DNA of 44,996 nucleotides, taken from the sequence record PZ789432.1; one strand, given 5' to 3'. A program made the translations under genes and the position numbers. The notes beneath the pieces are model-generated. The model did no database searches, had not been told where the DNA came from, and saw only the letters and a program-made list of their open reading frames with translations. Below are positions 1-44,996 of this stretch, piece after piece (positions within the stretch are counted from its first letter, which is position 1; each line of letters opens with the position of its first letter). This DNA comes from a phage.

Positions 1-257
1 GCCCTCGCCGGGTTGCCCCCATATGGGGTAGATCGGCGGTTGACCTAGGAATTGGGCTGGGCTGGTCCGTCTTCGACGGGTGGGCGAGGGCTTGCCGAGG
101 TCTGCTCTTAGTGGCTGCACAAGGAGAACGCCTAGGAAGCGCTAGGGCACGCCTTAGTATTGGACAAGGTGATTGCCTTAGTGAAGCCTCTTAGTGCATT
201 CCTTAGGTCATTCAGGGCGTTTATGAGGGATTGACAGGGTGGATGCGTGTGTGGGCT
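1..257. repeat. left direct terminal repeat of the linear phage genome
   Basis: 1..257 recurs in the same orientation at 44742..44996. Contains the perfect palindrome CCCCATATGGGG at 17..28. The two copies differ by one substitution and a 2-nt indel at the inner edge (ggatgcgtgtgtgggct vs ggatgggtgtgggct). Confidence 0.85.
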
Positions 258-264
258 ATCTGTT
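258..264 (+). terminator. ATCTGTT motif, T7-type class II RNA polymerase pause/termination signal (concatemer-junction-like)
   Basis: Exact ATCTGTT immediately after the inner edge of the left terminal repeat (gtgtgtgggct|ATCTGTTcc), the same position as the T7 CJ pause site. Confidence 0.5.
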
Positions 265-595
265 CCTTTGCTACGCTCACTCACTGGTTCGCTGCGCTGC
301 GGTCAGTCGCTGATGTGTACCTTAGGTTATTCCTTGATGGATGGCTTAGGTTAGCCTTAGTGGACTACCTTAGTTAAAGCCTTAGTGCTTCAGCTTAGTA
401 TCAGCTTAGTAGTGTACCTTAGTCAGTCTTAGTGTCTTCTCTTAGTGATTGCACATGCTAAAGCATGTAAGATGCCATTAGGTCGCGGTCGGTAGACCGC
501 TAAAGAAGGAGAATGGTAATAAGATGCAGTAGGAGGAACACCAGAAACCTAGCCAACCTAGCCTATCCTAGCTCTGTATCTATTGCTTTTCCTTA

Positions 596-611
596 GTCTA
601 ACATGTGAGAC
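596..611. repeat. near-copy (1 mismatch) of the 16-bp palindrome GTCTCACATGTGAGAC
   Basis: gtctaacatgtgagac; differs from the perfect copies at one position. Confidence 0.5.
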
Positions 612-645
612 AACCTAGATTTATCTTAGTGATGATATCTTAGTG

Positions 646-674
646 TTGACAAGGCCGTCTCAATATAATACTAT
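646..674 (+). promoter_or_regulatory. sigma70-like early promoter (TTGACA, 17 bp spacer, TACTAT)
   Basis: Perfect -35 TTGACA at 646..651; -10 TACTAT at 669..674 after a 17-bp spacer; upstream of the first early genes, as for T7 A-type promoters. Confidence 0.5.
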
Positions 675-817
675 TCATCACGTAGGCAGCACTGAGGTGC
701 TTAGTAGCCAGCTAGTAAGGCATACGAAGAGACTAGCGCTTACATTGCTCTTTAACAATTTGCTTAGTGTAACCTATGTATGCCGTGGTTAATTACTTAT
801 TGAATGAGGGATTAACT

Positions 818-997
818 ATGACATTAAACAACCGTGAACTATCCGTTCTCTTCACTCTGTTGTGCTACATGATTCGTAACAACGAATTACTTACAGACGA
901 TGAGTTAGCCTTGTATCACCGCTTTCTTAACGAAGGTTGGACCGATACAATTAATCAATACCGTAACATGATAGATGAGTTGAGGGAGGGTAAATAA
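818..997 (+). CDS. hypothetical early protein (59 aa, mildly acidic)
   Basis: ORF track 776..997; preferred start ATG 818 preceded by GAGGGA; stop overlaps the next start (TAATG). Confidence 0.6.
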   Translation: MTLNNRELSVLFTLLCYMIRNNELLTDDELALYHRFLNEGWTDTINQYRNMIDELREGK

Positions 998-1221
998 TGT
1001 ATCAGCATGAGGTTTTCTTTGAGTCAGCTAGTGAAGCTATCCGCTTCCTTGAAGATATGCTACAAGCTGGCGTAGGTGTTGATGTACATCACTTCCTACT
1101 AGATTACGACACTGAATATCACCGAGTTACCTTAGTATCTGAGTATGACAACCAAGTCATTACTGAGTACCTAGGCAGTGAAGATTACGATTACGATGAA
1201 GTAATCACGACAAATCTCTAA
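997..1221 (+). CDS. hypothetical early protein, 74 aa, strongly acidic and aromatic-rich (candidate DNA mimic / anti-defense)
   Basis: ORF track; SD GAGGGAGGG upstream; about 17 Asp/Glu against 2 Arg and no Lys, 7 Tyr; translationally coupled to the upstream ORF; immediately upstream of ocr. Confidence 0.65.
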   Translation: MYQHEVFFESASEAIRFLEDMLQAGVGVDVHHFLLDYDTEYHRVTLVSEYDNQVITEYLGSEDYDYDEVITTNL

Positions 1222-1229
1222 ATTAACTG

Positions 1230-1258
1230 TTGACAGCCACGGCATACAAGGTTACATT
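1230..1258 (+). promoter_or_regulatory. sigma70-like early promoter (TTGACA, 17 bp spacer, TACATT)
   Basis: TTGACA at 1230..1235, -10-like TACATT at 1253..1258. Confidence 0.4.
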
Positions 1259-1350
1259 AAGCATCAAGACGGCGACGTCTTTAAACATCCCGCTCTTTAA
1301 CAATATGGTTTGTGTCTTGATAGGCTAACTAACTAACTAAGGTAATTATC

Positions 1351-1461
1351 ATGAAAGGTTTAATTTGTGTAGAACGTATGGTCAATGGTAAACTTGAAAT
1401 ATTACCACTGGAAAACCAATCTAGCTTCAAAGAGTGGTATGGCTGTTTCTCACTGATTTAA
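1351..1461 (+). CDS. hypothetical small early protein (36 aa)
   Basis: ATG 1351 preceded by ctaactaactaAGGtaattatc, the same leader context as ocr; below the ORF-track size cutoff. Confidence 0.3.
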   Translation: MKGLICVERMVNGKLEILPLENQSSFKEWYGCFSLI

Positions 1462-1612
1462 GGTAAAGGCTGGCATTAGTCAGCCTATCAAGGCGCAAAC
1501 CAAGCTCTTTAACAATTTGGATGGTAGCTTCTTAGTCTGGATAGGTTAAACCTAGGGGATTCTCTTGAGTCTCCTATAATGTAACCTAACTAACTAAATG
1601 AGGATTAATAAC

Positions 1613-1966
1613 ATGGCTATGTCTAATATGACTTACTCTCAGGTTTACAACACCGCTCATGCTGCATTAGTTGAACGTATCTGGAATGATGCTATTGATT
1701 GTATTGATAACGCACATGATGCAATCCATGATGCGGCGGATAGTGCTGTACCAATCTATTATGCTGACATCTTCTCCGTGATGGCGAGTGAAGGAATTGA
1801 TCATTTCTTCGAAGACTCCGGCCTGATGCCAGACACTAAGGATGTAACCGTAGTATTGCAAGCCCGTATCTATGAGCAACTCACAATTGATCTATGGGAA
1901 CGTGTTCAGTATATGATTGTTGAATACGTCAACTCCGCCGAATATTTAGAAGAAGAAGAGGAATAA
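1613..1966 (+). CDS. ocr: Ocr-like anti-restriction protein (T7 gp0.3 homolog, DNA mimic)
   Basis: Translation MAMSNMTY...[49 protein letters not shown]...EEEEE aligns over its full length with T7 Ocr as I remember it (117 aa); SD GAGG upstream of ATG 1613. Confidence 0.9.
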
Positions 1967-1968
1967 GA

Positions 1969-2082
1969 ATGGAAAAGCTATACAACTTCATCTTTTCAGA
2001 CGGTGTAACCCTGAAGTGTTCCCTGCGTTTCGCACAAATTCGTGAGGAAGTACTAGGCACTACATACAAACTATTTAGCTGA
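1969..2082 (+). CDS. hypothetical small protein (37 aa)
   Basis: ATG 1969 with GAGG 8 nt upstream; overlaps a promoter-like sequence; weak. Confidence 0.25.
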   Translation: MEKLYNFIFSDGVTLKCSLRFAQIREEVLGTTYKLFS

Positions 2083-2098
2083 CACTATAAGAGAAGGC
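2074..2098 (+). promoter_or_regulatory. phage RNAP promoter-like sequence (variant: atttagctgacactataagagaag)
   Basis: Matches the SP6-type core GACACTATA but has A in place of the +1 G; activity uncertain. Confidence 0.35.
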
Positions 2099-2158
2099 TT
2101 AACAAGGCGTTGCTACGGTAGCGCCTGATTAAACTTTCACTTACTAGGAGTTAAGACT

Positions 2159-2386
2159 ATGGATTTAGATAGCATCATTATGGCATTTGCTCTTATTGGC
2201 TTAAGCTGGTGCTCCTATAACCTTTACCGTGAGTTCTTATTTGATAAAGCTAAACGCAAACTAAGAAAAGAAGGCGGCAATTACCTTTGTGTAAGAGGTG
2301 GGCTTGTAGAATACATTGCACCTAACGGCACGGAATGCGCCATTAGCAAAGATGCATTTATAGAAACGTGGCATTACATCAAGTAA
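2159..2386 (+). CDS. hypothetical early membrane protein (75 aa, N-terminal TM helix)
   Basis: ORF track; SD AGGAG upstream; hydrophobic N-terminus IIMAFALIGLSW. Confidence 0.6.
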   Translation: MDLDSIIMAFALIGLSWCSYNLYREFLFDKAKRKLRKEGGNYLCVRGGLVEYIAPNGTECAISKDAFIETWHYIK

Positions 2387-2449
2387 CTAGCCTATAGCCT
2401 ACCTGAGTGGGCTATGTGATATTTACTTACACTATATAAGGTGACTATT

Positions 2450-3373
2450 ATGACTACTGAAAACATCCTCCTGTCTGTCCGTGAAGCTGCAACCGCTGAG
2501 ATTAAGCAGCATTTGGATAATATCGGCACTTCTTACATCAAAGTTGGCGCTTGTCTGAATGAATTACGCGGTGATTTCGAAGGTCAAAAAGACTTTTTAG
2601 CTTATGTCGAATCAGAGTTCGGCATCAAGAAAGCACAATGCTACAAGCTGATGAGTGTAGCCCGTGTCTTTGAAGGAGACGAACGCTTTAAAGGTGTGGC
2701 TATGCGTGTAATGCTGGCGCTTGTTCCTTTCGCTGATGAAAATATGATCATGGAGAAGGCCGCAGAACTCGCCGCAGAGGGCAAGCTGGACACTAACGCC
2801 GTAAACGCCCTGATTGATCCTAAGAAAGAGACAAAGGCCGAGACGGTACAACCTAAGGTTGAGTCGGTAAAACCGCAGGAGAACGCGACTGAGGCCGCAG
2901 AAACTATGCAAGGACATGCAACCTTTGAGGATTTCATATTAGAGAAGGCGAAAGAGGAGCTACAAAGTGTGCCGCCAGCAAGTGAGTCGGATGACGACAA
3001 ATCAGCACCGTGGGAAGAGGAAAGCAAGCCGGAAGCGCCAAAGACTGCGCCACTGGACAACACGGCTAACACCGAGAGTGCCGCTATTGCTGGCCTTCTG
3101 GCACAAATTAAAGCACTGACTGAGCAATTACAGGCAGCCAATGACCGCATCGCCTCCTTAAGTAGCGCACGCGAAAGCAAGAAGGCAGCCGCGCCTATGC
3201 TGCCGCAATTCAAATCTTCCTGCTTCTATGCTCGCTTAGGTTTAAGCGCTGAGGAGGCAACGAAGAAAACAGCAGTTAACAAGGCACGCCGCGAACTGGT
3301 TAAGCTAGGCTACGGCGAAGGCCATGAAGCATGGCCCTTAATCTCTGAGGCAGTAGAAGAATTAACTAAGTAA
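2450..3373 (+). CDS. hypothetical early protein (307 aa), Ala/Glu-rich with a C-terminal coiled-coil-like region
   Basis: ORF track 2441..3373 starts at GTG; ATG at 2450 preceded by AAGGTG. Sits where T7 has gp0.7, but I see no kinase motifs. Confidence 0.7.
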   Translation: MTTENILLSVREAATAEIKQHLDNIGTSYIKVGACLNELRGDFEGQKDFLAYVESEFGIKKAQCYKLMSVARVFEGDERFKGVAMRVMLALVPFADENMIMEKAAELAAEGKLDTNAVNALIDPKKETKAETVQPKVESVKPQENATEAAETMQGHATFEDFILEKAKEELQSVPPASESDDDKSAPWEEESKPEAPKTAPLDNTANTESAAIAGLLAQIKALTEQLQAANDRIASLSSARESKKAAAPMLPQFKSSCFYARLGLSAEEATKKTAVNKARRELVKLGYGEGHEAWPLISEAVEELTK

Positions 3374-3436
3374 CCTTATCGGTGGCATCTTCTTAGGTGT
3401 CACCTATTAAGGTTTCTTTCACTAGGAGTAAACAAG

Positions 3437-6064
3437 ATGCAAGACCTACACGCTATTCAACTTCAACTTGAAGAAGAAATGTTTAACGGCGGTATCCGTC
3501 GCTTTGAAGCGGACCAACAACGCCAGATTGCATCCGGTAATGAATCAGACACGGCATGGAATCGCCGCTTATTGTCCGAGTTAATCGCGCCAATGGCTGA
3601 AGGTATTCAGGCTTATAAGGAAGAGTACGAAGGCAAGCGCGGTCGTGCACCACGTGCATTGGCTTTCATTAACTGCGTAGAAAATGAAGTGGCAGCGTAT
3701 ATCACGATGAAAATCGTAATGGATATGCTTAACACTGATGTAACCTTGCAGGCTATAGCCATGAATGTAGCTGACCGCATTGAGGACCAAGTACGTTTTA
3801 GCAAGCTGGAAGGTCACGCCGCCAAATACTTTGAGAAAGTTAAGAAGTCACTTAAGGCAAGTAAGACTAAATCATATCGCCATGCGCACAACGTAGCGGT
3901 CGTGGCTGAGAAGTCAGTAGCTGACCGTGACGCTGATTTCTCTCGCTGGGAGGCGTGGCCTAGAGATACCTTGCTACAAATTGGTATGACCTTGCTAGAA
4001 ATACTGGAAAATAGTGTATTCTTCAATGGTCAGCCTGTCTTTCTTCGCACCTTGCGCACTAATGGTGGCAAGCATGGCGTTTACTACTTACAGACTAGCG
4101 AACACGTGGGTGAATGGATAACTGCATTTAAAGAGCACGTAGCTCAGCTGAGTCCAGCCTATGCACCTTGCGTTATTCCTCCGCGTCCGTGGGTTTCTCC
4201 GTTTAATGGTGGCTTTCACACCGAGAAGGTGGCAAGTCGCATCCGTCTAGTAAAAGGTAACCGTGAGCACGTCCGTAAGCTGACTAAAAAGCAAATGCCA
4301 GCGGTTTACAAGGCTGTTAACGCCTTACAAGCTACTAAGTGGCAGGTTAACAAGGAAGTATTGCAGGTAGTAGAAGATGTTATTCGTCTAGACCTCGGTT
4401 ATGGTGTACCTTCCTTTAAGCCGCTCATTGACCGCGAGAACAAACCAGCTAACCCTGTTCCTCTTGAGTTCCAGCACCTGCGAGGCCGTGAACTTAAAGA
4501 GATGCTAACGCCGGAACAATGGCAAGCCTTTATAAACTGGAAAGGAGAATGTACCAAGCTGTATACCGCTGAAACTAAGCGCGGAAGCAAGTCGGCGGCG
4601 ACCGTTCGCATGGTTGGACAAGCCCGTAAATACAGCCAGTTTGACGCAATTTATTTTGTGTATGCACTGGACAGCCGTTCACGCGTTTATGCGCAATCTA
4701 GCACGCTCTCGCCGCAATCAAACGACTTAGGCAAGGCATTGCTCCGTTTTACCGAAGGGCAGCGTCTTGATAGCACTGAGGCGCTTAAGTGGTTTTTGGT
4801 GAACGGGGCGAATAACTGGGGTTGGGATAAGAAAACTTTTGACGTGCGCACCGCTAACGTGCTGGATAGCGAATTTCAAGACATGTGCCGCGACATTGCA
4901 GCGGATCCGCTGACCTTCACTCAATGGGTAAATGCTGATTCCCCTTATGGCTTCCTTGCATGGTGCTTTGAATATGCGCGTTATCTGGATGCACTGGACG
5001 AAGGAACGCAAGACCAATTCATGACGCACCTACCCGTCCATCAAGATGGTAGTTGCTCTGGTATCCAGCACTATAGCGCGATGTTACGAGATGAAGTAGG
5101 TGCGAAAGCAGTAAACCTTAAGCCTTCTGACTCCCCTCAAGATATTTATGGCGCGGTTGCGCAGGTTGTTATCCAGAAGAATTACGCCTACATGAATGCA
5201 GACGACGCAGTGACTTTCACATCCGGAAGCGTCACACTTACAGGTGCAGAACTGCGTAGCATGGCTAGTGCGTGGGATATGATAGGAATCACTCGCGGCC
5301 TGACCAAAAAGCCCGTAATGACACTACCTTATGGCAGCACACGTCTAACCTGCCGTGAGTCAGTGATTGATTATATCGTTGATTTAGAAGAAAAAGAGGC
5401 CCAACGAGCTATTGCGGAAGGGCGTACCGCCAATCCTGTACACCCTTTTGATAATGACCGTAAGGACAGCCTGACACCTAGCGCAGCTTATAACTATATG
5501 ACAGCTTTAATCTGGCCTTCTATTTCGGAAGTGGTTAAAGCTCCTATAGTGGCGATGAAAATGATTCGTCAGCTTGCCCGTTTCGCAGCTAAAAGGAATG
5601 AAGGCTTAGAGTATACCTTGCCTACTGGCTTCATCTTGCAACAAAAGATTATGGCTACTGATATGCTCCGCGTATCCACTTGCCTGATGGGAGAAATCAA
5701 GATGAGTCTCCAGATTGAAACGGACGTAGTGGATGAAACGGCTATGATGGGCGCTGCTGCTCCTAACTTTGTGCATGGTCATGATGCCAGTCACCTTATC
5801 TTAACGGTCTGCGACCTTGTTGATAAAGGGATTACATCTATCGCAGTAATTCATGATTCTTTTGGCACTCATGCAGGTCGCACCGCAGACCTACGTGATA
5901 GTCTAAGGGCAGAAATGGTGAAGATGTATCAAGGCCGTAACGCTCTGCAAAGCCTGTTAGATGAGCATGAAGAACGCTGGTTAGTAGACACCGGAATCCA
6001 AGTGCCAGAGCAAGGAGAGTTTGACCTTAACGAAATCTTAGTATCTGACTATTGCTTCGCATAA
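3437..6064 (+). CDS. single-subunit DNA-dependent RNA polymerase (SP6-type)
   Basis: 875 aa; N-terminus [32 protein letters not shown] and C-terminus ...[12 protein letters not shown]...[10 protein letters not shown] closely match SP6 RNAP as I remember it; T7-family motifs present ([39 protein letters not shown]). Confidence 0.97.
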
Positions 6065-6073
6065 TATTAATAG

Positions 6074-6104
6074 GCCATTCCTTAGGGAGTGGCCTTTTCT
6101 TTTA
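6074..6104 (+). terminator. intrinsic terminator after the RNAP gene
   Basis: Hairpin ggccattcc-ttag-ggagtggcc (9-bp stem, one G-U pair) followed by TTTTCTTTT. Confidence 0.6.
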
Positions 6105-6137
6105 CCTATTACCTGTAACATTTAATTAACATAACCG

Positions 6138-6153
6138 TGTCTCACACGTGAGA
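6138..6153. repeat. 16-bp palindrome GTCTCACACGTGAGAC
   Basis: 7-bp inverted arms GTCTCAC/GTGAGAC; lies just upstream of a phage promoter. Confidence 0.8.
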
Positions 6154-6156
6154 CTT

Positions 6157-6179
6157 ATTTACCGGACACTATAGGATAA
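6157..6179 (+). promoter_or_regulatory. phage RNAP promoter (atttaccggacactatagg)
   Basis: Matches the genome-wide consensus ATTTACYGGACACTATAG; predicted +1 G at 6174. Confidence 0.7.
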
Positions 6180-6320
6180 CCGTCGGAGACGGAAAGAAAG
6201 GGAAGATAAAGGATATAAAAGGAAGTAATAGGTATTAAAGGTTATATAGGTTTACCTAGGAATACCTATTACCTTCTTCCTTCCTCTTATTACTACTTAA
6301 AGGAAGGGCAGACCTAAGTT

Positions 6321-6336
6321 GTCTCACATGTGAGAC
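6321..6336. repeat. 16-bp perfect palindrome GTCTCACATGTGAGAC
   Basis: Same family as 6138..6153; just upstream of a second phage promoter. Confidence 0.8.
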
Positions 6337-6341
6337 TTCGT

Positions 6342-6364
6342 ATTTACCGGACAATATAGATAAG
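6342..6364 (+). promoter_or_regulatory. phage RNAP promoter variant (atttaccggacaatatagataag)
   Basis: One core mismatch (C to A); second of two tandem promoters upstream of the gene 1.1-like ORF, as phi1.1A/phi1.1B in T7. Confidence 0.55.
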
Positions 6365-6389
6365 ACTAACTTACTTTGGAGATTTAACC

Positions 6390-6518
6390 ATGCGTAACTT
6401 TGAGAAGATGACCCGTAAAGCTAACCGTTTTGACATGGAAGAAGGGCAGACGAAAGGCAAGAAGCTGAATAAGCCTGTCCGTGACCGTGCATCTAAACGC
6501 GCAGCATGGGAGTTCTGA
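6390..6518 (+). CDS. T7 gene 1.1-like small basic protein (42 aa)
   Basis: MRNFEKMTRKANRFDMEEGQTKGKKLNKPVRDRASKRAAWEF resembles T7 gp1.1 as I remember it; SD GGAG upstream; below ORF-track cutoff. Confidence 0.6.
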   Translation: MRNFEKMTRKANRFDMEEGQTKGKKLNKPVRDRASKRAAWEF

Positions 6519-6521
6519 GTT

Positions 6522-6740
6522 ATGGCTAAATACAGAATCAAGACCTGTTTAAATAGTCACGGGCAAGAATTCTACGTAGTGCAACGTAAAGTATTAGGCT
6601 TAATATGGCTCACTTGTATGATGCCTATTGGCTATACTGATACAGAGGCTATCTTCTGCACCGAAAGGGATGCAAAGAAGTTTATCTCTAAGCGTAGAAA
6701 AGCTGACTCTTACCAACCTAGAATTATTAAGGTGAACTAA
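6522..6740 (+). CDS. hypothetical protein (72 aa)
   Basis: ORF track; between gene 1.1-like and primase-helicase. Confidence 0.55.
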   Translation: MAKYRIKTCLNSHGQEFYVVQRKVLGLIWLTCMMPIGYTDTEAIFCTERDAKKFISKRRKADSYQPRIIKVN

Positions 6741-8728
6741 TGGCTATTATTAATAACATCCCGTGCCCTGCCTGTCAAAAGAATGGACATGATATTACTG
6801 GCAACCATCTTATGATATTTGAGGATGGCGCTGGTTACTGTAACCGTGGTCACTTCCATGATAATGGTAAGCCTTATTACCATAAGCCAGAGGGTGGTAT
6901 CGAGATAACCGAATTGCCTATTACTGGCAATATCAAATATACACCTTCTCAATTCAAAGAAATGGAGAAGGAAGGGAAGATAAGCGACCCTAAGCTACGC
7001 GCCATCGCACTTGGTGGTATGCGTATGAAAGATCGTTGGGAGGTCATGAATGAGCAAGAAAGGGCAGACCAAGAAGCAGAGTGGAAGCTTGATGTTGAAT
7101 GGTTCCTCACGCTTAAGCGTAAGAACCTTGTATCCCGTCACATTCGAGGTGACATCGCAGCAATGTACGATGTGCGCGTTGGACACGATGAAGAGGGAAG
7201 AGTCAACCGTCACTATTATCCACGATATGAAAAGGGTGTGCTTGTTGGAGCAAAATGCCGGACGTTGCCGAAGGATTTTAAGTTCGGACACCTAGGTAAA
7301 CTCTTTGGTATGCAAGACCTTTTCGGTATGAACACTTTGTCTCACGTGTTAGACAAGGGGAGACGAAAGGATTGCTTGCTTATTGTAGGCGGTGAACTTG
7401 ATGCACTAGCAGCGCAGCAGATGCTCCTTGATTCTGCCAAGGGTACTAAGTGGGAAGGCCAGCCATACCATGTATGGTCTGTCAACAAAGGCGAGTCTTG
7501 TCTTGAAGAGATAGTGCAAAACCGTGAGCATATCGCCCAATTCAAGAAGATTATATGGGGTTTTGATGGAGATGAGGTAGGGCAGAAGCAGAATCAGCAA
7601 GCGGCTCGCCTGTTTCCTGGCAAATCCTATATCCTTGAATACCCCTCTGGTTGCAAAGATGCTAACAAGGCATTGATGGCTGGCAAGGCTAAAGAGTTTG
7701 TAGATGCATGGTTTAATGCCAAGTCATCTGATGAAGTCTTTGGTAGCCAGATTAAATCTATCGCATCTCAAAGGGATAAGCTCAAGGCTGCACGTCCAGA
7801 GCAAGGACTATCATGGCCTTGGCCTAAGCTGAACAAGGTCACGCTAGGTATTCGTAAGAACCAACTTATCATTGTAGGCGCAGGCTCTGGTGTAGGTAAG
7901 ACTGAGTTCCTTCGTGAAGTAGTTAAGCACCTCATTGAAGAACACGGTGAATCTGTAGGCATCATTTCTACAGAAGACCCGATGGTCAAGGTGTCCCGTG
8001 CTTTTATCGGCAAGTGGATTGATAAGCGCATTGAGTTACCGCCAACCAACGACCCGAAAGAAGATGGATACCGTGAGGTGTTCGACTACACCGAGGAAGA
8101 GGCTAACGCCGCCATTGATTATGTAGCTGATACAGGTAAGCTGTTTGTAGCTGACCTAGAGGGTGACTATTCGATGGAAAAGGTAGAGCAAACTTGCCTA
8201 GAGTTTGAGGCTATGGGCATTTCTAATATCATCATTGATAACTTAACGGGGATTAAATTAGATGAGCGTGCTTTTGGTGGGAAGGTTGGTGCACTTGATG
8301 AATGCGTCAAGCGGATTGGTACTATCAAAGACCGACACCCGGTTACTATATTCCTTGTATCACACCTTACACGTCCTCCGGCAAACCGTACCCAACACGA
8401 AGAAGGTGGCGAGGTTATCCTTTCTGACTTCCGAGGCTCAGGCGCTATCGGATTCTGGGCATCTTACGCCTTGGGGATTGAGCGTAATACAAGAGCTGAA
8501 ACGCTTGACGAAAGGACTACCACGTACATCTCATGTGTCAAAGACCGCGACCAAGGAATATTTTCCGGTACTCGTATAATGCTTAAAGGTGATATTGCTA
8601 CTGGTCGATTACGTGAACCAGAGCAAAGATCTCGACCGTTTGATACTGGTGCTCCAAAAGAACAAACTGTACCAGAAGAAGTAGTGGATAAAGGAGGATT
8701 TATTGCTGACGAAGTTGAAGAGTTTTGA
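6740..8728 (+). CDS. DNA primase/helicase (T7 gp4-like)
   Basis: 662 aa; N-terminal zinc ribbon CPACQ...CNRGH; Walker A VGAGSGVGKTEF; acidic C-terminus ending EEF. Confidence 0.93.
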   Translation: MAIINNIPCPACQKNGHDITGNHLMIFEDGAGYCNRGHFHDNGKPYYHKPEGGIEITELPITGNIKYTPSQFKEMEKEGKISDPKLRAIALGGMRMKDRWEVMNEQERADQEAEWKLDVEWFLTLKRKNLVSRHIRGDIAAMYDVRVGHDEEGRVNRHYYPRYEKGVLVGAKCRTLPKDFKFGHLGKLFGMQDLFGMNTLSHVLDKGRRKDCLLIVGGELDALAAQQMLLDSAKGTKWEGQPYHVWSVNKGESCLEEIVQNREHIAQFKKIIWGFDGDEVGQKQNQQAARLFPGKSYILEYPSGCKDANKALMAGKAKEFVDAWFNAKSSDEVFGSQIKSIASQRDKLKAARPEQGLSWPWPKLNKVTLGIRKNQLIIVGAGSGVGKTEFLREVVKHLIEEHGESVGIISTEDPMVKVSRAFIGKWIDKRIELPPTNDPKEDGYREVFDYTEEEANAAIDYVADTGKLFVADLEGDYSMEKVEQTCLEFEAMGISNIIIDNLTGIKLDERAFGGKVGALDECVKRIGTIKDRHPVTIFLVSHLTRPPANRTQHEEGGEVILSDFRGSGAIGFWASYALGIERNTRAETLDERTTTYISCVKDRDQGIFSGTRIMLKGDIATGRLREPEQRSRPFDTGAPKEQTVPEEVVDKGGFIADEVEEF

Positions 8729-9191
8729 GGCAGCAGGATATACCATCAAGGAGGATGGTACTATCCTTAACCCTAAAGGTGTAATACTTAAACCGAGCCA
8801 ATCAGGAAGGAAATTAAAGTATTTATATGTAAGTTGGAGACATCAAGGAAGAAGAGTAACAGAGCTTGTACACAGATTGGTTGCTAAGAAGTACATACCC
8901 AACCCACACAGTTTACCAGAAATTCATCATAAAGACTTTAACCCTCTTAATTGTCATAAAGACAATCTTGAATGGACAGATGGTAAGACTAATTGTGAGT
9001 ATAGTTATGCAAGGGTAGAAGCTGCACTTGCACGTCATGCTACTTTATTGTCACCTGATGGCATTAAGTACGACATATTTAATGTTCGTAAATTCTGCCG
9101 CGAACATGGCCTCAATCCACCTAGTGTATTTGAGGTGCTTAGTGGTAAACGGAAGTCACATAAAGGGTGGACTATTTACCGGACACTATAG
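8703..9191 (+). CDS. HNH homing endonuclease
   Basis: 162 aa; EIHHKDFNPLNCHKDNLEW HNH motif. No in-frame ATG; starts at TTG 8703 six nt after AAGGAGG, inside the last 26 nt of the helicase gene. Confidence 0.8.
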   Translation: MLTKLKSFEAAGYTIKEDGTILNPKGVILKPSQSGRKLKYLYVSWRHQGRRVTELVHRLVAKKYIPNPHSLPEIHHKDFNPLNCHKDNLEWTDGKTNCEYSYARVEAALARHATLLSPDGIKYDIFNVRKFCREHGLNPPSVFEVLSGKRKSHKGWTIYRTL

Positions 9192-9196
9192 AAGAG
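9174..9196 (+). promoter_or_regulatory. phage RNAP promoter (atttaccggacactatagaagag)
   Basis: Consensus match; +1 G at 9191; overlaps the HNH stop codon. Confidence 0.75.
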
Positions 9197-9225
9197 ACAA
9201 CCTTTGACGATGAACAGGAGTTTTA

Positions 9226-9387
9226 ATGGAAATTATTAAACCAGTATTGAATATCGGTATTGAGATCCTATTCATGCTTGTGATCGCAGATTATGCTGCA
9301 CGATATGGATTCAAGAAAGCTGTGAAACTTATCGTTGCATCTGGTTTTCTTATGTCAATGTTCTTTATTGTAACACGCCTTATCTAG
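9226..9387 (+). CDS. hypothetical small membrane protein (53 aa)
   Basis: ATG 9226 with SD CAGGAG; hydrophobic throughout. Confidence 0.4.
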   Translation: MEIIKPVLNIGIEILFMLVIADYAARYGFKKAVKLIVASGFLMSMFFIVTRLI

Positions 9388-9404
9388 TGTATTTATCAGG
9401 GCTT

Positions 9405-9420
9405 GTCTCACATGTGAGAC
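9405..9420. repeat. 16-bp perfect palindrome GTCTCACATGTGAGAC in a terminator-like context
   Basis: Flanks extend the pairing (gcttgtctcaca/tgtgagacaggc), followed by tcttatt. Confidence 0.8.
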
Positions 9421-9459
9421 AGGCTCTTATTAAGTACATTAAATAACTGGAGATTGATT

Positions 9460-10143
9460 ATGTATAAATTAGTATTGAATGTAGGTGATTATGTTCGTAA
9501 CATCAATGAAGCCTCACGTCGTTATCGTTGCCGTGGTGTAGTGGCTCGTGTAAGTGAGAACATGTATCATGTAGAATATGATGATGGTATTAAGGCTTCT
9601 TATCACAAGAAAACCGCACATAAATATCTTGAAAAGGTTGTAGAGGTAAACAATCAATGTAAGTGCATACATGATGAGGTTTGCGATAAATGTGCTCGCC
9701 AGATGCTTAAGAATTTCCTAGCCCCTCTTTATTATGGTGCTGGTCCTCAAACACTAGCAGAGTACATGGCAGAAAAGAAAACCACACTCAAGAAAGAGCG
9801 TCGCAATGTAATCACTGGTAAGACTCAAAGTGAGATGATTAAGCAATGTGGCACTGCATTAGGTGTTACACAGTTCAATACTCGTGCATTGGGTAAATCC
9901 ACAGGGCAAGCTATGGTGAAAATTGGTGAAGCTATGATGCAACCAAATGTACCTGTGCGAATCGTGGATATTGACCATGCAATCACAGAGCATGGTACAC
10001 CACGCCGTGTAGCTAACAATCATTTTGCCGACACTATAGAAGACATTATTCGTAAGCAAGGGTTGAAGGGTCTTCACATCTTAAATGGTGAAGAATTACT
10101 GTACCTACCTATCGTTACTGAAGAAACCTACGTGAATATCTAA
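9460..10143 (+). CDS. hypothetical protein (227 aa)
   Basis: ORF track 9454..10143 (TTG); first ATG at 9460 with SD GGAG; contains a Cys cluster CKCIHDEVCDKC. Confidence 0.7.
   Translation: MYKLVLNVGDYVRNINEASRRYRCRGVVARVSENMYHVEYDDGIKASYHKKTAHKYLEKVVEVNNQCKCIHDEVCDKCARQMLKNFLAPLYYGAGPQTLAEYMAEKKTTLKKERRNVITGKTQSEMIKQCGTALGVTQFNTRALGKSTGQAMVKIGEAMMQPNVPVRIVDIDHAITEHGTPRRVANNHFADTIEDIIRKQGLKGLHILNGEELLYLPIVTEETYVNI
10022..10044 (+). promoter_or_regulatory. phage RNAP promoter located inside a CDS (ttttgccgacactatagaagac)
   Basis: Core GACACTATAGAAGA identical to the consensus; lies within 9460..10143. Confidence 0.5.
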
Positions 10144-10153
10144 GGAGTTAATC

Positions 10154-10372
10154 ATGACTAAAGTATTAATTTATATGCGTGGACCTCATAAATGCTATGC
10201 AGTTGTAGCACCAAATGGTGTTAAGCCCTATAGTACTTCAAAAGGATTGGCATTAATAGGTGCTAGTAGTAGTGCAAGTTTCCAAATGGAACTTTTTGGT
10301 CATTGGACTGAATGGCAATTCCGTGAGGATTTTAAAGTCATTGGCAGCTTCATGGTGAAACATGCAGAATAA
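10154..10372 (+). CDS. hypothetical protein (72 aa)
   Basis: ORF track; strong SD AAGGAG upstream. Confidence 0.65.
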   Translation: MTKVLIYMRGPHKCYAVVAPNGVKPYSTSKGLALIGASSSASFQMELFGHWTEWQFREDFKVIGSFMVKHAE

Positions 10373-10385
10373 ACATAGTCTTAAA

Positions 10386-10538
10386 ATGTTCGATGGTCAT
10401 GAAGACCTGCAAGCCAAGATTACTAACCAAGCCTTCCTGTTCGCACAGTTAACTATGGCTGAAGCAAAGAAGAATAGCCTGACGCGTGAACAGGTTATCA
10501 AGGAAAGTGAAGTGAAACGTAAGATTCGCAGTCGATAA
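10386..10538 (+). CDS. hypothetical small protein (50 aa)
   Basis: ATG 10386; below ORF-track cutoff; followed by a palindrome. Confidence 0.35.
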   Translation: MFDGHEDLQAKITNQAFLFAQLTMAEAKKNSLTREQVIKESEVKRKIRSR

Positions 10539-10548
10539 GTCAAGGGTT

Positions 10549-10564
10549 GTCTCACACGTGAGAC
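10549..10564. repeat. 16-bp palindrome GTCTCACACGTGAGAC in a terminator-like context
   Basis: Extended stem ggttgtctcac/gtgagacagcc followed by tttcatc. Confidence 0.8.
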
Positions 10565-10595
10565 AGCCTTTCATCATATTGATTGGAGGTGCATT

Positions 10596-10703
10596 ATGCC
10601 ACGTGATTATGATTCTGATTGGGACTATTATGACTCAATGAATCCAAAACCCGAACGTTCAGATGATTACTACGAAACAGAGGCAATGTATGAAGACTAT
10701 TAA
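10596..10703 (+). CDS. hypothetical small acidic protein (35 aa)
   Basis: ATG 10596 six nt after GGAGG; MPRDYDSDWDYYDSMNPKPERSDDYYETEAMYEDY. Confidence 0.3.
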   Translation: MPRDYDSDWDYYDSMNPKPERSDDYYETEAMYEDY

Positions 10704-10908
10704 ATTAAGCAAGGTTTGCTCTTGCGGTAAAGGCTATCGCAGTCGTATTGATGGTAAGTGTGGACATTGTAGGTCTAAGAAAGAGGCTGCTTTGTTTTAC
10801 AAATACCACAATGAACTCTCCTATAACTACCCTCATCTAACACCTAATTCTTTATTAGGACTTGGTTATAGGGCTAAATACTTTGGAGCAATCTATGAAA
10901 TCAATTGA
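10690..10908 (+). CDS. hypothetical zinc-ribbon protein (72 aa)
   Basis: ORF track 10663..10908; ATG 10690 preferred (GAGG 6 nt upstream); CSCGKG...CGHC motif. Confidence 0.5.
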   Translation: MKTIKLSKVCSCGKGYRSRIDGKCGHCRSKKEAALFYKYHNELSYNYPHLTPNSLLGLGYRAKYFGAIYEIN

Positions 10909-11380
10909 TTGGAAGAAGGAAGCGGAAGGGCGCATCCTAGTTATGGACGCCGAGGCGAAAGGTCTACTTGATGCTATACGCTATGGTCATCGTGAAGACG
11001 TGCATATCATCTGCTGTATGGACCTGTTGACTACAGAGGAGTTTCTCTTCTTCGACCCGTATGAGATGCGTGACCCTGAAGCAAGAGAACGCCTGAAGGA
11101 ATGGGAAGGTCATCAAGATGGTGACTTGGTTGATGGTGTTAACTTCCTGAAGCATTGTGAAGCTATTGTGTCACAGAACTTCCTAGGGTATGACGGACTT
11201 CTCTTTGAGAAAGCATTCCCTGATATTTGGAAGGGCTTTAACTATACCGAGAAGCGCGGTAAGGGCAGACTCCGTGCTGACCTGTGTCCGGTGCGAGTCA
11301 TGGATACGCTGGTGATGAGTCGCCTGTTAAACCCAGATAAGACGCCTTCCTCCGCAAGCATATGCCAAAGGTATGGGTAA
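10895..11380 (+). CDS. DNA polymerase (Pol I family), fragment 1 of 4: 3'-5' exonuclease domain; frame-disrupted
   Basis: ORF track 10862..11380 (TTG), first ATG 10895; Exo motifs ILVMDAEAKGL and NFLGYDGLLFEKAF; VMDTLVMSRLL parallels T7 gp5 CIDTLVLSRLI. Homology continues in another frame. Confidence 0.85.
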   Translation: MKSIDWKKEAEGRILVMDAEAKGLLDAIRYGHREDVHIICCMDLLTTEEFLFFDPYEMRDPEARERLKEWEGHQDGDLVDGVNFLKHCEAIVSQNFLGYDGLLFEKAFPDIWKGFNYTEKRGKGRLRADLCPVRVMDTLVMSRLLNPDKTPSSASICQRYG

Positions 11381-11786
11381 CGTCGCCCCTCACTCAATTG
11401 AGGCGCACGGCATCCGTATAGGCCGCTATAAACCGGAGAACGAGGACTGGTCTAAACTAACTGACCACATGGTTCACCGTGTACGTGAGGACGTGGCGAT
11501 TGGTCGTGACTTGTTCCTCTGGCTCTTTAACGGGGAATGGATGGAGCATAAACGCCGTGGCGTGAATAAACGCACGGGCCTAGGCATTGAGACAGCCTTC
11601 CACATGGAGTCCATTGTGGCGCTGGAGATGAGCCGTCAGGCCGAGCGGGGGTTCCGTCTGGACATCGACAAGGCTTTGGCCCGATGCGAAGAATTGGACG
11701 CTAAGATTGATGAGACAGTCGCAGCGTTCCGCCCTCACATGCCTATGCGTATCAAGTCTAAACCTTTTAAACCGGAAGAAAAGTAA
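11373..11786 (+). CDS. DNA polymerase, fragment 2 of 4; frame-disrupted
   Basis: HSIEAHGIRIGRYK parallels T7 gp5 HALEAWGYRLGEMK; the frame is open upstream from 11331, so the shift lies near 11335..11372. Confidence 0.8.
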   Translation: MGNVAPHSIEAHGIRIGRYKPENEDWSKLTDHMVHRVREDVAIGRDLFLWLFNGEWMEHKRRGVNKRTGLGIETAFHMESIVALEMSRQAERGFRLDIDKALARCEELDAKIDETVAAFRPHMPMRIKSKPFKPEEK

Positions 11787-12445
11787 TGAAGTATGCCAAC
11801 GCGCAAATGAGTATGGAGCTAGCAACAATATACCTACTGTCCTTGACCCCTCACACTTTCTTCATGCCGAGAGACGAGGAGATCGCAAGACAGTATGGAG
11901 AGCTTGTCACTACTAAGTCTGGTGATTGGTCGGCTAGTGTTAAGAAAGACTTTCCTCACCTTAGAGGAAACCGTAATGACACGCCAAGCATCAAGTGGAT
12001 TGGCGCTTACTCGCCTGTTACTTTCGAAGAGATTCCCTTGGGTAACAGGGATACAGTTAAGCAAGTGCTCTATGATTATGGATGGAAAGGTGTTGAATTT
12101 AACGATACCGAGCAAGCGCATCTCGATGAGTACGGAGTGTTACCCAAACCTTGGAGTGGTAAGATAAATGAAAAGTCCCTCACTTTATGGCAAGAAAGAG
12201 CCGCACGTGAAGGTAAAACAGTACCTGATTGGTGCTTGGGTATCGCTGCATGGTACATACTCGTATCCCGTCGTGGTCAGATACTCAACCGTGGTGACGT
12301 TGAAGCCTTCAACGAGAAGGGGAACGTGGCCCTCGCAGGCTGGTGTACGAAAGTGTCGCGGCCTTGTACCTGTAGCATTCAACAAGGAGCTAGGAATCAA
12401 TGCGCAGCAATACTACGAGAGGTACGGATGTTGGCCTACGTCTGA
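11786..12445 (+). CDS. DNA polymerase, fragment 3 of 4; frame-disrupted
   Basis: Back in the frame of fragment 1; polymerase-like over its N-terminal two thirds. Confidence 0.7.
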   Translation: MKYANAQMSMELATIYLLSLTPHTFFMPRDEEIARQYGELVTTKSGDWSASVKKDFPHLRGNRNDTPSIKWIGAYSPVTFEEIPLGNRDTVKQVLYDYGWKGVEFNDTEQAHLDEYGVLPKPWSGKINEKSLTLWQERAAREGKTVPDWCLGIAAWYILVSRRGQILNRGDVEAFNEKGNVALAGWCTKVSRPCTCSIQQGARNQCAAILREVRMLAYV

Positions 12446-13448
12446 CAAAGATGACGGAGAGTGGCGTGTTCCAGCTGTTGCTATTAGTATTGGCACTTCT
12501 ACGTTCCGTATGCGTCATCGTAACGTGGTTAATATTCCTGCCCGTGGCTTGTATCCTTTACGTGATTTATTCATAGCAGGGAAAGGCAAGCTAATCCTTG
12601 GTTGTGACGGTGCAGGTCTTGAACTGCGTGTCCTGTCTCACTTCATGAATGACCCTGAGTACCAAGAGATTGTACTGCACGGTGATATTCATACGCATAA
12701 CCAGATGAAGGCTGGTCTTCCTAAGCGTGATATGGCGAAGACGTTTATATACGCCTTCCTCTATGGTTCTGGTATAGCCAACCTTGCAGCAGTCTGCGGT
12801 GTTACTGAGGAAGAAATGAAGGAAGTTGTGGCAAGATTCGAGATTGAACTACCGTCTCTTGCACGTCTTCGTGAGAATGTTATCGCACAAGGTAACAAGT
12901 TTGGCTACCTGCAAGCACCTGATGGGCATTGGGGTCGCATCCGCATGTCTGGTGGTGAACTTAAAGAGCACACGATGCTTAACGTATTACTCCAGATGAC
13001 TGGCTCTTTGTGTATGAAATATGCATTAGTCAAGGCATTTGCAGTAATGCGCAAGGAAGGTGTAGCTTTGGATGCTATGGGAAATCCTTGTGGTGTGGCT
13101 AACGTGCATGATGAAATCCAGATGGAAGTTCCTGAAGAGGAGGTCTTGTATCTTAACTACGACCTACCTTTCACCTTAGATGGGTTCGAAACAGAGAAGG
13201 CTGCTGTGAAAGCAGTTTTCGATGCAGAGGAGAAACGTGTTCATGTGGATTCTGAAGGACGTATGTGGTCTGCTGCAAACCTCGTTAGCGTTGATGCTGA
13301 TGCTGGTGTATTGCATTGCCAGCGCCGTTATCACCGTGCAGGTCATATCATTGCCGACGCCATGACTTGGGCAGGGCAGTATCTGAAGATGCGTTGCCCG
13401 ATGGCAGGAGAATATAAGATTGGCGCAAGCTGGAAGGAAACACACTGA
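12168..13448 (+). CDS. DNA polymerase, fragment 4 of 4: palm/fingers; frame-disrupted
   Basis: Motif A GCDGAGLELRVLSHF, TSTFRMRHRNVVNIP (T7 TGRATHAFPNLAQIP), KTFIYAFLYG, VHDEIQ. Reliable homology starts near 12430; the first ~260 nt of this ORF overlap fragment 3. Confidence 0.85.
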   Translation: MKSPSLYGKKEPHVKVKQYLIGAWVSLHGTYSYPVVVRYSTVVTLKPSTRRGTWPSQAGVRKCRGLVPVAFNKELGINAQQYYERYGCWPTSDKDDGEWRVPAVAISIGTSTFRMRHRNVVNIPARGLYPLRDLFIAGKGKLILGCDGAGLELRVLSHFMNDPEYQEIVLHGDIHTHNQMKAGLPKRDMAKTFIYAFLYGSGIANLAAVCGVTEEEMKEVVARFEIELPSLARLRENVIAQGNKFGYLQAPDGHWGRIRMSGGELKEHTMLNVLLQMTGSLCMKYALVKAFAVMRKEGVALDAMGNPCGVANVHDEIQMEVPEEEVLYLNYDLPFTLDGFETEKAAVKAVFDAEEKRVHVDSEGRMWSAANLVSVDADAGVLHCQRRYHRAGHIIADAMTWAGQYLKMRCPMAGEYKIGASWKETH

Positions 13449-13564
13449 TGGATAGGCTTGACATTATTTGCCTATTCTTCACTCTCTTTCTTACACTCCT
13501 TATGCTTGCTTGTTATGGGAGTATGAGACTAGATATACCTGATGAAGAAGAGGGTTACGACTAA
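13448..13564 (+). CDS. hypothetical small membrane protein (38 aa)
   Basis: ATG overlaps the polymerase stop (TGATG); hydrophobic core. Confidence 0.35.
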   Translation: MDRLDIICLFFTLFLTLLMLACYGSMRLDIPDEEEGYD

Positions 13565-13662
13565 TGCAAACTGCTTTTATTATTCTTGGTATCATATTAT
13601 TTATGGTAGTACTCTGGGCCTTCTCTGGCATTGACCCGGATTGTGATGGTAACTACGACTGA
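13564..13662 (+). CDS. hypothetical small membrane protein (32 aa)
   Basis: ATG overlaps the previous stop (TAATG); hydrophobic. Confidence 0.3.
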   Translation: MQTAFIILGIILFMVVLWAFSGIDPDCDGNYD

Positions 13663-13730
13663 GTTATACTCAAGGTCACTTACGGGTGGCCTTTATGGAT
13701 AACTTATCCCTACTTATTTTGTCTAACATG

Positions 13731-13753
13731 ATTTACTGTACACTATAGAAGGA
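13731..13753 (+). promoter_or_regulatory. phage RNAP promoter variant (atttactgtacactatagaagg)
   Basis: Consensus with G to T at -9; +1 G at 13748. Confidence 0.6.
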
Positions 13754-13817
13754 AAGCCTAGACAATCTAGGTTTATAAGGTAGTATAGGTAATTAAGTAA
13801 ATATAGGAGATATAAAC

Positions 13818-14195
13818 ATGTCTATGGTAACTACTCTGGTATTTGTAGCTCAATACTTTCGTGGTCTGGCTAATAAGTTCAAGTCCAAGGCTATCAAAGC
13901 TATTGAGTCTCGCATCGAGGCAGTACAGGCAGAGCAAGTTAAAGTTGAAGAACATCGTAGTTCTCAAATGATTGACTGTCATAACCGCTACTATGCATCT
14001 CGTGATGAACTAAATGCACGTCAAGTCAAAGAGGTAGAAGATATGCTGGCACGTCACCAGCAAGAGCGTGACAGCCTGAAAGCTGAATTTGAAGAGAACA
14101 AGGCATCAATTGCTCTTGTAAATCAAGCTGCATCTGACAGCCTGAAGAAAGAGATTGTTATGCTGGAAATAGAACTGGACAACTTGACTAAATAA
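13818..14195 (+). CDS. hypothetical coiled-coil protein (125 aa)
   Basis: ORF track; SD AGGAG; Glu/Lys/Gln-rich heptad-like sequence. Confidence 0.7.
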   Translation: MSMVTTLVFVAQYFRGLANKFKSKAIKAIESRIEAVQAEQVKVEEHRSSQMIDCHNRYYASRDELNARQVKEVEDMLARHQQERDSLKAEFEENKASIALVNQAASDSLKKEIVMLEIELDNLTK

Positions 14196-14204
14196 GGGGT
14201 TATG

Positions 14205-14501
14205 ATGGAAGAAGTGATTCAAGCTAAACATGTAGGTATCATCTTTCGTGATCTAGAGCAGCGTAAAGTTGCAGGTCACACTCGTCTGGCTAAAGAATAC
14301 GATACAGCAATCACTACTGTGGAACAAGCAGATGCCTATCGTGGTCCAGAGTTTACTCAAGGTGAAACTTGTCATCAATTGAGCCTTTCACTTTGTGACA
14401 CTATGGCTAGTGTAAATGTACAAGAGGTTGAAGATGGTGAATGTGTTAGTTATGTCTACCCTCTCGACACTATTGCACGTATTAAGGTAGTTCATAAGTA
14501 A
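14205..14501 (+). CDS. hypothetical protein (98 aa)
   Basis: ORF track 14202..14501; second ATG (14205) has better spacing to AAGGGG. Confidence 0.65.
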   Translation: MEEVIQAKHVGIIFRDLEQRKVAGHTRLAKEYDTAITTVEQADAYRGPEFTQGETCHQLSLSLCDTMASVNVQEVEDGECVSYVYPLDTIARIKVVHK

Positions 14502-14522
14502 TTACTGGACACTATAGAACAA
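14500..14522 (+). promoter_or_regulatory. phage RNAP promoter (aattactggacactatagaacaa)
   Basis: Consensus match; +1 G at 14517. Confidence 0.7.
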
Positions 14523-14578
14523 TAGGTCGGCTTAGTTCGGCCTATGATTGTGTAGTGTAACAATAGGAGACTAAATAA

Positions 14579-15385
14579 ATGGCACGTGGTGATTTTGATT
14601 TTGGTGCTCAGGTTACTAAAGCTGAAGGTAAAGTATTTAAGAACCCTGAAGTTGGTGATCATGAAGCAGTAATCTCTGGCATCATTCATGTTGGTTCCTT
14701 CCAAGATATCTTTAAGAAAGGTAATACCACTGAAGTTAAGAAGCCAGCAAACTTTGTTCTTGTTAAGATTATCCTGATGGGTGACGACGATAAGAATGAA
14801 GATGATTCTCGCATGGAACAATGGATGGCTGTGCCTCTGAAGTCTGGTGATAAGGCAACACTGACTAAGTTCCTGAATGCAGTTGACCCTAAAGAGTTGC
14901 TGGGTGGCTTCGATGATTTTATCGGTGAATGCCTGACTGCAACTATGGTTGGCTCTGGCGACAAGAATGATGATGGTACTTTCAAGTATGTTAACTGGAA
15001 AGGCTTTGGCGGTATGCCTGATAAGTTGAAGAAGCTTGTACTGGCTCAGGTAGAAGAGGAAGGTCTGTCTATGACAGGTCATATCACCTTCGACAAGCTG
15101 ACCAAAGAAATCCTTGATGACATCCCAGCTAACTTGGTGCGTCAATACTTCCTTAATGAAACACCTCGTGGTAAGAACCTGTCTGTTGCTGGTTCTCACG
15201 TAGAAGCAATCATTAAAGCTGCTCGTGAAGAAGACCCAGAGTGGAAGAAAGCCAAGAAGAAAGATGACGAGGATGCTACTCCAGCTAATCGTAAATCTCT
15301 GGATACTGGTGAGTCTGTTCCACAGGAAGTACCTGAAGCAGAAGATACTCCTGCACCGGAGATGGATGAGGACGCGGAATATTAA
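14579..15385 (+). CDS. hypothetical protein with acidic C-terminal tail (268 aa); possible ssDNA-binding or replisome accessory protein
   Basis: ORF track; SD AGGAG; C-terminal 40 aa very acidic, ending DEDAEY. Confidence 0.7.
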   Translation: MARGDFDFGAQVTKAEGKVFKNPEVGDHEAVISGIIHVGSFQDIFKKGNTTEVKKPANFVLVKIILMGDDDKNEDDSRMEQWMAVPLKSGDKATLTKFLNAVDPKELLGGFDDFIGECLTATMVGSGDKNDDGTFKYVNWKGFGGMPDKLKKLVLAQVEEEGLSMTGHITFDKLTKEILDDIPANLVRQYFLNETPRGKNLSVAGSHVEAIIKAAREEDPEWKKAKKKDDEDATPANRKSLDTGESVPQEVPEAEDTPAPEMDEDAEY

Positions 15386-15394
15386 GGAGAAAGG

Positions 15395-15613
15395 ATGAAA
15401 GTACAAATCGTAACTCTGCACTGCAAGAAAGGTATCACAACGCTCGGAGGTAGCACTTTCCACTCTTTCTCCGAAGGGGAGATTTATGCTGACCTGCACT
15501 ACATCTGGCGCGACGGACAGCACGTGGTGAACTACAGCGACCCAGCTACGGGGAAACGCCACGGCGTATCGCTTCCGGCGCATGACATTGCTCAGGTGAA
15601 CACAGTTTTATAA
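15395..15613 (+). CDS. hypothetical protein (72 aa)
   Basis: ORF track; SD AAGGAG 5 nt upstream. Confidence 0.6.
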   Translation: MKVQIVTLHCKKGITTLGGSTFHSFSEGEIYADLHYIWRDGQHVVNYSDPATGKRHGVSLPAHDIAQVNTVL

Positions 15614-15614
15614 A

Positions 15615-15630
15615 GTCTCACGTGTGAGAC
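15615..15630. repeat. 16-bp palindrome GTCTCACGTGTGAGAC
   Basis: Same family; 15 bp upstream of a phage promoter. Confidence 0.8.
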
Positions 15631-15644
15631 AAATCGGTGTCCGG

Positions 15645-15668
15645 TATTTACTGGACACTATAGAAGAG
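15645..15668 (+). promoter_or_regulatory. phage RNAP promoter (tatttactggacactatagaagag)
   Basis: Exact consensus; +1 G at 15663. Confidence 0.8.
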
Positions 15669-15718
15669 AAGAATTTTAATCGGCGATAATGCCATAACCA
15701 ACAAAAGGAGAATTTAAT

Positions 15719-16099
15719 ATGTTCAAGATTGAAACTATCGTAAACCGTGTTGTTAAAGGTGCTGCTCTGGTATCCGTTGAGTCTTTCATTATCGTCGATG
15801 AAGCTGATCAACTGGTAGCTGGTACTAAGGCTTACGATACCCGTGAAGAAGCTCAGGCTAAGATTGACAGCATGGGTAACTTCGCTGCTGGTTTGGAGTT
15901 CGCTCGTGCTTGCTTCCCTGAGCAGGCTGACAAAGCTCAGATTGGTAAGGCTAATATCGTAGCTGAATATCTGGATTGGATTGCTGCTGGTAAGCCGGTG
16001 AAAGAAGTTAAGTCTGCTGAAGAAGCTGAATCTCAGGCAGTAGAAGAAGAAGTAGCTGCACCGGTAGATGCTCCGGTAAGCGAAGAGGAAGAGTTTTAA
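15719..16099 (+). CDS. hypothetical acidic protein (126 aa) ending SEEEEF; candidate SSB-like or polymerase-interacting protein
   Basis: ORF track; strong SD AAAGGAG; framed by a consensus promoter and a hairpin terminator. Confidence 0.75.
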   Translation: MFKIETIVNRVVKGAALVSVESFIIVDEADQLVAGTKAYDTREEAQAKIDSMGNFAAGLEFARACFPEQADKAQIGKANIVAEYLDWIAAGKPVKEVKSAEEAESQAVEEEVAAPVDAPVSEEEEF

Positions 16100-16105
16100 T
16101 TGATG

Positions 16106-16137
16106 CCCTGTCTGCCTTAGTGTAGGCAGGGTCTTTT
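16106..16137 (+). terminator. hairpin + U-run terminator
   Basis: ccctgtctgc-cttagt-gtaggcaggg followed by TCTTTT; similar in sequence to the terminator after the capsid gene. Confidence 0.6.
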
Positions 16138-16163
16138 GCGTAATAGTTATTGGAGAATGAATT

Positions 16164-16469
16164 ATGCCGACTATTAAATCTCGTTTAGTAGCAGACTATG
16201 TGTATGGTCGTGACTTAAAGTTAATGCAAGATTACTTTAAAGTAATCATCCTGCTGGATGGAGAAGTGTTTCACACTAAAACATTCACCCTTCCTGAATT
16301 GTTTGATTTAGGTTATTGGGGTTATACATATCAGGCCATAGCAGACAAGGTGCTACTCAGTGTATTAGAGGAGTGGCCTACATGCGACCAAACTTCGACT
16401 TCGGAGCTACAGTATCGGAAGACAATAACCTGTTGCTGTGGCCAACTGAAGGTAATAGAATCGCTTTAA
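16164..16469 (+). CDS. hypothetical protein (101 aa)
   Basis: ORF track; SD GGAG; 3' end overlaps the exonuclease start. Confidence 0.55.
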   Translation: MPTIKSRLVADYVYGRDLKLMQDYFKVIILLDGEVFHTKTFTLPELFDLGYWGYTYQAIADKVLLSVLEEWPTCDQTSTSELQYRKTITCCCGQLKVIESL

Positions 16470-17026
16470 TAGATGCTGACATGTTACCCTACATCGTAGG
16501 TTATACAATCAGTGACATGACTTATGTACGAGCCACAACTCGTGTTAAGTCAGGACAAGTCCCATCAATCAAAGATACACCTGAGTGTAAGCAAGCGTGT
16601 GACCGTGTGAACTCCTTGCTCAACTCTTGGGTGTATGCAGCAGAGTGTGATGCAGCTAAGTTATTCATGACGAAATCAGAAGCTAACTTCCGTGTTCGCC
16701 TAGCCTTCACCAAGCCTTACAAGGGTCAACGTAAGACCGAGAAGCCTCCGTTCTTCTATGAATTGCGAGAGCATCTCTTAGAGGTTCATGGTGCAATCTT
16801 GGCAGATGGAGAAGAGGCTGATGACCTCATGAGCATTGCACAATGGGACAGCCACCGCCGCTTCCAGCAAGCTACAGGTAACGAGTTCCCTATCGGTAGT
16901 CCAGAGCATAAAGCATTCTCTGATACTTGCATCGTTTCCTTAGATAAGGATTTGATGATTGTTCCCGGTTGGCATCTTCAGCCGGGTCAAGAGAAGAAAT
17001 GGGTTAGAGCCTATGGGTTGGCTTGA
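16382..17026 (+). CDS. 5'-3' exonuclease (T7 gp6-like), fragment 1 of 2; frame-disrupted
   Basis: ORF track 16316..17026 (non-ATG); ATG 16382 after GAGGAG; IALIDADMLPY, EEADDLMSIAQ and IVSLDKDLMIVPGW parallel T7 gp6. Confidence 0.85.
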   Translation: MRPNFDFGATVSEDNNLLLWPTEGNRIALIDADMLPYIVGYTISDMTYVRATTRVKSGQVPSIKDTPECKQACDRVNSLLNSWVYAAECDAAKLFMTKSEANFRVRLAFTKPYKGQRKTEKPPFFYELREHLLEVHGAILADGEEADDLMSIAQWDSHRRFQQATGNEFPIGSPEHKAFSDTCIVSLDKDLMIVPGWHLQPGQEKKWVRAYGLA

Positions 17027-17411
17027 GCTACGCCGTAAGGCTAATGGTCAGGTTAAAGACCTTAAAGGTGCTGGCCTCATGTTTCATTATGCACAGATGA
17101 TTATCGGTGATGATATTGATAACTATGCTGGCATACCTGGACGTGGTGCTAAATACGCCTATGATCTTCTCAAAGATTGTAAGACAGAGAAAGAGTTGTA
17201 CATGGCAGTGCTTGGTGCTTACAAGGCTAAGTTCGGACATGGACAAGTTAAGATTAAGAATTACCGAGGTGGTTATCGTATCGGCAAGGCTTTTGACCTG
17301 ATGCTCGAATGTGGTCGCCTAGCGCACATGGCAAGATTCAAAGGTGATATATGGCGAGCCGATAAGAACCCAATCTTGTGGGGAGATGATGCGGAATGGT
17401 TAGCAAATTAA
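16959..17411 (+). CDS. 5'-3' exonuclease, fragment 2 of 2; frame-disrupted
   Basis: MFHYAQMIIGDDIDNYAGIPGRG parallels T7 gp6 HLFQTIKGDITDGYSGIAGWG; the frame changes near 16990..17026. Confidence 0.8.
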   Translation: MFPVGIFSRVKRRNGLEPMGWLELRRKANGQVKDLKGAGLMFHYAQMIIGDDIDNYAGIPGRGAKYAYDLLKDCKTEKELYMAVLGAYKAKFGHGQVKIKNYRGGYRIGKAFDLMLECGRLAHMARFKGDIWRADKNPILWGDDAEWLAN

Positions 17412-17806
17412 AATCATCGGAGGTAGCAGCTTATAAGAGGGATTTGCTAGAGAAGCAAGGGTGGAAGTGCCCACTATGTGGCGGCAGTCTCAAGGCTGTT
17501 ACTCCTATAAACCGTGTACTTGACCATGACCATGAGACAGGATTCTGCCGTGCTGTTGTATGCCGAGGCTGCAATGGTGCAGAAGGAAAGATTAAGGGTG
17601 TTATCTCTGGTTACGGTAAGGCTGGTAACAACCGTTACTTCCAGCTTCAATGGTTAGAGCGACTATATGAATACTGGAAGTTACATAGTACGCCTCAGAC
17701 AGATAAGTTATATCACAAACATCAAACGGAGGCAGAGAAGCGCGAGGCTAAGAACCGTAAGGCACGCCTTGCTTATGCAAGAAAGAAGGAGGTTAAAGTT
17801 GGGTAA
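17396..17806 (+). CDS. endonuclease VII-like Holliday junction resolvase
   Basis: 136 aa; GWKCPLCGG...LDHDHETGFCRAVVCRGCNGAEGKIKG parallels T4 endo VII (KCLICQ...HLDHDHELNG...VRGLLCNLCNAAEGQ). Confidence 0.8.
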   Translation: MVSKLKSSEVAAYKRDLLEKQGWKCPLCGGSLKAVTPINRVLDHDHETGFCRAVVCRGCNGAEGKIKGVISGYGKAGNNRYFQLQWLERLYEYWKLHSTPQTDKLYHKHQTEAEKREAKNRKARLAYARKKEVKVG

Positions 17807-18806
17807 GCTTCGCAGCTTGTACAAAGACTCCGAGGTACTTGATGCAATCGAGCAAGCTACCGACGAGAAAGGTAATGTTAATTATAATGAGATGGCACGT
17901 GTATTATCGTGTCACCCTGTGGGTAAGAAGATTACCCGCCAGTTGGCTCGATACTGGCATGGTCAATTCAAGAAGACCAAGAAGAATGGTGATTATTACC
18001 AGACCCTTCTGCAAGAAGATAAGCGTATCAAAGAAGAGCGTAAGCTCAGGACTCCTGACCGCTACGAGGATTTGGCTATTGTACCATTGCCTGACTCGCC
18101 TCATCGAAGTGTACTGGTAATCCCTGATACTCATGCACCTTATGAGCATCCAGATACCTTAGAGTTCCTTGCAGCAGTCGCGGCACGTTACCGTCCAGAT
18201 ACAGTGGTTCACTTAGGAGATGAGGCAGATAAACACGCCCTCTCCTTCCATGACTCTGACCCTAATCTGGATAGTGCTGGCATGGAGCTAGAGAAGGCTC
18301 GTGTCTTCATGCACAAGTTGCACAAGATGTTCCCTGTGATGCGCCTGTGTCATTCTAATCACGGCTCTATGCACTTCCGTAAGGCAAGCGCCAAGGGTAT
18401 TCCAGTGCAATATCTTCGCACCTACCGTGAAGTCTTTTTCCCAAATGGAGGTGGCGACCAGTGGGATTGGCAGCATACACATGTTCTTGAGTTGCCGAAT
18501 GGTGAACAAGTGGCATTCAAGCATCAACCTGCTGGCTCTGTCCTAGCAGATGCAGCGCATGAGCGTATGAACCTTGTGTGTGGTCACTTGCACGGTAAGA
18601 TGTCTGTGGAGTACGCACGTAATACACATGAACAGTATTGGGCTGTGCAAGGTGGCTGCTTAATTGATGAGTCATCCCGTGCATTTGCCTATGGGCGTGA
18701 GTCTAAATACAAGCCAGCATTAGGTTGTGTGGTTATTCTGGAGGGTGTGCCTCATATTGTCCCGATGCAAACCAATAGCGACAACCGTTGGATTGGCAAG
18801 ATTTAG
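17799..18806 (+). CDS. calcineurin-like metallophosphoesterase
   Basis: ORF track 17667..18806 (frame open upstream); motifs VIPDTHAP, LGDEAD, HSNHG, GHLHG. Likely start TTG 17799 six nt after AAGGAGG; first ATG is at 17892. Confidence 0.75.
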   Translation: MGKLRSLYKDSEVLDAIEQATDEKGNVNYNEMARVLSCHPVGKKITRQLARYWHGQFKKTKKNGDYYQTLLQEDKRIKEERKLRTPDRYEDLAIVPLPDSPHRSVLVIPDTHAPYEHPDTLEFLAAVAARYRPDTVVHLGDEADKHALSFHDSDPNLDSAGMELEKARVFMHKLHKMFPVMRLCHSNHGSMHFRKASAKGIPVQYLRTYREVFFPNGGGDQWDWQHTHVLELPNGEQVAFKHQPAGSVLADAAHERMNLVCGHLHGKMSVEYARNTHEQYWAVQGGCLIDESSRAFAYGRESKYKPALGCVVILEGVPHIVPMQTNSDNRWIGKI

Positions 18807-18823
18807 TTGACACTATAGAACAA
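18801..18823 (+). promoter_or_regulatory. phage RNAP promoter (atttagttgacactatagaacaa)
   Basis: The copy closest to the classical SP6 promoter (ATTTAGGTGACACTATAG); +1 G at 18818. Confidence 0.7.
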
Positions 18824-18906
18824 AGGGCTAGGTAAGACTTTATCGGCTGGCGTATCCAAATGATATTGCACTAGCCCTTGATTGTATAGTGAATGGAGGA
18901 TTCAAT

Positions 18907-19410
18907 ATGTCACACTATGAATGTAAGAAGTGTCATAAGCGTTATGATTACTGTACTTGTGGTCAAGAGAAAACATCTTTTAAAGTTGGAGACAAGGTAT
19001 TTCGTAATGAAAAAGATTCGATCCCTTGGAATCAATACTGCAAAGAAGCTGGTATTGACCCTGATAGCCCTGTAACCATAGATGATATTGATGGCATTAA
19101 CTTGTGCTTTCGTGAGGTGAGGGGTACAGGTTGGGATTCCAAAAAATTCAAACTTGCATCTGATAAGTTAGACAACAATATGGTAACTCAGCCTAAGCAC
19201 TACGAGTTCTTTGATGGCGTAGAAGCAATTACTATCATCGCCCGTAGTATGACTGAGAAGCAATTCGCGGGGTATTGCATGGGTAATGCTTTGAAGTATC
19301 GTCTGCGTGCAGGTAAGAAGTTCAATACTGAAGAAGACCTGAAGAAAGCAGACTACTACAAAGAGTTATTCCAGAAGCATCGTCACGAATGTATTGATGA
19401 GGATATTTAA
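18907..19410 (+). CDS. hypothetical protein: N-terminal Cys4 zinc ribbon plus DUF3310-like C-terminal domain
   Basis: ORF track 18889..19410 (GTG); ATG 18907 after GGAGG; YECKKCHKRYDYCTCG; C-terminal HYEFFDGVEAI...GNALKYRLRAGKK...EDLKKADYY resembles DUF3310 as I remember it. Confidence 0.65.
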   Translation: MSHYECKKCHKRYDYCTCGQEKTSFKVGDKVFRNEKDSIPWNQYCKEAGIDPDSPVTIDDIDGINLCFREVRGTGWDSKKFKLASDKLDNNMVTQPKHYEFFDGVEAITIIARSMTEKQFAGYCMGNALKYRLRAGKKFNTEEDLKKADYYKELFQKHRHECIDEDI

Positions 19411-19411
19411 T

Positions 19412-19585
19412 ATGGAAGGTAAACTATATAGAGGGTACTTCGGTAACTTATATAAAGTAAGCTCTCGCGGTTTTGTATTGACCTCTGATGATGAAGGTGC
19501 AATGTGGCACCTAAGTGCATATGGTTCTAACTTAGCACACTTTAAAGAGGCAATAGTCAAAGGTGTGATGAAGGAGGTGAAATGA
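19412..19585 (+). CDS. hypothetical protein (57 aa)
   Basis: ORF track 19394..19585; ATG 19412 follows the previous stop; alternative ATG 19397. Confidence 0.5.
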   Translation: MEGKLYRGYFGNLYKVSSRGFVLTSDDEGAMWHLSAYGSNLAHFKEAIVKGVMKEVK

Positions 19586-20529
19586 ACATCTTCCAATTCC
19601 TAGGTCTTCCAGAAGACCACCGCAATCATCCATTCATGCTGGTGAAGCATCGCGGTGAAGTTCCTGAGAAGAAACTTACTTTTCCATGTTATGCACAGGT
19701 GAAACGAGATGGAATATTCAGTGCTGTTGTGGTGCGCAATGATGGTGCTGTTGCCGTCTTTGGTCGTACTGGTAAGAAGCTCGCAAATGTTGAAGCCTTG
19801 GAAAAGACATTTAGTGTATTTCCTGTCGGGTTGTATCTTGGTGAGTTGCAATCTATGGCTGTTGATGTTTATCTTGAAGCTCTGTCAGGAGTGGTAAACC
19901 CTAATCGTACAGAGCCACTTGACTTCATAGGCCAGCAGATTAAAGACAACCTGTATATCGACTTCTTCGATATGTTAACTATTAAGGCATTCCATGATGG
20001 ATTCACTGATGTTTCTTATCTCAAACGTTACGATGCTTTACATCGTCGTATCGGCACTCATCTTAGCGGGTGCAACGCTATCCTTCCTATCACTCCTTGC
20101 CATAATGAGCGAGAAGTTGAAGCGTTTGCGCAAGAGCAAATAGATGCAGGACGTGAGGGTGCTGTATTCAAACTGGACTGCGATTATGAAGCAGGACACA
20201 AAGGTTATCGTCAGACTAAAGAAGTCCGTAAGGTAACTTATGACCTTACTTGTATTGGCTTTGAAGAAGGTAAAGGTAAATACAAAGGTAAGGTAGCTAA
20301 CCTCATTTTCAAGTGGAAAGGGGGCAAGACAATCAAAGCTATGCTCGGTAAAGGGTGGACTCATGCAGATGCAGAACAGATGTTCCACGATATTAAACAT
20401 GGCGGACGGTTGAATGTCATTGGTAAAATCTTTGAAGTCAAAGGTCTTCAGGATTCAAGCAAGGGCAACATTCGTCTGCCCAAAGCGGGAGAATTAAGAC
20501 ATGACAAAGATGAACCAGATTTCTTTTGA
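19582..20529 (+). CDS. ATP-dependent DNA ligase
   Basis: 315 aa; adenylation motif I AQVKRDGIF (KxDG); SD AAGGAGG. Confidence 0.85.
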   Translation: MNIFQFLGLPEDHRNHPFMLVKHRGEVPEKKLTFPCYAQVKRDGIFSAVVVRNDGAVAVFGRTGKKLANVEALEKTFSVFPVGLYLGELQSMAVDVYLEALSGVVNPNRTEPLDFIGQQIKDNLYIDFFDMLTIKAFHDGFTDVSYLKRYDALHRRIGTHLSGCNAILPITPCHNEREVEAFAQEQIDAGREGAVFKLDCDYEAGHKGYRQTKEVRKVTYDLTCIGFEEGKGKYKGKVANLIFKWKGGKTIKAMLGKGWTHADAEQMFHDIKHGGRLNVIGKIFEVKGLQDSSKGNIRLPKAGELRHDKDEPDFF

Positions 20530-20716
20530 TAGCATGAAGGCAACTCGTGCAGTTGAGGTAGCAGAAGCTATCTTTGAAACTTTATCATGTGGCATGGAAG
20601 TGCCATATACTTTACTTGCTGATGCAGAAGAACTTGGTCTTTCTGTAGAAGCTATCCAAGAGAAGGTTGACGAATTATATGGTACAGACGAAGAAGAAAC
20701 CGACGATTTCATTTGA
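20501..20716 (+). CDS. hypothetical small acidic protein (71 aa)
   Basis: ORF track; start overlaps the ligase 3' end; acidic C-terminus EEETDDFI. Confidence 0.55.
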   Translation: MTKMNQISFDSMKATRAVEVAEAIFETLSCGMEVPYTLLADAEELGLSVEAIQEKVDELYGTDEEETDDFI

Positions 20717-20720
20717 AGGA

Positions 20721-20849
20721 ATGGAGATGCTTGAGATGATTCTCAAGCCTTCTTCTCCGAAGGTGACTAAGACTCATGAAGAGTTAATCGTTGATGAAGT
20801 GAAGCGTTACATCATGGATTGTGTCAGAGCACAACTGGTGGTCCAATGA
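20721..20849 (+). CDS. hypothetical small protein (about 42 aa)
   Basis: ORF track 20667..20849; first ATG after the upstream stop is 20721; alternative ATG 20736. Confidence 0.3.
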   Translation: MEMLEMILKPSSPKVTKTHEELIVDEVKRYIMDCVRAQLVVQ

Positions 20850-21307
20850 TACGTCCAGCTTCCTTCCTAGATATTCCTGAGATTATAAACCTTGGGAATA
20901 AATATGTGGAAGAGGAAGTCAAGGTAGTGGCCCATCACTCAGCATCATGGAATGCAGAACAAAGCGCACATAACCTTTGCGCATCTCTTAGTAGAGAAGA
21001 TTTATTCCTATGGGTTGCTGTAGATGAAGGGCGGATTGTAGGGTTCCTGTGGGCTGGCTATCACGAGTTGGCCCCTTGGACACCTGTAAGGGTTGCCTCT
21101 GACATTCTCTTTTATATTATACCAGAGAAGCGAGGAACCCTACTTGGTATGCGTCTCATCAAAGCCCTAAAGCAATGGGCCAATGATAATGAATGCTCTG
21201 AGGTTCGCCTGTCTATCGCCTCTGGTATTAATGAAGAACGTGTCGGACGTATGTATAAGCGACTTGGCTTTGAACCGTTTGGCACTGTGTACAACCTGAA
21301 GTTCTAA
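20846..21307 (+). CDS. GNAT-family N-acetyltransferase
   Basis: ORF track 20819..21307 (TTG), ATG 20846; acetyl-CoA-binding region IIPEKRGTLLGMRLIKAL and C-terminal YKRLGFEPFG. Confidence 0.75.
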   Translation: MIRPASFLDIPEIINLGNKYVEEEVKVVAHHSASWNAEQSAHNLCASLSREDLFLWVAVDEGRIVGFLWAGYHELAPWTPVRVASDILFYIIPEKRGTLLGMRLIKALKQWANDNECSEVRLSIASGINEERVGRMYKRLGFEPFGTVYNLKF

Positions 21308-21316
21308 GGAGATAAC

Positions 21317-21526
21317 ATGGGTGTTGTAAAGAAAGCATTTAAGGCTATCGGTCTTGCTCAAGATGCACCACGTATTGAAGCCAAAGTCCCAGCACAGCAG
21401 CTTGAGCGTAAGCCTGAGACTGAAGCTGAAGATATTCAAATTGGTGCAGGTGGTGATGATTCGACTGCATCTGCAAAAGGTAAGCGCGGCCTTGTCCGTC
21501 CGGTAGCTTCTAGCTTGAAGGTGTAA
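21317..21526 (+). CDS. hypothetical protein (69 aa), possibly virion-associated
   Basis: ORF track; SD AAGGAG; directly upstream of portal. Confidence 0.6.
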   Translation: MGVVKKAFKAIGLAQDAPRIEAKVPAQQLERKPETEAEDIQIGAGGDDSTASAKGKRGLVRPVASSLKV

Positions 21527-21527
21527 T

Positions 21528-23078
21528 ATGAAACAGAGCACAGATTTGGAGTATGGAGGTAAGCGGTCTAAGATACCTAAGCTATGGGAGAAGTTCTCCA
21601 CTAAACGTAGCTCTTTCCTTGATAGGGCGAAGCATTACTCCAAATTAACCTTGCCCTATCTGATGAATGACAAAGGTGATAACGAGACTTCGCAGAATGG
21701 ATGGCAAGGTGTAGGTGCTCAGGCAACTAATCATCTAGCCAACAAGCTAGCGCAAGTACTATTCCCTGCACAGCGTTCCTTCTTCCGTGTAGACTTAACT
21801 GCACAAGGTGAGAAGGTTCTTAATCAGCGTGGCCTGAAGAAGACAGAGCTAGCTACCATCTTCGCTCAAGTGGAAACACGGGCAATGAAAGAGTTAGAGC
21901 AACGTCAATTCCGGCCTGCTGTAGTAGAAGCATTTAAGCATCTTATTGTTGCTGGCAGCTGTATGCTATACAAGCCGAGCAAAGGTGCAATCAGTGCTAT
22001 CCCAATGCATCACTACGTAGTTAACCGTGACACCAATGGCGACCTGTTAGACATTATCTTACTGCAAGAGAAAGCCTTACGCACCTTTGACCCAGCTACA
22101 CGTGCTGTAGTAGAGGTTGGCCTGAAAGGTAAGAAGTGCAAGGAAGATGACAGCATTAAGCTGTACACACATGCTAAGTATCTTGGTGATGGATTTTGGG
22201 AACTCAAGCAGTCTGCTGATGATATCCCTGTGGGTAAGGTGAGTAAAATCAAATCAGAAAAGCTACCTTTCATCCCATTAACTTGGAAGCGAAGCTATGG
22301 TGAGGATTGGGGTCGCCCTCTTGCAGAGGATTACTCCGGTGATTTATTCGTTATCCAATTCTTATCTGAAGCGGTTGCCCGTGGTGCTGCGCTGATGGCA
22401 GATATCAAGTACCTGATTCGTCCTGGTGCTCAAACTGATGTTGACCACTTTGTTAACTCTGGCACTGGTGAGGTTGTCACTGGTGTAGAAGAAGACATCC
22501 ATATTGTACAGTTAGGTAAGTACGCAGACCTCACACCTATTAGCGCGGTTCTAGAGGTATACACTCGCCGTATCGGTGTTGTCTTCATGATGGAGACAAT
22601 GACACGCCGTGACGCCGAACGTGTTACTGCTGTAGAAATCCAGCGAGATGCGTTAGAGATTGAGCAGAACATGGGTGGTGTATACTCCCTCTTTGCTACT
22701 ACTATGCAATCGCCAGTAGCGATGTGGGGTCTGCTGGAGGCAGGGGAGTCCTTCACTAGTGACTTAGTGGACCCTGTGATTATCACAGGTATTGAAGCTT
22801 TAGGACGCATGGCTGAGTTGGATAAACTGGCTAACTTTGCTCAGTATATGTCACTGCCATTACAATGGCCTGAGCCTGTCCTAGCTGCTGTGAAATGGCC
22901 TGACTATATGGATTGGGTGCGTGGTCAAATCTCTGCTGAACTGCCGTTCCTTAAATCGGCTGAAGAGATGGCACAAGAACAGGAAGCACAGATGCAAGCA
23001 CAGCAAGCACAGATGCTTGAAGAAGGTGTGGCTAAGGCCGTGCCGGGTGTAATTCAACAAGAACTTAAGGAGGCGTAA
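21528..23078 (+). CDS. portal (head-to-tail connector) protein
   Basis: 516 aa; position before scaffold and capsid, and size, match T7 gp8-like portal. Confidence 0.88.
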   Translation: MKQSTDLEYGGKRSKIPKLWEKFSTKRSSFLDRAKHYSKLTLPYLMNDKGDNETSQNGWQGVGAQATNHLANKLAQVLFPAQRSFFRVDLTAQGEKVLNQRGLKKTELATIFAQVETRAMKELEQRQFRPAVVEAFKHLIVAGSCMLYKPSKGAISAIPMHHYVVNRDTNGDLLDIILLQEKALRTFDPATRAVVEVGLKGKKCKEDDSIKLYTHAKYLGDGFWELKQSADDIPVGKVSKIKSEKLPFIPLTWKRSYGEDWGRPLAEDYSGDLFVIQFLSEAVARGAALMADIKYLIRPGAQTDVDHFVNSGTGEVVTGVEEDIHIVQLGKYADLTPISAVLEVYTRRIGVVFMMETMTRRDAERVTAVEIQRDALEIEQNMGGVYSLFATTMQSPVAMWGLLEAGESFTSDLVDPVIITGIEALGRMAELDKLANFAQYMSLPLQWPEPVLAAVKWPDYMDWVRGQISAELPFLKSAEEMAQEQEAQMQAQQAQMLEEGVAKAVPGVIQQELKEA

Positions 23079-23773
23079 TGTCTTTCTCATTTACTGAACC
23101 GTCAACCACTCACCCTACTGCTGAAGAGGGTCCGGTAGAAACCAAGGAGGTAACAACTGATGCTGCTACTACTGATACTCCTGCTGACGCTGGCACTGCT
23201 GTACAAGATGACAATGCTGGTGCACAACCTACTGAAGACACCGGAGGAGAAGCTTCTGGACAGCCTTCAGAAAAAGGAGACAATGGCGGAGAGAATGGTG
23301 AACCTAAGCCAGATGATACCGCGACCGACACTGAGGAAGTGCAATACTTCTTCGGAGAACATGAAGTAACAGTAGACATCCCACAGGATGTAACTGACAG
23401 CCTTAAAGAGAAAGGCATTGATGCCAAGCAGGTTGCCAAGGAACTCTATTCCAAAGGTGGCAAGTTTGAACTGTCAGATGCAACCAAGCAGAAATTGTAT
23501 GATGCTTTTGGCAAGTTTGCGGTAGATGCTTACCTGTCAGGTCTAAAGGCTCAAAATGAAGCCTTCTTCCTGAAAGAAGCCAACGCAGCTAAAGAGTTGG
23601 AAGCAGCTAACACCCAACGCTTCTCTGATGTTTCTAAGGAAATTGGTGGCGAAGAAGGTTGGTCCCGTCTTGAGGAGTGGGCACTTGAAGCGCTGTCTGA
23701 TGACGAACTCAACGGCATTCAATGCGGTGATGGAATCTGGCAACCAGTACCTCCAGCAGTACGCTGTGCGTGA
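23078..23773 (+). CDS. capsid scaffolding protein, fragment 1 of 2; frame-disrupted
   Basis: SD AAGGAGG; acidic, Ala/Thr/Glu-rich N-terminus; reading frame is lost near 23712. Confidence 0.75.
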   Translation: MSFSFTEPSTTHPTAEEGPVETKEVTTDAATTDTPADAGTAVQDDNAGAQPTEDTGGEASGQPSEKGDNGGENGEPKPDDTATDTEEVQYFFGEHEVTVDIPQDVTDSLKEKGIDAKQVAKELYSKGGKFELSDATKQKLYDAFGKFAVDAYLSGLKAQNEAFFLKEANAAKELEAANTQRFSDVSKEIGGEEGWSRLEEWALEALSDDELNGIQCGDGIWQPVPPAVRCA

Positions 23774-23999
23774 ACTGGAAAGTCGCCGGAAGGCTGCACA
23801 GGGTGATGACAAACCAAACCTGATTGAACCCTCTGCACCTGCTGCTGCGTCTGAAGATAATGGCCCACTCTCTCGTGAGCAGTACCTGCGTGAGATGATG
23901 ACTCTTAGCTCTCGCTTCGGTACAGACAAGAAAGCTGCTGCTGAGTATCAGGCTAAACTGGATGCTCGCCGTCGTGCTGGTATGGCTCGCGGTCTGTAA
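23628..23999 (+). CDS. capsid scaffolding protein, fragment 2 of 2; frame-disrupted
   Basis: Removing one G from aacGGcattc at ~23711 joins ...ALSDDELN to AFNAVMESGNQYLQQYAV... giving a ~307-aa protein. Confidence 0.7.
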   Translation: MFLRKLVAKKVGPVLRSGHLKRCLMTNSTAFNAVMESGNQYLQQYAVRELESRRKAAQGDDKPNLIEPSAPAAASEDNGPLSREQYLREMMTLSSRFGTDKKAAAEYQAKLDARRRAGMARGL

Positions 24000-24003
24000 T
24001 CAG

Positions 24004-24027
24004 TATTTACTGGACACTATAGAAGGG
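24004..24027 (+). promoter_or_regulatory. phage RNAP promoter for the capsid gene (tatttactggacactatagaaggg)
   Basis: Exact consensus; +1 G at 24022; transcript starts with hairpin gggagaaaatgtctccc. Confidence 0.8.
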
Positions 24028-24076
24028 AGAAAATGTCTCCCTAAATTATCAATTTGATTTATAAGGAGGTTTATTA

Positions 24077-25282
24077 ATGAGCACCCCGAATAACCTGACC
24101 AACGTTGCAGTCTCCGCTTCCGGCGAGGTAGACAGCCTTCTCATTGAGAAATTCAATGGCAAGGTAAATGAGCAGTACCTGAAAGGTGAGAACATCATGT
24201 CCTACTTTGATGTTCAGACTGTTACTGGTACTAACACTGTAAGCAACAAATATTTGGGTGAAACCGAGTTGCAGGTTCTGGCACCGGGCCAGTCTCCGGC
24301 TGCAACCTCTACTCAGGCCGATAAAAACCAACTGGTAATTGACGCCACTGTTATTGCTCGTAACACTGTGGCTCACCTGCATGACGTACAGGGTGATATT
24401 GATAGCCTGAAGCCGAAGCTTGCTACTAACCAAGCGAAGCAGCTGAAGAAGATGGAAGATGAAATGCTGATTCAGCAGATGCTGCTGGGCGGTATTGCTA
24501 ACACTCAGGCTAAGCGTACTAATCCGCGTGTTAAAGGACATGGCTTCTCTGTCAACGTAGAAGTTGCAGAAAGTGAAGCACTGGTCAACCCGCAGTATGT
24601 AATGGCGGCTGTAGAGTTTGCTCTGGAGCAGCAGCTTGAGCAGGAAGTAGACATCTCTGATGTAGCTATCCTGATGCCGTGGCGCTACTTCAACGTACTG
24701 CGTGATGCAGACCGTATCGTTGACAAGAGCTACACCATTAGCCAGTCTGGTGCAACCATTCAGGGTTTTGTTCTGTCTTCTTACAACTGCCCTGTTATCC
24801 CGTCTAACCGCTTCCCTAAATTCTCTGCTGGTCAGAAACATCACCTGCTGTCAAATGAAGACAACGGTTATCGTTATGACCCGACTGCAGAAATGAATGG
24901 CGCTATCGCTGTACTGTTCACTGCTGATGCGTTGCTGGTTGGTCGTTCTATTGATGTTACTGGCGATATCTTCTATGAGAAGAAAGAGAAGACCTACTAC
25001 ATTGATACTTTCATGTCTGAAGGTGCAATCCCTGATCATTGGGAAGCAGTGTCTGTTGTGACAACTAAGCGTAACTCATCTACTGGTGAGGCTGAGGGTA
25101 CTGATGGAGCACAGCACACTCAAGTTCTTAACCGTGCACAGCGCAAAGCTGTATACGTCAAGAATGCTGCTCCGGCAGGTGCTGCCGCTGCTGCTAGTCT
25201 GTCTGCTGAAGACTTAGTTGCTGCTGTCCGTGCTGTCATGGCAAATGACATTAAGCCGACTGCAATGAAACCTGCTGAGTAA
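24077..25282 (+). CDS. major capsid protein
   Basis: 401 aa; strong SD AAGGAGG; framed by promoter and terminator like T7 gene 10. Confidence 0.85.
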   Translation: MSTPNNLTNVAVSASGEVDSLLIEKFNGKVNEQYLKGENIMSYFDVQTVTGTNTVSNKYLGETELQVLAPGQSPAATSTQADKNQLVIDATVIARNTVAHLHDVQGDIDSLKPKLATNQAKQLKKMEDEMLIQQMLLGGIANTQAKRTNPRVKGHGFSVNVEVAESEALVNPQYVMAAVEFALEQQLEQEVDISDVAILMPWRYFNVLRDADRIVDKSYTISQSGATIQGFVLSSYNCPVIPSNRFPKFSAGQKHHLLSNEDNGYRYDPTAEMNGAIAVLFTADALLVGRSIDVTGDIFYEKKEKTYYIDTFMSEGAIPDHWEAVSVVTTKRNSSTGEAEGTDGAQHTQVLNRAQRKAVYVKNAAPAGAAAAASLSAEDLVAAVRAVMANDIKPTAMKPAE

Positions 25283-25290
25283 TACCTATG

Positions 25291-25323
25291 CCCTATCTAC
25301 CTTGCGTAGGTAGGGTTCTTTTT
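25291..25323 (+). terminator. hairpin + U-run terminator after the capsid gene (T-phi analog)
   Basis: ccctatctac-cttgc-gtaggtaggg followed by TTCTTTTT. Confidence 0.65.
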
Positions 25324-25336
25324 GTTAGGAGGATTC

Positions 25337-26074
25337 ATGCCTGTAATTAAACAAACCAGTAAAGTAGGACACATGATGGAAGATGTGGCCTTCCAGATTA
25401 TTGATAGCAAGCTTGAAGCGGTCAACTTGTGTATGCGAGCTATTGGTCGTGAGGGTGTGGATTCTCTCGACTCAGGCGATCTTGATGCAGAAGATGCAAG
25501 TAAGATGATTGATATTGTATCCCAGCGCTTCCAGTATAACAAAGGCGGTGGCTGGTGGTTCAATCGTGAACCTAACTGGCAGCTTGCACCAGACACGAAC
25601 GGTGAGATTAACTTGCCTAATAACTGCCTAGCTGTATTGCAGTGCTACGCATTGGGTGAGAAGAAAGTGCCTATGACTATGCGTGCAGGTAAGCTTTACT
25701 CCACATGGAGTCACACCTTTGATATGCGCAAGCATGTTAATGCTAATGGCATGATTCGTCTTACCTTACTCACCTTACTACCCTACGAGCATCTACCTAC
25801 AAGTGTAATGCAGGCTATTGCCTATCAAGCTGCTGTAGAGTTTATTGTGTCTAAGGATGCAGATCAGACTAAGCTAGCCACTGCGCAGCAGATAGCCACT
25901 CAGCTTCTTATGGATGTACAATCTGAGCAAATGTCACAGAAGCGATTAAACATGCTGGTACATAACCCCACTCAGCGTCAGTTTGGTATCATGGCTGGTG
26001 GCTCTCAGAATGTACCTGCTTACTCTCATTCACCTTATGAAAGTTGGGCGCTCCGTCCGTGGGAGGATCGTTAA
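25337..26074 (+). CDS. tail tubular protein A (T7 gp11-like)
   Basis: ORF track 25322..26074; ATG 25337 after AGGAGGA; position and size. Confidence 0.75.
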   Translation: MPVIKQTSKVGHMMEDVAFQIIDSKLEAVNLCMRAIGREGVDSLDSGDLDAEDASKMIDIVSQRFQYNKGGGWWFNREPNWQLAPDTNGEINLPNNCLAVLQCYALGEKKVPMTMRAGKLYSTWSHTFDMRKHVNANGMIRLTLLTLLPYEHLPTSVMQAIAYQAAVEFIVSKDADQTKLATAQQIATQLLMDVQSEQMSQKRLNMLVHNPTQRQFGIMAGGSQNVPAYSHSPYESWALRPWEDR

Positions 26075-28476
26075 TGGAAGTACAAGGTTCATTAGGTAGA
26101 CAAATCCAAGGGATTAGCCAGCAGCCGCCAGCGGTACGCTTGGATGGTCAGTGCACAGCTATGGTTAATATGATACCTGATGTAGTGAATGGTACTCAAT
26201 CACGCATGGGTACAACTCATATTGCAAAGATACTTGATGCTGGGACTGATGACATGGCTATTCATCATTATCGCAGAGGTGATGGTGATGAAGAGTATTT
26301 CTTCACGTTGAAGAAAGGACAAGTTCCTGAGATATTTGATAAGTATGGGCGCAAATGTAATGTGACTTCACAAGATGCACCTATGACCTACCTCTCTGAG
26401 GTTGTTAATCCAAGGGAAGATGTACAATTCATGACGATAGCTGATGTTACTTTCATGCTTAATCGTAGGAAAGTAGTTAAAGCTAGTAACAGGAAGTCAC
26501 CTAAAGTTGGAAACAAAGCCATTGTGTTTTGTGCGTATGGTCAATATGGTACATCTTATTCCATTGTAATTAATGGGACCAACGCTGCTAGTTTTAAAAC
26601 ACCGGATGGTGGAAGTGCAGACCATGTTGAACAAATTCGAACTGAACGTATCACTTCTGAATTGTACTCTAAGTTGCAGCAATGGAGCGGTGTGAGTGAC
26701 TATGAAATACAAAGAGACGGTACTAGTATATTTATCGAGAGACGGGATGGTGCTAGCTTTACAATAACAACCACCGATGGTGCAAAAGGTAAGGACTTAG
26801 TGGCTATCAAGAATAAAGTTAGCTCTACTGACCTACTCCCTTCTCGTGCGCCTGCTGGTTATAAAGTACAAGTGTGGCCCACTGGCAGCAAACCTGAGTC
26901 TCGTTACTGGCTGCAAGCTGAGCCTAAAGAGGGAAACCTTGTGTCTTGGAAAGAAACAATAGCTGCTGATGTATTACTTGGGTTTGATAAAAGCACAATG
27001 CCTTACATTATTGAACGTACAGATATCATCAACGGCATAGCTCAATTCAAGATAAGACAAGGTGATTGGGAAGATCGTAAAGTAGGGGATGACTTGACTA
27101 ACCCTATGCCCTCTTTTATTGATGAGGAGGTACCACAGACAATAGGTGGAATGTTCATGGTGCAGAACCGCCTATGCTTTACAGCAGGTGAAGCGGTTAT
27201 TGCTTCTCGTACATCATACTTCTTCGATTTCTTTCGTTATACGGTTATCTCTGCATTGGCAACTGACCCATTTGATATTTTCTCAGATGCTAGTGAAGTC
27301 TACCAGCTAAAACATGCAGTGACCTTAGATGGCGCTACCGTGTTGTTCTCTGATAAGTCACAATTCATACTGCCAGGCGATAAGCCTTTAGAGAAGTCAA
27401 ATGCACTGCTTAAGCCTGTTACAACATTTGAAGTGAACAATAAAGTGAAGCCAGTAGTAACTGGTGAATCGGTAATGTTTGCCACTAATGATGGTTCTTA
27501 CTCTGGTGTACGAGAGTTCTATACCGACTCTTATAGTGACACTAAGAAGGCACAAGCAATCACAAGTCATGTGAATAAACTCATCGAAGGTAACATTACC
27601 AACATGGCAGCAAGCACCAATGTCAACAGGTTACTTGTCACTACCGATAAGTATCGTAACATAATCTACTGCTACGATTGGTTATGGCAAGGAACAGACC
27701 GTGTACAATCAGCATGGCATGTATGGAAGTGGCCTATAGGTACAAAGGTGCGAGGTATGTTTTATTCTGGTGAATTACTTTACCTGCTCCTTGAGCGAGG
27801 AGATGGCGTATATCTGGAGAGGGTGGACATGGGTGATGCACTAACCTACGGTTTGAATGACCGCATCAGAATGGATAGGCAAGCAGAGTTAGTCTTCAAG
27901 TATTTTAAAGCAGAAGATGAATGGGTATCTGAACCGCTCCCTTGGACTCCTACTAACCCAGAACTTTTAGATTGCATCTTAATCGAGGGTTGGGATTCAT
28001 ATATTGGTGGCTCTTTCTTATTCAAGTACAACCCTAGTGACAATACTTTGTCTACAACCTTTGATATGTATGATGACAGTCATGTAAAAGCGAAGGTTAT
28101 TGTTGGTCAGATTTACCCTCAAGAGTTTGAACCTACGCCTGTGGTTATCAGAGACAATCAAGACCGTGTATCCTACATTGATGTACCAGTTGTAGGATTG
28201 GTTCACCTTAATCTTGACATGTACCCCGATTTCTCCGTAGAAGTTAAGAATGTGAAGAGTGGTAAAGTACGTAGAGTGTTAGCGTCAAACCGTATAGGTG
28301 GTGCTCTCAATAATACAGTAGGCTATGTTGAACCGAGAGAAGGTGTCTTCAGATTTCCACTGAGAGCTAAGAGCACGGATGTTGTTTATCGTATTATTGT
28401 AGAGTCACCTCACACATTCCAGCTTCGTGATATTGAGTGGGAAGGGAGCTACAATCCAACCAAAAGGAGGGTCTAA
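26074..28476 (+). CDS. tail tubular protein B (T7 gp12-like)
   Basis: ORF track 26044..28476; ATG 26074 overlaps the upstream stop; GISQQPP motif as in T7 gp12 N-terminus. Confidence 0.85.
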   Translation: MEVQGSLGRQIQGISQQPPAVRLDGQCTAMVNMIPDVVNGTQSRMGTTHIAKILDAGTDDMAIHHYRRGDGDEEYFFTLKKGQVPEIFDKYGRKCNVTSQDAPMTYLSEVVNPREDVQFMTIADVTFMLNRRKVVKASNRKSPKVGNKAIVFCAYGQYGTSYSIVINGTNAASFKTPDGGSADHVEQIRTERITSELYSKLQQWSGVSDYEIQRDGTSIFIERRDGASFTITTTDGAKGKDLVAIKNKVSSTDLLPSRAPAGYKVQVWPTGSKPESRYWLQAEPKEGNLVSWKETIAADVLLGFDKSTMPYIIERTDIINGIAQFKIRQGDWEDRKVGDDLTNPMPSFIDEEVPQTIGGMFMVQNRLCFTAGEAVIASRTSYFFDFFRYTVISALATDPFDIFSDASEVYQLKHAVTLDGATVLFSDKSQFILPGDKPLEKSNALLKPVTTFEVNNKVKPVVTGESVMFATNDGSYSGVREFYTDSYSDTKKAQAITSHVNKLIEGNITNMAASTNVNRLLVTTDKYRNIIYCYDWLWQGTDRVQSAWHVWKWPIGTKVRGMFYSGELLYLLLERGDGVYLERVDMGDALTYGLNDRIRMDRQAELVFKYFKAEDEWVSEPLPWTPTNPELLDCILIEGWDSYIGGSFLFKYNPSDNTLSTTFDMYDDSHVKAKVIVGQIYPQEFEPTPVVIRDNQDRVSYIDVPVVGLVHLNLDMYPDFSVEVKNVKSGKVRRVLASNRIGGALNNTVGYVEPREGVFRFPLRAKSTDVVYRIIVESPHTFQLRDIEWEGSYNPTKRRV

Positions 28477-29198
28477 TGGCTATAGGTTCAGCCGTTATGG
28501 CTGGTATGTCTTCTATTGGTAGTATGTTTGCAGGCAGTGGTGCAGCAGCCGCTGCTGGAGGTGCTGCCGCAGGTGGCGGAGGCTTGCTAGGTTCTCTAGG
28601 TGGCTTCCTAAGCGGCTCTACTGCTGGCTTCTCTAATGCTGGGCTTCTTGGTGCTGGCCTTCAAGGTTTAGGCTTGATTGGTGATCTCTTTGGTGGAAGT
28701 GATGAAGCCAAGGCAATGAAGAAAGCACAAGAAGAACAGTGGCGGCAGCAACTTATTGCTACACAAGAAGCATACAAAACAGTAGCAGATGCAGAGCGTT
28801 CTGCTGCTAAACAATATCATGCAGATGCAATAAGCAATCAGGCTTCACTACTACAGCAGCGAGCACAGGTTGCATTACTAGCAGGTGCTACTGGTACTGG
28901 TGGTAACTCTGTAACTTCTATGCTGAATGACTTAGCAGCAGAGGGCGGGAGGAACCAGAGTACAATTATTGATAACTATGAGAATCAGAAGATTAACTTC
29001 ACCAATCAGCTTAAGTCTATCCAGCGAGGTGGACAGATGCAGATGCGTGAGTTTAAGAAGCCTTCTGCCGTGAGCACCTTGGTGCAAGGTATACCGAGTC
29101 TGGCATCTGCCTATGTAACAGGTAGTAAGTCCGGCATGGCTTTAGGTAAAGCTTTAACTGATTCTCGTACATATTCATCTGGAACAAGAGGTATTTAA
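28476..29198 (+). CDS. internal virion protein (Gly/Ala-rich)
   Basis: ORF track 28437..29198; ATG 28476 after AAGGAGG; Gly/Ala-rich N-terminal segment. Confidence 0.7.
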   Translation: MAIGSAVMAGMSSIGSMFAGSGAAAAAGGAAAGGGGLLGSLGGFLSGSTAGFSNAGLLGAGLQGLGLIGDLFGGSDEAKAMKKAQEEQWRQQLIATQEAYKTVADAERSAAKQYHADAISNQASLLQQRAQVALLAGATGTGGNSVTSMLNDLAAEGGRNQSTIIDNYENQKINFTNQLKSIQRGGQMQMREFKKPSAVSTLVQGIPSLASAYVTGSKSGMALGKALTDSRTYSSGTRGI

Positions 29199-32146
29199 TG
29201 GCAATTGAGCGACAAGCAGTACAAGGTCTGCCACAAGTGCAGGCCACTTCTCCTAATGTCATGACCTTTGCACCTCAGCGAGTTGGAGGTGTGGAGGCTG
29301 GCGTAGCTTCTACCTCCGGTAGTCGATTTATCGAAGACCTTATTCGAGCAGCCAGTAGTGTAGCTGATGTAACCACTGGTATCCTTAATCAAAAGATTGA
29401 GGAAGATAAGGTTGTTCAAATGGAACGGGCATATAACGGATTAATGCCTTCTGAGGATGCAACTCGTGGTGGCGCTCGTGCTAACATGCTTGTCAAAGCT
29501 CAACTGCTAGCTAATGATGAAGCAGCACGAATGAAAGACATGGCTACTCGTTTCCAAGGGACGGATGACGAGTGGACACAACTTATGGTTGACTCTCGTA
29601 ATGAGATGCAGAATAAGCTGTTCCAGCAATACCCTGAGTTGCAAGGTGACAAAGATACTATGCGTATGGTCACTAATGTCTTCCAAGAACAGCAGCCTCA
29701 GATTTGGGCGACACGAACCCAGCATAAACTTGACCGTGAACAAGCAGACCGTGAGGATACCTTTGACGGGCGAGTGGCTTCTACTTGGGATTCTAATATT
29801 GACCCTGAAGCATCTGGCTATGCTTTACAGGAACGAATCCGCGAAGGTCTTACTCAAGGATTACTACCTGAACAGATGCACAAGAAGTTAGTCCAGCGAG
29901 CAATTTCACTTGCACAAGGCGGTGATGTTAGCATGGCTGAAGCCCTGAAGTATGTGAAGGACGATAAGGGTGTTTCTGTTTATGCTAAGAATCCACAGCT
30001 TATCACAGCCATCACTAGTGGTAATGCAGTTTGGGCTAGGAATAATGTAGCTGATGTAACTCGTATGTCTTTCGAAGTTAAAGAATCATACCTTGCAGGT
30101 GATTTAACTGATGAAGAATTGTTGGAACGAGCACAGCACATTAATAATCTGACAGGTAACTATGTCTTCTCTAATCCAGAACTAGAGGCACTGATGCGCC
30201 AACGGGCTAAGCAGAATGCAGAGCTAGGTGCAATGCAGGATATGCGACGTGAGCTTTACTCCGACCGCCTGACTGGCTTCCAAGGTAAGACTGATAAAGA
30301 GAAGAAGGCTTACATTGATGTTATCAAACAGGATAGCCAACTTTATGCAGACCAGCAAATCAAACAACGTGGCTTGGACCCTTACAGTCAAGAGGCTGAA
30401 GCTATTCGTGGTGCAGTGGAAGTGCAGCGCCTGCAATTCATGAACTCCAAAGGCTTAGTGGATGATACCTTTGAGTCTCGTATCAAAGCCATGGAATCTA
30501 TGCTATCGCCTGAGCACTTTGCCAAGGGCGAACCACAGGAGTTGATGACTATTCGCCAGTTGTGGGAACAGTTGCCAGAAGAGAGCCGAGGTGTCTTTGG
30601 TGACACGGTTAATGGCTACATGGATAACTACAACACTGCACTACAAATGGGAGAGACACCTTTGCAGGCTGCAAGGTTTGCGCGTGAAGCACAGCAGAAA
30701 TTCTCTCGTACTGAGAAGGAAACCAAGAAGTTCAACTCAGCTATTGGAGATGCACTGGATGAGGTATCTGGTGCTGGCTGGTTTGATGGTAAAACCGAAG
30801 TGTCAGACTTAGGTAAAGCTATTGCGGAAGAAGAGTTACGAGCTAAGGCCAATATGTTGTGGTCTAGTGGTATGCGTAACATGGATTCTATCAAGAAGGC
30901 TTTAATTACTTGGGGCAATAAACGCTACACTCAAACAGAGGATGCAAAGACTTCCGGTGGCTATTTCATTAAAGGTGATTACACTTCTGCATCTGATATG
31001 CTTATGTCAGTTGGGAAAGGCGTAAACCCTACCGATGTACCTCTGGCGCTTGGTAGGTATGTAGAAACACAGATGCCAGAATTGAAGAAGGAGCTTCAAG
31101 AGTGGGAAACTAAAGATGATATATACATTGATTACAATGAACAGAAAGGTACTTTCGTGATTCGTGCTGGTGCAGCAGGTCGCCCTCTTTCTGGAGTAAT
31201 CCCTGTAACCTCTTTAGATACCACTTCACTACTAGATTCTGCCTATCAGAAGAAAGTAGAGGAACGAGATAAAGGCGAGTATGTTCACCCTTATCGTACA
31301 GATATTGGTGCACAAGAGCCTATGCCAGCTAAACCCACTGCCAAAGATATTGGTAAATTTGGACTAGCTAACTTCCTCATGTCTTCTGCTTTTGCTTCTG
31401 GTGAGAATCTGCCTTCTAACTTCGAGATTAACTATCGAGGTAATATGCAACAATTCTATGACAAGCTAGCTATGGATGAGAATAAAGATAAAGTTGGCTT
31501 TAATAAGGCAACTGGAACCTTTACTCCATATAAAGATGCTCACGGTGAGTCTATCGGTTACGGTCATTTCTTAACGGAAGAAGAGAAGCGAAACGGGTAT
31601 ATTAAGATTGGTGATGAACTAGTTCCCTATCGAGGGTCTATGTCTCAGCTTACAGAGAGCAAGGCTCGCGCTCTTATGGAGCAAGATGCCAAGAAGCATG
31701 TGCCTCCTACTCGTGACTGGAAGATTCCGTTTGACCAGATGCATCCTGCACAGCAACGTGGCTTGATGGATTTAACCTACAATTTAGGTAAAGGTGGAAT
31801 CCAGAACTCACCGCGTGCTCTTGCTGCATTCAAAGCTGGTAAGCTTACGGAAGGCTTTATCGAAATGCTGGGCACTGCATCAAGTGAAGGTAAACGTATT
31901 CCGGGCCTACTGAAGCGACGCGCTGAGGCATACAATATGGCAGCTGCTGGTGGTGTACCTAAGATCACAGAAGTGGAGACGAGGGAAGATGGCTCTATGT
32001 GGGTTAAGTTTGGTGGACCTATGCCAGCAGGCTCTATTTCTGCGTGGACGCATAAACGTATTGGAGCCGATGGCTGGTATCAGGTTTATGAGGCTGCACC
32101 TACCAAGTTAGCTAAAGACTCTAAGGTAGGTAAAGTTAAATTGTAG
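29198..32146 (+). CDS. internal virion protein with C-terminal lysozyme-like domain
   Basis: 982 aa; C-terminal region (~31400..31950) ...GESIGYGHFLTEEEK...LMDLTYNLGKGG... resembles T4-lysozyme-type muramidases. Confidence 0.75.
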   Translation: MAIERQAVQGLPQVQATSPNVMTFAPQRVGGVEAGVASTSGSRFIEDLIRAASSVADVTTGILNQKIEEDKVVQMERAYNGLMPSEDATRGGARANMLVKAQLLANDEAARMKDMATRFQGTDDEWTQLMVDSRNEMQNKLFQQYPELQGDKDTMRMVTNVFQEQQPQIWATRTQHKLDREQADREDTFDGRVASTWDSNIDPEASGYALQERIREGLTQGLLPEQMHKKLVQRAISLAQGGDVSMAEALKYVKDDKGVSVYAKNPQLITAITSGNAVWARNNVADVTRMSFEVKESYLAGDLTDEELLERAQHINNLTGNYVFSNPELEALMRQRAKQNAELGAMQDMRRELYSDRLTGFQGKTDKEKKAYIDVIKQDSQLYADQQIKQRGLDPYSQEAEAIRGAVEVQRLQFMNSKGLVDDTFESRIKAMESMLSPEHFAKGEPQELMTIRQLWEQLPEESRGVFGDTVNGYMDNYNTALQMGETPLQAARFAREAQQKFSRTEKETKKFNSAIGDALDEVSGAGWFDGKTEVSDLGKAIAEEELRAKANMLWSSGMRNMDSIKKALITWGNKRYTQTEDAKTSGGYFIKGDYTSASDMLMSVGKGVNPTDVPLALGRYVETQMPELKKELQEWETKDDIYIDYNEQKGTFVIRAGAAGRPLSGVIPVTSLDTTSLLDSAYQKKVEERDKGEYVHPYRTDIGAQEPMPAKPTAKDIGKFGLANFLMSSAFASGENLPSNFEINYRGNMQQFYDKLAMDENKDKVGFNKATGTFTPYKDAHGESIGYGHFLTEEEKRNGYIKIGDELVPYRGSMSQLTESKARALMEQDAKKHVPPTRDWKIPFDQMHPAQQRGLMDLTYNLGKGGIQNSPRALAAFKAGKLTEGFIEMLGTASSEGKRIPGLLKRRAEAYNMAAAGGVPKITEVETREDGSMWVKFGGPMPAGSISAWTHKRIGADGWYQVYEAAPTKLAKDSKVGKVKL

Positions 32147-32163
32147 TACCTAACTCAAGGCTT

Positions 32164-32179
32164 GTCTCACATGTGAGAC
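32164..32179. repeat. 16-bp perfect palindrome GTCTCACATGTGAGAC in a terminator-like context
   Basis: Extended stem cttgtctcaca/tgtgagacagg followed by tcttt. Confidence 0.8.
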
Positions 32180-32210
32180 AGGTCTTTATGATAGGCACTA
32201 TGGAGGAACT

Positions 32211-35200
32211 ATGGAACAAGATATTAAGACTAATTGGGCTGGATATGTCCAGTCTACTCCTGAGCCGTTTTCTATTGAGGCGGCTCCGGTATCGGCTCCT
32301 ACGATACGCCAGCGTAATGAGTTACAAGAGCAAGTTCTTGAAGCTAAAGCGGATGCTGATATCTTAGGTGCTGTAGGTGCTGCCTTCCAGAATGAGTGGT
32401 TGGCATTCGGAGGCAAGCGGTGGTATGACCGTGCCACTGCTGATTTCACACCTCAACCAGACTTCGAGATACAACCTGAGCAACGTGAAGCACTACGTTT
32501 CAAATATGGTACAGATATGATGCAGACAATCACTGAGGGTGTTCGTTCTGAGGATGAATTGAACTTCCGTATTCAGAATGCTGATGAAGACCTTGAGCGC
32601 AATAAGCGCATTGCTCAGGCTGGCTGGGTTGGCTCTGTGGCGACGATTGGCGCTGCTGTGCTTGACCCTGTGGGATGGGTTGCCTCTATTCCAACCGGTG
32701 GTGCCGCTAAAGTTGGACTCGTAGGCCGTGCTGTGCGTGGCGCTATCGCCGCTGGCGTAAGTAATGCCGCTATTGAATCCATATTGGTCCAAGGTGACAT
32801 GACTCGTGATTTAGATGACATTATGGTAGCACTAGGCTCCGGTATGGCTATGGGTGGCGTTATTGGAGCTGTAGCGCGTGGTAGGGCCACTAAGCTCAGT
32901 GAGCAAGGAGATGACAGGGCTGCGAGCATTGTGCGCAGTGCAGACGCAGGGGACCGCTATGTGCGTGCTGTTGCTGATGATAGTATCGGTGCGATGCGTG
33001 TTAAGGGTGAAGAGGTACTCACTGAGGGTGCATTTGATATCTCTAGCAAAGGTGAAGATTTGCTGAAAACCCTACAGCGGGAAGGTAATGCAATTGATAT
33101 GACCCCTCGCCGCTGGGCCGGAACTCTGTCTGCCCTTGGGACTGTCGTGCACTCCTCTCATGATACTAGTGTTCGTGGCCTCGGTGCTCGCCTGTTTGAG
33201 TCTCCGCAAGGTTTAGGTATGCAAAAGGCATCTGCCAGTCTTATGCAGAATACCAACTTGAATCGACTGAAGTCTGCTGATATGAACCGTTTCAATGACG
33301 GGTTTGACTTATGGCTCAAAGAAAATAATATCAATCCAGTTGCAGGCCATACTAACTCTCACTATGTGCAGCAATATAATGAGAAGGTATGGGAAGCTGT
33401 ACGCATCGGTATGGATGAGTCTACGCCTAAGTCTATCCGCATGGCAGCAGAGGGGCAGCAAGCTATGTACCGTGAAGCCTTAGCTTTAAGGAAGCGCTCC
33501 GGTGAAGCTGGCTTTGAAAACATTAAAGCAGATAATAAGTATATGCCTGATATCTTTGACACTATGAAAGCTCGCCGTCAATTTGATAGGATAGGAAAGG
33601 ATATAGATAAAGAAGATATCATTGAGTTATTCTCTCGTGCTTATCAGAACGGCGCTCGTAAAATTCCAAAAGAAGTAGCGGATGAAATTGCACGAGCACA
33701 AGTAAACCGCGTTGCTGGATGCCACCTTGACCGGACAGCTATGAGCTTTGAAAAGGCTATGTCTGGTCAAACCAAAGCAGAATATGAAGCACTAATGCGC
33801 AAAGCAGGCTTTAGTGATGAAGAGATTGAAAAGATGGTAGAAGCTCTGGATAATAAAGAAACCAGAGATAATATCTCTAACCGAGCTAAGATGAGTTTAG
33901 GCTTAGATGTCACTCAAGAGTACAATGGCATTCGTATGCGTGACTTTATGAACACTAACGTGGAAGAGTTAACAGATAACTACATGAAGGAAGCGGCAGG
34001 TGGTGCTGCCTTGGCTCGTCAAGGTTTCTCTACCTATCAGGCTGCACTTAATGCAATTGATCTTGTAGAGCGAAATGCACGAAATGCAGCTAAAGATACA
34101 AAAGCACACGCACAATTTGAAGCGGAGTCGGCTAAGATCCGTCAATCAGAGCCTGATTACAAGAGGGCACAAGAGAAGATTGAAGAGTTAAAGAAGCGAC
34201 TTAAATTGAAAGAGAAAGATGAAGCAGCTGGTCTGGCTATTGATGAAGAAATCCGTCAGATGCGAGAAGGGCTTCGCTTGATTATGGGTAAATCTATCGA
34301 TTCAAACCCACAAGATTTGTCTACTAAAATGCTGCGTCGTGGGCGTGACATTACAGGTGTACTTCGCTTAGGTCAGATGGGCTTCGCACAGCTAGGTGAA
34401 CTTGCTAACTTCATGGGTGAGTTTGGTATTGCTGCCACCACTATGGCTTTAGGTAAGCAATTCCGCTTCACCTCTAAGGCGTTGCGTAATGGCGATGGCT
34501 TCTTTCGAGATAAGAATTTAGCTGAGGTTGAGCGAATGGTAGGTTACATTGGTGAAGACAACTGGCTAACAACTAAGGGTGCGCGTCCAGATGAGTTTGG
34601 TGATGTAACCACAGTGCGAGGGATGATGGCCCATTTTGACCAGTCCATGAACTCTATACGACGTGCTCAGACAAACCTATCCCTCTTCCGCATGGCACAG
34701 GGTTCTCTGGAGCGAATGACCAATAGGCAAATAGCTTTGTCTTTCATTGACCATCTTGAAGGCAAGAAGATTATTCCTCAGAAGAAACTGGAGGAACTTG
34801 GTCTTACTCAGGAGTTCATGACTAACCTACAGAAGCACTATGATGCTAACTCTAAAGGCTCTGGCTTGCTTGGCTTTGATACAATGCCTTATGCCATGGG
34901 TGAAACTTTAGCTAATGCTATTCGTCGTAAGTCAGGTCTAATTATCCAACGTAACTTCATTGGTGATGAAGGTATCTGGATGAACAAAGCACTAGGTAAG
35001 ACATTTGCACAGCTTAAGTCATTCTCTCTTGTATCTGGTGAGAAGCAATTTGGTCGAGGGATTCGCCACGATAAAATTGGTCTTGCTAAGAAGACAGCTT
35101 ATGGTTTTGCTTTGGGTTCAATAGTGTATGCGGCAAAAGCCTATGTGAACTCTATTGGTCGAGAAGACCAAGATGAATATTTGGAAGAGAAGTTATCGCC

Positions 35201-35534
35201 TAAAGGGTTGGCCTTTGGTGCAATGGGTATGATGAGTACAACTGCTGTATTTAGTCTAGGTGGAGATTTCTTAGGTGGCCTAGGTGTTCTACCTTCTGAG
35301 TTAGTACAATCCCGTTATGAGGCTGGCTTTCAGACTAAGGGTTTGATAGACCAAATACCACTAGTAGGTGTTGGTCAAGATGCATATCGTTTAGCAGATT
35401 CTATAACTAAATACGCAGAGGGCGATACAGAAGGTGTAGATGTGGCACGTAGGGCTTTACGCTTAGTGCCTCTAGCTAATGTAATAGGAATCCAGAACGC
35501 ATTGCGTTATGGCTTAGATGAACTGGAGGATTAA
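32211..35534 (+). CDS. large internal virion (core) protein, T7 gp16-like by position
   Basis: 1107 aa; SD GGAGG; last of three internal proteins between tail tube and tail adaptor genes. Confidence 0.75.
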   Translation: MEQDIKTNWAGYVQSTPEPFSIEAAPVSAPTIRQRNELQEQVLEAKADADILGAVGAAFQNEWLAFGGKRWYDRATADFTPQPDFEIQPEQREALRFKYGTDMMQTITEGVRSEDELNFRIQNADEDLERNKRIAQAGWVGSVATIGAAVLDPVGWVASIPTGGAAKVGLVGRAVRGAIAAGVSNAAIESILVQGDMTRDLDDIMVALGSGMAMGGVIGAVARGRATKLSEQGDDRAASIVRSADAGDRYVRAVADDSIGAMRVKGEEVLTEGAFDISSKGEDLLKTLQREGNAIDMTPRRWAGTLSALGTVVHSSHDTSVRGLGARLFESPQGLGMQKASASLMQNTNLNRLKSADMNRFNDGFDLWLKENNINPVAGHTNSHYVQQYNEKVWEAVRIGMDESTPKSIRMAAEGQQAMYREALALRKRSGEAGFENIKADNKYMPDIFDTMKARRQFDRIGKDIDKEDIIELFSRAYQNGARKIPKEVADEIARAQVNRVAGCHLDRTAMSFEKAMSGQTKAEYEALMRKAGFSDEEIEKMVEALDNKETRDNISNRAKMSLGLDVTQEYNGIRMRDFMNTNVEELTDNYMKEAAGGAALARQGFSTYQAALNAIDLVERNARNAAKDTKAHAQFEAESAKIRQSEPDYKRAQEKIEELKKRLKLKEKDEAAGLAIDEEIRQMREGLRLIMGKSIDSNPQDLSTKMLRRGRDITGVLRLGQMGFAQLGELANFMGEFGIAATTMALGKQFRFTSKALRNGDGFFRDKNLAEVERMVGYIGEDNWLTTKGARPDEFGDVTTVRGMMAHFDQSMNSIRRAQTNLSLFRMAQGSLERMTNRQIALSFIDHLEGKKIIPQKKLEELGLTQEFMTNLQKHYDANSKGSGLLGFDTMPYAMGETLANAIRRKSGLIIQRNFIGDEGIWMNKALGKTFAQLKSFSLVSGEKQFGRGIRHDKIGLAKKTAYGFALGSIVYAAKAYVNSIGREDQDEYLEEKLSPKGLAFGAMGMMSTTAVFSLGGDFLGGLGVLPSELVQSRYEAGFQTKGLIDQIPLVGVGQDAYRLADSITKYAEGDTEGVDVARRALRLVPLANVIGIQNALRYGLDELED

Positions 35535-36497
35535 TGAGTTATACTTTCACAGAACATATAGCCAACGGTACGCAAGTAACCTATCCCTTTAGCTTTGCTG
35601 GTAGGGATAAAGGTTATCTTCGTGCCTCAGATGTGATAGTGGAGATCTCTTCAAGGTAACACTTGGATTGAGGTTACATCTGGCTGGCAACTAACTGGCA
35701 CGCACCAGATTACTTTTGATGTAGCACCAGTTGCAGGTTTGAAGTTCCGTATTCGAAGGGAAGTACAAAAGGAGTATCCATACGCTGAGTTTGACCGTGG
35801 TGTTACCTTGGATATGAAGTCTTTAAATGGTTCTTTCATTCATATACTGGAGATTACACAGGAGTTACTTGACGGGTTTTATCCAGAAGGATACTTCATT
35901 AAACAGAATGTAAGCTGGGGCGGCAATAAGATTACTGATTTGGCTGATGGCACAAATCCGGGAGATGCAGTAAACAAAGGGCAGCTTGATGCCATTGACA
36001 AGAAGCATACAGATTGGAATGCCAAACAGGACATTGAGATTGCTGGCCTTAAGGCTGGTATGACTTCTGGTATTGCGCACAGAACTGTTCCTTGGTACAC
36101 GATAGCCCAAGGTGGTGAGATTTCCGTAAAACCACCTTATGAATTTCAAGATGCACTAGTTTTCCTTAATGGGGTATTGCAGCACCAAATTGTAGGCGCA
36201 TACTCTATAAGCAACAACACTATCACTTTCGCAGAGTCGCTTGTGGCGGGTACAGAGGTGTATGTGCTGATTGGTAGTCGTGTGGCTACATCTGAACCTA
36301 ATATTCAGTTAGAGTTGAACTTTGACTTAGTAGAAGGCCAACAAGTAGTACAGATTGGCTCTGCATTTAAGTACATTGAGGTCTACCTTGATGGATTATT
36401 ACAACCTAAACTTGCTTATCAGGTAGACGGTGACATTGTTACTTTCTCAGAGGGAGTGCCAGAATGCCGGATGACTGCTAAGATTATCACAGCATAA
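35534..36497 (+). CDS. tail fiber/tailspike adaptor (T7 gp17 N-terminal-domain-like); frame-disrupted
   Basis: ATG 35534 gives MSYTFTEHIANGTQVTYPFSFAGRDKGYLRASDVIVEISSR* (ends 35659). Homology continues in another frame from ~35640 (NTWIEVTSGWQLTG...; ORF track 35739..36497). One indel near 35648..35656 restores ~321 aa. Confidence 0.7.
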
Positions 36498-36506
36498 GGA
36501 GGTAGG

Positions 36507-36701
36507 ATGATTAACTCCGAACTGGTAGATAGTGGTGTGAAGCTTGCGCCACCTGCACTCGTATCAGGTGGGTACTTCCTCGGTATCAGTTGGGATAATT
36601 GGGTGTTAATAGCAACATTCATTTATACCGTGTTGCAAATTGGGGACTGGTTTTATAATAAGTTCAAGATTTGGAGGGAGAAGCGTGAGCGTACACAATA
36701 A
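36507..36701 (+). CDS. holin (T7 gp17.5-like)
   Basis: 64 aa; SD AAGGAGG; TM segment and WVLIATFIYTVLQIGDWFYNKFKIWREK paralleling T7 gp17.5 AAIAYTVVQIGAKVVDKMIDWKK. Confidence 0.65.
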   Translation: MINSELVDSGVKLAPPALVSGGYFLGISWDNWVLIATFIYTVLQIGDWFYNKFKIWREKRERTQ

Positions 36702-36984
36702 ACATGCAGCTACAGAGGATGAGGTTGGCATTCTGCATGGTGCTATTACCAAAATCTTCAATAAGAAAGCACAGGCAATACTGGACACTATAGAAGAAGA
36801 CCCTGATGCAGCATTACATTTAGTGTCTGGTAAGGATATTGGTGCGATGTGTAAGTGGGTTCTTGATAACGGCATTACCGCCACACCTGCTGCACAGCAG
36901 GAAGAGTCCAAGTTATCTAAGCGCCTCAAGGCTATCCGAGAGGCATCCAGTGGTAAGATAATTCAATTCACTAAGGAGGATTGA
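36685..36984 (+). CDS. terminase small subunit (T7 gp18-like)
   Basis: ORF track 36640..36984; no in-frame ATG early; GTG 36685 five nt after GGAGGGA; directly upstream of terminase large subunit. Confidence 0.6.
   Translation: MSVHNKHAATEDEVGILHGAITKIFNKKAQAILDTIEEDPDAALHLVSGKDIGAMCKWVLDNGITATPAAQQEESKLSKRLKAIREASSGKIIQFTKED
36778..36800 (+). promoter_or_regulatory. phage RNAP promoter inside the terminase small subunit gene (aatactggacactatagaagaag)
   Basis: Core ACTGGACACTATAGAAGA identical to consensus; +1 G at 36793. Confidence 0.55.
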
Positions 36985-38882
36985 TGGCTAAGGCAAGAGA
37001 ATCACAAGCGGAGGCTCTTGCCAGATGGGAGATGCTACAGGAGTTACAGCAGACCTTTCCTTACACAGCGGAAGGTTTGCTTCTCTTTGCAGATACAGTT
37101 ATTCATAACTTAATTGCAGGCAACCCTCATCTGATTCGTATGCAGGCTGATATCTTGAAGTTCCTATTTTACGGACACAAGTACCGCCTCATCGAAGCGC
37201 CTCGTGGTATCGCTAAGACAACACTATCAGCAATCTATACGGTATTCCGTATTATTCATGAACCGCATAAGCGTATCATGGTTGTGTCCCAAAACGCCAA
37301 GCGAGCAGAGGAAATCGCAGGTTGGGTAGTTAAAATCTTCCGTGGCTTAGACTTTCTTGAGTTTATGCTGCCGGATATCTACGCTGGGGACCGTGCATCC
37401 GTTAAGGCGTTTGAGATTCATTACACCCTACGTGGTAGTGATAAGTCTCCTTCTGTATCCTGTTACTCAATCGAAGCAGGTATGCAGGGTGCTCGTGCTG
37501 ATATTATTCTAGCGGATGACGTAGAGTCGATGCAGAATGCTCGTACGGCAGCGGGCCGTGCCTTGCTTGAGGAACTGACTAAGGAGTTTGAATCTATCAA
37601 CCAGTTTGGGGATATCATTTACCTTGGTACACCTCAGAACGTAAACTCTATCTACAACAACCTACCTGCTCGTGGTTACTCTGTTCGTATCTGGACTGCG
37701 CGTTACCCTTCAGTAGAGCAAGAGCAATGTTATGGCGACTTCCTTGCACCTATGATTGTTCAAGATATGAAGGACAACCCAGCACTTCGCTCAGGGTACG
37801 GGTTGGATGGTAATAGTGGTGCACCTTGTGCCCCTGAAATGTATGATGATGAAGTCCTGATTGAGAAGGAAATCTCTCAGGGTGCTGCTAAGTTCCAGCT
37901 TCAGTTCATGCTTAACACTCGCATGATGGATGCTGACAGATACCCATTACGCCTGAACAATCTAATCTTCACCTCGTTTGGTACAGAGGAAGTCCCTGTG
38001 ATGCCTACGTGGAGTAATGATTCCATAAACATCATTGGTGATGCACCTAAGTATGGTAACAAGCCTACGGATTTCATGTACAGACCTGTAGCTCGCCCAT
38101 ACGAATGGGGTGCTGTCTCCCGCAAGATTATGTATATTGACCCTGCGGGTGGCGGTAAGAATGGGGATGAGACGGGTGTGGCTATCGTATTCCTGCACGG
38201 CACATTCATTTACGTGTATCAGTGCTTCGGTGTGCCGGGTGGATACCGCGAATCGTCCCTGAATCGCATTGTGCAGGCCGCAAAGCAGGCGGGTGTTAAA
38301 GAGGTATTCATTGAGAAGAACTTTGGTCATGGCGCGTTTGAGGCGGTAATTAAGCCGTACTTTGAACGAGAGTGGCCTGTAACTCTGGAAGAGGATTACG
38401 CCACCGGACAGAAAGAATTGCGTATCATTGAGACGCTGGAGCCGCTCATGGCAGCCCATAGGCTTATCTTCAATGCAGAAATGGTGAAGTCAGACTTTGA
38501 GTCGGTACAGCACTATCCGCTTGAACTACGCATGTCCTACAGTCTTTTCAATCAAATGTCGAACATAACGATTGAGAAGAACAGCCTCCGGCACGATGAC
38601 CGCCTAGACGCCCTGTATGGCGCTATACGGCAATTAACTTCTCAGATAGACTATGACGAGGTTACACGGATTAATCGCCTCAGAGCGCAGGAGATGCGAG
38701 ATTACATCCATGCTATGAACACACCTCATCTACGCAGGGCAATGCTATATGGGGATTACGGTACTGAGCGAAGAGTGACCAACACTTCCGTAGCGATGCA
38801 GCAGCGAGTTTACGGGCAGAACTACCGAAATAAATCGGCAAGCAGAAATACACTTTCTGCAAGGATTTCAAGGACTTATTAA
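36984..38882 (+). CDS. terminase large subunit
   Basis: 633 aa (ORF track 36981, ATG 36984); position and size as T7 gp19; acidic nuclease-type segments in C-terminal half. Confidence 0.9.
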   Translation: MAKARESQAEALARWEMLQELQQTFPYTAEGLLLFADTVIHNLIAGNPHLIRMQADILKFLFYGHKYRLIEAPRGIAKTTLSAIYTVFRIIHEPHKRIMVVSQNAKRAEEIAGWVVKIFRGLDFLEFMLPDIYAGDRASVKAFEIHYTLRGSDKSPSVSCYSIEAGMQGARADIILADDVESMQNARTAAGRALLEELTKEFESINQFGDIIYLGTPQNVNSIYNNLPARGYSVRIWTARYPSVEQEQCYGDFLAPMIVQDMKDNPALRSGYGLDGNSGAPCAPEMYDDEVLIEKEISQGAAKFQLQFMLNTRMMDADRYPLRLNNLIFTSFGTEEVPVMPTWSNDSINIIGDAPKYGNKPTDFMYRPVARPYEWGAVSRKIMYIDPAGGGKNGDETGVAIVFLHGTFIYVYQCFGVPGGYRESSLNRIVQAAKQAGVKEVFIEKNFGHGAFEAVIKPYFEREWPVTLEEDYATGQKELRIIETLEPLMAAHRLIFNAEMVKSDFESVQHYPLELRMSYSLFNQMSNITIEKNSLRHDDRLDALYGAIRQLTSQIDYDEVTRINRLRAQEMRDYIHAMNTPHLRRAMLYGDYGTERRVTNTSVAMQQRVYGQNYRNKSASRNTLSARISRTY

Positions 38883-38902
38883 TTACTGGACACTATAGAA
38901 GG
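38880..38902 (+). promoter_or_regulatory. phage RNAP promoter (ttaattactggacactatagaagg)
   Basis: Consensus; +1 G at 38897; followed by AT-rich motifs shared with 6226..6270 and hairpin gggtgtac-tcct-gtacaccc. Confidence 0.75.
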
Positions 38903-39037
38903 AAGGCCCAGATAATAAGAGAAAATAATAGGTAATATATAGGTTAACCTAGGTTATATAGGTATGCCTTAGTATGGGTGTACTCCTGTACACCCTATTC
39001 CTTACTACCTTACTATATTTACATAATAGGAGAGACA

Positions 39038-39316
39038 ATGGCTAATGATTATAGTAGTCAACCATTAACAGGTAAGTCTAAGAGAAAGCAGGTACAACCT
39101 GTAAGTGAAGAACTAATGCTTCCGGTAATCAAAAAAGAGGAAGCTAGTAAGAAAAACAATGCTATTAATGATGCCACCAAATCAGGTAAACAGAAAGGGG
39201 CCATGGTGTGCCTTGAAGTGGAAGGTGGTGTATTGAAGATTGCTATCGCGGTTGATGGCAAAGAAGATTCAGAGTGGAAGTTAGTAACAGTGGAACCAGT
39301 TGTTAACCCAGTTTAA
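39038..39316 (+). CDS. hypothetical protein (92 aa), paralog A of a tandem pair
   Basis: ORF track 38978..39316 (GTG); ATG 39038 after AGGAG; shares SGKQKGAMV.LE...L.IA.A motif with the next ORF. Confidence 0.65.
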   Translation: MANDYSSQPLTGKSKRKQVQPVSEELMLPVIKKEEASKKNNAINDATKSGKQKGAMVCLEVEGGVLKIAIAVDGKEDSEWKLVTVEPVVNPV

Positions 39317-39334
39317 GAGAAGGAGGAAGATTAC

Positions 39335-39628
39335 ATGGCTAAATATGGTACTAAAGGTTCTGTTACGGGTCAGGCTTTTCGAGTGAAAGCAGTACAAACT
39401 ATTGCAACGGCAATCCCGATGCCTGTTGTTAAAGAAGTAGACCTTAAGAGTAAAGATCACCCTATCAACATCAAACATTTATCAGGTAAACAGAAAGGTG
39501 CAATGGTTGCTCTTGAGAAAAGTGACACAACCTTACATATTGCTGTTGCACGTGGTAGTGAACCAACAGACCCTTGGGATGTAACTGGCATGGACTCGCT
39601 CGCTGTCACTCCAGCAGGTGGAGAATAA
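39335..39628 (+). CDS. hypothetical protein (97 aa), paralog B of a tandem pair
   Basis: ORF track; SD AAGGAGG; LSGKQKGAMVALEKSDTTLHIAVARG parallels KSGKQKGAMVCLEVEGGVLKIAIAVDG upstream. Confidence 0.7.
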   Translation: MAKYGTKGSVTGQAFRVKAVQTIATAIPMPVVKEVDLKSKDHPINIKHLSGKQKGAMVALEKSDTTLHIAVARGSEPTDPWDVTGMDSLAVTPAGGE

Positions 39629-39985
39629 TGCTTAACAAATACTTCAAGCGCCGTGAGTTCGCTTGCCGTTGTGGGTGCGGTACATCCACTGTTGATGCTG
39701 AATTACTACAGGTAGTCACAGATGTGCGTGAGCACTTTGGTTCGTACCTGTAGTAATCACTTCGGGGCATCGCTGTGCTAAGCACAATGCCAACGTAGGA
39801 GGAGCTAAGAAGGTTCCATGCATCTTACTGGTAAGGCTGCTGACATTAAGGTATCTAGGTGTCTGGTACCAATCGGAGGTACGTACAGTACCTCTGCTAA
39901 TAAATACCCTGATAAGTATGGCATTGGTGCTTATACCTACTTTTACCCATATCGACGTTACGAGACAACGAGTGCACGATGGTAA
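39628..39985 (+). pseudogene. endolysin, zinc peptidase M15-type, with about four frame disruptions in this sequence
   Basis: Successive frames give MLNKYFKRREFACRCGCG...VREHFGS / PVVITSGHRCAKHNANVGGAKK / SMHLTGKAADIKV...GIGAYTY / FTHIDV / ...SARW*, together the M15 hallmark. Each break is at a short G or T run. Confidence 0.75.
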
Positions 39986-40094
39986 GATGTGTTGAATGGT
40001 GTGAACGCATGGTTGCCAAAGCATCCAGAGGATGGCAACTATGATGACTGGAAGAACTACTCTGAATTGTTAGCTCAATGGAAAGGGAGATGCA

Positions 40095-40190
40095 ATGAAA
40101 AAGCTGTTTAAGTCTAAGAAGGTTGTAGGTGCACTGGTTGCACTGGTTATTGCACTTGTTTCTGTAGGTCTTGGCGTAGACCTTGGCTGA
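40095..40190 (+). CDS. hypothetical small membrane protein (31 aa)
   Basis: ATG 40095 after AAGGGAG; MKKLFKSKKVVGALVALVIALVSVGLGVDLG. Confidence 0.35.
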   Translation: MKKLFKSKKVVGALVALVIALVSVGLGVDLG

Positions 40191-40324
40191 AGGTACGGAA
40201 GGTTCCTGTCACTGACGTGGTCTGCCAAGTGATCACCTGTGAATAAGGTGCTTGAAGTGGTGGCAGGTCTTATTGGCCTGCTGCTTGCCGCTAAGAAGAA
40301 GCAAGGAAGAAAAGGAGGCACAAA

Positions 40325-40426
40325 GTGAAGCGAATCATGCTAGCGACAATCCTGCTGATTGGTTCGCTGACCACTTCCGGGTGTCAGACAGGCGTTACCA
40401 GAGAGTCCAATGGTGAAACCGTCTGA
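40325..40426 (+). CDS. small lipoprotein-like ORF (candidate o-spanin-like)
   Basis: GTG 40325 six nt after AGGAGG (or ATG 40337); MLATILLIGSLTTSGCQTG has a signal peptide with lipobox-like TSGC. No intact i-spanin ORF is visible. Confidence 0.35.
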   Translation: MKRIMLATILLIGSLTTSGCQTGVTRESNGETV

Positions 40427-40564
40427 AGCCGACGCTGACGGCAGTTTACGAGGTAGACGATAAGGTCTGCTTCAGTAAGCCTGACGCTACAAAATTAGGT
40501 TTGTATATTCTTTCGCTAGAACGCGGATATAATTAATACATAGCTTTATGTATCAGTGTCTTAC

Positions 40565-40588
40565 GATTTACTGGACACTATAGAAGAG
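40565..40588 (+). promoter_or_regulatory. phage RNAP promoter upstream of the tailspike genes (gatttactggacactatagaagagg)
   Basis: Exact consensus; +1 G at 40583. Confidence 0.8.
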
Positions 40589-40667
40589 GTAAGATAGCGC
40601 CGTTCTTTTGAGCGGCCTATTACTAGCCAATCTTCATAGGGAGGGTTGGAAAGTAATAGGAGATAGC

Positions 40668-41792
40668 ATGGCTAAATTAACCAAACCTAAGACTGAAGGA
40701 ATCTTGCATAAAGGACAATCTTTGTATGAGTACCTTGATGCGAGAGTTTTAACATCAAAGCCGTTTGGTGCTGCAGGTGACGCCACTACTGATGATACGG
40801 AGGTTATAGCTGCTTCACTAAACTCTCAAAAAGCTGTCACAGTCTCAGATGGTGTATTCTCTAGCTCTGGTATTAATAGTAATTACTGTAACTTAGACGG
40901 CAGGGGTAGTGGAGTACTAAGTCACCGTTCAAGTACAGGTAACTACTTAGTATTTAACAATCTACGTGCAGGTCGCTTAAGTAATATTACGGTAGAAAGT
41001 AATAAGGCGACTGATACAACTCGGGGACAGCAGGTATCTCTTGCTGGTGGAAGTGATGTTACTGTAAGTGACGTTAACTTCTCAAACGTTAAAGGTACTG
41101 GTTTCAGTTTAATAGCATACCCTAATGGTGCGCCACCTAATGGGCTTATGATTAAAGGTATTCGAGGTAGCTACTCCGGCTATGCTACTAATAAGGCAGC
41201 CGGATGCGTACTTGCTGACTCCTCAGTTAACTCCCTAATAGATAACGTCATTGCTAAGAACTACCCTCAGTTCGGAGCCGTAGAGTTGAAAGGTACAGCC
41301 AGTTATAACATAGTCAGTAATGTTATAGGGACAGATTGCCAGCATGTAACTTACAACGGCACTGAAGGGCCAATAGCTCCTTCTAATAACCTTATCAAGG
41401 GTGTGATGGCTAATAACCCTAAGTATGCAGCGGTTGTTGCAGGCAAAGGAAGTACGAACTTAATCTCAGACGTGCTCGTAGATTACTCAACTTCTGATGC
41501 TAGGCAGGCTCATGGTGTTACCGTAGAGGGGTCTGATACCGTCATAAATAATGTGCTTATGTCAGGATGTGATGGTACTAACTCTTTAGGACAAAGTCAG
41601 ACTGCTACAATTGCGCGCTTTATAGGTACAGCTAATAACAACTATGCGTCTGTATTTCCTAGCTACAGTGCTACAGGTGTTATTACTTTCGAATCCGGCT
41701 CTACCCGTAACTTCGTAGAGGTAAAGCACCCTGGCAGGAGAAATGACCTTCTCAGTTCTGCTAGTACTATTGACAGGTGCAGCTACTATTGA
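40668..41792 (+). CDS. tailspike 1 (beta-helix polysaccharide depolymerase, K5-lyase-like), N-terminal fragment; frame-disrupted
   Basis: ORF track 40608..41792 (TTG); ATG 40668 after AGGAG; beta-helix-like repeats; frame lost near 41775. Confidence 0.8.
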   Translation: MAKLTKPKTEGILHKGQSLYEYLDARVLTSKPFGAAGDATTDDTEVIAASLNSQKAVTVSDGVFSSSGINSNYCNLDGRGSGVLSHRSSTGNYLVFNNLRAGRLSNITVESNKATDTTRGQQVSLAGGSDVTVSDVNFSNVKGTGFSLIAYPNGAPPNGLMIKGIRGSYSGYATNKAAGCVLADSSVNSLIDNVIAKNYPQFGAVELKGTASYNIVSNVIGTDCQHVTYNGTEGPIAPSNNLIKGVMANNPKYAAVVAGKGSTNLISDVLVDYSTSDARQAHGVTVEGSDTVINNVLMSGCDGTNSLGQSQTATIARFIGTANNNYASVFPSYSATGVITFESGSTRNFVEVKHPGRRNDLLSSASTIDRCSYY

Positions 41793-42567
41793 TGGCACTA
41801 ATAATAGTAACGTAGTGCACGCACCTGCCTTAGGGCAGTACATCGGTAGTATGTCAGGTAGGTTCGAATGGCGGATTAAGTCCATGTCACTCCCTTCAGG
41901 CGTTCTTACTTCTGCTGATAAGTACAGAATGCTTGGGGATGGTGCTGTGTCATTAGCTGTAGGTGGGGGCACTTCTTCTCAAGTTCGCCTATTTACTTCT
42001 GATGGTACTTCTCGGACAGTGTCCCTCACCAACGGTAACGTGCGTCTTTCTACCAGTAGCGCAGGCTATTTGCAGTTAGGTGCTGATGCAATGACCCCAG
42101 ATAGTACTGGTACATACGCATTAGGTTCCGCCAGTCGAGCATGGTCTGGCGGTTTTACTCAAGCAGCATTCACTGTTACCTCAGATGCTCGGTGTAAAAC
42201 AGAACCTCTTACTATCTCAGATGCCTTACTGGATGCTTGGTCTGAAGTTGACTTTGTGCAGTTTCAGTATTTGGATCGTGTTGAGGAGAAAGGTGCAGAC
42301 TCAGCTAGATGGCACTTTGGCATCATCGCTCAGCGAGCTAAGGAGGCTTTCGAACGTCACGGTATAGATGCACATCGCTACGGCTTCTTGTGCTTCGACA
42401 GTTGGGAGGATGTATACGAGGAAGATGCAAATGGCTCTCGTAAACTGATTACACCAGCAGGTTCCCGCTATGGTATTCGTTACGAGGAAGTACTGATATT
42501 AGAGGCTGCGTTGATGCGGCGGACTATTAAGCGTATGCAGGAAGCACTAGTTGCCATTCCTAAGTAA
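41743..42567 (+). CDS. tailspike 1, C-terminal fragment with intramolecular chaperone (peptidase S74-like) domain; frame-disrupted
   Basis: C-terminus ...DARCKTEPLTISDALLDAWSEVDFVQFQYLD...ARWHFGIIAQ...YGFLCFD... parallels the autocleaving chaperone domain of K1F endosialidase (...GERKTEPVVFDDAFLDAWGDV...ARIHFGVIAQ...YAVLCYD). Joined length ~633 aa. Confidence 0.8.
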   Translation: MTFSVLLVLLTGAATIDGTNNSNVVHAPALGQYIGSMSGRFEWRIKSMSLPSGVLTSADKYRMLGDGAVSLAVGGGTSSQVRLFTSDGTSRTVSLTNGNVRLSTSSAGYLQLGADAMTPDSTGTYALGSASRAWSGGFTQAAFTVTSDARCKTEPLTISDALLDAWSEVDFVQFQYLDRVEEKGADSARWHFGIIAQRAKEAFERHGIDAHRYGFLCFDSWEDVYEEDANGSRKLITPAGSRYGIRYEEVLILEAALMRRTIKRMQEALVAIPK

Positions 42568-42573
42568 GCAACA

Positions 42574-42596
42574 GGCAGTGCGTAAGCACTGCTTTT
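42574..42596 (+). terminator. hairpin + U-run terminator after tailspike 1
   Basis: ggcagtgc-gtaa-gcactgc followed by TTTT. Confidence 0.55.
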
Positions 42597-42652
42597 CACG
42601 CAACTTTTCTTAAAGGTTATCATGGTGGTAGCCTTTCAGAAAAGGAGGTTAC

Positions 42653-44365
42653 ATGCTTCAAAGATTAAGTGCTTACTTGGTGAAGTACAAGAGTAAACTA
42701 ACAGGTACTATTGAGCGCCTGCTATCTGATAAACTATCGGATACAATAGACGTTGCGGATTTTGGAGTTAATCCCTCTTCTAATGACAACAGGCAAGCCC
42801 TTCAAGCTGCATTCAATGCGGTCAGATTGCTAGGCGGTGGTACTGTATCAGTCACTAAAGCTGGCGAATATAAACTCAGTGGTACTGTTGAGATATTTGC
42901 TAATACACACTTCAAGGTTGCTAAAGGTGTAACATTTGTACGTGACTACGAAACAGGAGATACGCTATTCAGATTATCACAAGGGCAAGCTAGTAATGTA
43001 ACAGTCAGTGGAGGTATCTATGAAGGCAATGGTCACACTAAGGGAGATACACCTTTTGTAGTATTTGCATCTACTAGTAATAATGATTTGAAGTTTGAAG
43101 GCATAACAGTTAACAATGTAGTGGACTACCACGCCATAGATTTAGCAGATTGGAACAACGTAGTTATTCGTGATTGTAAATTCCTAGGGTTTAAGAATAC
43201 AGGCAGTCGTAACTTCTCAGAGGCTATACAGTTAGACCCAGGTCTTATTACAGTTGGTCACTATGTACAGTCAAGCGGTATGCTGGTGGAGAATTGCTAT
43301 GCTGGTCCAAACCCAGAATCAGGGTTTGGGGGTTATGGTGCACTAATCGGAAATCACGCCTCAGCTTATGGTGTACAGGACAACAATATCCGTATCTTGA
43401 ATTGCACTACAGATGGTGCTCTCTTTGCAGGTGTACGTGTATTTAACTGGAAAAACTGGACAGTACGTGGTTGTACCTTTAGAAACTCTAATGCAAGAGG
43501 TGTTCATGTTACACCTGTCTCCTCTCAAACTAAACCGCAAGGAACTCGACAAGGTAGTGTTGTAGATTGTACTTTTGATGGCGTAAGAACACCAGTGCTA
43601 ATTGCTGCACCATCTTGGCCTTTTACAGATATTAGTGACATTTGGCATGACCATATTGAAATTTCTAATAATACTATGATCCTCACAGAGGATGTATCCT
43701 ATGGTGTAGATGCAAGGTGGTGTAAGAATTTAATTGTAAAAGGTAACACTGGTTCTGGCGGCTTAGGGTTAATCGGTTTACGCTTTGGAACAAAGTACCA
43801 CATCGAAGGTAATACTTGGGAAAACGGAAGAGGTAGTGGGATTTGGTTAGGTGAGTCTGATGCTACTACATTCATTGGTACTGGCTTATCTGGAGAAGGT
43901 ATACTTAGTCGTAATATCCTCTCTAAATTAGGGCAATATGGTATTCATGTAAACTGCAAGGCTGGCGGTCTAGTGATTAAAGCTAATAATATGAAGGAAG
44001 TATCTACAGCTGAAGCAGGTAGGCACTTCATTAGCATAGACACAGGAGCTAACAACATCCTAGTAGAAGGTAATATTGGAGTAGATGGAGAAAGCCCTAA
44101 CAAGCCAAGCTTGGGTATTCGTGTTACTTCTTCTTGTTCCAATATTAAACTCATTGGCAATGATTGCTATGGTACACAGGCGCCTCAGAATAACCAAGGG
44201 GTTGGTTCTAGTACGGTGATTGTTTATGGACTAAATGGCAATCCTACAACTTTAGGCGTAGGTGCACCTGTTGGCTCTTTAGCAACTGATATCAATGGGT
44301 CTGGTGGTAGTACATTGTACGTTAAAGAATCTGGTACATCTGCTCAAGGTTGGGTTGCAAAGTAG
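42653..44365 (+). CDS. tailspike 2 (pectate-lyase-fold beta-helix depolymerase)
   Basis: 570 aa; SD AAGGAGG; N-terminal DVADFGVNPSSNDNRQALQAAFNA...GGGTV typical of pectate-lyase-type tailspikes, followed by beta-helix-like repeats. Confidence 0.85.
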   Translation: MLQRLSAYLVKYKSKLTGTIERLLSDKLSDTIDVADFGVNPSSNDNRQALQAAFNAVRLLGGGTVSVTKAGEYKLSGTVEIFANTHFKVAKGVTFVRDYETGDTLFRLSQGQASNVTVSGGIYEGNGHTKGDTPFVVFASTSNNDLKFEGITVNNVVDYHAIDLADWNNVVIRDCKFLGFKNTGSRNFSEAIQLDPGLITVGHYVQSSGMLVENCYAGPNPESGFGGYGALIGNHASAYGVQDNNIRILNCTTDGALFAGVRVFNWKNWTVRGCTFRNSNARGVHVTPVSSQTKPQGTRQGSVVDCTFDGVRTPVLIAAPSWPFTDISDIWHDHIEISNNTMILTEDVSYGVDARWCKNLIVKGNTGSGGLGLIGLRFGTKYHIEGNTWENGRGSGIWLGESDATTFIGTGLSGEGILSRNILSKLGQYGIHVNCKAGGLVIKANNMKEVSTAEAGRHFISIDTGANNILVEGNIGVDGESPNKPSLGIRVTSSCSNIKLIGNDCYGTQAPQNNQGVGSSTVIVYGLNGNPTTLGVGAPVGSLATDINGSGGSTLYVKESGTSAQGWVAK

Positions 44366-44376
44366 TAGGAAGTTGA

Positions 44377-44526
44377 ATGCCATTAATCAAATCAGTTAAG
44401 CAAAGTGCTGTACGCCAGAACACAGAAGAGCTTATTCAATCAGGCCGTGACCCTAAGCAGGCTTATGCCATTGCCAAGGATGTACAACGTCGTGCCATGA
44501 AGAAACCTTCTGCATCTTCTGCGTAA
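44377..44526 (+). CDS. hypothetical small basic protein (49 aa)
   Basis: ATG 44377 after AGGAAG; MPLIKSVKQSAVRQNTEELIQSGRDPKQAYAIAKDVQRRAMKKPSASSA. Confidence 0.45.
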   Translation: MPLIKSVKQSAVRQNTEELIQSGRDPKQAYAIAKDVQRRAMKKPSASSA

Positions 44527-44597
44527 GCAAGTTAATATCTTAGTGTACACAAGGGCAGACCTAGGTTTGCTCTTAGTGTATTTACAATGGAGGTCTT

Positions 44598-44678
44598 ATG
44601 TATATACCTATGGAAGCAATAGTAGGTTGCCTATGCTTGTTGATAGGTTTCGTTATAGGCTTAATAGCAAATCCTTAG
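44598..44678 (+). CDS. hypothetical small hydrophobic peptide (26 aa)
   Basis: ATG 44598 after TGGAGG; weak. Confidence 0.25.
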   Translation: MYIPMEAIVGCLCLLIGFVIGLIANP

Positions 44679-44741
44679 TCCTGTACAAGGATTAACCAAG
44701 TCAAAATTTTGATGTAGGCGTGTGTCAGCTCTCTCGCCCTC

Positions 44742-44996
44742 GCCCTCGCCGGGTTGCCCCCATATGGGGTAGATCGGCGGTTGACCTAGGAATTGGGCTG
44801 GGCTGGTCCGTCTTCGACGGGTGGGCGAGGGCTTGCCGAGGTCTGCTCTTAGTGGCTGCACAAGGAGAACGCCTAGGAAGCGCTAGGGCACGCCTTAGTA
44901 TTGGACAAGGTGATTGCCTTAGTGAAGCCTCTTAGTGCATTCCTTAGGTCATTCAGGGCGTTTATGAGGGATTGACAGGGTGGATGGGTGTGGGCT
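44742..44996. repeat. right direct terminal repeat
   Basis: Same orientation copy of 1..257; preceded by extra ctcgccctcgccctcgcc units that the truncated left copy does not show. Confidence 0.85.

Follow-up and report, generated by a model that had tools for sequence, protein, structure and literature searches.

A small protein in the DNA-replication module of an SP6-like Escherichia coli phage is served by expression signals of the capsid type. Judged from these signals, the protein, the 126-aa product of gene 18 (gp18), is probably expressed very highly, near the level of the capsid protein, and it ends in a short acidic tip closed by a Phe. By analogy with T7, gp18 is tentatively read here, at somewhat less than an even chance, as an abundant accessory or regulatory factor that would dock by its tail on a phage replication protein. 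The window is the whole stretch of phage DNA that was analyzed (44,996 nt, sequence record PZ789432.1), and coordinates refer to it unless another record is named. The features are collected in Table 1.

The window was assigned to the genus Vectrevirus (Autographiviridae, Molineuxvirinae; K1E / K1-5 / SP6 group). A megablast search with positions 15400-16400 returned 101 phage records; the top match had 99.4% identity across the full length, and the closest relatives were E. coli Vectrevirus phages. The 126-aa ORF is gene 18 of K1E and of SP6 (record AY370673), and SP6_20 (gp20) in other SP6 numbering. The protein was matched over its full length (residues 1-126, E 2.3e-56) to phrog_4429, which is of unknown function in PHROGs, and it was labelled as a hypothetical protein in every record inspected. 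Nothing relevant to the function of the family was found in the literature searched (the SP6 genome papers, Dobbins 2004 and Scholl 2004, lay outside it).

The search for relatives yielded 212 gp18 homologues, and the family was detected by tblastn in 213 phage records. These included Molineuxvirinae infecting Escherichia, Klebsiella, Salmonella, Proteus, Erwinia, and Pectobacterium, and Colwellvirinae infecting Vibrio, Pseudomonas, Marinomonas, Aeromonas, and Shewanella, together with some unplaced genera. The gene order was constant in the annotated genomes inspected (19/19): DNA polymerase, a few small ORFs, gp16 (255-271 aa), 0-2 small ORFs, and gp18, followed on the 3' side, sometimes after 1-2 small ORFs, by the 5'-3' exonuclease and endonuclease VII. 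With this fixed order, gp18 is therefore a core gene of the replication/recombination module in Molineuxvirinae and Colwellvirinae.

Table 1. Features of the gp18 unit and of related elements, with positions in the window unless a record handle is given.
Feature	Position	Strand	Basis and remarks
Repeated hairpin, GTCTCAC-NN-GTGAGAC, copies in the window	6139-6154, 6321-6336, 9405-9420, 10549-10564, 15615-15630, 32164-32179	+	
Repeated hairpin, copies in relatives	L003 4798-4814; L004 4847-4863 and 8053-8069		
Primase-helicase	6740..8728	+	Translation; ends ...ADEVEEF
gp16-like protein, 268 aa	14579..15385	+	phrog_862 (unknown); predicted OB fold and acidic tail; ends DEDAEY
Hairpin GTCTCACGTGTGAGAC	15615..15630	+	Directly 3' of the gp17 stop, 15 nt 5' of the promoter; -7.2 kcal/mol
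SP6-type phage RNA polymerase promoter ATTTACTGGACACTATAGAAGAG	15646..15668	+	Exact match to the modal window promoter
5' UTR, 56 nt	15663..15718	+	Read from sequence; Shine-Dalgarno AAGGAG at 15705-15710
gp18 ORF, 126 aa	15719..16099	+	Translation; ends SEEEEF
gp18 residues 1-95, alpha/beta globular domain	15719..16003	+	Conservation and AlphaFold
gp18 residues 96-120, Ala/Pro/Glu-rich acidic linker	16004..16078	+	Predicted disordered
gp18 residues 121-126, tip SEEEEF, and stop	16079..16099	+	Conservation
Intrinsic terminator or attenuator	16105..16138	+	Terminator scan; 11-bp hairpin 16105-16132, then CTTTTG
Terminator after the major capsid gene	25290..25323 (hairpin 25290-25316)	+	Terminator scan; paralogue of the gp18 terminator

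The original prediction had described a consensus promoter, a strong Shine-Dalgarno sequence, a 126-aa ORF ending SEEEEF, and a hairpin/U-run terminator, and all four were found as described. Seven SP6-type promoter sites were detected in the window at up to 3 mismatches, against 0 in shuffled sequences, and the gp18 promoter has their exact modal form, which places the +1 G at 15663. The copy at 40566 has the same sequence as the gp18 promoter, and the capsid promoter at 24005 differs from it by 1 mismatch. Among relatives, VEc3, mutPK1A2, and K1E carry the gp18 promoter unchanged and SP6 has a nearly identical one, and the upstream alignment from Vectrevirus to SP6, 5' UTR included, had a mean column identity of 95%. 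Promoter-like sequences of their own were also seen (judged by eye) 5' of the gp18 homologues of Pseudomonas phage Alpheus and Vibrio phage Vp670. The Shine-Dalgarno sequence is spaced 8 nt from the ATG (15719).

Codon usage was scored as the fraction of optimal codons (Fop), using an E. coli optimal-codon set taken from general knowledge. The gp18 ORF had the highest fraction of the 25 genes scored (0.75), followed by the capsid gene (0.71); gp16 had 0.63 and most enzymes 0.46-0.54. Nearly all Ala codons in the ORF were GCT (21 of 23).

The terminator of the gp18 unit (-18.3 kcal/mol, z -3.6) is identical in VEc3, SP6, and K1E. When aligned, the capsid and gp18 terminators were near-copies (GCCCTATCTACC…GGTAGGGT vs GCCCTGTCTGCC…GGCAGGGT) with a single compensatory change in the stem, G-C to A-T. 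Stable hairpins with a U-run (-21 to -26 kcal/mol) were also present directly 3' of the gp18 homologue in Alpheus, Vp670, and Marinomonas phage CB5A, and the sequences of these hairpins are unrelated.

With a terminator paralogous to that of the capsid gene and the top codon optimality, the unit does have the layout of the most abundant T7 proteins, as had been proposed. It resembles both T7 phi10–gene 10–Tphi and the capsid unit of the window (promoter at 24005, terminator at 25290) in having a strong promoter, a strong Shine-Dalgarno sequence, an optimised ORF, and a hairpin and U-run terminator that needs partial read-through. In contrast to these, the gp18 unit lies amid the genes of the replication module, and the gene that it serves is not a structural one.

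The same unit had been called a self-contained, single-gene one, and here the prediction stood in part. Between 16138 and 18806, where a weak match is located, the promoter core was not matched (up to 3 mismatches), and a promoter of consensus grade follows only at 24005. Since a promoter-like match is lacking for each of the genes gp19, exonuclease, endonuclease VII, and phosphoesterase, they must, on this reading of the sequence, be transcribed by read-through of the gp18 terminator. Given that need, the unit appears to be an attenuated cassette rather than a closed one: the signals are all present, but the genes beyond would depend on read-through. Seven terminators have been reported in SP6, of which t5 terminates at 86% (PMC11347151); t5 was not matched to the gp18 hairpin.

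Upstream, the cassette is bounded by the hairpin at 15615-15630. This hairpin is one of six copies of the element GTCTCAC-NN-GTGAGAC in the window; all six are intergenic and on the + strand, and none would be expected by chance. Three copies are located 3-15 nt 5' of phage promoters, and in three the stem is longer and a T-rich tract comes after it. Alpheus and Vp670 (another subfamily) have kept the stem sequence. Because the SP6 copy of the 15615-15630 hairpin retains its pairing through one compensatory and one wobble change, the repeated hairpin is suggested to be an RNA-level element, e.g., a processing site, a 3'-end stabiliser, or a terminator. An Rfam scan of 15300-16500 gave no match.

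The encoded protein consists of a folded domain, a linker, and a tip. Residues 1-95 are almost invariant across 20 close homologues and were modelled by AlphaFold as a beta-hairpin (3-26) and two helices (42-65 and 79-89). The mean pLDDT of the gp18 model was 62, with about 76-84 for residues 1-50, lower values beyond, and weak ones at 57-92, while residues 93-126 stayed below 50. When 1.8 billion cluster representatives were searched exhaustively without a profile, only 24 relatives were returned, the most distant of them at about 30% identity. The residues kept to that level were K37, A45, G58, A64, K77-A78-N79, A82, W87, and G91; with Lys, Asn, Ala, Gly, and Trp conserved and no catalytic-looking set among them, gp18 does not have the appearance of an enzyme.

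The linker varies in length and sequence, having indels even in close relatives and being unalignable in distant ones. In most members, linker and tip together comprise 13-32 residues and carry a net charge between -3 and -13. The acidic tail with a terminal Phe, also part of the original prediction, proved to be a family trait: SEEEEF was invariant in the 20 close homologues, and 18 of 22 distant ones, to about 30% identity, had an acidic tip with Phe at the end or at most 2 residues from it (e.g., EEETF, EEVDF, GEESF, EDETF, and EVEEF). No close isolate genomes exist for the metagenome gp18 sequences with unusual tails (P0179, P0186, P0187). As far as sequence conservation can tell, a constant domain followed by a variable linker and a constant tip is the architecture typical of SSB-type tails.

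It could be argued that such a tail is generic, a disordered acidic appendage that serves solubility or autoinhibition, and that the function lies entirely in the N-terminal domain, possibly a dimerising unit like DUF1508/YegP (UPF0339), with no relation to replisome docking. A weak local likeness to the latter was seen at about residues 20-50 of gp18 (strand-turn-strand, G-x-K-x-[YH]-x-T-x-E-E-A, helix), but it had no statistical support: the DUF1508 / YegP Pfam HMM (PF07411) did not match gp18 of the window and matched 1 of 22 family members at E 0.16, and hhalign of the gp18 family against a verified DUF1508 protein (YegP) gave 0.15% probability. Moreover, gp18 differs from the small beta-beta-alpha domains of DUF1508 / YegP in its extra helices and its acidic tail, and a generic tail would not retain an aromatic end to 30% identity while the linker changes completely. 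This explanation was thus considered quite improbable.

The first proposal for gp18 was a compact, non-canonical single-stranded DNA-binding protein. It is in keeping with the abundance indicated by the expression signals, the acidic Phe tail, and the location in the replication module; OB and novel SSB folds are also hard to detect from sequence (PMC4889955). Structure prediction, named as a check for an OB fold, gave a gp18 model without one, and no match to a known fold was found for it. Searches of Pfam, NCBIfam, PADLOC, and PDB sequences with the single gp18 sequence returned nothing significant, and neither did Pfam and PDB searches with the family. In BLASTP of gp15 to gp19 against the T7 class II proteins no homologues were obtained (gp18 E > 1, including gp2.5, gp5.5, and gp5.9), and hhalign of T7 gp2.5 against the gp18 family profile gave 0.17% probability, in line with the earlier failure to align the two proteins. 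Across the family, the net charge of the globular domain ranges from -5 to +1 (pI of the whole protein in the window, 4.3). With this charge, no profile similarity to gp2.5, and a better candidate at hand in gp16, a compact SSB was judged very unlikely.

None of the SP6-like phage records inspected (Molineuxvirinae, Colwellvirinae) had an annotated SSB. The AlphaFold model of gp16 (pLDDT 77, pTM 0.71) was compared with the PDB by Foldseek, and PrgE, RPA subunits, PriB, and bacterial SSBs were among the top matches, alongside unrelated proteins; the best E-value was 1.5e-3. Members of the gp16 family end in E-Y, E-F, or D-F. In hhalign, the gp16 family was negative against both T7 gp2.5 and the gp18 family. 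With its predicted fold and its tail as the basis, gp16 is likely the SSB of the window phage, and on the models it would clearly be a better SSB candidate than gp18.

Features shared by gp18 and T7 gp2.5 (ends ...DEDGDF) are a phage promoter of its own, abundance (predicted in the case of gp18), location in the replication module, and a disordered acidic tail with a terminal Phe, which is essential in gp2.5. However, gp18 has no sequence or profile similarity to gp2.5, is shorter (126 vs 232 aa), and is not predicted to be an OB barrel, and the SSB slot in the window phage is filled by a separate predicted OB-fold protein, gp16.

Tails of this kind are rare in the window. Only 4 of 261 ORFs (at least 40 aa, six frames) have an aromatic last residue and, within the final 8 residues, 3 or more acidic ones, namely primase-helicase (DEVEEF, as the EEF end noted originally), gp16 (DEDAEY), gp18 (SEEEEF), and DNA ligase (DEPDFF), all of which are replication proteins. 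Within the T7 class II region, only gp2.5 and gp4 had such tails, and a gp18 homologue was absent from that region. The tails of T7 gp4 (...SNDTDF) and of the window primase-helicase resemble that of gp18 in having acidic residues and then a terminal Phe, but the gp4 tail belongs to a large enzyme, whereas that of gp18 accounts for a quarter of a small protein in which no enzymatic domain is recognisable. Bacterial SSB (…DDDIPF) is likewise built of a folded domain, a variable low-complexity linker, and a short, conserved acidic Phe-ended tip, which in SSB serves for docking on other proteins (PMC10359462); in contrast to it, the gp18 tip has no Ile-Pro and the folded domain is not an OB fold.

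Tips were surveyed in 15 phages of 11 lineages (the window, L008-L011, and L013-L022). An acidic-aromatic tip was present on the helicase and on gp16 in all 15 and on gp18 in 14, the exception being Proteus phage PM116. The helicase and gp16 tips covaried within genomes (p 0.0016, permutation with one genome per lineage, 11 lineages), and the last four residues of these tails had 35 identical positions vs 20 expected. This covariation fits a shared receptor, as for T7 gp4 and gp2.5. The gp18 tip showed no significant covariation in the permutation test with either the helicase (p 0.35) or gp16 (p 0.43), and the idea that it co-evolves with these two tails was dropped. Because significant covariation was not found, gp18 may use a receptor other than that of the helicase and gp16 tails. 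As an anecdotal observation, the three tips of Aeromonas phage MJG all end in Tyr (ASY, ATY, AAY); equally anecdotal are the 1-2 extra residues that follow the Phe in both gp16 and gp18 of Uliginvirus phages.

For gp18 we infer tail docking, the target of docking, and the role of the N-terminal domain. The tip would form one class of docking peptides with the tails of primase-helicase and gp16. Through it, gp18 would attach to one of the phage replication proteins, most likely DNA polymerase by analogy with T7 gp4 and gp2.5, and, once docked, it would act as an abundant replisome accessory or regulator and not as an ssDNA-coating protein. An uncharacterised replisome accessory factor was the fallback of the original prediction, and it is the most plausible reading of gp18, although it is given slightly less than an even chance. 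DNA polymerase is proposed as the first candidate receptor because of established T7 biochemistry, in which both the polymerase and the helicase are reported to be contacted by the gp2.5 tail (PMC10359462). The second candidate would be the DNA-binding groove of gp16.

Several observations weigh against the accessory-factor reading. The basic patch at the front of the T7 polymerase (K587-R591) is not conserved in the SP6-like polymerases, and their thumb insertion is unlike the T7 thioredoxin-binding domain, both of which speak against docking on the polymerase. The gp18 tip lacks significant covariation, it is missing from gp18 of PM116, and confidence in the gp18 model is only moderate. The predicted near-capsid expression would also exceed the need of a 1:1 polymerase cofactor and is a better fit to coating, sequestering, or competing. 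Such very high expression would argue for a role of gp18 that needs many copies (competing, buffering, coating) rather than for a 1:1 cofactor.

A many-copy role could also be directed at the host. The tip of the bacterial host SSB (…DDDIPF) is nearly invariant in gammaproteobacteria, and gp18 could be an abundant decoy, the tail of which mimics this tip or a nucleic acid and so sequesters host proteins that interact with SSB or bind DNA, or a defence sensor. The capsid-level signals and the codon usage would suit a stoichiometric inhibitor, gp18 is acidic (pI 4.3), and in T7 the slot between polymerase and exonuclease holds the host-directed gp5.5 and gp5.9 (by annotation). However, gp18 is a fixed core gene and not an accessory one, it had no PADLOC match, and it gave E > 1 against gp5.5 and gp5.9. 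A host decoy is disfavoured, and was regarded as distinctly unlikely, because the tips vary between phages (EEEEF, EDETF, SEESF, EDAAY, ESFEG) and do not have the Ile-Pro-Phe of the host tip.

A partnership with gp16 was rated as unlikely, too, though less so than the decoy. In this case gp18 would regulate gp16, tuning the loading or removal of SSB, e.g., before the adjacent exonuclease acts in recombination. The gp18 tail may serve as a DNA mimic in the gp16 groove, much as the tail of T7 gp2.5 occupies the groove of gp2.5 itself, or the N-terminal domain of gp18 may bind gp16. The two genes are two positions apart and co-occur almost perfectly (gp16 in 216 and gp18 in 213 phage records, with the same host breakdown), both are highly codon-optimised (Fop 0.63 and 0.75), in keeping with stoichiometric amounts, and in Uliginvirus both tails are extended past the Phe. 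That the T7 gp2.5 tail and ssDNA compete for one surface is established, as given in the reference list of PMC10359462. Yet the two families could just be core genes of one clade, and their tips did not covary significantly (p 0.43).

In a further proposal, possible but doubtful, gp18 would be a small, so far unrecognised component of the SP6-type replisome, of capsid-level abundance and with no T7 counterpart. Its domain would be non-OB, and its tail would compete for, or share, the docking site of helicase-primase and gp16, and gp18 would in this way set how these partners are exchanged, either on the polymerase or on gp16-coated DNA.

In the replisome of T7, the textbook example of a minimal one, partner exchange on the polymerase depends centrally on the acidic tails of gp2.5 and gp4. 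If gp18 shares the docking site, a layer of regulation absent in T7 would be added, and a single-residue change at the C-terminus would offer a handle on it. If it does not, gp18 is still probably a very abundant protein that is worth study. In either case, two uncharacterised core proteins are highlighted, gp16 as the probable OB-fold SSB and gp18 as the third tail bearer with a novel domain, and in gp18 a docking tail of a known type is combined with a domain for which relatives were not recognised. Many therapeutic K1-capsule, Klebsiella, Vibrio, and Erwinia phages belong to Molineuxvirinae and Colwellvirinae.

Some minor observations were made on the proteins compared. The gp18 homologue of Proteus phage PM 116 (L022 11001-11324) has 107 aa and ends EEAPE, with no acidic-aromatic tip, and its gene is followed by a T-run without the usual hairpin; it is either a natural tail-less variant or a sequencing artefact. 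In the window, the DNA polymerase (10895-13445, + strand) is split into five frame segments by four frameshifts and the 5'-3' exonuclease (16382-17408, + strand) into two segments by one frameshift, relative to the intact VEc3 genes (92-99% identity). By this comparison, the frameshifts are most likely indel errors of the assembly and not real pseudogenes. SP6-like polymerases (VEc3, L001 1724-4270, and four relatives), when compared with T7 gp5, have a longer, unrelated insertion at the position of the thioredoxin-binding domain. The K587-R591 patch of T7 is absent from them, and a basic insertion is located just after that position.

The DNA ligase (window 19582-20529, + strand; L001 10175-11122) ends in a short Asp-then-aromatic tail directly after a conserved R-x-D-K motif, and the ligase genes of L004, L005, L013-L016, and L018-L022 were compared with it. 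The ends recorded were DEPDFF, EVPDVY, SEPDF, NADF, TEGDF, and DGDF, and two ligases end in PDV instead. Judged from sequence, the ligase tail may be a fourth docking tail, or it may only be the end of the ligase OB domain. The small ORF after the ligase (window 20501-20716, + strand, 71 aa as the longest ORF; in VEc3, L001 11240-11437, annotated with 65 aa) ends TDEEETDDFI, another acidic tail, with the Phe in a near-terminal position.

Follow-up and report, generated by a model that had tools for sequence, protein, structure and literature searches.

Two look-alike leaky terminators in a Vectrevirus genome of the K1E/K1-5 type

Introduction

In the phage genome studied here, two hairpins of almost the same sequence, each running into a short U-run, lie behind two different genes, one encoding a protein of 126 aa and the other the major capsid protein. 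Why should these two sites look so alike? The original prediction offered two answers, the duplication of a terminator cassette or selection acting on a hairpin that the phage RNA polymerase (RNAP) recognises. The window, i.e. the whole stretch of 44,996 nt that was analysed (sequence record PZ789432.1), is a complete Vectrevirus genome of the K1E/K1-5 type, in the SP6 group, and known Vectrevirus isolates are 98% identical to it. Its RNAP shares 85% identity with SP6 RNAP and reads a promoter subtype other than that of SP6. The two sites, T1 and T2 hereafter, have long been known as leaky terminators of SP6/K1-5-type phages, and finding them is largely ordinary.

Two one-gene units followed by promoter-less genes

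T1 and T2 each close a transcription unit of a single gene, and both units carry the same 21-nt promoter (all features of these units lie on the + strand). In the first unit, the phage-RNAP promoter ATTTACTGGACACTATAGAAG (15646..15666), an exact 21-mer with further copies at 24005 and 40566 and a transcription start probably at G15663, precedes the 126-aa gene (15719..16099) and T1. The product of this gene, the gene 18 homologue by its reading frame and translation, has an acidic C-terminal tail (...SEEEEF); it belongs to PHROG 4429 ('unknown function'), has no match in Pfam or the PDB, and its single-sequence AlphaFold model (pLDDT 43) was unusable. In the second unit, the promoter copy at 24005..24025 precedes the major capsid protein gene (24077..25282; 401 aa; PHROG 267 major head protein, E = 4e-98, and so annotated in relatives) and T2. 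A search for phage promoters found none between 16132 and 18801, i.e. for 2.7 kb past T1, and none between 25316 and 36776, i.e. for 11.5 kb past T2, the following ones being at 36776 and 38881. The tail tubular protein A gene (25337..26074; PHROG 446 tail protein) is the first of these ~11.5 kb of genes devoid of a phage promoter. The genes downstream of T1 and T2 therefore depend on read-through and, with promoter-less genes behind each of them, the two hairpins would thus act as leaky attenuators, like Tphi of phage T7.

Sequence, fold and class of the two terminators

Both hairpins were found where they had been predicted, after the 126-aa gene and after the capsid gene. T1 consists of CCCTGTCTGC-CTTAGT-GTAGGCAGGG (16106-16131) followed by TCTTTTG, and T2 of CCCTATCTAC-CTTGC-GTAGGTAGGG (25291-25315) followed by TTCTTTTTG. 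Counting a closing G.U, each forms 11 pairs, T1 over 16105..16132 with a 6-nt loop (CTTAGT) and T2 over 25290..25316 with a 5-nt loop (CTTGC). U-tracts stand directly 3' of the stems, (U)CUUUUG at T1 and (U)UCUUUUUG at T2, and both are short and broken by one C (UCUUUUG and UUCUUUUUG). The U-run CTTTTG of T1 (16133..16138), of which TTTTG is kept in relatives, is the probable release region; that of T2, TCTTTTTG, occupies 25317..25324. The folding energies are -18.3 kcal/mol for T1 and -16.4 kcal/mol for T2 (z-scores of -4.0 and -4.45), the sense strand being more stable than the antisense strand at both sites (-9.8 and -12.2 kcal/mol for the latter), and a 20-kb scan ranked T1 and T2 as its two best terminator-like sites. 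Both are intergenic and begin 6-8 nt past a stop codon. With a GC-rich hairpin on the transcribed strand, a U-rich tract, compensatory changes (see below) and an intergenic position downstream of a phage promoter, T1 and T2 are, as judged from their sequences, class I (hairpin plus U-run) terminators of the T7-supergroup single-subunit RNAPs.

For T2, termination is documented by proxy, with SP6 RNAP. Its hairpin is that of SP6 t5, a class I terminator whose template contains it exactly and at which SP6 RNAP stops in vitro with an efficiency of 85.3 +/- 2.2%, at nearly a single major site (Song et al. 2024, NAR, PMC11347151). Like T2, SP6 t5 (hairpin CCCTATCTACCTTGCGTAGGTAGGG) lies between the capsid and tail tubular A genes, with an ATG upstream and an RBS downstream; its U-run (TCTTTTG, or TTCTTTTG as compared with TTCTTTTTG) has one T fewer than that of the window. 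T1, which we infer to terminate as well and to be the 't4' of the SP6 numbering, is the syntenic and covariation-supported partner of T2 and is annotated as a terminator in records of related phages: both sites are called 'terminator' in that of Proteus phage Premi, and the T1 site is a 'putative rho-independent terminator' in that of PM 93. In the literature, we found no transcript 3'-end or transcriptomic data for any SP6-like phage.

We thus consider it very probable that T1 and T2 are class I intrinsic terminators met by the phage single-subunit RNAP in the middle and late regions. The 11-bp hairpin would form in the nascent RNA while the polymerase transcribes the U-run; the weak rU:dA hybrid would then give way, and the polymerase would let go of both RNA and DNA in a single step. 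In vivo, a constant minority of the polymerases would read through and supply the promoter-less genes downstream, namely the repair, exonuclease, endonuclease VII and phosphoesterase genes past T1 and the tail-tube and internal virion genes past T2. In this manner T1 and T2 would fix the ratio of high to low expression, which is the part of Tphi in T7, and two abundant mRNAs probably also end in a protective 3' hairpin, likely to be stabilising.

The parallel with Tphi of T7 and T3 extends to both role and build. Tphi follows capsid gene 10, ahead of promoter-less tail-tube genes; it has a 5' C run, a 3' G run, U-A and U.G pairs and a U-run ending in G and, like T1 and T2, it is deliberately leaky. 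However, the T7 stem is longer (13 bp with 5 G-U pairs, followed by U6), there is no sequence homology, and T7 has one terminator of this build whereas the SP6/K1-5 group has two. The 5 G-U pairs of T7 Tphi have been described as tuned to be inefficient, and their change to G-C raises efficiency (PMC9157156). The U.G wobble of T1 and T2 may likewise keep the terminator leaky and strand-specific.

Could such hairpins serve mainly for RNA processing or protein binding, as RNase III sites like the R sites of T7 or as a translational operator, and not as terminators? Their location would suit this purpose, since the start codon of the next gene follows each hairpin by 20-31 nt and the hairpins stand within a conserved leader block. 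T7-type RNase III sites are long (~20 bp or more) imperfect duplexes with an internal loop, but the stems of T1 and T2 are uninterrupted and their 11 bp fall short of the length of a classical RNase III substrate. Moreover, the U-run comes immediately after the stem, pure polymerase terminates at SP6 t5, and an Rfam search of the whole window gave no match at the gathering score. Such a role in place of termination is, in our view, extremely improbable.

A class II pause/termination signal was also considered and rejected. The T7 signal (TATCTGTT) is partly echoed at both sites (the 5' arm of T2 starts with TATCT and T1 contains TCTG), but neither matches it in full, and the placement with respect to the U-run does not fit. 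Defined as ATCTGTT on the non-template strand with a U-run 6-8 nt downstream, the signal is absent from T1 and T2; its only + strand copy in the window lies at 257-264 (ATCTGTT at 258-264), just past the terminal repeat.

Conservation and covariation among relatives

The T1 and T2 hairpins are both identical in SP6 and K1-5, and hairpins of the same build recur behind the capsid gene and immediately ahead of the exonuclease module in relatives down to ~40% capsid identity. Across 11 distinct T1/T2 sequences, 98.3% of cells pair and 5 of the 11 pairs change on both sides; none of 500 shuffles reached this covariation score, and the covariation supports the predicted helix. From its base upwards, the stem is built of CCC/GGG, a U-A pair, a variable R-Y pair, an invariant U.G and then C-G, and neither the CCC/GGG base nor the U.G wobble at pair 7 ever varies among the 11 sequences.

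The two sites are unequally conserved relative to their surroundings. The T1 hairpin has a mean pairwise identity of 94%, against 55% and 39% for the flanking coding sequence, while the T2 hairpin (82% vs 78% and 67% in its flanks) is just slightly better conserved than its neighbourhood. T1 forms a nearly invariant block together with what leads into gene 19, namely the leader, the RBS and codons 1-7 (16139..16184, + strand): pairwise identity averages 95% in the leader after T1 and 89% in codons 1-7, and 39% in the remainder of gene 19. A small ORF starting at the ATG that precedes each hairpin was dropped as a candidate feature because this ATG is not conserved at T1, where the corresponding codon is GCG in lineages L014/L023, ATA in L018 and CTG in L029.

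Origin of the likeness between T1 and T2

The stems of T1 and T2 agree at 8 of 10 positions. They differ by two G/A transitions with which both stems still pair, one being a compensated change from G-C to A-U and the other converting G.U into A-U. The likeness spans ~40 nt, comprising the ATG, the hairpin and the U-run, and the flanks are unrelated. A pattern spanning T1 and T2 matched exactly 2 sites and had no match in 100 dinucleotide-preserving shuffles, a site count to be taken as indicative given that the pattern was derived from the data itself. When every T1 was compared with every T2 across 11 lineages, the window pair scored 0.61 whereas comparisons between unrelated lineages all remained at or below 0.50. 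A chance likeness was rejected on these two results, and the resemblance, at the level of sequence, exceeds the generic shape of a terminator. The stem of the host-type early terminator of the window (6072-6095, after the RNAP gene) is unrelated to those of T1 and T2.

The likeness also appears to be old, because a relative at 72% capsid identity (lineage L032/L035; T1 GCCC-GTCTG..., T2 GCCCCATCT...) retains the G/A difference between T1 and T2. It is not a rule of the family since other lineages have unlike T1/T2 pairs. The duplication of a terminator cassette, as originally proposed, is thus plausible solely as an ancient event of ~40 nt: the unrelated flanks speak against anything larger, the difference between the copies had already arisen at 72% capsid identity, and T1 and T2 never homogenise over the 22-27 loci.

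This last point bears on whether one terminator has been repeatedly copied onto the other through gene conversion or recombination between the 40-nt repeats. T1 and T2 are more similar within genomes (0.316) than between genomes (0.247; permutation p ~0.02, n = 11 lineages), although this weak signal is driven by 3 lineages and the lineages are not phylogenetically independent. Two lineages have look-alike pairs of their own, L029/Premi (GCCCTGTCTGC-TTAAT-... and GCCCTGTCTCG-TTAATT-...) and L042 (GCCCTGACCCTTCGGGGTCGGGGC and GCCCTGCCCCTTCGGGGGTGGGGT), but the pairs of L028, L030 and L032 are clearly unlike. In the clade of the window, from SP6 to K1-5, the two diagnostic differences are unchanged at every locus examined, and they too were present already at 72% capsid identity; a metagenome scan gave only close relatives and 0 new paired lineages. 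Concerted evolution is therefore a rather improbable source of the likeness. Ancient common origin combined with purifying selection fits best, and T1 and T2 would then be two versions of one selectively maintained design, whether as old paralogues or through very old convergence. A duplication is putative on 40 nt; convergence towards so constrained a design would produce much the same picture.

Does the polymerase read the shared stem?

The second answer of the original prediction, a hairpin recognised by the phage RNAP, holds in a weak sense: the structure is selected, as the compensatory changes indicate, and the lower-stem module is invariant. In a stronger sense, SP6-type polymerases would read particular nucleotides of the lower stem, and this sequence-specific signal would constrain both terminators. 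SP6 RNAP indeed terminates far better than T7 RNAP at the t5 hairpin (85% vs 16.2%, with upstream contexts and buffers that differed between the two assays; PMC11347151). None of the 11 distinct sequences departs from the CCC/GGG base, the U.G or the C-G next to it, though single transitions would preserve pairing, and throughout the family the C's are always in the 5' arm and the G's in the 3' arm. However, the GCCC...GGGC base is generic, because the his terminator of E. coli and t500 of phi82 have it too, upper stems and loops vary freely with compensation, and other lineages have quite different stems and unlike pairs. Furthermore, genomes with polymerases for SP6-type and for K1-5-type promoters have identical T1 and T2 hairpins, which thus do not track polymerase specificity. 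A sequence-specific signal of this kind is, in sum, unlikely. The his, phi82 t500 and lambda tR2 terminators share with T1 and T2 a GC-rich hairpin with this base followed by a U-run, but they serve multisubunit RNAP.

A related idea, rather improbable in our view, is that the invariant lower-stem module is more than an inherited sequence and works specifically with SP6-type polymerases, for which it fixes equal read-through at T1 and T2. If so, purine-rich abortive transcripts might open T1 and T2 together late in infection, and a single RNA element common to both sites would co-regulate two ratios of expression, that of replication to nuclease and that of head to tail.

Antitermination by abortive transcripts has been shown at T7 Tphi (Lee et al. 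2010, PMC2952870), and one small RNA, made as a purine-rich abortive transcript and targeting pyrimidine-rich 5' arms, could in principle open both terminators late. All promoters of the window begin with purine runs (e.g. GAAGAGAAG and GAAGGGAG), the 5' arms of T1 and T2 are 80% pyrimidine, the genes downstream need read-through, and the pairing of GAAGGGAG, from the capsid promoter, with either 5' arm has an energy of -6.6 kcal/mol, vs -5.9 kcal/mol for the T7 phi10/Tphi control. Yet ~12% of random segments of the window pair at least as well, and the C+U runs of T1 and T2, broken by R positions, reach just 3-4 nt where those of T7 reach 5-6 nt. We regard such joint antitermination as very unlikely.

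Implications

For the terminators themselves little is gained, as they have an established place in the transcription maps of the SP6 group and one is already known from biochemical work. The comparison nevertheless allows a terminator with an efficiency of ~85% on SP6-type RNAP to be described concisely and with the backing of covariation: its base is invariant, one U.G is obligatory and the upper stem is free. The design of orthogonal terminators for SP6-type expression systems, in vitro and in vivo, could draw on this description. The arrangement known from T7, in which promoter-less genes come after a strong promoter, a single abundant gene and a leaky terminator, occurs twice in this phage group.

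Besides the terminators, a dispersed 16-nt palindrome is present in two sequence versions, each of which tracks promoter type, and is a more intriguing by-product of the analysis than the terminators.

Two known terminators close single-gene units

The window is a complete linear Vectrevirus genome of the K1E/K1-5 type (Autographiviridae, Molineuxvirinae, SP6 group), matching phages vB-Eco-KMB47 and VEc3 at 98% identity across 12 kb, with direct terminal repeats of 251 bp (1-251 and 44742-44992) and an RNA polymerase sharing 85% identity with SP6 RNAP. Both hairpins quoted in the original prediction are found in it exactly: T1, after the 126-aa gene, reads CCCTGTCTGC-CTTAGT-GTAGGCAGGG and then TCTTTTG (16106-16131), and T2, after the major capsid gene, reads CCCTATCTAC-CTTGC-GTAGGTAGGG and then TTCTTTTTG (25291-25315). 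Each stem has 11 pairs, closing G.U included, and T1 and T2 are the top two terminator-like sites in a scan of 10-30 kb, with folding energies of -18.3 and -16.4 kcal/mol (z-scores -4.0 and -4.45, respectively). Their wobbles render the hairpins strand-specific.

These elements were rightly called terminators and as such are already known. The hairpins are base-for-base identical in SP6 (AY370673), K1-5 (AY370674) and the window, and the "SP6 t5 terminator of class I" studied by Song et al. 2024 (NAR, PMC11347151) is T2, since the SP6-B template (AAGCCGACCGAGGAATAACCTATGCCCTATCTACCTTGCGTAGGTAGGGTTCTTTTGTTTAGGAGGATTCATGCCTGTAATTCAACA...) is the SP6 sequence downstream of the capsid gene. SP6 RNAP terminated at t5, nearly at a single site, with an efficiency of 85.3 +/- 2.2%, and T7 RNAP with 16.2 +/- 2.2%; the same paper, citing the 2004 genome papers, gives seven RNAP terminators in SP6. 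Moreover, both homologous sites are annotated "terminator" in Proteus phage Premi, the T1 site is a "putative rho-independent terminator" in PM 93, and a terminator was predicted after gp32, the major capsid gene, in another SP6-like genome (PMC4837284).

SP6-type promoters lie at 2073, 6157, 9174, 10022, 13731, 14500, 15646, 18801, 24005, 36776, 38881 and 40566, those at 15646, 24005 and 40566 being identical 21-mers. The first of these three is 52 nt upstream of the 126-aa gene and the second 51 nt upstream of the capsid gene, so T1 and T2 each close a one-gene unit that one and the same strong promoter opens. Phage promoters are absent from T1 to 18801 (repair protein, exonuclease, endonuclease VII and phosphoesterase genes) and from T2 to 36776 (tail tubular A and B and large ORFs up to 36.5 kb); the genes in both stretches therefore need read-through transcription. 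The 21-nt consensus at 40566-40586, the third exact copy, stands upstream of an ORF at 40608-41792 and is followed by no T1/T2-type hairpin, the nearest being weak hairpins at 38976-38995 and 44551-44574. Downstream of the RNAP gene, the hairpin at 6072-6095 is a host-type early terminator whose stem is unrelated to T1/T2, and a 14-bp hairpin, TTCATCATTATCGC-AGAG-GTGATGGTGATGAA, lies within the tail tubular B coding region (26261-26292) and is kept in two other loci (L007 and L082) via a two-sided change (CTCATC...GATGAG).

The 126-aa product (15719-16099), whose gene shares the strong promoter-terminator arrangement of the capsid gene, has an acidic C-terminal tail with a terminal phenylalanine (...APVSEEEEF), which resembles the C-termini of T7 gp2.5 (SSB) and gp4. 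The protein falls in a PHROG of unknown function; Pfam and PDB gave no hit, and a single-sequence structure model was unusable (pLDDT 43).

An Rfam search of the whole window returned no match, the stems are too short for an RNase III-type site, and the class II signal is absent at T1/T2. The only sense-strand ATCTGTT in the window (257-264, TATCTGTT) starts 7 nt past the 251-bp left terminal repeat, mirroring the T7 concatemer-junction pause site; with one copy on the plus strand and three on the minus, the motif appears under-represented on the transcribed strand. Antitermination by abortive transcripts, as at T7 Tphi (Lee et al. 2010, PMC2952870), may play a part but is not supported: the capsid-promoter GAAGGGAG does pair with the 5' arm of either hairpin at -6.6 kcal/mol (T7 control, -5.9), but 12% of random segments pair equally well.

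Conservation of the hairpins

Capsid-anchored IMG/VR loci, with capsid identity from 98% to ~35%, were submitted to an unbiased scan for strong hairpins with a T-run. Such an element directly follows the capsid gene in nearly every genome, and a second lies just upstream of the exonuclease module wherever the locus extends far enough. The common build runs from (G/A)CCC through a 5' arm rich in pyrimidines and a G-rich 3' arm that includes one or more U.G to GGG(Y) and TTTT(G). Covariation gives the helix strong support in the closer clade: among 11 distinct T1/T2 sequences, 98.3% of cells pair and 5 of the 11 pairs changed on both sides, and none of 500 shuffles scores as high. Pair 7 (U.G), the C-G after it and the three basal C-G pairs are invariant.

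Mean pairwise identity at T1 is 94% in the hairpin and 95% in the leader, vs 55% in the final part of gene 18 and 39% in the gene 19 body; at T2 the contrast is weaker (82% vs 78% and 67% in the flanks). The T1 block is single-copy in 121 phage records and the T2 block in 106, the hosts belonging to six to eight enterobacterial genera. T1, the leader and gene 19 codons 1-7 (16105-16184) form a nearly invariant block (loci L002-L029) at a mosaic junction, the gene 19 alleles ranging from 37% to 100% amino-acid identity. Between gene 18 and T1, a 55-nt insert is present in K1-5-type genomes and an additional ORF in L011 and L032; T1 remains joined to the gene 19/exonuclease side in every case.

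Origin of the likeness

Two G/A transitions separate the stems: one is compensated (G-C to A-U), the other changes G.U to A-U. The likeness spans ~40 nt (ATG, hairpin and U-run) and ends at the flanks, and a pattern covering both sites has no other match in the window and none in shuffles. Generic terminator grammar accounts for part of this: the terminators E. coli his and phi82 t500 have GCCC...GGGC bases too, and the CCCC / U-A / U.G pattern recurs in the Tphi of T7 and T3. The pair is nevertheless more alike than grammar predicts, scoring 0.61 vs at most 0.50 in unrelated lineages. Near-identity is no family rule, as L028, L030 and L032 have unlike pairs; similarity is 0.316 within genomes vs 0.247 between them (p ~0.02), a small excess carried by three lineages.

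The original prediction explained the likeness by duplication of a terminator cassette or by selection for a hairpin recognised by the phage RNAP. A shared origin is plausible but would be ancient. Recent copying between T1 and T2 is unlikely because L032 and L035 (72% capsid identity; T1 GCCC-GTCTGAGC..., T2 GCCCCATCTCTC...) retain the G (T1) vs A (T2) position and because both diagnostic differences are fixed in all close loci (n=22-27). As for selection, purifying selection fits best, but polymerase-specific sequence recognition is unproven: T1 and T2 are unchanged between genomes with SP6-type and K1-5-type promoters and thus do not track polymerase specificity. The pair is best explained by an old common origin, or by very old convergence, purifying selection acting on one leaky-terminator design common to both. 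With its five G-U pairs, T7 Tphi was described as tuned for inefficiency, G-U to G-C changes strengthening it (PMC9157156); the invariant U.G wobble fits such tuning.

A 16-nt palindrome

A 16-nt palindrome, GTCTCAC-RY-GTGAGAC, seems more deserving of follow-up than the T1/T2 likeness. It occurs eight times in the window vs 0.02 expected (596-611, 6139-6154, 6321-6336, 7339-7354, 9405-9420, 10549-10564, 15615-15630 and 32164-32179); all but one of these copies are intergenic, and three precede phage promoters by 2-15 nt. At homologous sites SP6 (L002) carries a second version, GTC(C/T)AAC-RY-GTTGGAC (493, 6093, 6264, 7071, 8547, 9383, 14255, 17752 and 30569), whose commonest form is perfect as an RNA hairpin (U.G) and imperfect as a DNA palindrome. 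The first version goes with K1-5-type promoters and the second with SP6-type ones in 22 of 22 loci, but this match is confounded with phylogeny and a few genomes are mixed.

Only this phage group has 4-8 copies per genome (IMG/VR), and the motif was not found in the literature searched. The first-version 16-mer is unchanged in relatives at only 35-57% capsid identity (L042, 1365 and 11106; L041, 3110; L046, 6094; L048, 2143; L049, 5102; L063, 11105; L044, 6416; L047, 9316), often adjoining T1/T2-type terminators; the elements there run either stop codon, palindrome, terminator, RBS or terminator, palindrome, RBS. Two palindrome and promoter pairs (6139/6157 and 6321/6342) in the intergenic region that follows the RNAP gene (6100-6360) flank a purine- and AT-rich stretch, an arrangement that echoes the primary replication origin of T7, located downstream of gene 1.

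Follow-up and report, generated by a model that had tools for sequence, protein, structure and literature searches.

The 5'-3' exonuclease gene of the phage genome in record PZ789432.1 is written in two successive reading frames, and a single additional T explains the break. In this report we call the whole 44,996-nt stretch of that record the window, and all positions count from its first letter. The gene occupies positions 16382..17411 on the + strand and is the ortholog of K1-5 gene 20 and an analog of T7 gene 6. The extra T is very probably an artefact of base calling, of assembly or of some other step in making the record, and no feature of the phage, whose true gene would be one uninterrupted ORF of 342 aa. 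The picture that best accommodates our observations is a healthy K1-5-like genome with a single-copy FEN-family exonuclease gene, to which the T would have been added while the record was produced.

Results

The exonuclease gene and its two frames

According to a megablast search against GenBank phages, the window is the complete genome of a K1-5/K1E-like podophage (Autographiviridae, Molineuxvirinae, Vectrevirus), and as a whole it is ~96-97% identical to vB-Eco-KMB47 (KMB47 below), EEc4, VEc3 and similar phages. Positions 122-255 and 44863-44996 both match the terminal region of KMB47 (44087-44219), which points to a complete genome with a direct terminal repeat or with ends that overlap through assembly.

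The exonuclease region shows 95-99.5% nucleotide identity to annotated 'exonuclease' CDSs in 99 phage records. Upstream lies an intact, conserved 101-aa gene similar to K1-5 gene 19 (16164..16469, + strand; 97% aa identity to VEc3 gp23), whose ORF overlaps the exonuclease start by 88 nt; downstream, an intact gene with an endonuclease VII/HNH motif (17396..17806, + strand; 99.3% aa identity) overlaps the exonuclease stop by 16 nt. In identity, position and flanking genes the region thus agrees with the Vectrevirus exonuclease orthologs. The single ORF of ~342 codons found throughout that group is interrupted in the window by the +1 break at 17004/17005, and we attribute its absence to a sequence error.

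The region measures 1030 nt in the window and 1029 nt (342 aa) in relatives. Frame A (16382..17026, + strand) comprises 208 authentic N-terminal codons followed by six aberrant ones (RAYGLA) and the stop codon TGA at 17024-17026. The ATG at 16382 is the true start of the gene, while the mechanical ORF call begins upstream, at TTG 16316. Frame B is the +1 frame with respect to frame A and extends without a stop from 16959 to the TAA at 17409-17411; its authentic part (17007..17411, + strand) supplies the C-terminal 134 codons and that TAA, and the encoded peptide is 99.3% identical to its counterpart in VEc3. This second half carries the H3TH/SAM-fold segment with the invariant residues D243 and D246 (GDDIDNYAGIPGRG).

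The original prediction, of a single exonuclease gene broken by one frame change, is borne out by these data. The motifs that it assigned to different frames are indeed encoded there, IVSLDKDLMIVPGW in frame A and MFHYAQMIIGDDIDNYAGIPG in frame B, the two ORFs are consecutive halves of the 342-aa ORF, and the gene truly begins and ends at the outer coordinates that it gave, 16382 and 17411. It had put the joined length at ~343 aa; this fits a single gene, the actual length being 342 aa.

A profile comparison gives the same picture. Fragment A aligns with positions 97-273 of PHROG 107 'exonuclease' (E=1.9e-38) and fragment B with positions 277-378 (E=6.3e-29), while the intact KMB47 exonuclease covers positions 97-378 in one stretch. 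Judged from these sequence matches, such a two-frame arrangement of exonuclease halves lies far beyond chance.

The inserted T

The window reads TGGGTTAGAG where all aligned relatives read TGGGTAGAG. The difference is a TT at 17004..17005 (+ strand) at a place where every relative has a single T; one of the two bases is inserted, with a +1 shift as the result. Alignment to KMB47, 101101UKE1 and K1-5, and then to six full genomes, placed exactly one gap in the exonuclease gene, and across the six genomes the flanks of the insertion contain 0-2 substitutions within +/-25 nt. The wild-type junction, AAA TGG GTA GAG CCT ATG (K W V E P M), is changed in frame A of the window to TGG GTT AGA GCC TAT GGG TTG GCT TGA, which encodes the six aberrant residues and the stop. 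Since the extra T shifts the frame by +1, a literal reading of the record yields a truncated product of 214 aa and an orphan C-terminal ORF. Deleting one T yields a clean ORF of 342 codons, in which the junction peptide of the full-length exonuclease is KWVEPMGWLELR. A compensating second indel close to the site was considered and rejected, as the alignment contains only one gap and frame A stops at TGA 17024.

The gene is unsplit in relatives

In every annotated relative that we inspected, the exonuclease is a single 1029-nt CDS of 342 aa (gene 20 in K1-5), and the alignments to relatives proposed earlier as a check showed an uninterrupted 342-aa ORF in all those examined. Searched with tblastn, a 61-aa peptide spanning the junction was found in one piece and in one frame in all 177 matching phage records, which range from Escherichia phages to Rhizobium and Vibrio phages; the break is thus unique to the window among 178 sequences. 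Two separate ORFs conserved in relatives, the observation that would have spoken against a single gene, occurred in none of the 177 records. At greater distances, nearly all of the best 120 homolog clusters (35-97% identity) consist of proteins of 335-450 aa, in which a single polypeptide covers >=94% of the query. An exact-pattern scan with degenerate flanks returned no match for the inserted variant in IMG/VR, JGI metagenome contigs or GTDB genomes, and 12 matches for the intact variant in IMG/VR. Neither the 214-aa truncated product nor the 342-aa repaired product has an exact match in the protein and contig collections searched.

Once the T is deleted, hardly any of the differences from relatives change an amino acid, either before or after the shift: the comparison with K1-5 gives 43 synonymous to 3 non-synonymous changes over the gene, of which 20 and 1, respectively, lie downstream of the shift. 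The repaired protein is 97-99% identical to those of the relatives K1-5, K1E, VEc3 and KMB47. Genome-wide, 196 substitutions are private to the window, a number similar to that of other isolates, and 105 of the 139 private coding substitutions fall at codon position 3. The synonymous bias and the excess at third positions argue that the underlying genome is under normal purifying selection, without decay.

Enzyme family, fold and catalytic residues

Sequence profiles place the protein in a nuclease family at sub-threshold scores. Pfam PF02739 has no match and fragment A is without any Pfam family, while PF01367, with scores of 26.3 and 24.0 bits against a cut-off of 40 bits, matches fragment B below threshold (E=1.1e-5); the NCBIfam 5'-3' exonuclease models give weak scores, far under their cut-offs. 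A single-sequence phmmer search of the PDB returned no matches and a profile search of the PDB gave marginal matches to T5 FEN (E~0.04), with the H3TH segment aligning at the sequence level, so that a fold comparison was needed. Membership in the FEN superfamily accordingly rests on fold and motifs.

The AF2 model of an intact homolog with 97% identity (P0001; pLDDT 92.4) has the layout of the FEN superfamily, in which a PIN-like alpha/beta nuclease core precedes an H3TH DNA-binding segment. Its top 32 Foldseek matches in the PDB are all FEN-family nucleases (probability 1.00, E down to 1.4e-7), including plastid exonuclease 1, E. coli ExoIX, T5 FEN, mycobacterial FEN, T4 RNase H and FEN1. The target-normalised TM-scores of the significant matches range from 0.39 to 0.64, the top values of 0.58-0.64 being those of ExoIX.

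In an alignment of 22 sequences that includes T7 gp6, the acidic residues D31, D33, E145, D147, D148, D188 and D190, encoded in frame A, and D243 and D246, encoded in frame B, are invariant; they are probably equivalent to the metal sites of T5 FEN. The break sits within one compact predicted domain, in the beta-hairpin region that connects the DKD strand to the H3TH. It thereby parts the invariant metal-binding carboxylates, leaving seven of them in frame A, and D243, D246 and the H3TH in frame B. By analogy with T7 gp6 or T5 FEN, the repaired 342-aa product would act as a metal-dependent 5' nuclease, and its putative roles, taken from T7, are primer removal, recombination and host DNA breakdown.

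Private insertions in other genes

Using tblastn with VEc3 proteins and multi-genome alignments, we found at least eight further private insertions in other essential genes, seven of 1 nt and one of 4 nt, at sites where six references agree or nearly agree. In the DNA polymerase gene (10895..13448; 848 aa in relatives), four private insertions (+A at 11339, +T at 11784, +AGCT at 11901-11904 and +G at 12319) produce five frame segments; the six references agree at each of these sites. This broken polymerase is the case that the original prediction had mentioned as parallel to the exonuclease. The scaffolding protein gene (23078..23999) has a private +A at 23711 (CTCAACGG vs CTCACGG), and downstream of this frameshift the encoded protein is 100% identical to that of VEc3. 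The gene for a tail fiber/adaptor similar to K1-5 gene 37 (35534..36497; 320 aa) has a private +1 at 35644, which shifts the frame after codon 37, and the gene of the first tailspike (40668..42567; 632 aa in VEc3, 97% identity) has a private +A at 41775.

For the second tailspike ORF (42653..44365, 570 aa), the second tailspike/tail-fibre protein of VEc3 gives no match. This ORF is 1713 nt long, compared with 2436 nt for the K1-5 endosialidase gene, and the genes of EEc4, UKE1 and Sem2 at the same position likewise measure 1713 nt, which suggests that a receptor-binding module was exchanged and that the phage would therefore recognise a different host capsule.

About 700 nt at ~39740..40425 differ from all six references by roughly 20 extra single bases and a few deletions, with 88-90% nucleotide identity there vs 96-97% elsewhere. 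These differences scramble the endolysin gene, a small ORF, a holin-like gene and an Rz-like gene, and the stretch looks like locally low-quality sequence. Private small indels in non-coding DNA, namely +TA at 459-460, -1 at 6191, +T at 6251, +A at 24030 (directly downstream of the promoter-like ATTTACTGGACACTATAGAAGGGAG and before the capsid gene) and -2 at 39030, fit the same error process.

Elsewhere in the genome, at 8678..9223, an insert of ~500 nt follows the primase/helicase gene and contains an ORF for an HNH endonuclease (8703..9191, 162 aa). The adjoining helicase has an alternative C-terminus of 16 aa (…GGFIADEVEEF), and a remnant of the original helicase 3' end, with an embedded phage promoter (ATTTACCGGACACTATAGAAGAG), is found at 9176-9223. 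This arrangement is typical of a free-standing homing endonuclease insertion.

The private coding indels of the window are nearly all insertions, which is an unusual error spectrum. They are not clearly tied to homopolymers, as ~6 of the 10 isolated events extend a neighbouring base, against ~44% expected by chance. A homopolymer-type error model (454, Ion Torrent, Nanopore) is not clearly supported, the inserted bases not lying preferentially in runs, and such an insertion-only, non-homopolymer spectrum implicates no particular sequencing platform. Comparable lesions are seen in related records. Sem2 (PV775413) has 11 private insertion events, ten of one base and one of three, and a fragmented annotation of the scaffold, capsid, tail tube B and internal virion protein. 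KMB47 (OR424385) is one T short at 34053 (GGGTTG vs GGGTTTG), which divides its large internal virion protein gene into two CDSs. The indels of KMB47 and Sem2 are probably errors of those records, and the private insertions of Sem2, being of the same kind as those of the window, show that such errors occur in records of the genus.

Discussion

The combination of a healthy substitution spectrum with numerous private insertions, most of them single bases, and with one locally very poor stretch looks like the outcome of uncorrected base-calling or assembly errors. The lesions cannot all be biological, because a phage whose DNA polymerase is broken four times cannot replicate; the genome as written could not be viable. 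For the exonuclease gene, we infer a technical cause of the insertion, and a programmed frameshift, a split gene or a decayed pseudogene are poorly supported.

The alternative that survives best, though we consider it unlikely, is that TT was truly in the sequenced molecule and inactivated the exonuclease, the phage being a defective or minority variant or a laboratory mutant propagated with help. The sequence as given does contain the insertion, and the absence of decay downstream of the shift is as compatible with a very recent event as with an error. A real mutation, however, would imply that the same genome also harbours eight or more further private frameshifts, four of which hit the DNA polymerase, together with scrambled lysis genes, and the TT is absent from all other records examined (177 records and three contig collections). 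Loss of the enzyme would also be costly: the exonuclease of T7 gene 6 is recorded, in the T7 record, as required for recombination and host DNA degradation. The wide conservation of the exonuclease family, one of seven families common to >29 Autographivirinae genomes (PMC4640515), likewise counts against a real inactivation.

A far less probable explanation is +1 ribosomal frameshifting, in which the ribosome would read GUU (Val, 17003-17005), skip A17006 at the rare codon AGA and continue with GAG to make the wild-type protein of 342 aa. A +1 shift at GUU-AGA-G restores the wild-type ...KWVEPMG... exactly, and AGA is rare in the intact genes of the window, with 3.2 per 1000 codons. Rare AGA/AGG codons promote +1 shifts in E. 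coli, as reportedly shown by, for example, Spanjaard and van Duin (1988). We hold it very doubtful, too, that a real T persists in a viable phage through +1 hungry-codon slippage at GUU-AGA-G (17003-17009), with the rare AGA stalling decoding. The site is conserved in 0 of the 177 relatives, the inserted variant had no matches in the three collections, known +1 motifs such as the CUU-UGA-C of the prfB type are absent from the site, and re-pairing of tRNA-Val on UUA would probably be poor. Moreover, AGA occurs 27 times in ordinary intact genes. An in-frame GTT-AGA was found nowhere else in the genome, an Rfam scan of the whole window gave no matches, and a literature search on recoding in SP6/K1-5-like exonucleases found nothing relevant. 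The contexts of the other private insertions are unrelated and hence do not point to a general recoding mechanism either; slippage here would amount at most to low-level phenotypic suppression, with no programmed signal.

The least credible reading is a true split into an N-terminal nuclease core and a C-terminal H3TH polypeptide that assemble in trans: frame B does offer possible starts after weak SD-like sequences (TTG 16959, after AAGGA, and ATG 17079), but a split is seen in no relative at any sampled evolutionary distance (177 records and the best 120 homolog clusters), the break would cut one compact predicted domain and part its invariant metal-binding residues, and the ORF overlap exists only through the 1-nt insertion, with 6 aberrant codons preceding the stop.

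With a sequence error as the preferred explanation, the main value of our analysis lies in quality control. Neither two exonuclease ORFs nor a pseudogene nor a recoding event should be annotated in PZ789432.1, and the genes of the DNA polymerase, scaffold, tail adaptor, tailspike and lysis proteins need the same correction. A genuine frameshift would mean either that a core gene of replication and recombination has suffered a lethal or strongly crippling lesion, or that +1 slippage occurs here, and the evidence makes both improbable.

Comparison with known systems

The closest counterparts of the window gene, K1-5 gene 20 (AAR90062), K1E gene 20, VEc3 gp24 and KMB47 WPK27941, occupy the same position, flanked by the gene 19-like ORF and the endonuclease VII gene, and unlike the gene in the window each of them is one ORF of 1029 nt.

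Known recoding sites of T7-like phages are conserved and yield two defined products. In T7, the -1 frameshift of gene 10A/10B and the possible gene 5.5-5.7 fusion of the T7 record likewise involve overlapping frames that need a ribosomal shift. The shift in the window differs from these sites in that it occurs in one record only, would be +1 and affects an enzyme that needs both halves.

The T7 gene 6 exonuclease (NP_041988) has the same role and neighbourhood in the T7-like replication module. Alignment to T7 gp6, which had been suggested as a check, reveals a genuine though remote likeness, with a BLASTP alignment (23% identity over 146 aa, E=4e-4) that crosses the break. The two proteins share the motifs YKxxRK, E(A/G)DD, SxDKD and GDxxDxYxGIxGxG; T7 gp6 has 300 aa vs 342 aa for the window protein, which has additional stretches, among them those near residues 55-75 and 200-230. 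Beyond phage T7, the predicted fold resembles those of T5 D15 FEN (1exn/5hml), ExoIX (3zd8-3zde), M. smegmatis FEN (6c33), T4 RNase H (1tfr) and the plastid exonuclease (9l55). Sequence similarity to these solved FEN structures is marginal, and in the model of the intact homolog extra beta-hairpins are inserted after the DKD motif, ahead of the H3TH.

What the first reader, a model, noticed from the sequence alone, without database searches (positions are those of the whole stretch)
17799..18806. Metallophosphoesterase likely translated from a TTG start
All calcineurin-like motifs are present. The first in-frame ATG (17892) is ~90 nt downstream of a perfect AAGGAGG followed six nt later by TTG 17799, which overlaps the endonuclease VII stop, suggesting coupled translation from a non-ATG start. 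Such phosphoesterases are candidates for nucleotide-signal degradation or repair functions.
Basis: partly seen in the sequence, partly recalled or inferred. Interest (0 to 1): 0.4.

Follow-up and report, generated by a model that had tools for sequence, protein, structure and literature searches.

The report
Phage phosphoesterase gene with TTG start
This is the already-annotated gene 22 of a K1-5/SP6-like coliphage, a two-domain metallophosphoesterase that does start at the TTG codon, and its characterised relatives are mycobacteriophage DNA-replication nucleases, not enzymes that degrade signalling nucleotides.

Summary
AAGGAGG (17786-17792) lies six nt before an in-frame TTG (17799) that overlaps the endonuclease VII stop (17804-17806). 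The ORF runs to TAG 18806 and carries the five metallophosphoesterase (MPE) motifs.

The window is a Vectrevirus (K1-5/SP6-like) genome. GenBank records, from K1-5 gene 22 onward, already annotate this exact start, so nothing here is new.

Comparative data pin the N-terminus:
- The homologous codon is TTG, GTG or ATG in 34 relatives.
- In some relatives a stop codon sits directly upstream.
- Codons 2-31 change mostly synonymously.
- The Met at 17892 is Thr in one close relative and has no Shine-Dalgarno (SD) sequence.

The protein has two parts: a basic ~98-aa helical N-domain with no detectable homolog, and a ~235-aa divergent MPE core. It belongs to PHROG 221, which also holds mycobacteriophage Bxb1 gp47. 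Papers read here report gp47 as required for phage DNA replication with weak exonuclease activity, and its cluster-A homolog A10ZJ24 gp48 as a DNase.

Context (exonuclease, endonuclease VII, MPE, nucleotide kinase, ligase) and inteins in relatives point to a DNA-metabolism nuclease. A role in degrading signalling nucleotides has no specific support. No ortholog from a T7-like phage has been tested.

The parts
17786..17792 (+). Shine-Dalgarno sequence AAGGAGG, six nt upstream of the TTG start, lying inside the 3' end of the endonuclease VII gene
   Evidence: sequence; duplex energy -12.9 kcal/mol against a background of -3.7 +/- 2.7; 15 copies against 5.25 expected, 14 on the + strand. A GGAGG-type core at the same place is seen in most of the close relatives.
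17799..17801 (+). TTG initiation codon of the MPE gene (K1-5 gene 22 ortholog); the gene overlaps the endonuclease VII stop TAA at 17804-17806 by 8 nt
   Evidence: GenBank CDSs start at this codon; the homologous codon is TTG in 21, GTG in 7 and ATG in 6 of 34 close relatives. TAA lies immediately 5' of the GTG in L008, L035 and L036, and one codon upstream in L007 and L031.
17799..18092 (+). N-terminal domain (aa 1-98): basic (pI 9.35), five predicted helices, no detectable Pfam or PDB homolog; specific to this clade of Autographiviridae
   Evidence: conserved L36, L49, Y52, W53, R5, R81, R84; pLDDT about 87; no Pfam match at E <= 10; best PDB Foldseek hit E = 0.75, only weak winged-helix-like hits; among the 150 family representatives listed, most are about 235-aa proteins that align only to aa ~98-335; in codons 2-31, 14 synonymous against 3 non-synonymous codon differences versus PM116, and 8 against 0 versus L023.
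18093..18803 (+). MPE catalytic core (aa ~99-335) with motifs I-V (nt 18123-18140, 18213-18236, 18351-18368, 18516-18527, 18579-18596)
   Evidence: AlphaFold model pLDDT 87.4, pTM 0.82. Foldseek PDB hits to LpxH (E = 1e-6), Mre11, Vps29, YfcE and the small subunits of PolD and Pol delta/zeta. Same PHROG as Bxb1 gp47. hhalign to Bxb1 gp47: probability 87.5%, E = 3.5e-6.
18804..18806 (+). TAG stop codon, embedded in the next phage promoter
17396..17806 (+). Upstream gene: endonuclease VII (K1-5 gene 21 ortholog); no phage-promoter match lies between it and the MPE gene
   Evidence: PF02945, E = 2.8e-12; phrog_423.; in 26 diverse loci most immediate upstream ORFs carry the endoVII-type Cys/His motif by eye; this set was not scanned against a family library.
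18801..18820 (+). SP6/K1-5-type phage RNA polymerase promoter (ATTTAGTTGACACTATAGAA) that begins the next transcription unit (DUF3310 nucleotide kinase, ligase)
   Evidence: 10 matches on the + strand against 0.01 expected by chance. The nearest upstream promoter is at 15646-15665, so exonuclease, endoVII and MPE have no promoter match between them.

Best explanation
Nucleotides 17799-18806 encode the 335-aa ortholog of K1-5/SP6 gene 22.

Translation starts at TTG 17799. It is directed by the AAGGAGG SD that sits in the last codons of the endonuclease VII gene. No phage-promoter match lies between the exonuclease, endonuclease VII and MPE genes, so they are probably on one middle (DNA-metabolism) transcript. 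The 8-nt overlap may also allow coupled re-initiation.

The protein has two parts. The first is a basic helical N-terminal domain of about 98 aa with unknown fold relatives. It is inferred to be a nucleic-acid or partner-binding module. The second is a divergent binuclear-metal MPE core of about 235 aa.

The core belongs to PHROG 221, the family of mycobacteriophage Bxb1 gp47, L5 gp54 and A10ZJ24 gp48. By analogy with those proteins, it most likely acts as a Mn2+/Mg2+-dependent DNA phosphodiesterase (exo- and/or endonuclease). It would serve phage DNA replication or recombination, or the breakdown of host DNA into precursors, working alongside the neighbouring exonuclease, endonuclease VII, nucleotide kinase and ligase.

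Shown here: the start codon, the domain layout, the family membership and the conserved gene context. Inferred: the substrate and the biological role.
For: Start codon:
- GenBank CDSs begin here.
- The homologous codon is TTG, GTG or ATG in 34 relatives, and stop codons immediately upstream in L008, L035, L036, L007 and L031 pin the N-terminus.
- The peptide M-[GAS]-K-[LI]-R is conserved down to about 45% identity.
- Codons 2-31 change mostly synonymously, for example 14 against 3 and 8 against 0, including Ser AGC to TCN switches.
- This is the only strong SD among the eight in-frame candidates.

Fold and family:
- PHROG 221 matches at E = 3.4e-105.
- The AlphaFold model is confident and gives MPE-fold Foldseek hits.
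- Bxb1 gp47 hits the same PHROG at E = 4.5e-116.
- hhalign of the family profile to Bxb1 gp47 gives 87.5% probability and E = 3.5e-6 over 191 columns. The controls are lambda phosphatase at 8.5% and T5 A1 at 1%.

Function of relatives, from papers read here:
- The Bxb1 RDF is required for phage DNA replication, resembles PolD DP1 and Mre11, and shows weak 3' exonuclease activity (PMC11795197).
- gp47 homologs occur in phages with tyrosine integrases and lie between the polymerase and primase genes (PMC1470463).
- A10ZJ24 gp48 has phosphodiesterase and DNase activity that depends on the MPE motifs (PMC12287305).

Context:
- The order exonuclease, endoVII, MPE, nucleotide kinase, ligase holds in VEc3, K1E and this window.
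- Across 26 diverse loci the upstream gene is mostly endonuclease VII, judged by eye from the sequence motif.
- The downstream gene is often a dNMP kinase, a MazG-like pyrophosphohydrolase, a DUF3310 kinase or a nucleoside deoxyribosyltransferase.
- No integrase is annotated in the near-identical phage VEc3, so the recombination-directionality role of gp47 has no partner here.
- Inteins sit in motif II of relatives. The same was reported for the mycobacteriophage proteins (PMC5050341).
Against: - No experiment exists on any Autographiviridae ortholog; none turned up in the eight full-text searches run (for example).
- The relationship to Bxb1 gp47 is distant, at about 22% identity in the hhalign alignment.
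- The reported exonuclease activity of gp47 is weak, and those authors could not define it.
- Motif III lacks the acidic residue of GNH[D/E].
- The top structural neighbours include LpxH, a pyrophosphatase and not a nuclease, and all TM-scores are low (0.35-0.6).
- The nucleotide-metabolism genes downstream fit a small-molecule substrate equally well.
- The N-domain has no significant structural match, so its DNA-binding role is a guess.
- Use of the TTG start has not been shown at the protein level.
Confidence: 0.6

Rival explanations
1. The protein starts at ATG 17892 (Met32), giving a 304-aa product. The TTG and SD would be incidental features of the end of the endonuclease VII gene.
For: ATG is the commonest start codon. 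Met32 is present in at least 90% of the 41 aligned family members.
Against: - There is no SD before 17892; the duplex energy is +0.8 kcal/mol.
- Met32 is Thr in K1-ULIP33 (L005) and Ala or Leu in many distant relatives.
- Nucleotides 17802-17891 show coding-type substitution, mostly synonymous.
- The 31 residues are conserved in proteins of 45-55% identity that begin with ATG at the homologous position.
- The model places residues 4-37 in confident helices of the N-domain.
Confidence: 0.03
2. Translation starts further upstream in the open frame, at ATG 17775 or ATG 17667, overlapping the endonuclease VII gene by 32 or 140 nt.
For: The frame is open back to 17667 in this window. Both upstream candidates are ATG.
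Against: - Neither has an SD; energies are -3.7 and -2.7 kcal/mol.
- The open upstream stretch varies from 0 to 68 codons in close relatives.
- In-frame stops lie directly or one codon before the conserved start in L008, L035, L036, L007 and L031.
Confidence: 0.02
3. The enzyme is an anti-defence phosphodiesterase that destroys bacterial immune signalling nucleotides (cyclic mono-, di- or oligonucleotides).
For: From general knowledge, the MPE superfamily contains class III cyclic-nucleotide phosphodiesterases. Phages are known to carry signal-degrading enzymes, but of other folds. Nothing measured here excludes such a substrate.
Against: - No specific similarity to any cyclic-nucleotide phosphodiesterase was found. 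The PDB profile search found no MPE at all, and the top Foldseek hits are LpxH, Mre11 and Vps29.
- The gene holds a fixed, syntenic position in the DNA-metabolism module across several Autographiviridae subfamilies, not in the variable early region where the ocr-like anti-restriction gene sits.
- Characterised family members act on DNA (PMC11795197, PMC12287305).
- The two full-text searches that asked for phage MPEs in anti-defence or cyclic-nucleotide contexts found no report of one degrading signals.
Confidence: 0.08
4. The enzyme acts on small nucleotide products, as a nucleotidase, 2',3'-cyclic or 3'-phosphodiesterase, oligonucleotidase or dinucleoside polyphosphatase. It would feed host-DNA breakdown products to the neighbouring nucleotide kinase.
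For: - Downstream neighbours in 24 diverse loci are often nucleotide-metabolism enzymes: dNMP kinase 5, MazG-like pyrophosphohydrolase 5, DUF3310 nucleotide kinase at least 2, nucleoside 2-deoxyribosyltransferase 2.
- Structural neighbours include LpxH, YfcE, GpdQ and the Ap4A hydrolase SapH.
- A10ZJ24 gp48 showed generic phosphodiesterase activity (PMC12287305).
Against: - The same neighbourhood always includes DNA-acting enzymes upstream.
- The extra basic N-domain here, and a winged-helix domain in another family member (P0185, HTH_24, E = 2.4e-6), fit polymer binding better.
- Bxb1 gp47 is linked to DNA replication, not to salvage.
Confidence: 0.2
5. It is a protein Ser/Thr phosphatase of the PP2A or lambda-phosphatase type, as older records name it ('protein phosphatase 2a-like protein').
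For: The name is used in AAPEc6, K1-ULIP33 and Lolek. The general MPE motifs are shared.
Against: - hhalign of the family profile against lambda phosphatase gives only 8.5% probability, covering motifs I-III.
- Motif II is GDEADKH, not GDxVDRG, and motif III is SNHG, not GNHE.
- No PPP-family chain appears among the PDB hits.
Confidence: 0.03

Closest known systems
K1-5 gene 22, K1E gene 22 and SP6-group orthologs (Vectrevirus and other Molineuxvirinae 'metallo-phosphoesterase')
   Same: The same gene. It is 94-99.7% identical at the protein level, sits in the same position after endonuclease VII, has the same 1008-nt length and has the same annotated non-ATG start.
   Different: Nothing of substance. 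None of these orthologs has been studied experimentally, as far as the searches here show.
Mycobacteriophage Bxb1 gp47 / L5 gp54 / A10ZJ24 gp48 (cluster A metallophosphoesterase; Bxb1 recombination directionality factor)
   Same: - Same PHROG (phrog_221): E = 3.4e-105 for this protein and 4.5e-116 for gp47.
- hhalign gives 87.5% probability over the whole catalytic core.
- Both lie among replication and recombination genes, and endonuclease VII and an exonuclease are in the same Bxb1 gene block.
- Inteins sit in the conserved motif in both lineages (PMC5050341).
- Both have similar structural neighbours: Mre11, the PolD small subunit and LpxH (PMC11795197).
   Different: - gp47 is a 255-aa stand-alone core without the 98-aa N-domain.
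- Identity is only about 22%.
- gp47 also serves as a cofactor of a large serine integrase, which this lytic phage lacks.
- The hosts are actinobacteria and the phages are temperate siphoviruses.
Mre11/SbcD and the archaeal PolD DP1 proofreading exonuclease (MPE-fold nucleases)
   Same: Calcineurin-like fold with the same metal-ligand motifs. They are Foldseek hits: 4tug E = 9e-6, 3av0 E = 3e-5, 6hms E = 3e-3.
   Different: - TM-scores are low (about 0.35).
- There is no capping or OB domain, and no Rad50/SbcC or polymerase partner was identified.
- Sequence profiles do not connect them.
LpxH (UDP-2,3-diacylglucosamine pyrophosphatase)
   Same: It is the best PDB structural match: E = 1e-6, target-normalised TM 0.5.
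   Different: Identity is 13-15%. The Bxb1 gp47 relative was noted to lack the lipid-binding cap of LpxH (PMC11795197). A lipid A enzyme makes no sense in this gene context.
Lambda Ser/Thr protein phosphatase (NinI)
   Same: It is a phage-encoded MPE that shares motifs I-III.
   Different: hhalign probability is 8.5%, and the PPP-specific motif residues are absent.

Membership tests
Calcineurin-like metallophosphoesterase superfamily (Pfam PF00149) | Motif I D-x-H and motif II G-D-x-x-D (metal ligands) | tested here: met
   D110-T-H112 and G140-D141-E-A-D144 are invariant in 41 homologs.
Calcineurin-like metallophosphoesterase superfamily (Pfam PF00149) | Motif III G-N-H-[D/E] | tested here: inconclusive
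   The sequence is S186-N187-H188-G189, invariant in the family. The Asn ligand and catalytic His are present, but the leading Gly and trailing acidic residue are replaced.
Calcineurin-like metallophosphoesterase superfamily (Pfam PF00149) | Motif IV His and motif V G-H-x-H | tested here: met
   H242 is invariant, as are G262 and H265; H263 is present in at least 90% of sequences.
Calcineurin-like metallophosphoesterase superfamily (Pfam PF00149) | Score above the Pfam gathering threshold; alpha/beta sandwich fold | tested here: met
   21.6 bits against a 21.5 cutoff, a marginal pass covering only motifs I-III. The confident AlphaFold model gives 36 PDB matches at E <= 1e-3, essentially all MPE-fold proteins.
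PHROG 221 (phage metallo-phosphoesterase; includes Bxb1 gp47) | Full-length match to the family profile | tested here: met
   E = 3.4e-105, residues 1-334 on profile positions 16-358 of 367. Bxb1 gp47 gives E = 4.5e-116 on positions 110-363.
Bxb1 gp47-type recombination directionality factor | A cognate large serine integrase encoded by the same phage | tested here: not met
   No integrase is annotated in VEc3, which is 99% identical over the 1.7-kb segment compared. Autographiviridae are strictly lytic (general knowledge). The window's own ORFs were not scanned one by one.
Bxb1 gp47-type replication-associated nuclease | Metal-dependent nuclease activity and a requirement for phage DNA replication | not testable with these tools
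   This needs biochemistry and phage genetics. It is known only for the mycobacteriophage proteins (PMC11795197, PMC12287305).
PPP-family protein phosphatase (PP2A / lambda phosphatase) | GDxVDRG and GNHE motifs; profile similarity to lambda phosphatase | tested here: not met
   The motifs are GDEADKH and SNHG. hhalign probability is 8.5%.
Mre11/SbcD nuclease | Capping domain and a Rad50/SbcC ATPase partner gene | tested here: not met
   There is only a distant fold match. No SbcC/Rad50-like gene appears in the VEc3 annotation.
Ligase-associated endonuclease PdeM (TIGR04123) | Score above the curated cutoff of 150 bits | tested here: not met
   22 bits, covering only motif II.
Class III cyclic-nucleotide phosphodiesterase (CpdA/Rv0805 type) | Specific sequence or structure similarity to known members | tested here: not met
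   No such protein is among the top 50 PDB Foldseek hits or the profile hits. Activity itself was not testable.

The most novel reading that the evidence does not exclude
The conserved, basic 98-aa N-terminal domain has no detectable sequence or structure relatives. It could be a new DNA- or replisome-binding module that recruits a gp47-like MPE nuclease to the T7-type replication or recombination machinery. That would make gene 22 an unrecognised, near-universal accessory nuclease in several Autographiviridae subfamilies, for example one that processes ends or flaps during concatemer formation or host-DNA recycling.
Probability: 0.25. Interest if true: 0.5.

Novelty: already known. Interest (0 to 1): 0.15.

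Why it matters
It matters little as a discovery. The gene, its TTG start and its 'metallo-phosphoesterase' label have been in public annotation since K1-5 was sequenced.

The useful outcome is a better-founded functional lead. The protein shares a PHROG with Bxb1 gp47 and its mycobacteriophage homologs, the only studied members, which papers link to phage DNA replication and DNA cleavage. Hundreds of therapeutic-candidate Klebsiella, E. coli, Pseudomonas and Pectobacterium podophages carry this gene under 'hypothetical', 'PP2A-like' or 'phosphoesterase' labels. These could be re-annotated more precisely, and the gene is a reasonable target for a simple knockout and nuclease-assay study.

Tried and rejected
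- Sequence search of PDB with the single protein and with the family profile found no MPE hits. The family is too divergent, so fold search was needed.
- Foldseek of the isolated N-domain model against PDB gave nothing significant. The best hit was E = 0.75, with weak winged-helix-like hits. Pfam at E <= 10 also gave nothing for the N-domain. Its function stays unassigned.
- T5 A1, a possible phage MPE-type host-DNA degradation factor, shows no relationship: hhalign probability 1%.
- Lambda phosphatase was used as a control and rejected as a model.
- The NCBIfam hit to the ligase-associated endonuclease PdeM is far below threshold, 22 against 150 bits, and is not used as evidence.
- Literature searches for any experimental work on K1-5, SP6, KP34-type or Autographiviridae phosphoesterases found only genome-description papers. 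Savinov et al. 2012 (PMC3273658) is not held, so its conclusion is cited only through PMC11795197 and PMC5050341.
- BFVD lists gene 22 of 'K1E' as two proteins of 104 and 237 aa. The reference K1E record has an intact 1008-nt gene, so this is probably a variant or an error in another record.
- The sigma-70 promoter and terminator scan around the gene gave nothing above shuffle expectation for promoters.
Full report
**What the window is**

Megablast of 17300-19000 finds 101 phage records. The best is Escherichia phage vB-Eco-KMB14 at 99.8% identity, and K1-5 matches at 95.9%. All are Vectrevirus or related Molineuxvirinae (Autographiviridae), the SP6/K1-5 branch of the T7 supergroup.

The finding's ORF is the ortholog of K1-5 gene 22. 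The local gene order is exonuclease, endonuclease VII, this gene, DUF3310 'nucleotide kinase', a small ORF, then DNA ligase.

**Checking the observation**

The sequence shows the following.
- AAGGAGG is at 17786-17792, followed by TTAAAG and then TTG at 17799-17801.
- The endonuclease VII ORF (17396-17806) ends with TAA at 17804-17806, giving an 8-nt overlap.
- The reading frame runs to TAG at 18804-18806.
- The first in-frame ATG after the TTG is 17892.

Among the eight in-frame ATG/GTG/TTG codons between 17667 and 17960, only TTG 17799 has a real SD. Its predicted duplex energy with the 16S 3' end is -12.9 kcal/mol. The others range from -3.8 to +0.8, and ATG 17892 is at +0.8. The window-wide background is -3.7 +/- 2.7. 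AAGGAGG occurs 15 times in the window, 14 of them on the coding strand, against 5.25 expected.

**Is TTG 17799 the real start?**

Public annotation already says so. K1-5 AAR90064, VEc3 YP_009796091, KMB14 WPK27889, AAPEc6 ANT40827 and K1E YP_424999 all start at the codon equal to window 17799.

Annotation can simply be copied between records, so I tested the start comparatively using 12 annotated loci and 80 IMG/VR loci.
- In the 34 loci of the close clade, the homologous codon is TTG in 21, GTG in 7 and ATG in 6.
- In the Klebsiella phage S16a type (L008, L035) and in L036, a TAA stop lies immediately 5' of the GTG. In Proteus phage PM116 (L007, L031) a TAA lies one codon upstream. The ORF cannot start earlier in any of these.
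- The open stretch upstream varies from 0 to 68 codons, so ATG 17667 and ATG 17775 are accidents of this lineage.
- More distant proteins of 45-55% identity (Aeromonas Lolek, Pseudomonas Njord, Vibrio and metagenomic relatives) begin with ATG at or within two codons of the same position. They keep the peptide M-[GSA]-K-[LI]-R-x-[LR]-[FY].
- Codons 2-31 evolve like coding sequence. Against PM116 there are 14 synonymous and 3 non-synonymous codon differences. Against L023 there are 8 and 0. Several serine codons switch between AGC and TCN.
- Met32 (ATG 17892) is Thr in K1-ULIP33 and Ala or Leu in many distant relatives.

I rate TTG 17799 as the start at about 0.9. A minor internal start cannot be excluded without protein data.

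The close junction with the upstream gene is conserved: an 8-nt overlap, a stop abutting the start, or a 1-nt overlap with an inserted HNH gene. This fits translational coupling but does not prove it.

**What the protein is**

The family alignment of 41 sequences down to 47% identity shows two parts.

Residues ~99-335 carry the MPE motifs:
- D110-x-H112
- G140-D141-E-x-D144-x-H146
- S186-N187-H188-G189
- H242
- G262-H263-x-H265

All are invariant or nearly so. Motif III departs from the canonical GNH[D/E]. Pfam Metallophos passes only marginally, at 21.6 against 21.5 bits. PHROG 221 matches at E = 3.4e-105 over the whole length.

The AlphaFold2 model is confident, with pLDDT 87.4 and pTM 0.82. 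Foldseek against PDB returns only distant MPE-fold proteins:
- LpxH, E = 1e-6, target-normalised TM about 0.5
- Mre11 (4tug, 3av0)
- Vps29, YfcE, GpdQ and SapH
- The small subunits of PolD and of Pol delta/zeta

Sequence searches of PDB find no MPE at all. No close relative has a solved structure.

Residues 1-98 form a basic (pI 9.35), five-helix domain. Its invariant core is L36, L49, Y52 and W53, with conserved R5, R81 and R84. It has no Pfam match at E <= 10 and no significant PDB fold match (best E = 0.75, with weak winged-helix-like hits).

An exhaustive profile search finds 3176 cluster representatives at E <= 1e-3. Among the 150 listed, most are stand-alone cores of about 235 aa that align only to residues ~98-335. 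The N-domain is therefore a lineage-specific addition. Another family member (P0185) carries an unrelated N-terminal winged-helix domain, HTH_24 at E = 2.4e-6.

**Link to characterised proteins**

Mycobacteriophage Bxb1 gp47 matches the same PHROG 221 at E = 4.5e-116. hhalign of the family profile against gp47 gives 87.5% probability and E = 3.5e-6 over 191 columns that span all motifs. Two controls score far lower: lambda protein phosphatase at 8.5% and T5 A1 at 1%.

The papers read here report the following.
- gp47 is the recombination directionality factor of the Bxb1 serine integrase. Homologs such as L5 gp54 occur in phages with tyrosine integrases, and the gene lies between polymerase and primase, which suggested a replication role (PMC1470463).
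- gp47 is required for phage DNA replication, structurally resembles PolD DP1 and Mre11, and shows weak 3' exonuclease activity (PMC11795197).
- The cluster A homolog A10ZJ24 gp48 has motif-dependent phosphodiesterase and DNase activity, damages host DNA and is needed for growth in M. tuberculosis (PMC12287305).
- The mycobacteriophage proteins often carry inteins next to a conserved MPE motif (PMC5050341).

I see the same in this family. P0121 and P0155 have insertions of 299-300 aa directly after G-D-E of motif II. The insertions begin with Cys and end with Asn followed by Cys. P0159 contains a LAGLIDADG domain.

**Context**

No SP6-type promoter match lies between the nearest upstream one (15646-15665) and the one at 18801-18820, which overlaps the gene's stop codon. 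A terminator-like hairpin does lie at 16105-16132, between that upstream promoter and the exonuclease gene. Exonuclease, endonuclease VII and gene 22 therefore have no promoter match between them and are probably co-transcribed.

I examined 26 loci whose proteins are at most 80% identical to each other. By eye, most immediate upstream ORFs carry the endonuclease VII-type Cys/His motif; this set was not scanned against a family library. Of the 24 downstream ORFs scanned against PHROGs, many are nucleotide-metabolism enzymes:
- dNMP kinase, 5
- MazG-like dATP/dGTP pyrophosphohydrolase, 5
- DUF3310 nucleotide kinase, at least 2
- Nucleoside 2-deoxyribosyltransferase, 2

The near-identical phage VEc3 has no annotated integrase. 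The recombination-directionality role of gp47 therefore cannot apply here, and whatever the family's primary function is must be what this gene provides.

**Most likely mechanism**

Shown here:
- A 335-aa protein translated from TTG 17799.
- A binuclear-metal MPE core of the gp47 family, preceded by a basic helical domain.
- A fixed position in the DNA-metabolism module.

Inferred: it is a Mn2+/Mg2+-dependent DNA phosphodiesterase that helps phage DNA replication or recombination, or host-DNA recycling. The N-domain would bind nucleic acid or a replisome partner.

My confidences are:
- Start codon: about 0.9.
- MPE fold and family membership: at least 0.95.
- Some role in DNA or nucleotide metabolism: about 0.6.
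- DNA polymer rather than small nucleotides as the substrate: about 0.5.

**Rivals**

- A small-nucleotide salvage enzyme, about 0.2. The downstream neighbours and LpxH/YfcE/SapH-like structural hits support it.
- An anti-defence signal phosphodiesterase, about 0.08. Nothing specific supports it, and the gene's conserved core position argues against it.
- A PPP-type protein phosphatase, about 0.03. The motifs and the hhalign control argue against it.
- Alternative starts at 17892 or upstream, about 0.03 and 0.02.

**Novelty and verdict**

Its functional guess is weaker than the DNA-metabolism reading. The modest added value is the explicit connection to the Bxb1 gp47 family, plus the recognition of an unassigned N-terminal domain. 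Interest is low, at 0.15.

Noticed in passing
window 16382-17411 (indel at ~17004-17005): The exonuclease gene (K1-5 gene 20 ortholog) is frameshifted in this window. It has an extra T (GGGTTAG, against GGGTAG in 9 of 9 relatives checked). This splits the 343-aa CDS into ORFs ending at 17026 and starting at 16959. It is either a sequencing error or a real inactivating or slippage-prone mutation.
   Followed up: partly
window 18801-18820: An SP6/K1-5-type phage promoter (ATTTAGTTGACACTATAGAA) overlaps the MPE stop codon TAG at 18804-18806. Ten such promoters lie on the + strand of the window (2073, 9174, 10022, 13731, 14500, 15646, 18801, 24005, 38881, 40566).
   Followed up: partly
proteins P0121, P0155 (also P0159, P0267, P0266): Some family members carry inteins in the MPE core. 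P0121 and P0155 have insertions of 299-300 aa right after G-D-E of motif II. These start with Cys and end with Asn followed by Cys. P0159 has a LAGLIDADG_3 domain.
   Followed up: partly
L009 / L037 (Pectobacterium phage PP1, NC_019542 18665-19711): The 348-aa CDS annotated 'endonuclease VII' is a fusion. About 75 N-terminal residues of endonuclease VII are joined to residues 62-335 of the phosphoesterase. The end of endoVII and most of the N-domain are therefore missing. This is either a natural deletion or an assembly error.
   Followed up: no
L006 (vB_EcoP_D, KY295893) and L030, L032-L034: In this Vectrevirus sub-clade an HNH endonuclease gene is inserted between endonuclease VII and the phosphoesterase gene. 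The phosphoesterase then starts with ATG instead of TTG.
   Followed up: no
BFVD entries A0A2I4Q1Z7 (104 aa) and A0A2I4Q1Y4 (237 aa), 'Escherichia phage K1E': One K1E-labelled record has gene 22 split into an N-domain protein and a separate catalytic-core protein, at about the domain boundary. The reference K1E genome (NC_007637) has an intact 1008-nt gene.
   Followed up: partly
window 16105-16132: A strong terminator-like hairpin (11-bp stem, then a T-run) lies between the gene ending at 16099 and the ORF starting at 16164. It is downstream of the phage promoter at 15646 and upstream of the exonuclease gene.
   Followed up: no
window 17802-18803 (protein residues 113-145): There is a weak, sub-threshold NCBIfam hit to PdeM, the 'ligase-associated DNA damage response endonuclease' (22 bits against a 150 cutoff). 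A DNA ligase gene lies two genes downstream. On the present evidence this is probably only shared motif II.
   Followed up: no

Follow-up and report, generated by a model that had tools for sequence, protein, structure and literature searches.

A GNAT-type acetyltransferase gene of K1E/K1-5-like phages in a genomic slot shared with Rac of LUZ19 and gene 7 of T7

The window analysed here, a phage DNA of 44,996 nucleotides (sequence record PZ789432.1), belongs to a Vectrevirus, a K1E/K1-5-like phage of the SP6 group, and carries the counterpart of K1E gene 27, a non-structural core gene of SP6/K1-5-type phages. With moderate confidence, the product of this gene is regarded as an acetyl-CoA-dependent GNAT with a protein acceptor, representing the Molineuxvirinae version of an old acetyltransferase lineage tied to one genomic slot. 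Its identity as an acetyltransferase was already known, and it is the slot context shared with other Autographiviridae that is new. The label 'acetyltransferase' is found on the K1E, K1-5, SP6 and many other records, where the function recorded is the family name only. A search of the literature retrieved no paper on the function of gene 27 of SP6, K1-5 or K1E, and the literature on phage GNAT counter-defence held nothing on the gene 27 family. To our knowledge, few studies have dealt with post-translational modification by phages, and for acetylation hardly any examples exist besides Rac and AcrVA5. Gene 27 is an ordinary annotation with a testable function, belonging to a family that is near-core in a large group of therapeutic-candidate phages.

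The coding sequence extends from 20846 to 21307 on the plus strand (ATG, 20846-20848; TAA, 21305-21307) and specifies 153 aa plus stop, exactly as in the original prediction. It is far beyond a chance ORF. The ATG was chosen as the start rather than the TTG at 20819 because 29 of 32 homologues begin with MIR. Conservation of an antisense ORF (21167-21601) does not extend to diverged relatives, and Rfam gave no match between 20300 and 21800. The same gene is present in K1E (gene 27; 96.7% identity), in SP6 (76% identity) and in ULINTec6, whose copy is 99.8% identical to that of the window at the DNA level. Neighbours and length are identical in the K1E, K1-5 and SP6 copies and no substantive difference was seen, save that the K1-5 reference acetyltransferase (YP_654128) has its α1-α2 loop lengthened by an imperfect in-frame tandem duplication of 66 nt, which is missing from the window copy.

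Pfam, PHROGs, the predicted structure, fold searching and conservation all support the assignment of the product to the GNAT superfamily, including the GNAT-like C-terminus originally proposed. Three Pfam models were matched above their gathering thresholds, namely PF00583 (Acetyltransf_1; 39.3 bits, threshold 20.7), PF13508 (36.7 bits, threshold 27) and PF13673 (25.4 bits, threshold 23.6), and the protein matched phrog_1249, 'acetyltransferase', over residues 1-151 (E 1e-53). Homologues comprised 43 cluster representatives with identities of 53-98%, and 1237 clusters formed at 50% identity matched the gene 27 family at E<=1e-10. The family was found in 249 phage records, the hosts of these phages including E. 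coli K1, Salmonella, Klebsiella, Proteus, Vibrio, Erwinia and Pseudomonas syringae. A locus search with the family alignment retrieved SP6-like contigs only. No close relative of the SP6-type GNAT subfamily turned up among the bacterial and archaeal genomes scanned, about 185,000 in number, and there is therefore no prophage or cellular context on which to draw. Longer members of the family are tandem GNAT duplications only and offer no informative fusion partner.

The original prediction had suggested looking for a loss of the catalytic fold in structure prediction. The fold is intact: the AlphaFold2 model of the gene 27 product (pLDDT 87, pTM 0.83) shows the full GNAT topology, with its elements in the order β1-α1-α2-β2-β3-β4-α3-β5-α4-β6-β7, α4 being formed by residues 130-139 and followed by β6-β7. 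Searched with Foldseek, the model matched 868 PDB chains at E<=0.001, with TM-scores to solved GNATs of up to 0.81; all 50 chains listed were GNATs, as were all viral fold matches. The acetyl-CoA-binding signature that had been quoted, EKRGTLLGMRLIKAL, corresponds to residues 94-108 (nt 21125..21169, plus strand) and aligned in HMMER alignments with motif A of solved GNATs (4j3g, SSAT2 and Dpa), which comprises the pyrophosphate-binding loop and the start of helix α3. Motif A reads R96-G-T-L-L-G101 here, as compared with the textbook Q/R-x-x-G-x-G/A. The Arg and the last Gly/Ala are kept, while the central Gly is replaced throughout the family and a Gly stands at the second position instead. 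This replacement is probably tolerated because the binding of acetyl-CoA is done by backbone amides. According to column frequencies among 175 family members, R96 is kept in 98% and G97 in 89%.

Two further residues are candidates for a direct part in catalysis. D86 in strand β4 (codon 21101..21103, plus strand), the candidate general base, aligns with D80 of Dpa and with the Glu of 4j3g, and 91% of the family have Asp or Glu there. The candidate general acid, Y137 in helix α4 (codon 21254..21256, plus strand), aligns with the catalytic Tyr128 of Dpa; 74% of members carry Tyr and 14% Phe at this position. The positions conserved across the 175 diverse members are R96, G97, D/E86, Y/F90, W111, G127, Y137 and G141. 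The product of gene 27 is likely an active GNAT enzyme, since motif A, the β4 carboxylate and the α4 tyrosine are kept and dN/dS values against homologues are as low as 0.05-0.16. In the proposed mechanism, acetyl-CoA would bind along β4, the R96-G97...G101 loop and α3; D86 would deprotonate the acceptor amine, either directly or via water, and the amine would then attack the thioester, with Y137 protonating the leaving CoA thiolate.

The gene had been placed between the DNA-metabolism and structural modules, and its neighbours agree with this description. Upstream lie the ligase gene (19582-20529), a 71-aa acidic ORF that overlaps the end of the ligase gene (orfA; 20501..20716, plus strand; phrog_5860) and a 42-aa ORF (orfB; 20721..20849, plus strand; phrog_6507), whose TGA shares the tetranucleotide ATGA with the start codon of gene 27, so that the reported overlap with the stop of the preceding small ORF holds. 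The next gene on the 3' side is always one for a gp7.3-like protein (K1E gene 28; 21317..21526, plus strand), a basic protein of 69 aa that is homologous to the tail-assembly/adsorption protein gp7.3 of T7 (phrog_1320, E 3e-11), after which comes the first large structural gene, encoding the portal or head-tail connector (21528..23078, plus strand). The order ligase, orfA, orfB, GNAT, gp7.3-like protein, portal, scaffold was observed in 31/31 SP6-like loci, as far as each locus extends. OrfB was present in 30 of these 31, the remaining locus (L022) starting only 28 bases before its GNAT gene.

Eleven sites on the plus strand share the exact core ACACTATAG and fit ATTTACTGGACACTATAGAAG. The one nearest upstream of the GNAT gene is the phage RNA-polymerase promoter ATTTAGTTGACACTATAGAAC (18801..18821, plus strand), and the next one downstream precedes the major capsid gene (24005..24025, plus strand). 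The first convincing terminator downstream of the GNAT gene is a strong intrinsic one located 3' of the major capsid gene (25290..25326, plus strand; 11-pair stem followed by a T-run), and σ70 promoter-like sites occurred at chance level only. Given this layout, the phage RNA polymerase would start from the promoter near 18810 and produce a single transcript covering gene 27 and the genes for nucleotide kinase, ligase, gp7.3-like protein, portal and scaffold. Because of the ATGA overlap of stop and start, translation of gene 27 is probably coupled to that of the 42-aa ORF upstream.

Five lineages of Autographiviridae show this arrangement of small ORF, GNAT, gp7.3-like protein and portal, and a GNAT gene followed by genes for a small virion protein and the portal was found in Colwellvirinae, Eracentumvirus, Krylovirinae, Ghunavirus and Waewaevirus. 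In phiKMV-like phages, Rac (gp28 of LUZ19; phrog_3986), the only relative in this slot that has been studied, stands immediately before the genes for the small virion protein and the portal. Rac and the gene 27 product are GNAT-superfamily proteins of similar size, neither of them structural, and their slots are identical (overlapping small ORF, GNAT, small virion protein, portal) except that the slot in LUZ19 follows the phage RNA polymerase gene, whereas that of gene 27 follows the ligase gene. A comparison with hhalign of the gene 27 family profile (175 sequences) with an alignment of five Rac sequences linked the two families with a probability of 96.2% (E 2e-9) over 100 columns, from α1 to β5 only. 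This link appeared only with alignments of this kind: a shallow gene 27 alignment of 32 sequences gave a probability of 0.8% against the single Rac sequence, BLASTP of the gene 27 product against Rac was not significant (E 18), and the gene 27 product had no match to phrog_3986 at E<=0.01. The Rac relatives were taken from GenBank phage records, as a large protein search with Rac yielded one near-identical cluster. For three of the four Rac-family members scanned, LUZ19 Rac among them, phrog_1249 was the best acetyltransferase-labelled PHROG. The Rac C-terminus, whose shape was deduced from alignment to the T7 gp7 model, is short; it apparently has a β5-β6 hairpin but neither α4 nor the tyrosine that α4 carries, and ends in a conserved (N/H)GQ tail, whereas the gene 27 product keeps α4. 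Membership of the gene 27 product in the Rac family itself was accordingly rejected: it falls into a different PHROG, has no significant BLAST match and does not have the short C-terminus.

The statement that T7 itself has no such gene is correct at the sequence level and fails at the level of position and predicted structure, as the same slot of T7 holds gene 7 (order 6.7, 7, 7.3, 7.7, 8), whose product has a GNAT-like predicted fold. Genes 6.7, 7, 7.3 and 8 all follow the φ6.5 promoter, and the 133-aa product of gene 7 is annotated as 'host range' (phrog_2746). T7 gp7 gave no Pfam match, and GNAT folds were the only matches to its predicted structure. In contrast to the gene 27 product with its complete α4, the T7 protein has lost motif A (PEADSKGLQ) and is devoid of α4, so that it is predicted to be a truncated, degenerate GNAT fold. 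PHROG cross-hits tie it to the Rac family. Direct hhalign comparisons of T7 gp7 (11 sequences) with the Rac family (4%) and the gene 27 family (1.6%) were not significant, and its link to gene 27 therefore rests on the Rac-family PHROG cross-hits, the predicted fold and the position.

Taken further, these relationships would fit one ancient acetyltransferase gene that predates the split of the T7, SP6 and phiKMV phage groups and has stayed ahead of gp7.3 and the portal ever since, as a canonical GNAT in the SP6 group, as the truncated Rac in phiKMV- and gh-1-like phages and in degenerate form as T7 gp7. Throughout, it would have kept the task of modifying a phage protein near the tail or portal, or else a host factor, and would thereby set particle infectivity or host range, with the α cleavage of LUZ19 as a lineage-specific offshoot. 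We consider this broader scenario tentative, roughly one chance in four. A shared lineage of this kind may also account for why T7 gene 7 has long been labelled 'host range', and with the slot and superfamily branch in common with Rac and T7 gp7, an 'unknown acetyltransferase' becomes experimentally approachable in well-developed systems.

For gene 27 itself, the acceptor is most likely an amino group of a host or phage protein rather than a small amine, and the confidence placed in the protein-acceptor reading as a whole is shared equally by two kinds of target. One half falls to host takeover through general acetylation of host proteins, a Rac-like loss of the C-terminal domain of the RNA polymerase α subunit making up the smaller, rather improbable part of this share; the other half falls to a tail- or portal-proximal phage protein or an assembly protein that would affect the infectivity of the particle. 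When expressed, Rac proves toxic; lysine acetylation goes up and the α subunit of the host RNA polymerase is cleaved, an effect for which the predicted acetyl-CoA pocket is needed (PMC7552054). A GNAT of a mobile element likewise acts on a host protein in the case of AcrVA5, the prophage-encoded enzyme that acetylates Cas12a (PMC7552054), which serves only as a functional precedent for gene 27. The virion proteome of φPsa17 does not include its Rac-type 'gp7', so that a transient enzymatic role is a better fit than a structural one. If the target of gene 27 were a host defence or transcription factor, this would matter for phage engineering.

Named GNAT subfamilies were considered individually, and the gene 27 product stayed below the cut-off of every bacterial one (17-28 bits against NCBIfam cut-offs of 86-300). 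Rejected on this basis were arsinothricin/phosphinothricin acetyltransferase (NF040503, 27.9 against 170 bits, with ArsN1a as the best NCBIfam match; NF040504, 24.2 against 210 bits), aminoglycoside 6'-N-acetyltransferase (NF043067, 24.6 against 140; NF000224, 17.1 against 225; and others) and RimI (TIGR01575, 22.9 against 86.4 bits). Polyamine specificity of the Dpa/SSAT type was assessed by mapping residues Y21, Y25, Y65, D80, D81 and E116 and the catalytic Y128 of Dpa, the 1,3-diaminopropane acetyltransferase of A. baumannii (8a9o/8a9n), onto the gene 27 product via the HMMER alignment. Three of these seven active-centre residues are kept (Y20, D86 and Y137), all of them generic catalytic ones, and the specificity residues Y25, Y65, D81 and E116 are replaced by E24, G71, I87 and S123. 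Polyamine specificity of this type is thus unsupported.

A small-molecule amine as the acceptor, be it a polyamine (putrescine, cadaverine, spermidine), an amino-acid analogue or an antibiotic-like inhibitor of phage growth that is detoxified, is the best of the other readings and is given somewhat more than one chance in five. Such an activity could tune the polyamine pool around DNA packaging, and the gene does adjoin the portal and head genes, or it could remove a toxic metabolite, in keeping with a family that occurs in phages of many Gram-negative hosts and might meet a universal metabolite. By family profile, Dpa is the closest solved structure (E 6e-12); it has the same length as the gene 27 product, and its catalytic Tyr and β4 Asp align, at an identity of about 19-20%. 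The phosphinothricin, methionine-sulfoximine and arsinothricin acetyltransferases (BAR, PA4866, ArsN1) were the top Foldseek matches to the model (TM about 0.8, identity 19-24%), Dpa being among the leading matches as well, and ArsN1 and AAC(6') the best NCBIfam matches. On or near the side where the acceptor is expected, the family conserves the acidic residues D9, E23 and D/E86. The NCBIfam matches are, however, far under their cut-offs, the residues that give Dpa its specificity are gone, and the protein N-terminal acetyltransferase Naa60 ranks fifth in the Foldseek list, which indicates that fold ranking separates GNAT substrates poorly. Furthermore, Rac, in the same slot, acts through proteins. 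The nearest solved relatives in sequence profile and in fold, namely Dpa, the phosphinothricin/methionine-sulfoximine acetyltransferases and ArsN, all act on small molecules, an observation that runs against the preferred protein-acceptor reading.

Strict orthology with Rac would imply that infection by K1E, K1-5 or SP6 strips the C-terminal domain from the RNA polymerase α subunit of E. coli or Salmonella and thereby shuts host transcription off, which we regard as unlikely, at about one chance in ten. The genomic slot is the same, homology is evident at the profile level (96%), Rac acts alone when expressed in the host (PMC7552054), and RefSeq names no host RNA polymerase inhibitor in K1E, although many products of this phage are still listed as 'hypothetical protein'. 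However, α cleavage is restricted to Phikmvvirus and is not seen with LKA1, despite its closer Rac homologue (PMC7552054), and Rac is without effect in P. putida. The gene 27 product, moreover, falls into another PHROG and differs from Rac in its C-terminal half. The phage RNA polymerase gene is early here, and gene 27 shares its transcript with the portal and scaffold genes, late timing for a shut-off factor. The genus-specific nature of the Rac phenotype and the presence of Phe in place of Y137 in some family members also weigh against the protein-acceptor reading that we prefer.

Slightly less probable still is a non-catalytic or degenerate GNAT-fold protein that would act by binding, for instance as an assembly or host-range factor, as T7 gp7 maybe does. 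T7 gp7 offers a precedent, having kept the fold in the same slot after losing motif A and α4, and the altered central Gly of motif A and the variable Y137 point in the same direction. The gene 27 product, unlike T7 gp7, nevertheless passes three Pfam GNAT models and retains R96, G97, the β4 carboxylate and the full α4, and conservation in the family is concentrated at cofactor and catalytic positions. A TacT/AtaT-type GNAT toxin that targets aminoacyl-tRNA for acetylation, with orfB as its overlapping antitoxin or regulator, is very improbable: a small ORF joined by ATGA to a GNAT of roughly 150 aa does resemble type II GNAT toxin-antitoxin operons, and Rac is toxic when expressed, but no TacT, AtaT or KacT chain was among the 57 PDB profile matches or the 50 Foldseek matches listed, orfB has no DNA-binding or antitoxin domain, PADLOC gave no match, the gene is confined to lytic phages, and a block of translation would harm the phage as well.

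Gene position is only circumstantial evidence as to the target of gene 27, though several observations besides the T7 gene 7 slot speak for a link to the structural module. At the mosaic breakpoints of three SP6-like loci (L023/L024 and L029), the GNAT gene stays on the structural side, and in SIO1 and YeP5 the member of the gene 27 family lies among the tail and internal-virion genes.

The phage is a Vectrevirus, K1E/K1-5-like and within the SP6 group of the Autographiviridae, and over the 1.3 kb around its GNAT gene it shares 99.8% identity with Escherichia phage ULINTec6 and 97–98% with K1E and K1-5. The coding sequence was located on the + strand at 20846–21307 (153 aa; ATG at 20846, TAA at 21305–21307), where the original prediction had placed it, and the TGA of the preceding 42-aa ORF overlaps its ATG as ATGA, in line with the overlap described there. 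Since nearly all homologues start with MIR, this ATG was taken as the start codon rather than an upstream TTG. The predicted assignment to the GNAT acetyltransferases was borne out by three Pfam GNAT models (PF00583 at 39.3 bits, cut-off 20.7) and by an end-to-end match to phrog_1249 'acetyltransferase' (E 1e-53). This annotation is already known and not new, because the GenBank/RefSeq entries of K1E (gene 27), K1-5, SP6 and many newer records carry the same label. A related label, 'acetyl-CoA acetyltransferase', is attached in RefSeq to K1E genes 41 and 42, two adjacent small genes (92–95 aa in K1E) that correspond to ~38978–39316 and 39335–39628; since a thiolase would be far longer than their products, the name has probably been copied from one record to another.

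Loss of the catalytic fold, named in the original prediction as grounds for abandoning the assignment, was checked by structure prediction. The AlphaFold2 model, calculated from an alignment of 32 homologues, displays every element of the GNAT topology, α4 and the two final strands among them (mean pLDDT 87, pTM 0.83), and is uncertain only in the α1-α2 loop (residues 21–40). Foldseek searches with this model returned 868 PDB chains at E≤0.001; among the matches listed, 50 of 50 were GNATs, the best being phosphinothricin/methionine-sulfoximine acetyltransferases, ArsN, Dpa and Naa60 (TM up to 0.81), and the best viral matches were other phage GNATs. Conservation was counted by column in an alignment of 175 diverse family members, in which R3, D9, G66, R96, W111, G141 and G146 are each conserved in 93% or more of the sequences, E23 and G97 each in 89%, an Asp or Glu at position 86 in 91% and a Tyr or Phe at position 90 in 99%; at position 137, Tyr accounts for 74% and Phe for 14%. 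Motif A reads R96-G-T-L-L-G101, and the textbook central Gly is absent across the whole family. When aligned to Dpa with HMMER, D86 corresponds to D80 and Y137 to Y128, the catalytic tyrosine of Dpa, whose Y128F mutant served to trap substrate. The dN/dS ratio was 0.05–0.16 against relatives with 73–89% protein identity. Taken together, the fold model, the fold matches, the conserved residues and the dN/dS values point to a working acetyl-CoA-dependent transferase, and it is from these that we infer catalysis itself.

The K1-5 reference copy of the gene (L001:6447–6974) encodes 175 aa; its extra length stems from an imperfect tandem duplication of 66 nt, in frame (HHSASWNAEQSA...), within the α1-α2 loop, where model confidence is low. 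The window lacks this duplication, which is either a tolerated insertion in the acceptor-side loop or an assembly artefact. A search of 1.8 billion cluster representatives with the family profile yielded 1237 clusters (E≤1e-10), of which almost all are ~150 aa long. Among family members, the metagenomic sequences P0065, P0069, P0075 and P0087 (318–385 aa) carry two GNATs in tandem, which hints at a dimer as the functional unit.

Eleven + strand sites carry the exact core ACACTATAG and all fit the phage RNA-polymerase promoter consensus ATTTACTGGACACTATAGAAG. Two of them flank the GNAT gene, upstream at 18801–18821 (~18810) and downstream at 24005–24025 (~24014), and the other nine lie at 6166, 9183, 10031, 13740, 14509, 15655, 36785, 38890 and 40575. 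The first convincing terminator downstream of the gene is a strong one at 25290–25326, after the major capsid gene. Judged by the flanking promoters and this terminator, the GNAT gene is transcribed by the phage RNA polymerase as one unit with its neighbours from kinase to scaffold, namely the genes for nucleotide kinase, ligase, two tiny ORFs (orfA, phrog_5860; orfB, phrog_6507), a 69-aa basic homologue of T7 gp7.3 (phrog_1320, E 3e-11), portal and scaffold. The order ligase–orfA–orfB–GNAT–gp7.3 homologue–portal–scaffold is preserved in 31/31 SP6-like loci, as far as each reaches. The GNAT interval encodes nothing else: it had no Rfam match and its antisense ORF is not conserved. The nucleotide kinase-ligase gap (19396–19582) aligns poorly even to close relatives (loci L016–L029), with ~10% identity in one 150-nt bin, and is annotated with a 57-aa ORF in ULINTec6 (L002:2013–2186), which points to a variable small insertion.

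By tblastn, the family was detected in 249 phage records, whose hosts include Escherichia, Klebsiella, Salmonella, Proteus, Erwinia, Pectobacterium, Vibrio, Aeromonas, Marinomonas, Pseudomonas syringae, Rhizobium and roseobacters. The SP6-type subfamily, for which no close relative was found in ~185,000 bacterial and archaeal species genomes, is a lytic-phage gene. Members occupy the same slot, directly upstream of the gp7.3-like and portal genes, in Eracentumvirus and the Colwellvirinae, and across subfamilies the gene invariably adjoins these two. Outside the Autographiviridae it lies not at a module boundary but among tail and very large internal-virion-protein genes, in SIO1 (Zobellviridae; L011:2974–3435, phrog_1249, E 2e-36) and Yersinia phage YeP5 (L012:3001–3447, phrog_1249, E 1.5e-44). 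Relative to two SP6-like loci (L023 and L024), DNA identity is ~95% in ligase, orfA and orfB, then falls to ~80% at ~20850, precisely where orfB meets the GNAT gene, and keeps to that level through portal; relative to a third (L029), it drops at ~20550, at the ligase/orfA boundary. As regards the substrate, the constant neighbours, the tail clusters of SIO1 and YeP5 and the two mosaic junctions make the context lean towards the structural module, with which the gene seems to travel; this case is circumstantial and comprises few independent events.

The layout of the window is also that of Pseudomonas phage LUZ19 (overlapping small ORF, GNAT, small virion protein, portal, scaffold), whose predicted GNAT, gp28 or Rac (PMC7552054), has 157 aa as against 153 aa. 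Rac-type GNATs in the same layout were found in Achromobacter phage Axy23 (Krylovirinae), Pantoea phage LIMEzero (Waewaevirus) and the T7-like Pseudomonas phages gh-1 and Henninger (Studiervirinae). Pairwise comparison of the window GNAT with Rac gave no similarity. Alignment of the 175-sequence GNAT profile with a 5-sequence Rac-family profile by hhalign gave a probability of 96.2% (E 2e-9) across 100 columns, which span α1 to β5, and phrog_1249 was the best acetyltransferase-labelled PHROG for three of four Rac-family proteins scanned, including LUZ19 Rac (E 2e-6 to 2e-3). The two families are thus, beyond generic doubt, homologous as well as positional equivalents. Membership of the window GNAT in the Rac family itself was rejected, as there was no match to phrog_3986 and the two proteins are unlike in their C-terminal halves.

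The most likely reading of the gene, held at about even confidence, is an active acetyltransferase that acts on proteins and comes from an old slot lineage to which Rac also belongs; this confidence is divided equally between a target in host takeover and one in the phage itself, either tail- or portal-proximal or concerned with assembly. Acetylation of a small amine is the leading alternative but unlikely: the best solved relative by family profile is the diaminopropane acetyltransferase Dpa of A. baumannii (E 6e-12), of whose seven active-centre residues only the three generic catalytic ones are kept. All curated bacterial subfamily models scored far below their cut-offs (ArsN1, 27.9 bits versus 170; YpeA-like, 27.9 versus 124; AAC(6'), 24.6 versus 140; RimI, 22.9 versus 86; MshD, 20.6 versus 163), so that, with the generic Dpa residues, sequence and fold assign no substrate. 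Cleavage of the RNA polymerase α subunit strictly as by Rac has its precedent in LUZ19, where expression of Rac alone proved toxic, increased lysine acetylation and led to a cut in the α linker that depends on a host protease, an effect abolished by mutation of the predicted acetyl-CoA pocket (PMC7552054). This phenotype is narrow, given that the LKA1 homologue does not cleave α (PMC7552054) and that Rac had no effect in P. putida, and we regard its transfer to the window GNAT as improbable. A non-catalytic role of the GNAT-fold protein, for which the missing motif A glycine might speak, is slightly less probable again in view of the conserved catalytic positions. As to a toxin-like tRNA acetylase, no tRNA-acetylating GNAT toxin occurred among the PDB matches of the family profile and PADLOC gave no match, leaving this reading very improbable.

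The slot lineage may extend to T7. That T7 has no such gene, as originally stated, holds in that gp7 has no Pfam match, but T7 gene 7 (L013:1631–2032; RefSeq 'host range'; phrog_2746) occupies the slot of the window GNAT in the order 6.7, 7, 7.3, 7.7, 8, all downstream of the φ6.5 promoter, and its product has a predicted GNAT fold. A 98%-identical homologue was modelled from 11 sequences (pLDDT 90.6) and has the topology β1-α1-α2-β2-β3-β4-α3-β5-β6, and among the Foldseek matches listed 50 of 50 PDB entries were GNATs (best E 8e-6, TM up to 0.70). By this model gp7 is a truncated GNAT fold, and it is probably no longer an acetyltransferase, because α4 is absent and the motif A region reads PEADSKGLQ, the motif being lost. 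In virions of the T7-like phage φPsa17, gp6.7 and gp7.3 were detected and the Rac-type 'gp7' was not (PMC4517105). Three of four Rac-family proteins scanned matched phrog_2746 (E 3e-8 to 1e-5), LUZ19 Rac being the exception. As shallow profile comparisons of T7 gp7 with the Rac family and with the window GNAT family were both non-significant, the link rests on PHROG cross-matches, fold and position. The continuity from GNAT through Rac to T7 gp7 that we propose on these grounds is the most interesting by-product of the analysis.

Follow-up and report, generated by a model that had tools for sequence, protein, structure and literature searches.

An extra A, probably a sequence error, interrupts the head scaffolding gene of a K1E-like Vectrevirus genome

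Results

The locus and its neighbours

The stretch of DNA analysed here, hereafter the window, is genome-length (44,996 nt) and represents a K1E-like phage genome of the genus Vectrevirus, subfamily Molineuxvirinae. Its segment 23000-24100 matches 91 GenBank phage records, with Vectrevirus PDP21P6 (98.6% identity) and Escherichia phage VEc3 (98.1%) as the best hits. The head scaffolding gene is flanked by the portal and major capsid protein genes (Table 1), an order also found in VEc3, K1E, and KMB14, and its start codon, ATG 23078, shares a base with the TAA that ends the portal gene (23076-23078). Between the scaffold and capsid genes lies a promoter-like element, which we take to be an SP6/K1E-type promoter; at up to three mismatches it occurs in six copies in the window, with none expected by chance. 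When one A is removed from the scaffold gene, residues 23-306 of the resulting 306-aa protein align with positions 3-280 of the 280-position profile PHROG 1018, 'head scaffolding protein' (E = 6.6e-71). This end-to-end match and the slot between portal and major capsid protein bear out the initial annotation of the gene as a head scaffold and mark it as a typical SP6/K1E-type scaffold of PHROG 1018. A PDB sequence match for the protein was not found.

As written, the stretch from 23078 to 23999 measures 922 nt, that is 3n+1. Reading from the ATG yields an ORF of 231 aa that stops at TGA 23771-23773 and whose C-terminal end reads ...DDELNGIQCGDGIWQPVPPAVRCA, and in the +1 frame no stop occurs between 23574 and the final TAA (23997-23999); over about 200 nt (23574-23770) both frames are open. 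By tblastn the gene falls into two pieces, query residues 1-216 in frame 2 and 212-306 in frame 3. The frame is lost at 23711/23712, where the sequence text carries a single-base excess, in agreement with the initial annotation, which had placed the loss near 23712 and, by its call for a read pile-up, had shown a suspicion of error. The uninterrupted ORF of about 300 aa that characterizes SP6/K1E-type scaffolds is therefore absent from the sequence as written (922 nt, two frames) and appears once one A is removed, a discrepancy that we attribute to an error in the sequence and not to the gene.

Table 1. Coordinates of the scaffold locus and of the private insertions discussed in the text
Feature	Position	Strand	Remarks
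Private insertions in the DNA polymerase gene (four)	11338-12319	+	+1 at 11338, +1 at 11784, +4 at 11901-11904, +1 at 12319; five frame pieces
Private +1 insertion in the exonuclease gene	17004	+	T to TT; frame stops at codon 215 of 342
Portal gene	21528-23078		Upstream neighbour of the scaffold gene
Shine-Dalgarno sequence AAGGAGG of the scaffold gene	23067-23073	+	Direct sequence reading
Head scaffolding gene (orthologue of K1E gene 30 / VEc3 gp36)	23078-23999	+	922 nt as written; 921 nt (306 aa) minus one A
Apparent 231-aa product	23078-23773	+	211 authentic scaffold residues, then 20 out-of-frame (NGIQCGDGIWQPVPPAVRCA), then TGA
AA doublet with one superfluous A	23711-23712	+	Single A in relatives; codon 212 is ACG (Thr), or ATG (Met) in a second haplotype
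Scaffold C-terminal 94 codons and stop codon, displaced to the +1 frame	23715-23999	+	100% aa identity to VEc3 residues 212-306
Phage-RNA-polymerase promoter-like element (TTACTGGACACTATAGAAGGGAG)	24007-24029	+	Just past the scaffold stop, upstream of the capsid gene; identical in relatives
Second single-A excess (AAAA vs AAA)	24030-24033	+	Non-coding; 320 nt downstream of the scaffold site
Major capsid protein gene	24077-25282		Downstream neighbour of the scaffold gene
Private +1 insertion in the tail adaptor (gp37-like) gene	35644-35645	+	Frame stops at codon 42 of 320
Insertion cluster over endolysin, small ORF, holin, and Rz	39744-40421	+	Includes +2 at 39812, +1 at 40388, +1 at 40421
Private +1 insertion in the tailspike gene	41775	+	Frame stops at codon 375 of 632

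An A, not a G, is in excess

At the site of the break the window reads CTCAACGGC, where the relatives have CTC-ACGGC. The lone gap in the DNA alignment with VEc3, K1E, Sem2, Sem4, and PDP21P6 falls on the window's AA doublet; read in codons, CTC-ACG-GCA of the relatives stands against CTCAACGGCA in the window, and the alignment places GAC GAA CTC ACG GCA TTC of the relatives against GACGAACTCAACGGCATTC. A motif read-out across 17 related loci gave ACG at codon 212 in 14 and ATG, preceded by CTA, in three, with AACG occurring in the window only. The neighbouring GG doublet is kept in all 17 loci inspected and is ancestral in them. Deletion of one A turns the site into CTCACGGC, an exact match to the relatives' 14-mer CGAACTCACGGCAT, and yields a 306-aa protein (...DDELTAFNAV...) with Thr212, in the context ...EALSDDEL-T-AFNAVMESGNQYLQQYAVR..., and with ...LSDDELTAFNAVMESGNQYLQQYAVR as the predicted tryptic peptide across the site. 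This repaired protein is 99.0-99.3% identical to those of VEc3 and PDP21P6.

The initial annotation had located the break exactly at the GG doublet and proposed to restore the frame by deleting a G from aacGGcattc. That deletion does join the two frames into one fused 921-nt ORF, but its product has 306 aa, not about 307, and carries asparagine at position 212 (...DDEL-N-AFNAV...), a residue found there in no relative. The alignment and the 17-locus read-out both identify the surplus base as an A in the AA doublet and the GG as a feature of every relative; we hence rejected the G deletion, which would miscode residue 212 as N instead of T.

The break is private to the window

The scaffold gene is exactly 921 nt long in all 17 relatives checked, which places the break in the window far beyond a chance departure from the family, and a single 921-nt CDS is annotated in VEc3, K1E, KMB14, and UTI89UKE2. 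Relatives with the same truncated scaffold, which the initial annotation had said would speak against a repair, were not encountered among those checked. The window's 36-mer across the site was found in no IMG/VR contig, the version lacking the A in four. None of the 50,697 GenBank phage records has the break: a 49-mer from the window matched seven of them, each time with all 49 query bases aligned to 48 record bases, and the A-deleted control was colinear in 26 records. The 49-nt megablast query had been meant to force seeds across the insertion, and the return of seven records indicates that shorter seed words were evidently used.

Sequences closest to the window lead to the same result. Four full-length contigs (three from Logan and one NCBI assembly) encode its exact portal protein, each with an intact 306-aa gene directly downstream; two shorter contigs with the same portal end inside the scaffold gene, and every exact-portal contig that reaches the site is without the extra base. 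In the nearest of them (L015, from ERR13914503) the scaffold differs from the repaired one at residue 212 only. Neither of the apparent products, of 231 and 123 aa, occurs in a collection of about 15 billion protein sequences, and the capsid protein of the window is likewise missing from it.

Beyond the genus, the repaired scaffold retrieved 217 phage records by tblastn, and 59 of the 60 in a spread sample match as a single colinear piece across residue 212; the sample extends from Vectrevirus and SP6 to phages of Proteus, Erwinia, Vibrio, Pseudomonas, and Marinomonas, with identities down to about 28%. The sole exception, vB_Ka_Sem4 (PV775411), has its scaffold split into several CDSs by indels absent from relatives, as does vB_Eco_Sem2 (PV775413), and in Sem4 the portal and capsid genes are fragmented into several CDSs as well. 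The breaks of these two low-quality records with fragmented gene calls lie at other positions than that of the window, and neither contains the extra A.

The displaced segment still looks selected

Past the break, the translated segment is 100% identical in amino acid sequence to VEc3. Counted in the restored frame, synonymous and non-synonymous differences amount to 10:0 against VEc3, 29:1 against K1E, 19:0 against T147P1, 18:0 against T147P9, and 9:0 against GCA_053216955. Against relatives that share its C-terminal allele, the window thus differs almost exclusively at third codon positions and without a change of amino acid. The displaced segment thus shows no decay and, judged by these substitutions, still appears to be under selection in the restored frame.

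Private insertions throughout the window

The initial reading had treated the scaffold break alone and missed that it is one of about a dozen private insertions, which break other genes as well. In a census in which each genome served in turn as query against all others, and in which private, isolated indels of a length other than 3n were counted, the window had 12, all of them insertions and none a deletion, as compared with zero to five in each of 14 relatives (median 1), where insertions and deletions were mixed. A version of the census with five genomes gave 15 in the window versus zero to four. When 16 large conserved genes were compared, the window had lost the frame in four of them and the 13 relatives in none; the split TerL of K1E is its annotated homing-endonuclease insertion.

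Mapping of all VEc3 proteins onto the window disclosed frame breaks in eight genes besides the scaffold, namely those for DNA polymerase (in five pieces), exonuclease, gp37-like tail adaptor, endolysin, a small ORF, holin (which maps only partly), Rz, and tailspike. Read from its start codon, the DNA polymerase frame stops at codon 162 of 848 and that of the endolysin at codon 42 of 114. The fragments of the broken genes are each 97-100% identical to the relatives at the amino acid level, and the private insertions cluster in part, at 11.3-12.3 kb, 23.7-24.0 kb, and 39.7-40.4 kb. The second A excess close to the scaffold gene sits at the stem-loop junction of a leader hairpin, GGGAGA-AAATG-TCTCCC (24025-24041); like the event at 23711 it adds a single A, but in non-coding sequence and hence without harm.

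Sequence context of the insertions

The private insertions show no preference for homopolymers. A homopolymer-type platform error was considered but is not supported: by our reading, the added base repeats the one next to it in only about one third of the private single-base insertions, close to the random expectation. At some sites the window combines two alleles that occur separately in the relatives: GGAGTCT and GGAATCT at the adaptor site 35644 are stacked as GGAGATCT, CA and AG at site 391 as CAG, and CAGCAGG and CAGACGG at site 40388 as CAGACAGG. Strict stacking was observed at these three of 18 insertion sites, versus 3.3% under a random-insertion null (P about 0.02 by our own binomial estimate, for sites that were partly hand-picked), and a looser form of the pattern at 33717, 33742, 40189, 40203, and 40305. 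Tentatively, the stacked sites hint that mixed or noisy templates went into the consensus.

The scaffold site itself has hapB-type flanks (GAAGCGCTGTCT ... GGAATC) around a core that resembles a merge of CTCA-CG and CT-AATG, and natural recombinants with mixed flanks exist there (contigs L011, L008, and L009). A stacked-allele origin was rejected for this site, which by the strict test is a plain insertion relative to an existing haplotype; the mixed-template idea is not needed for it.

Discussion

The interruption of the scaffold gene is very probably a sequencing or assembly insertion error and not biology. We infer this technical cause from several observations: the indel is private to one sequence; it co-occurs with other private frame-breaking indels in presumed essential genes, in numbers well above those of the sister genomes; the segment that it displaces is without decay; one colinear ORF spans the position in 59 of 60 sampled records; and signals for recoding are absent. 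It is above all the company of about a dozen private gene-breaking insertions that settles the interpretation. A single A would have been written as AA at 23711/23712 during sequencing, consensus calling, or assembly, and the same process would have left at least 12 other private insertions in the window. In the actual phage the gene almost certainly codes for an intact scaffold of 306 aa, the translation of which would start at ATG 23078, coupled to the portal stop codon, and proceed to the TAA at 23997-23999. Two points weigh against an error. Its insertion-only, non-homopolymer profile fits none of the best-known platform error signatures, the errors of 454, Ion Torrent, and Nanopore being concentrated in homopolymers, and none of the comparative tests that we used would tell an error from a real mutation of very recent origin.

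Such a mutation, that is a genuine frameshift in real DNA accurately recorded from a defective genome (a non-viable variant, or one carried by a helper in a mixed lysate or metagenome), is nonetheless improbable. Comparative tests cannot separate it from an error, and the three of 18 insertion sites that keep both alleles known from relatives would fit a sample with more than one closely related Vectrevirus. However, it would require about a dozen independent insertions and not a single deletion, in DNA polymerase (four times), exonuclease, scaffold, adaptor, endolysin, Rz, and tailspike, although true mutational decay brings deletions and substitutions too. Against it also stand the lack of any other sign of decay, with fragments 97-100% identical in amino acids to the relatives, and the fact that no other assembly has these insertions in common with the window. 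DNA polymerase and scaffold are essential in the T7 group, and we infer the same for the phage of the window; the lesions combined would leave a lytic phage unable to replicate, to assemble, or to lyse. Very unlikely, too, is an accurate sequence of a multiply frameshifted, non-autonomous Vectrevirus 'cheater' genome, complemented by a close helper phage in a mixed population; if it were true, the stacked-allele sites would be traces of recombination with that helper.

Readings in which the two frames are functional deserve hardly any credence. Programmed +1 ribosomal frameshifting or transcriptional slippage at CUC-AAC-GGC might produce the full-length scaffold, with the 231-aa protein as a second isoform, and in principle a +1 shift anywhere in 23574-23770 would suffice. 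T7-like phages do use frameshifting in their capsid gene, where a -1 shift at a conserved slippery sequence gives the C-terminally extended minor product 10B besides 10A. The window resembles that system in that a gene for head morphogenesis in a T7-supergroup phage contains two frames that overlap, but here the shift would be +1, unconserved, and without a motif. Programmed frameshift sites are conserved, whereas the two-frame layout recurs in no relative (17 of 17 loci, each of the 17 921-nt genes, and 59 of the 60 records sampled being single-frame), and this lack of conservation effectively refutes programmed frameshifting as far as sequence comparison can tell. Moreover, the zone 23574-23770 contains no run of four or more identical bases, rare A-site codon, or slippery motif; AAC and GGC are used 21 and 18 times per 1000 codons, which leaves no hungry codon; a tRNA on CUC or AAC has no re-pairing in the +1 frame; and the mechanism would have to work at more than 10 unrelated contexts in other genes. 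A literature search for a frameshift in the K1E scaffolding protein returned nothing useful. It is just as implausible that the gene is truly split, with the scaffold function shared between the 231-aa protein as N-terminal part and a C-terminal fragment that has its own translation start. A TTG at 23685 in the downstream frame does have AGGAG 8-12 nt upstream, but the same context exists out of frame in the aligned relatives and is therefore fortuitous; the candidate ATG codons at 23628, 23700, and 23730 lack a Shine-Dalgarno sequence, no relative is split except the generally fragmented Sem4, and the 123-aa product is in no database searched.

An insertion error thus remains by far the preferred reading, and its consequences concern data quality only, with nothing new on scaffold biology. 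Taken as written, the sequence would lead automatic annotation to report a truncated scaffold and a five-part DNA polymerase, and to list the genes for exonuclease, adaptor, endolysin, Rz, and tailspike as broken. Pseudo-pseudogenes of this kind contaminate protein databases, where they may pass for cases of recoding or of decaying genes. What is gained in practice is a set of coordinates to re-check, which besides the gene-breaking sites includes 24030-24033, 33717, and 33741-33743, and the right repair of the scaffold gene, which takes away one A, restores Thr212, and removes no G.

With respect to known systems, the resemblance to T7 gp9 put forward in the initial annotation holds for size and position: gp9, of about 307 aa, is likewise encoded between the portal and the major capsid protein, and both proteins presumably serve procapsid assembly. 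It does not extend to detectable sequence kinship, as the scaffold protein has no Pfam family match at E<=0.01 and T7 is absent among the 60 listed of the 217 tblastn matches of the repaired scaffold (E<=1e-10), and we regard it as an analogy of position and size. The close counterpart is the K1E-like scaffold (K1E gene 30, YP_425007; VEc3 gp36, YP_009796101), which sits in the same slot, with the portal stop overlapping the ATG and a promoter and then the capsid gene following. These genes are 921 nt long, equal to that of the window minus one A, and it is only in the extra A at 23711/23712 that the window departs from the K1E-like system.

Private insertions and a possible origin of the consensus

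We found that private insertions, i.e. extra bases present in the window, absent from the compared relatives and read as sequencing or assembly errors, break several genes besides that of the head scaffolding protein (table), being densest genome-wide in the block encoding endolysin, a small ORF, holin and Rz. The DNA polymerase gene is divided by four of them, one a 4-nt AGCT, into five frame pieces, each of which retains 93-99% amino-acid identity to the related phage VEc3, while the frame read from the start codon reaches a stop at codon 162 of 848. In the large internal virion protein gene, two insertions together restore the frame and scramble 8 residues, reading VAGCHLDRTAMSFEK in the window versus VADATLT-GQLSFEK in VEc3. 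The window DNA at this place resembles a merge of VEc3-type and K1E-type alleles.

At 391, 35644 and 40388, both relatives' alleles of one polymorphism stand side by side in the window ("stacked alleles"). By a strict definition this applies to 3 of 18 sites, against 3.3% expected from random insertion. The pattern tentatively suggests that several closely related phages were mixed in the material behind the consensus, or that the reads were noisy. Looser forms of it occur at 40189, 40203 and 40305.

Features of the window discussed in this section
Feature	Position	Strand	Remarks
162-aa ORF	8703-9191	+	directly 3' of primase/helicase gene
TTACTGGACACTATAGAAG, six copies	9176, 13733, 15648, 24007, 38883, 40568	+ (all)	promoter-like element
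DNA polymerase gene	10895-13448		private insertions at 11338, 11784, 11901-11904, 12319
Exonuclease	17004		frame broken by private insertion
69-aa ORF	23160-23369	+	alternative frame, within acidic N-terminal part of scaffold gene
Scaffold C-terminal region	23816-23999		residues ~247-306; compared in related loci L016, L017, L025-L028
Capsid transcript 5' leader hairpin	24025-24041		GGGAGA-loop-TCTCCC, directly after promoter-like element
Large internal virion protein gene, extra bases	33717-33743		+1 then +2, 25 nt apart
gp37-like tail adaptor	35644		frame broken by private insertion
Endolysin / small ORF / holin / Rz block	39744-40421		frames broken by private insertions
Tailspike	41775		frame broken by private insertion
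570-aa ORF	42653-44365	+	at position of second tail fibre/spike

Promoters, capsid leader and scaffold alleles

The element TTACTGGACACTATAGAAG occurs six times in the window at up to 3 mismatches, versus 0 copies expected by chance, and these copies are presumably phage RNA polymerase promoters. The capsid leader hairpin has a 5-nt loop, AAATG, in the window; of the 18 loci aligned for comparison, 16 have AATG. This is a second single-A excess, 320 nt from the scaffold break, and it is absent from the stricter 14-genome list of private insertions.

Within the genus, the scaffold protein has two very different alleles of its C-terminal ~60 residues, which differ by about 60 nt and 20 amino acids, while the remainder of the gene is near-identical. 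This region looks like a recombination module, and its alleles possibly co-vary with the capsid protein that the scaffold binds. The 69-aa ORF within the same gene, counterpart of the annotated K1E gene 30.5 (hypothetical protein), would yield a Leu-rich, hydrophobic product and is probably a spurious call.

Mobile and receptor-binding genes

By tblastn, VEc3 gp55 does not match the 570-aa ORF, a receptor-binding module different from that of VEc3, and the host capsule specificity of the two phages therefore probably differs. The 162-aa ORF shares about 40% identity with HNH endonucleases of VEc3, which itself has no gene at this spot, whereas the HNH gene located between TerS and TerL in VEc3 is absent from the window. 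These are mobile homing-endonuclease differences between the two genomes.
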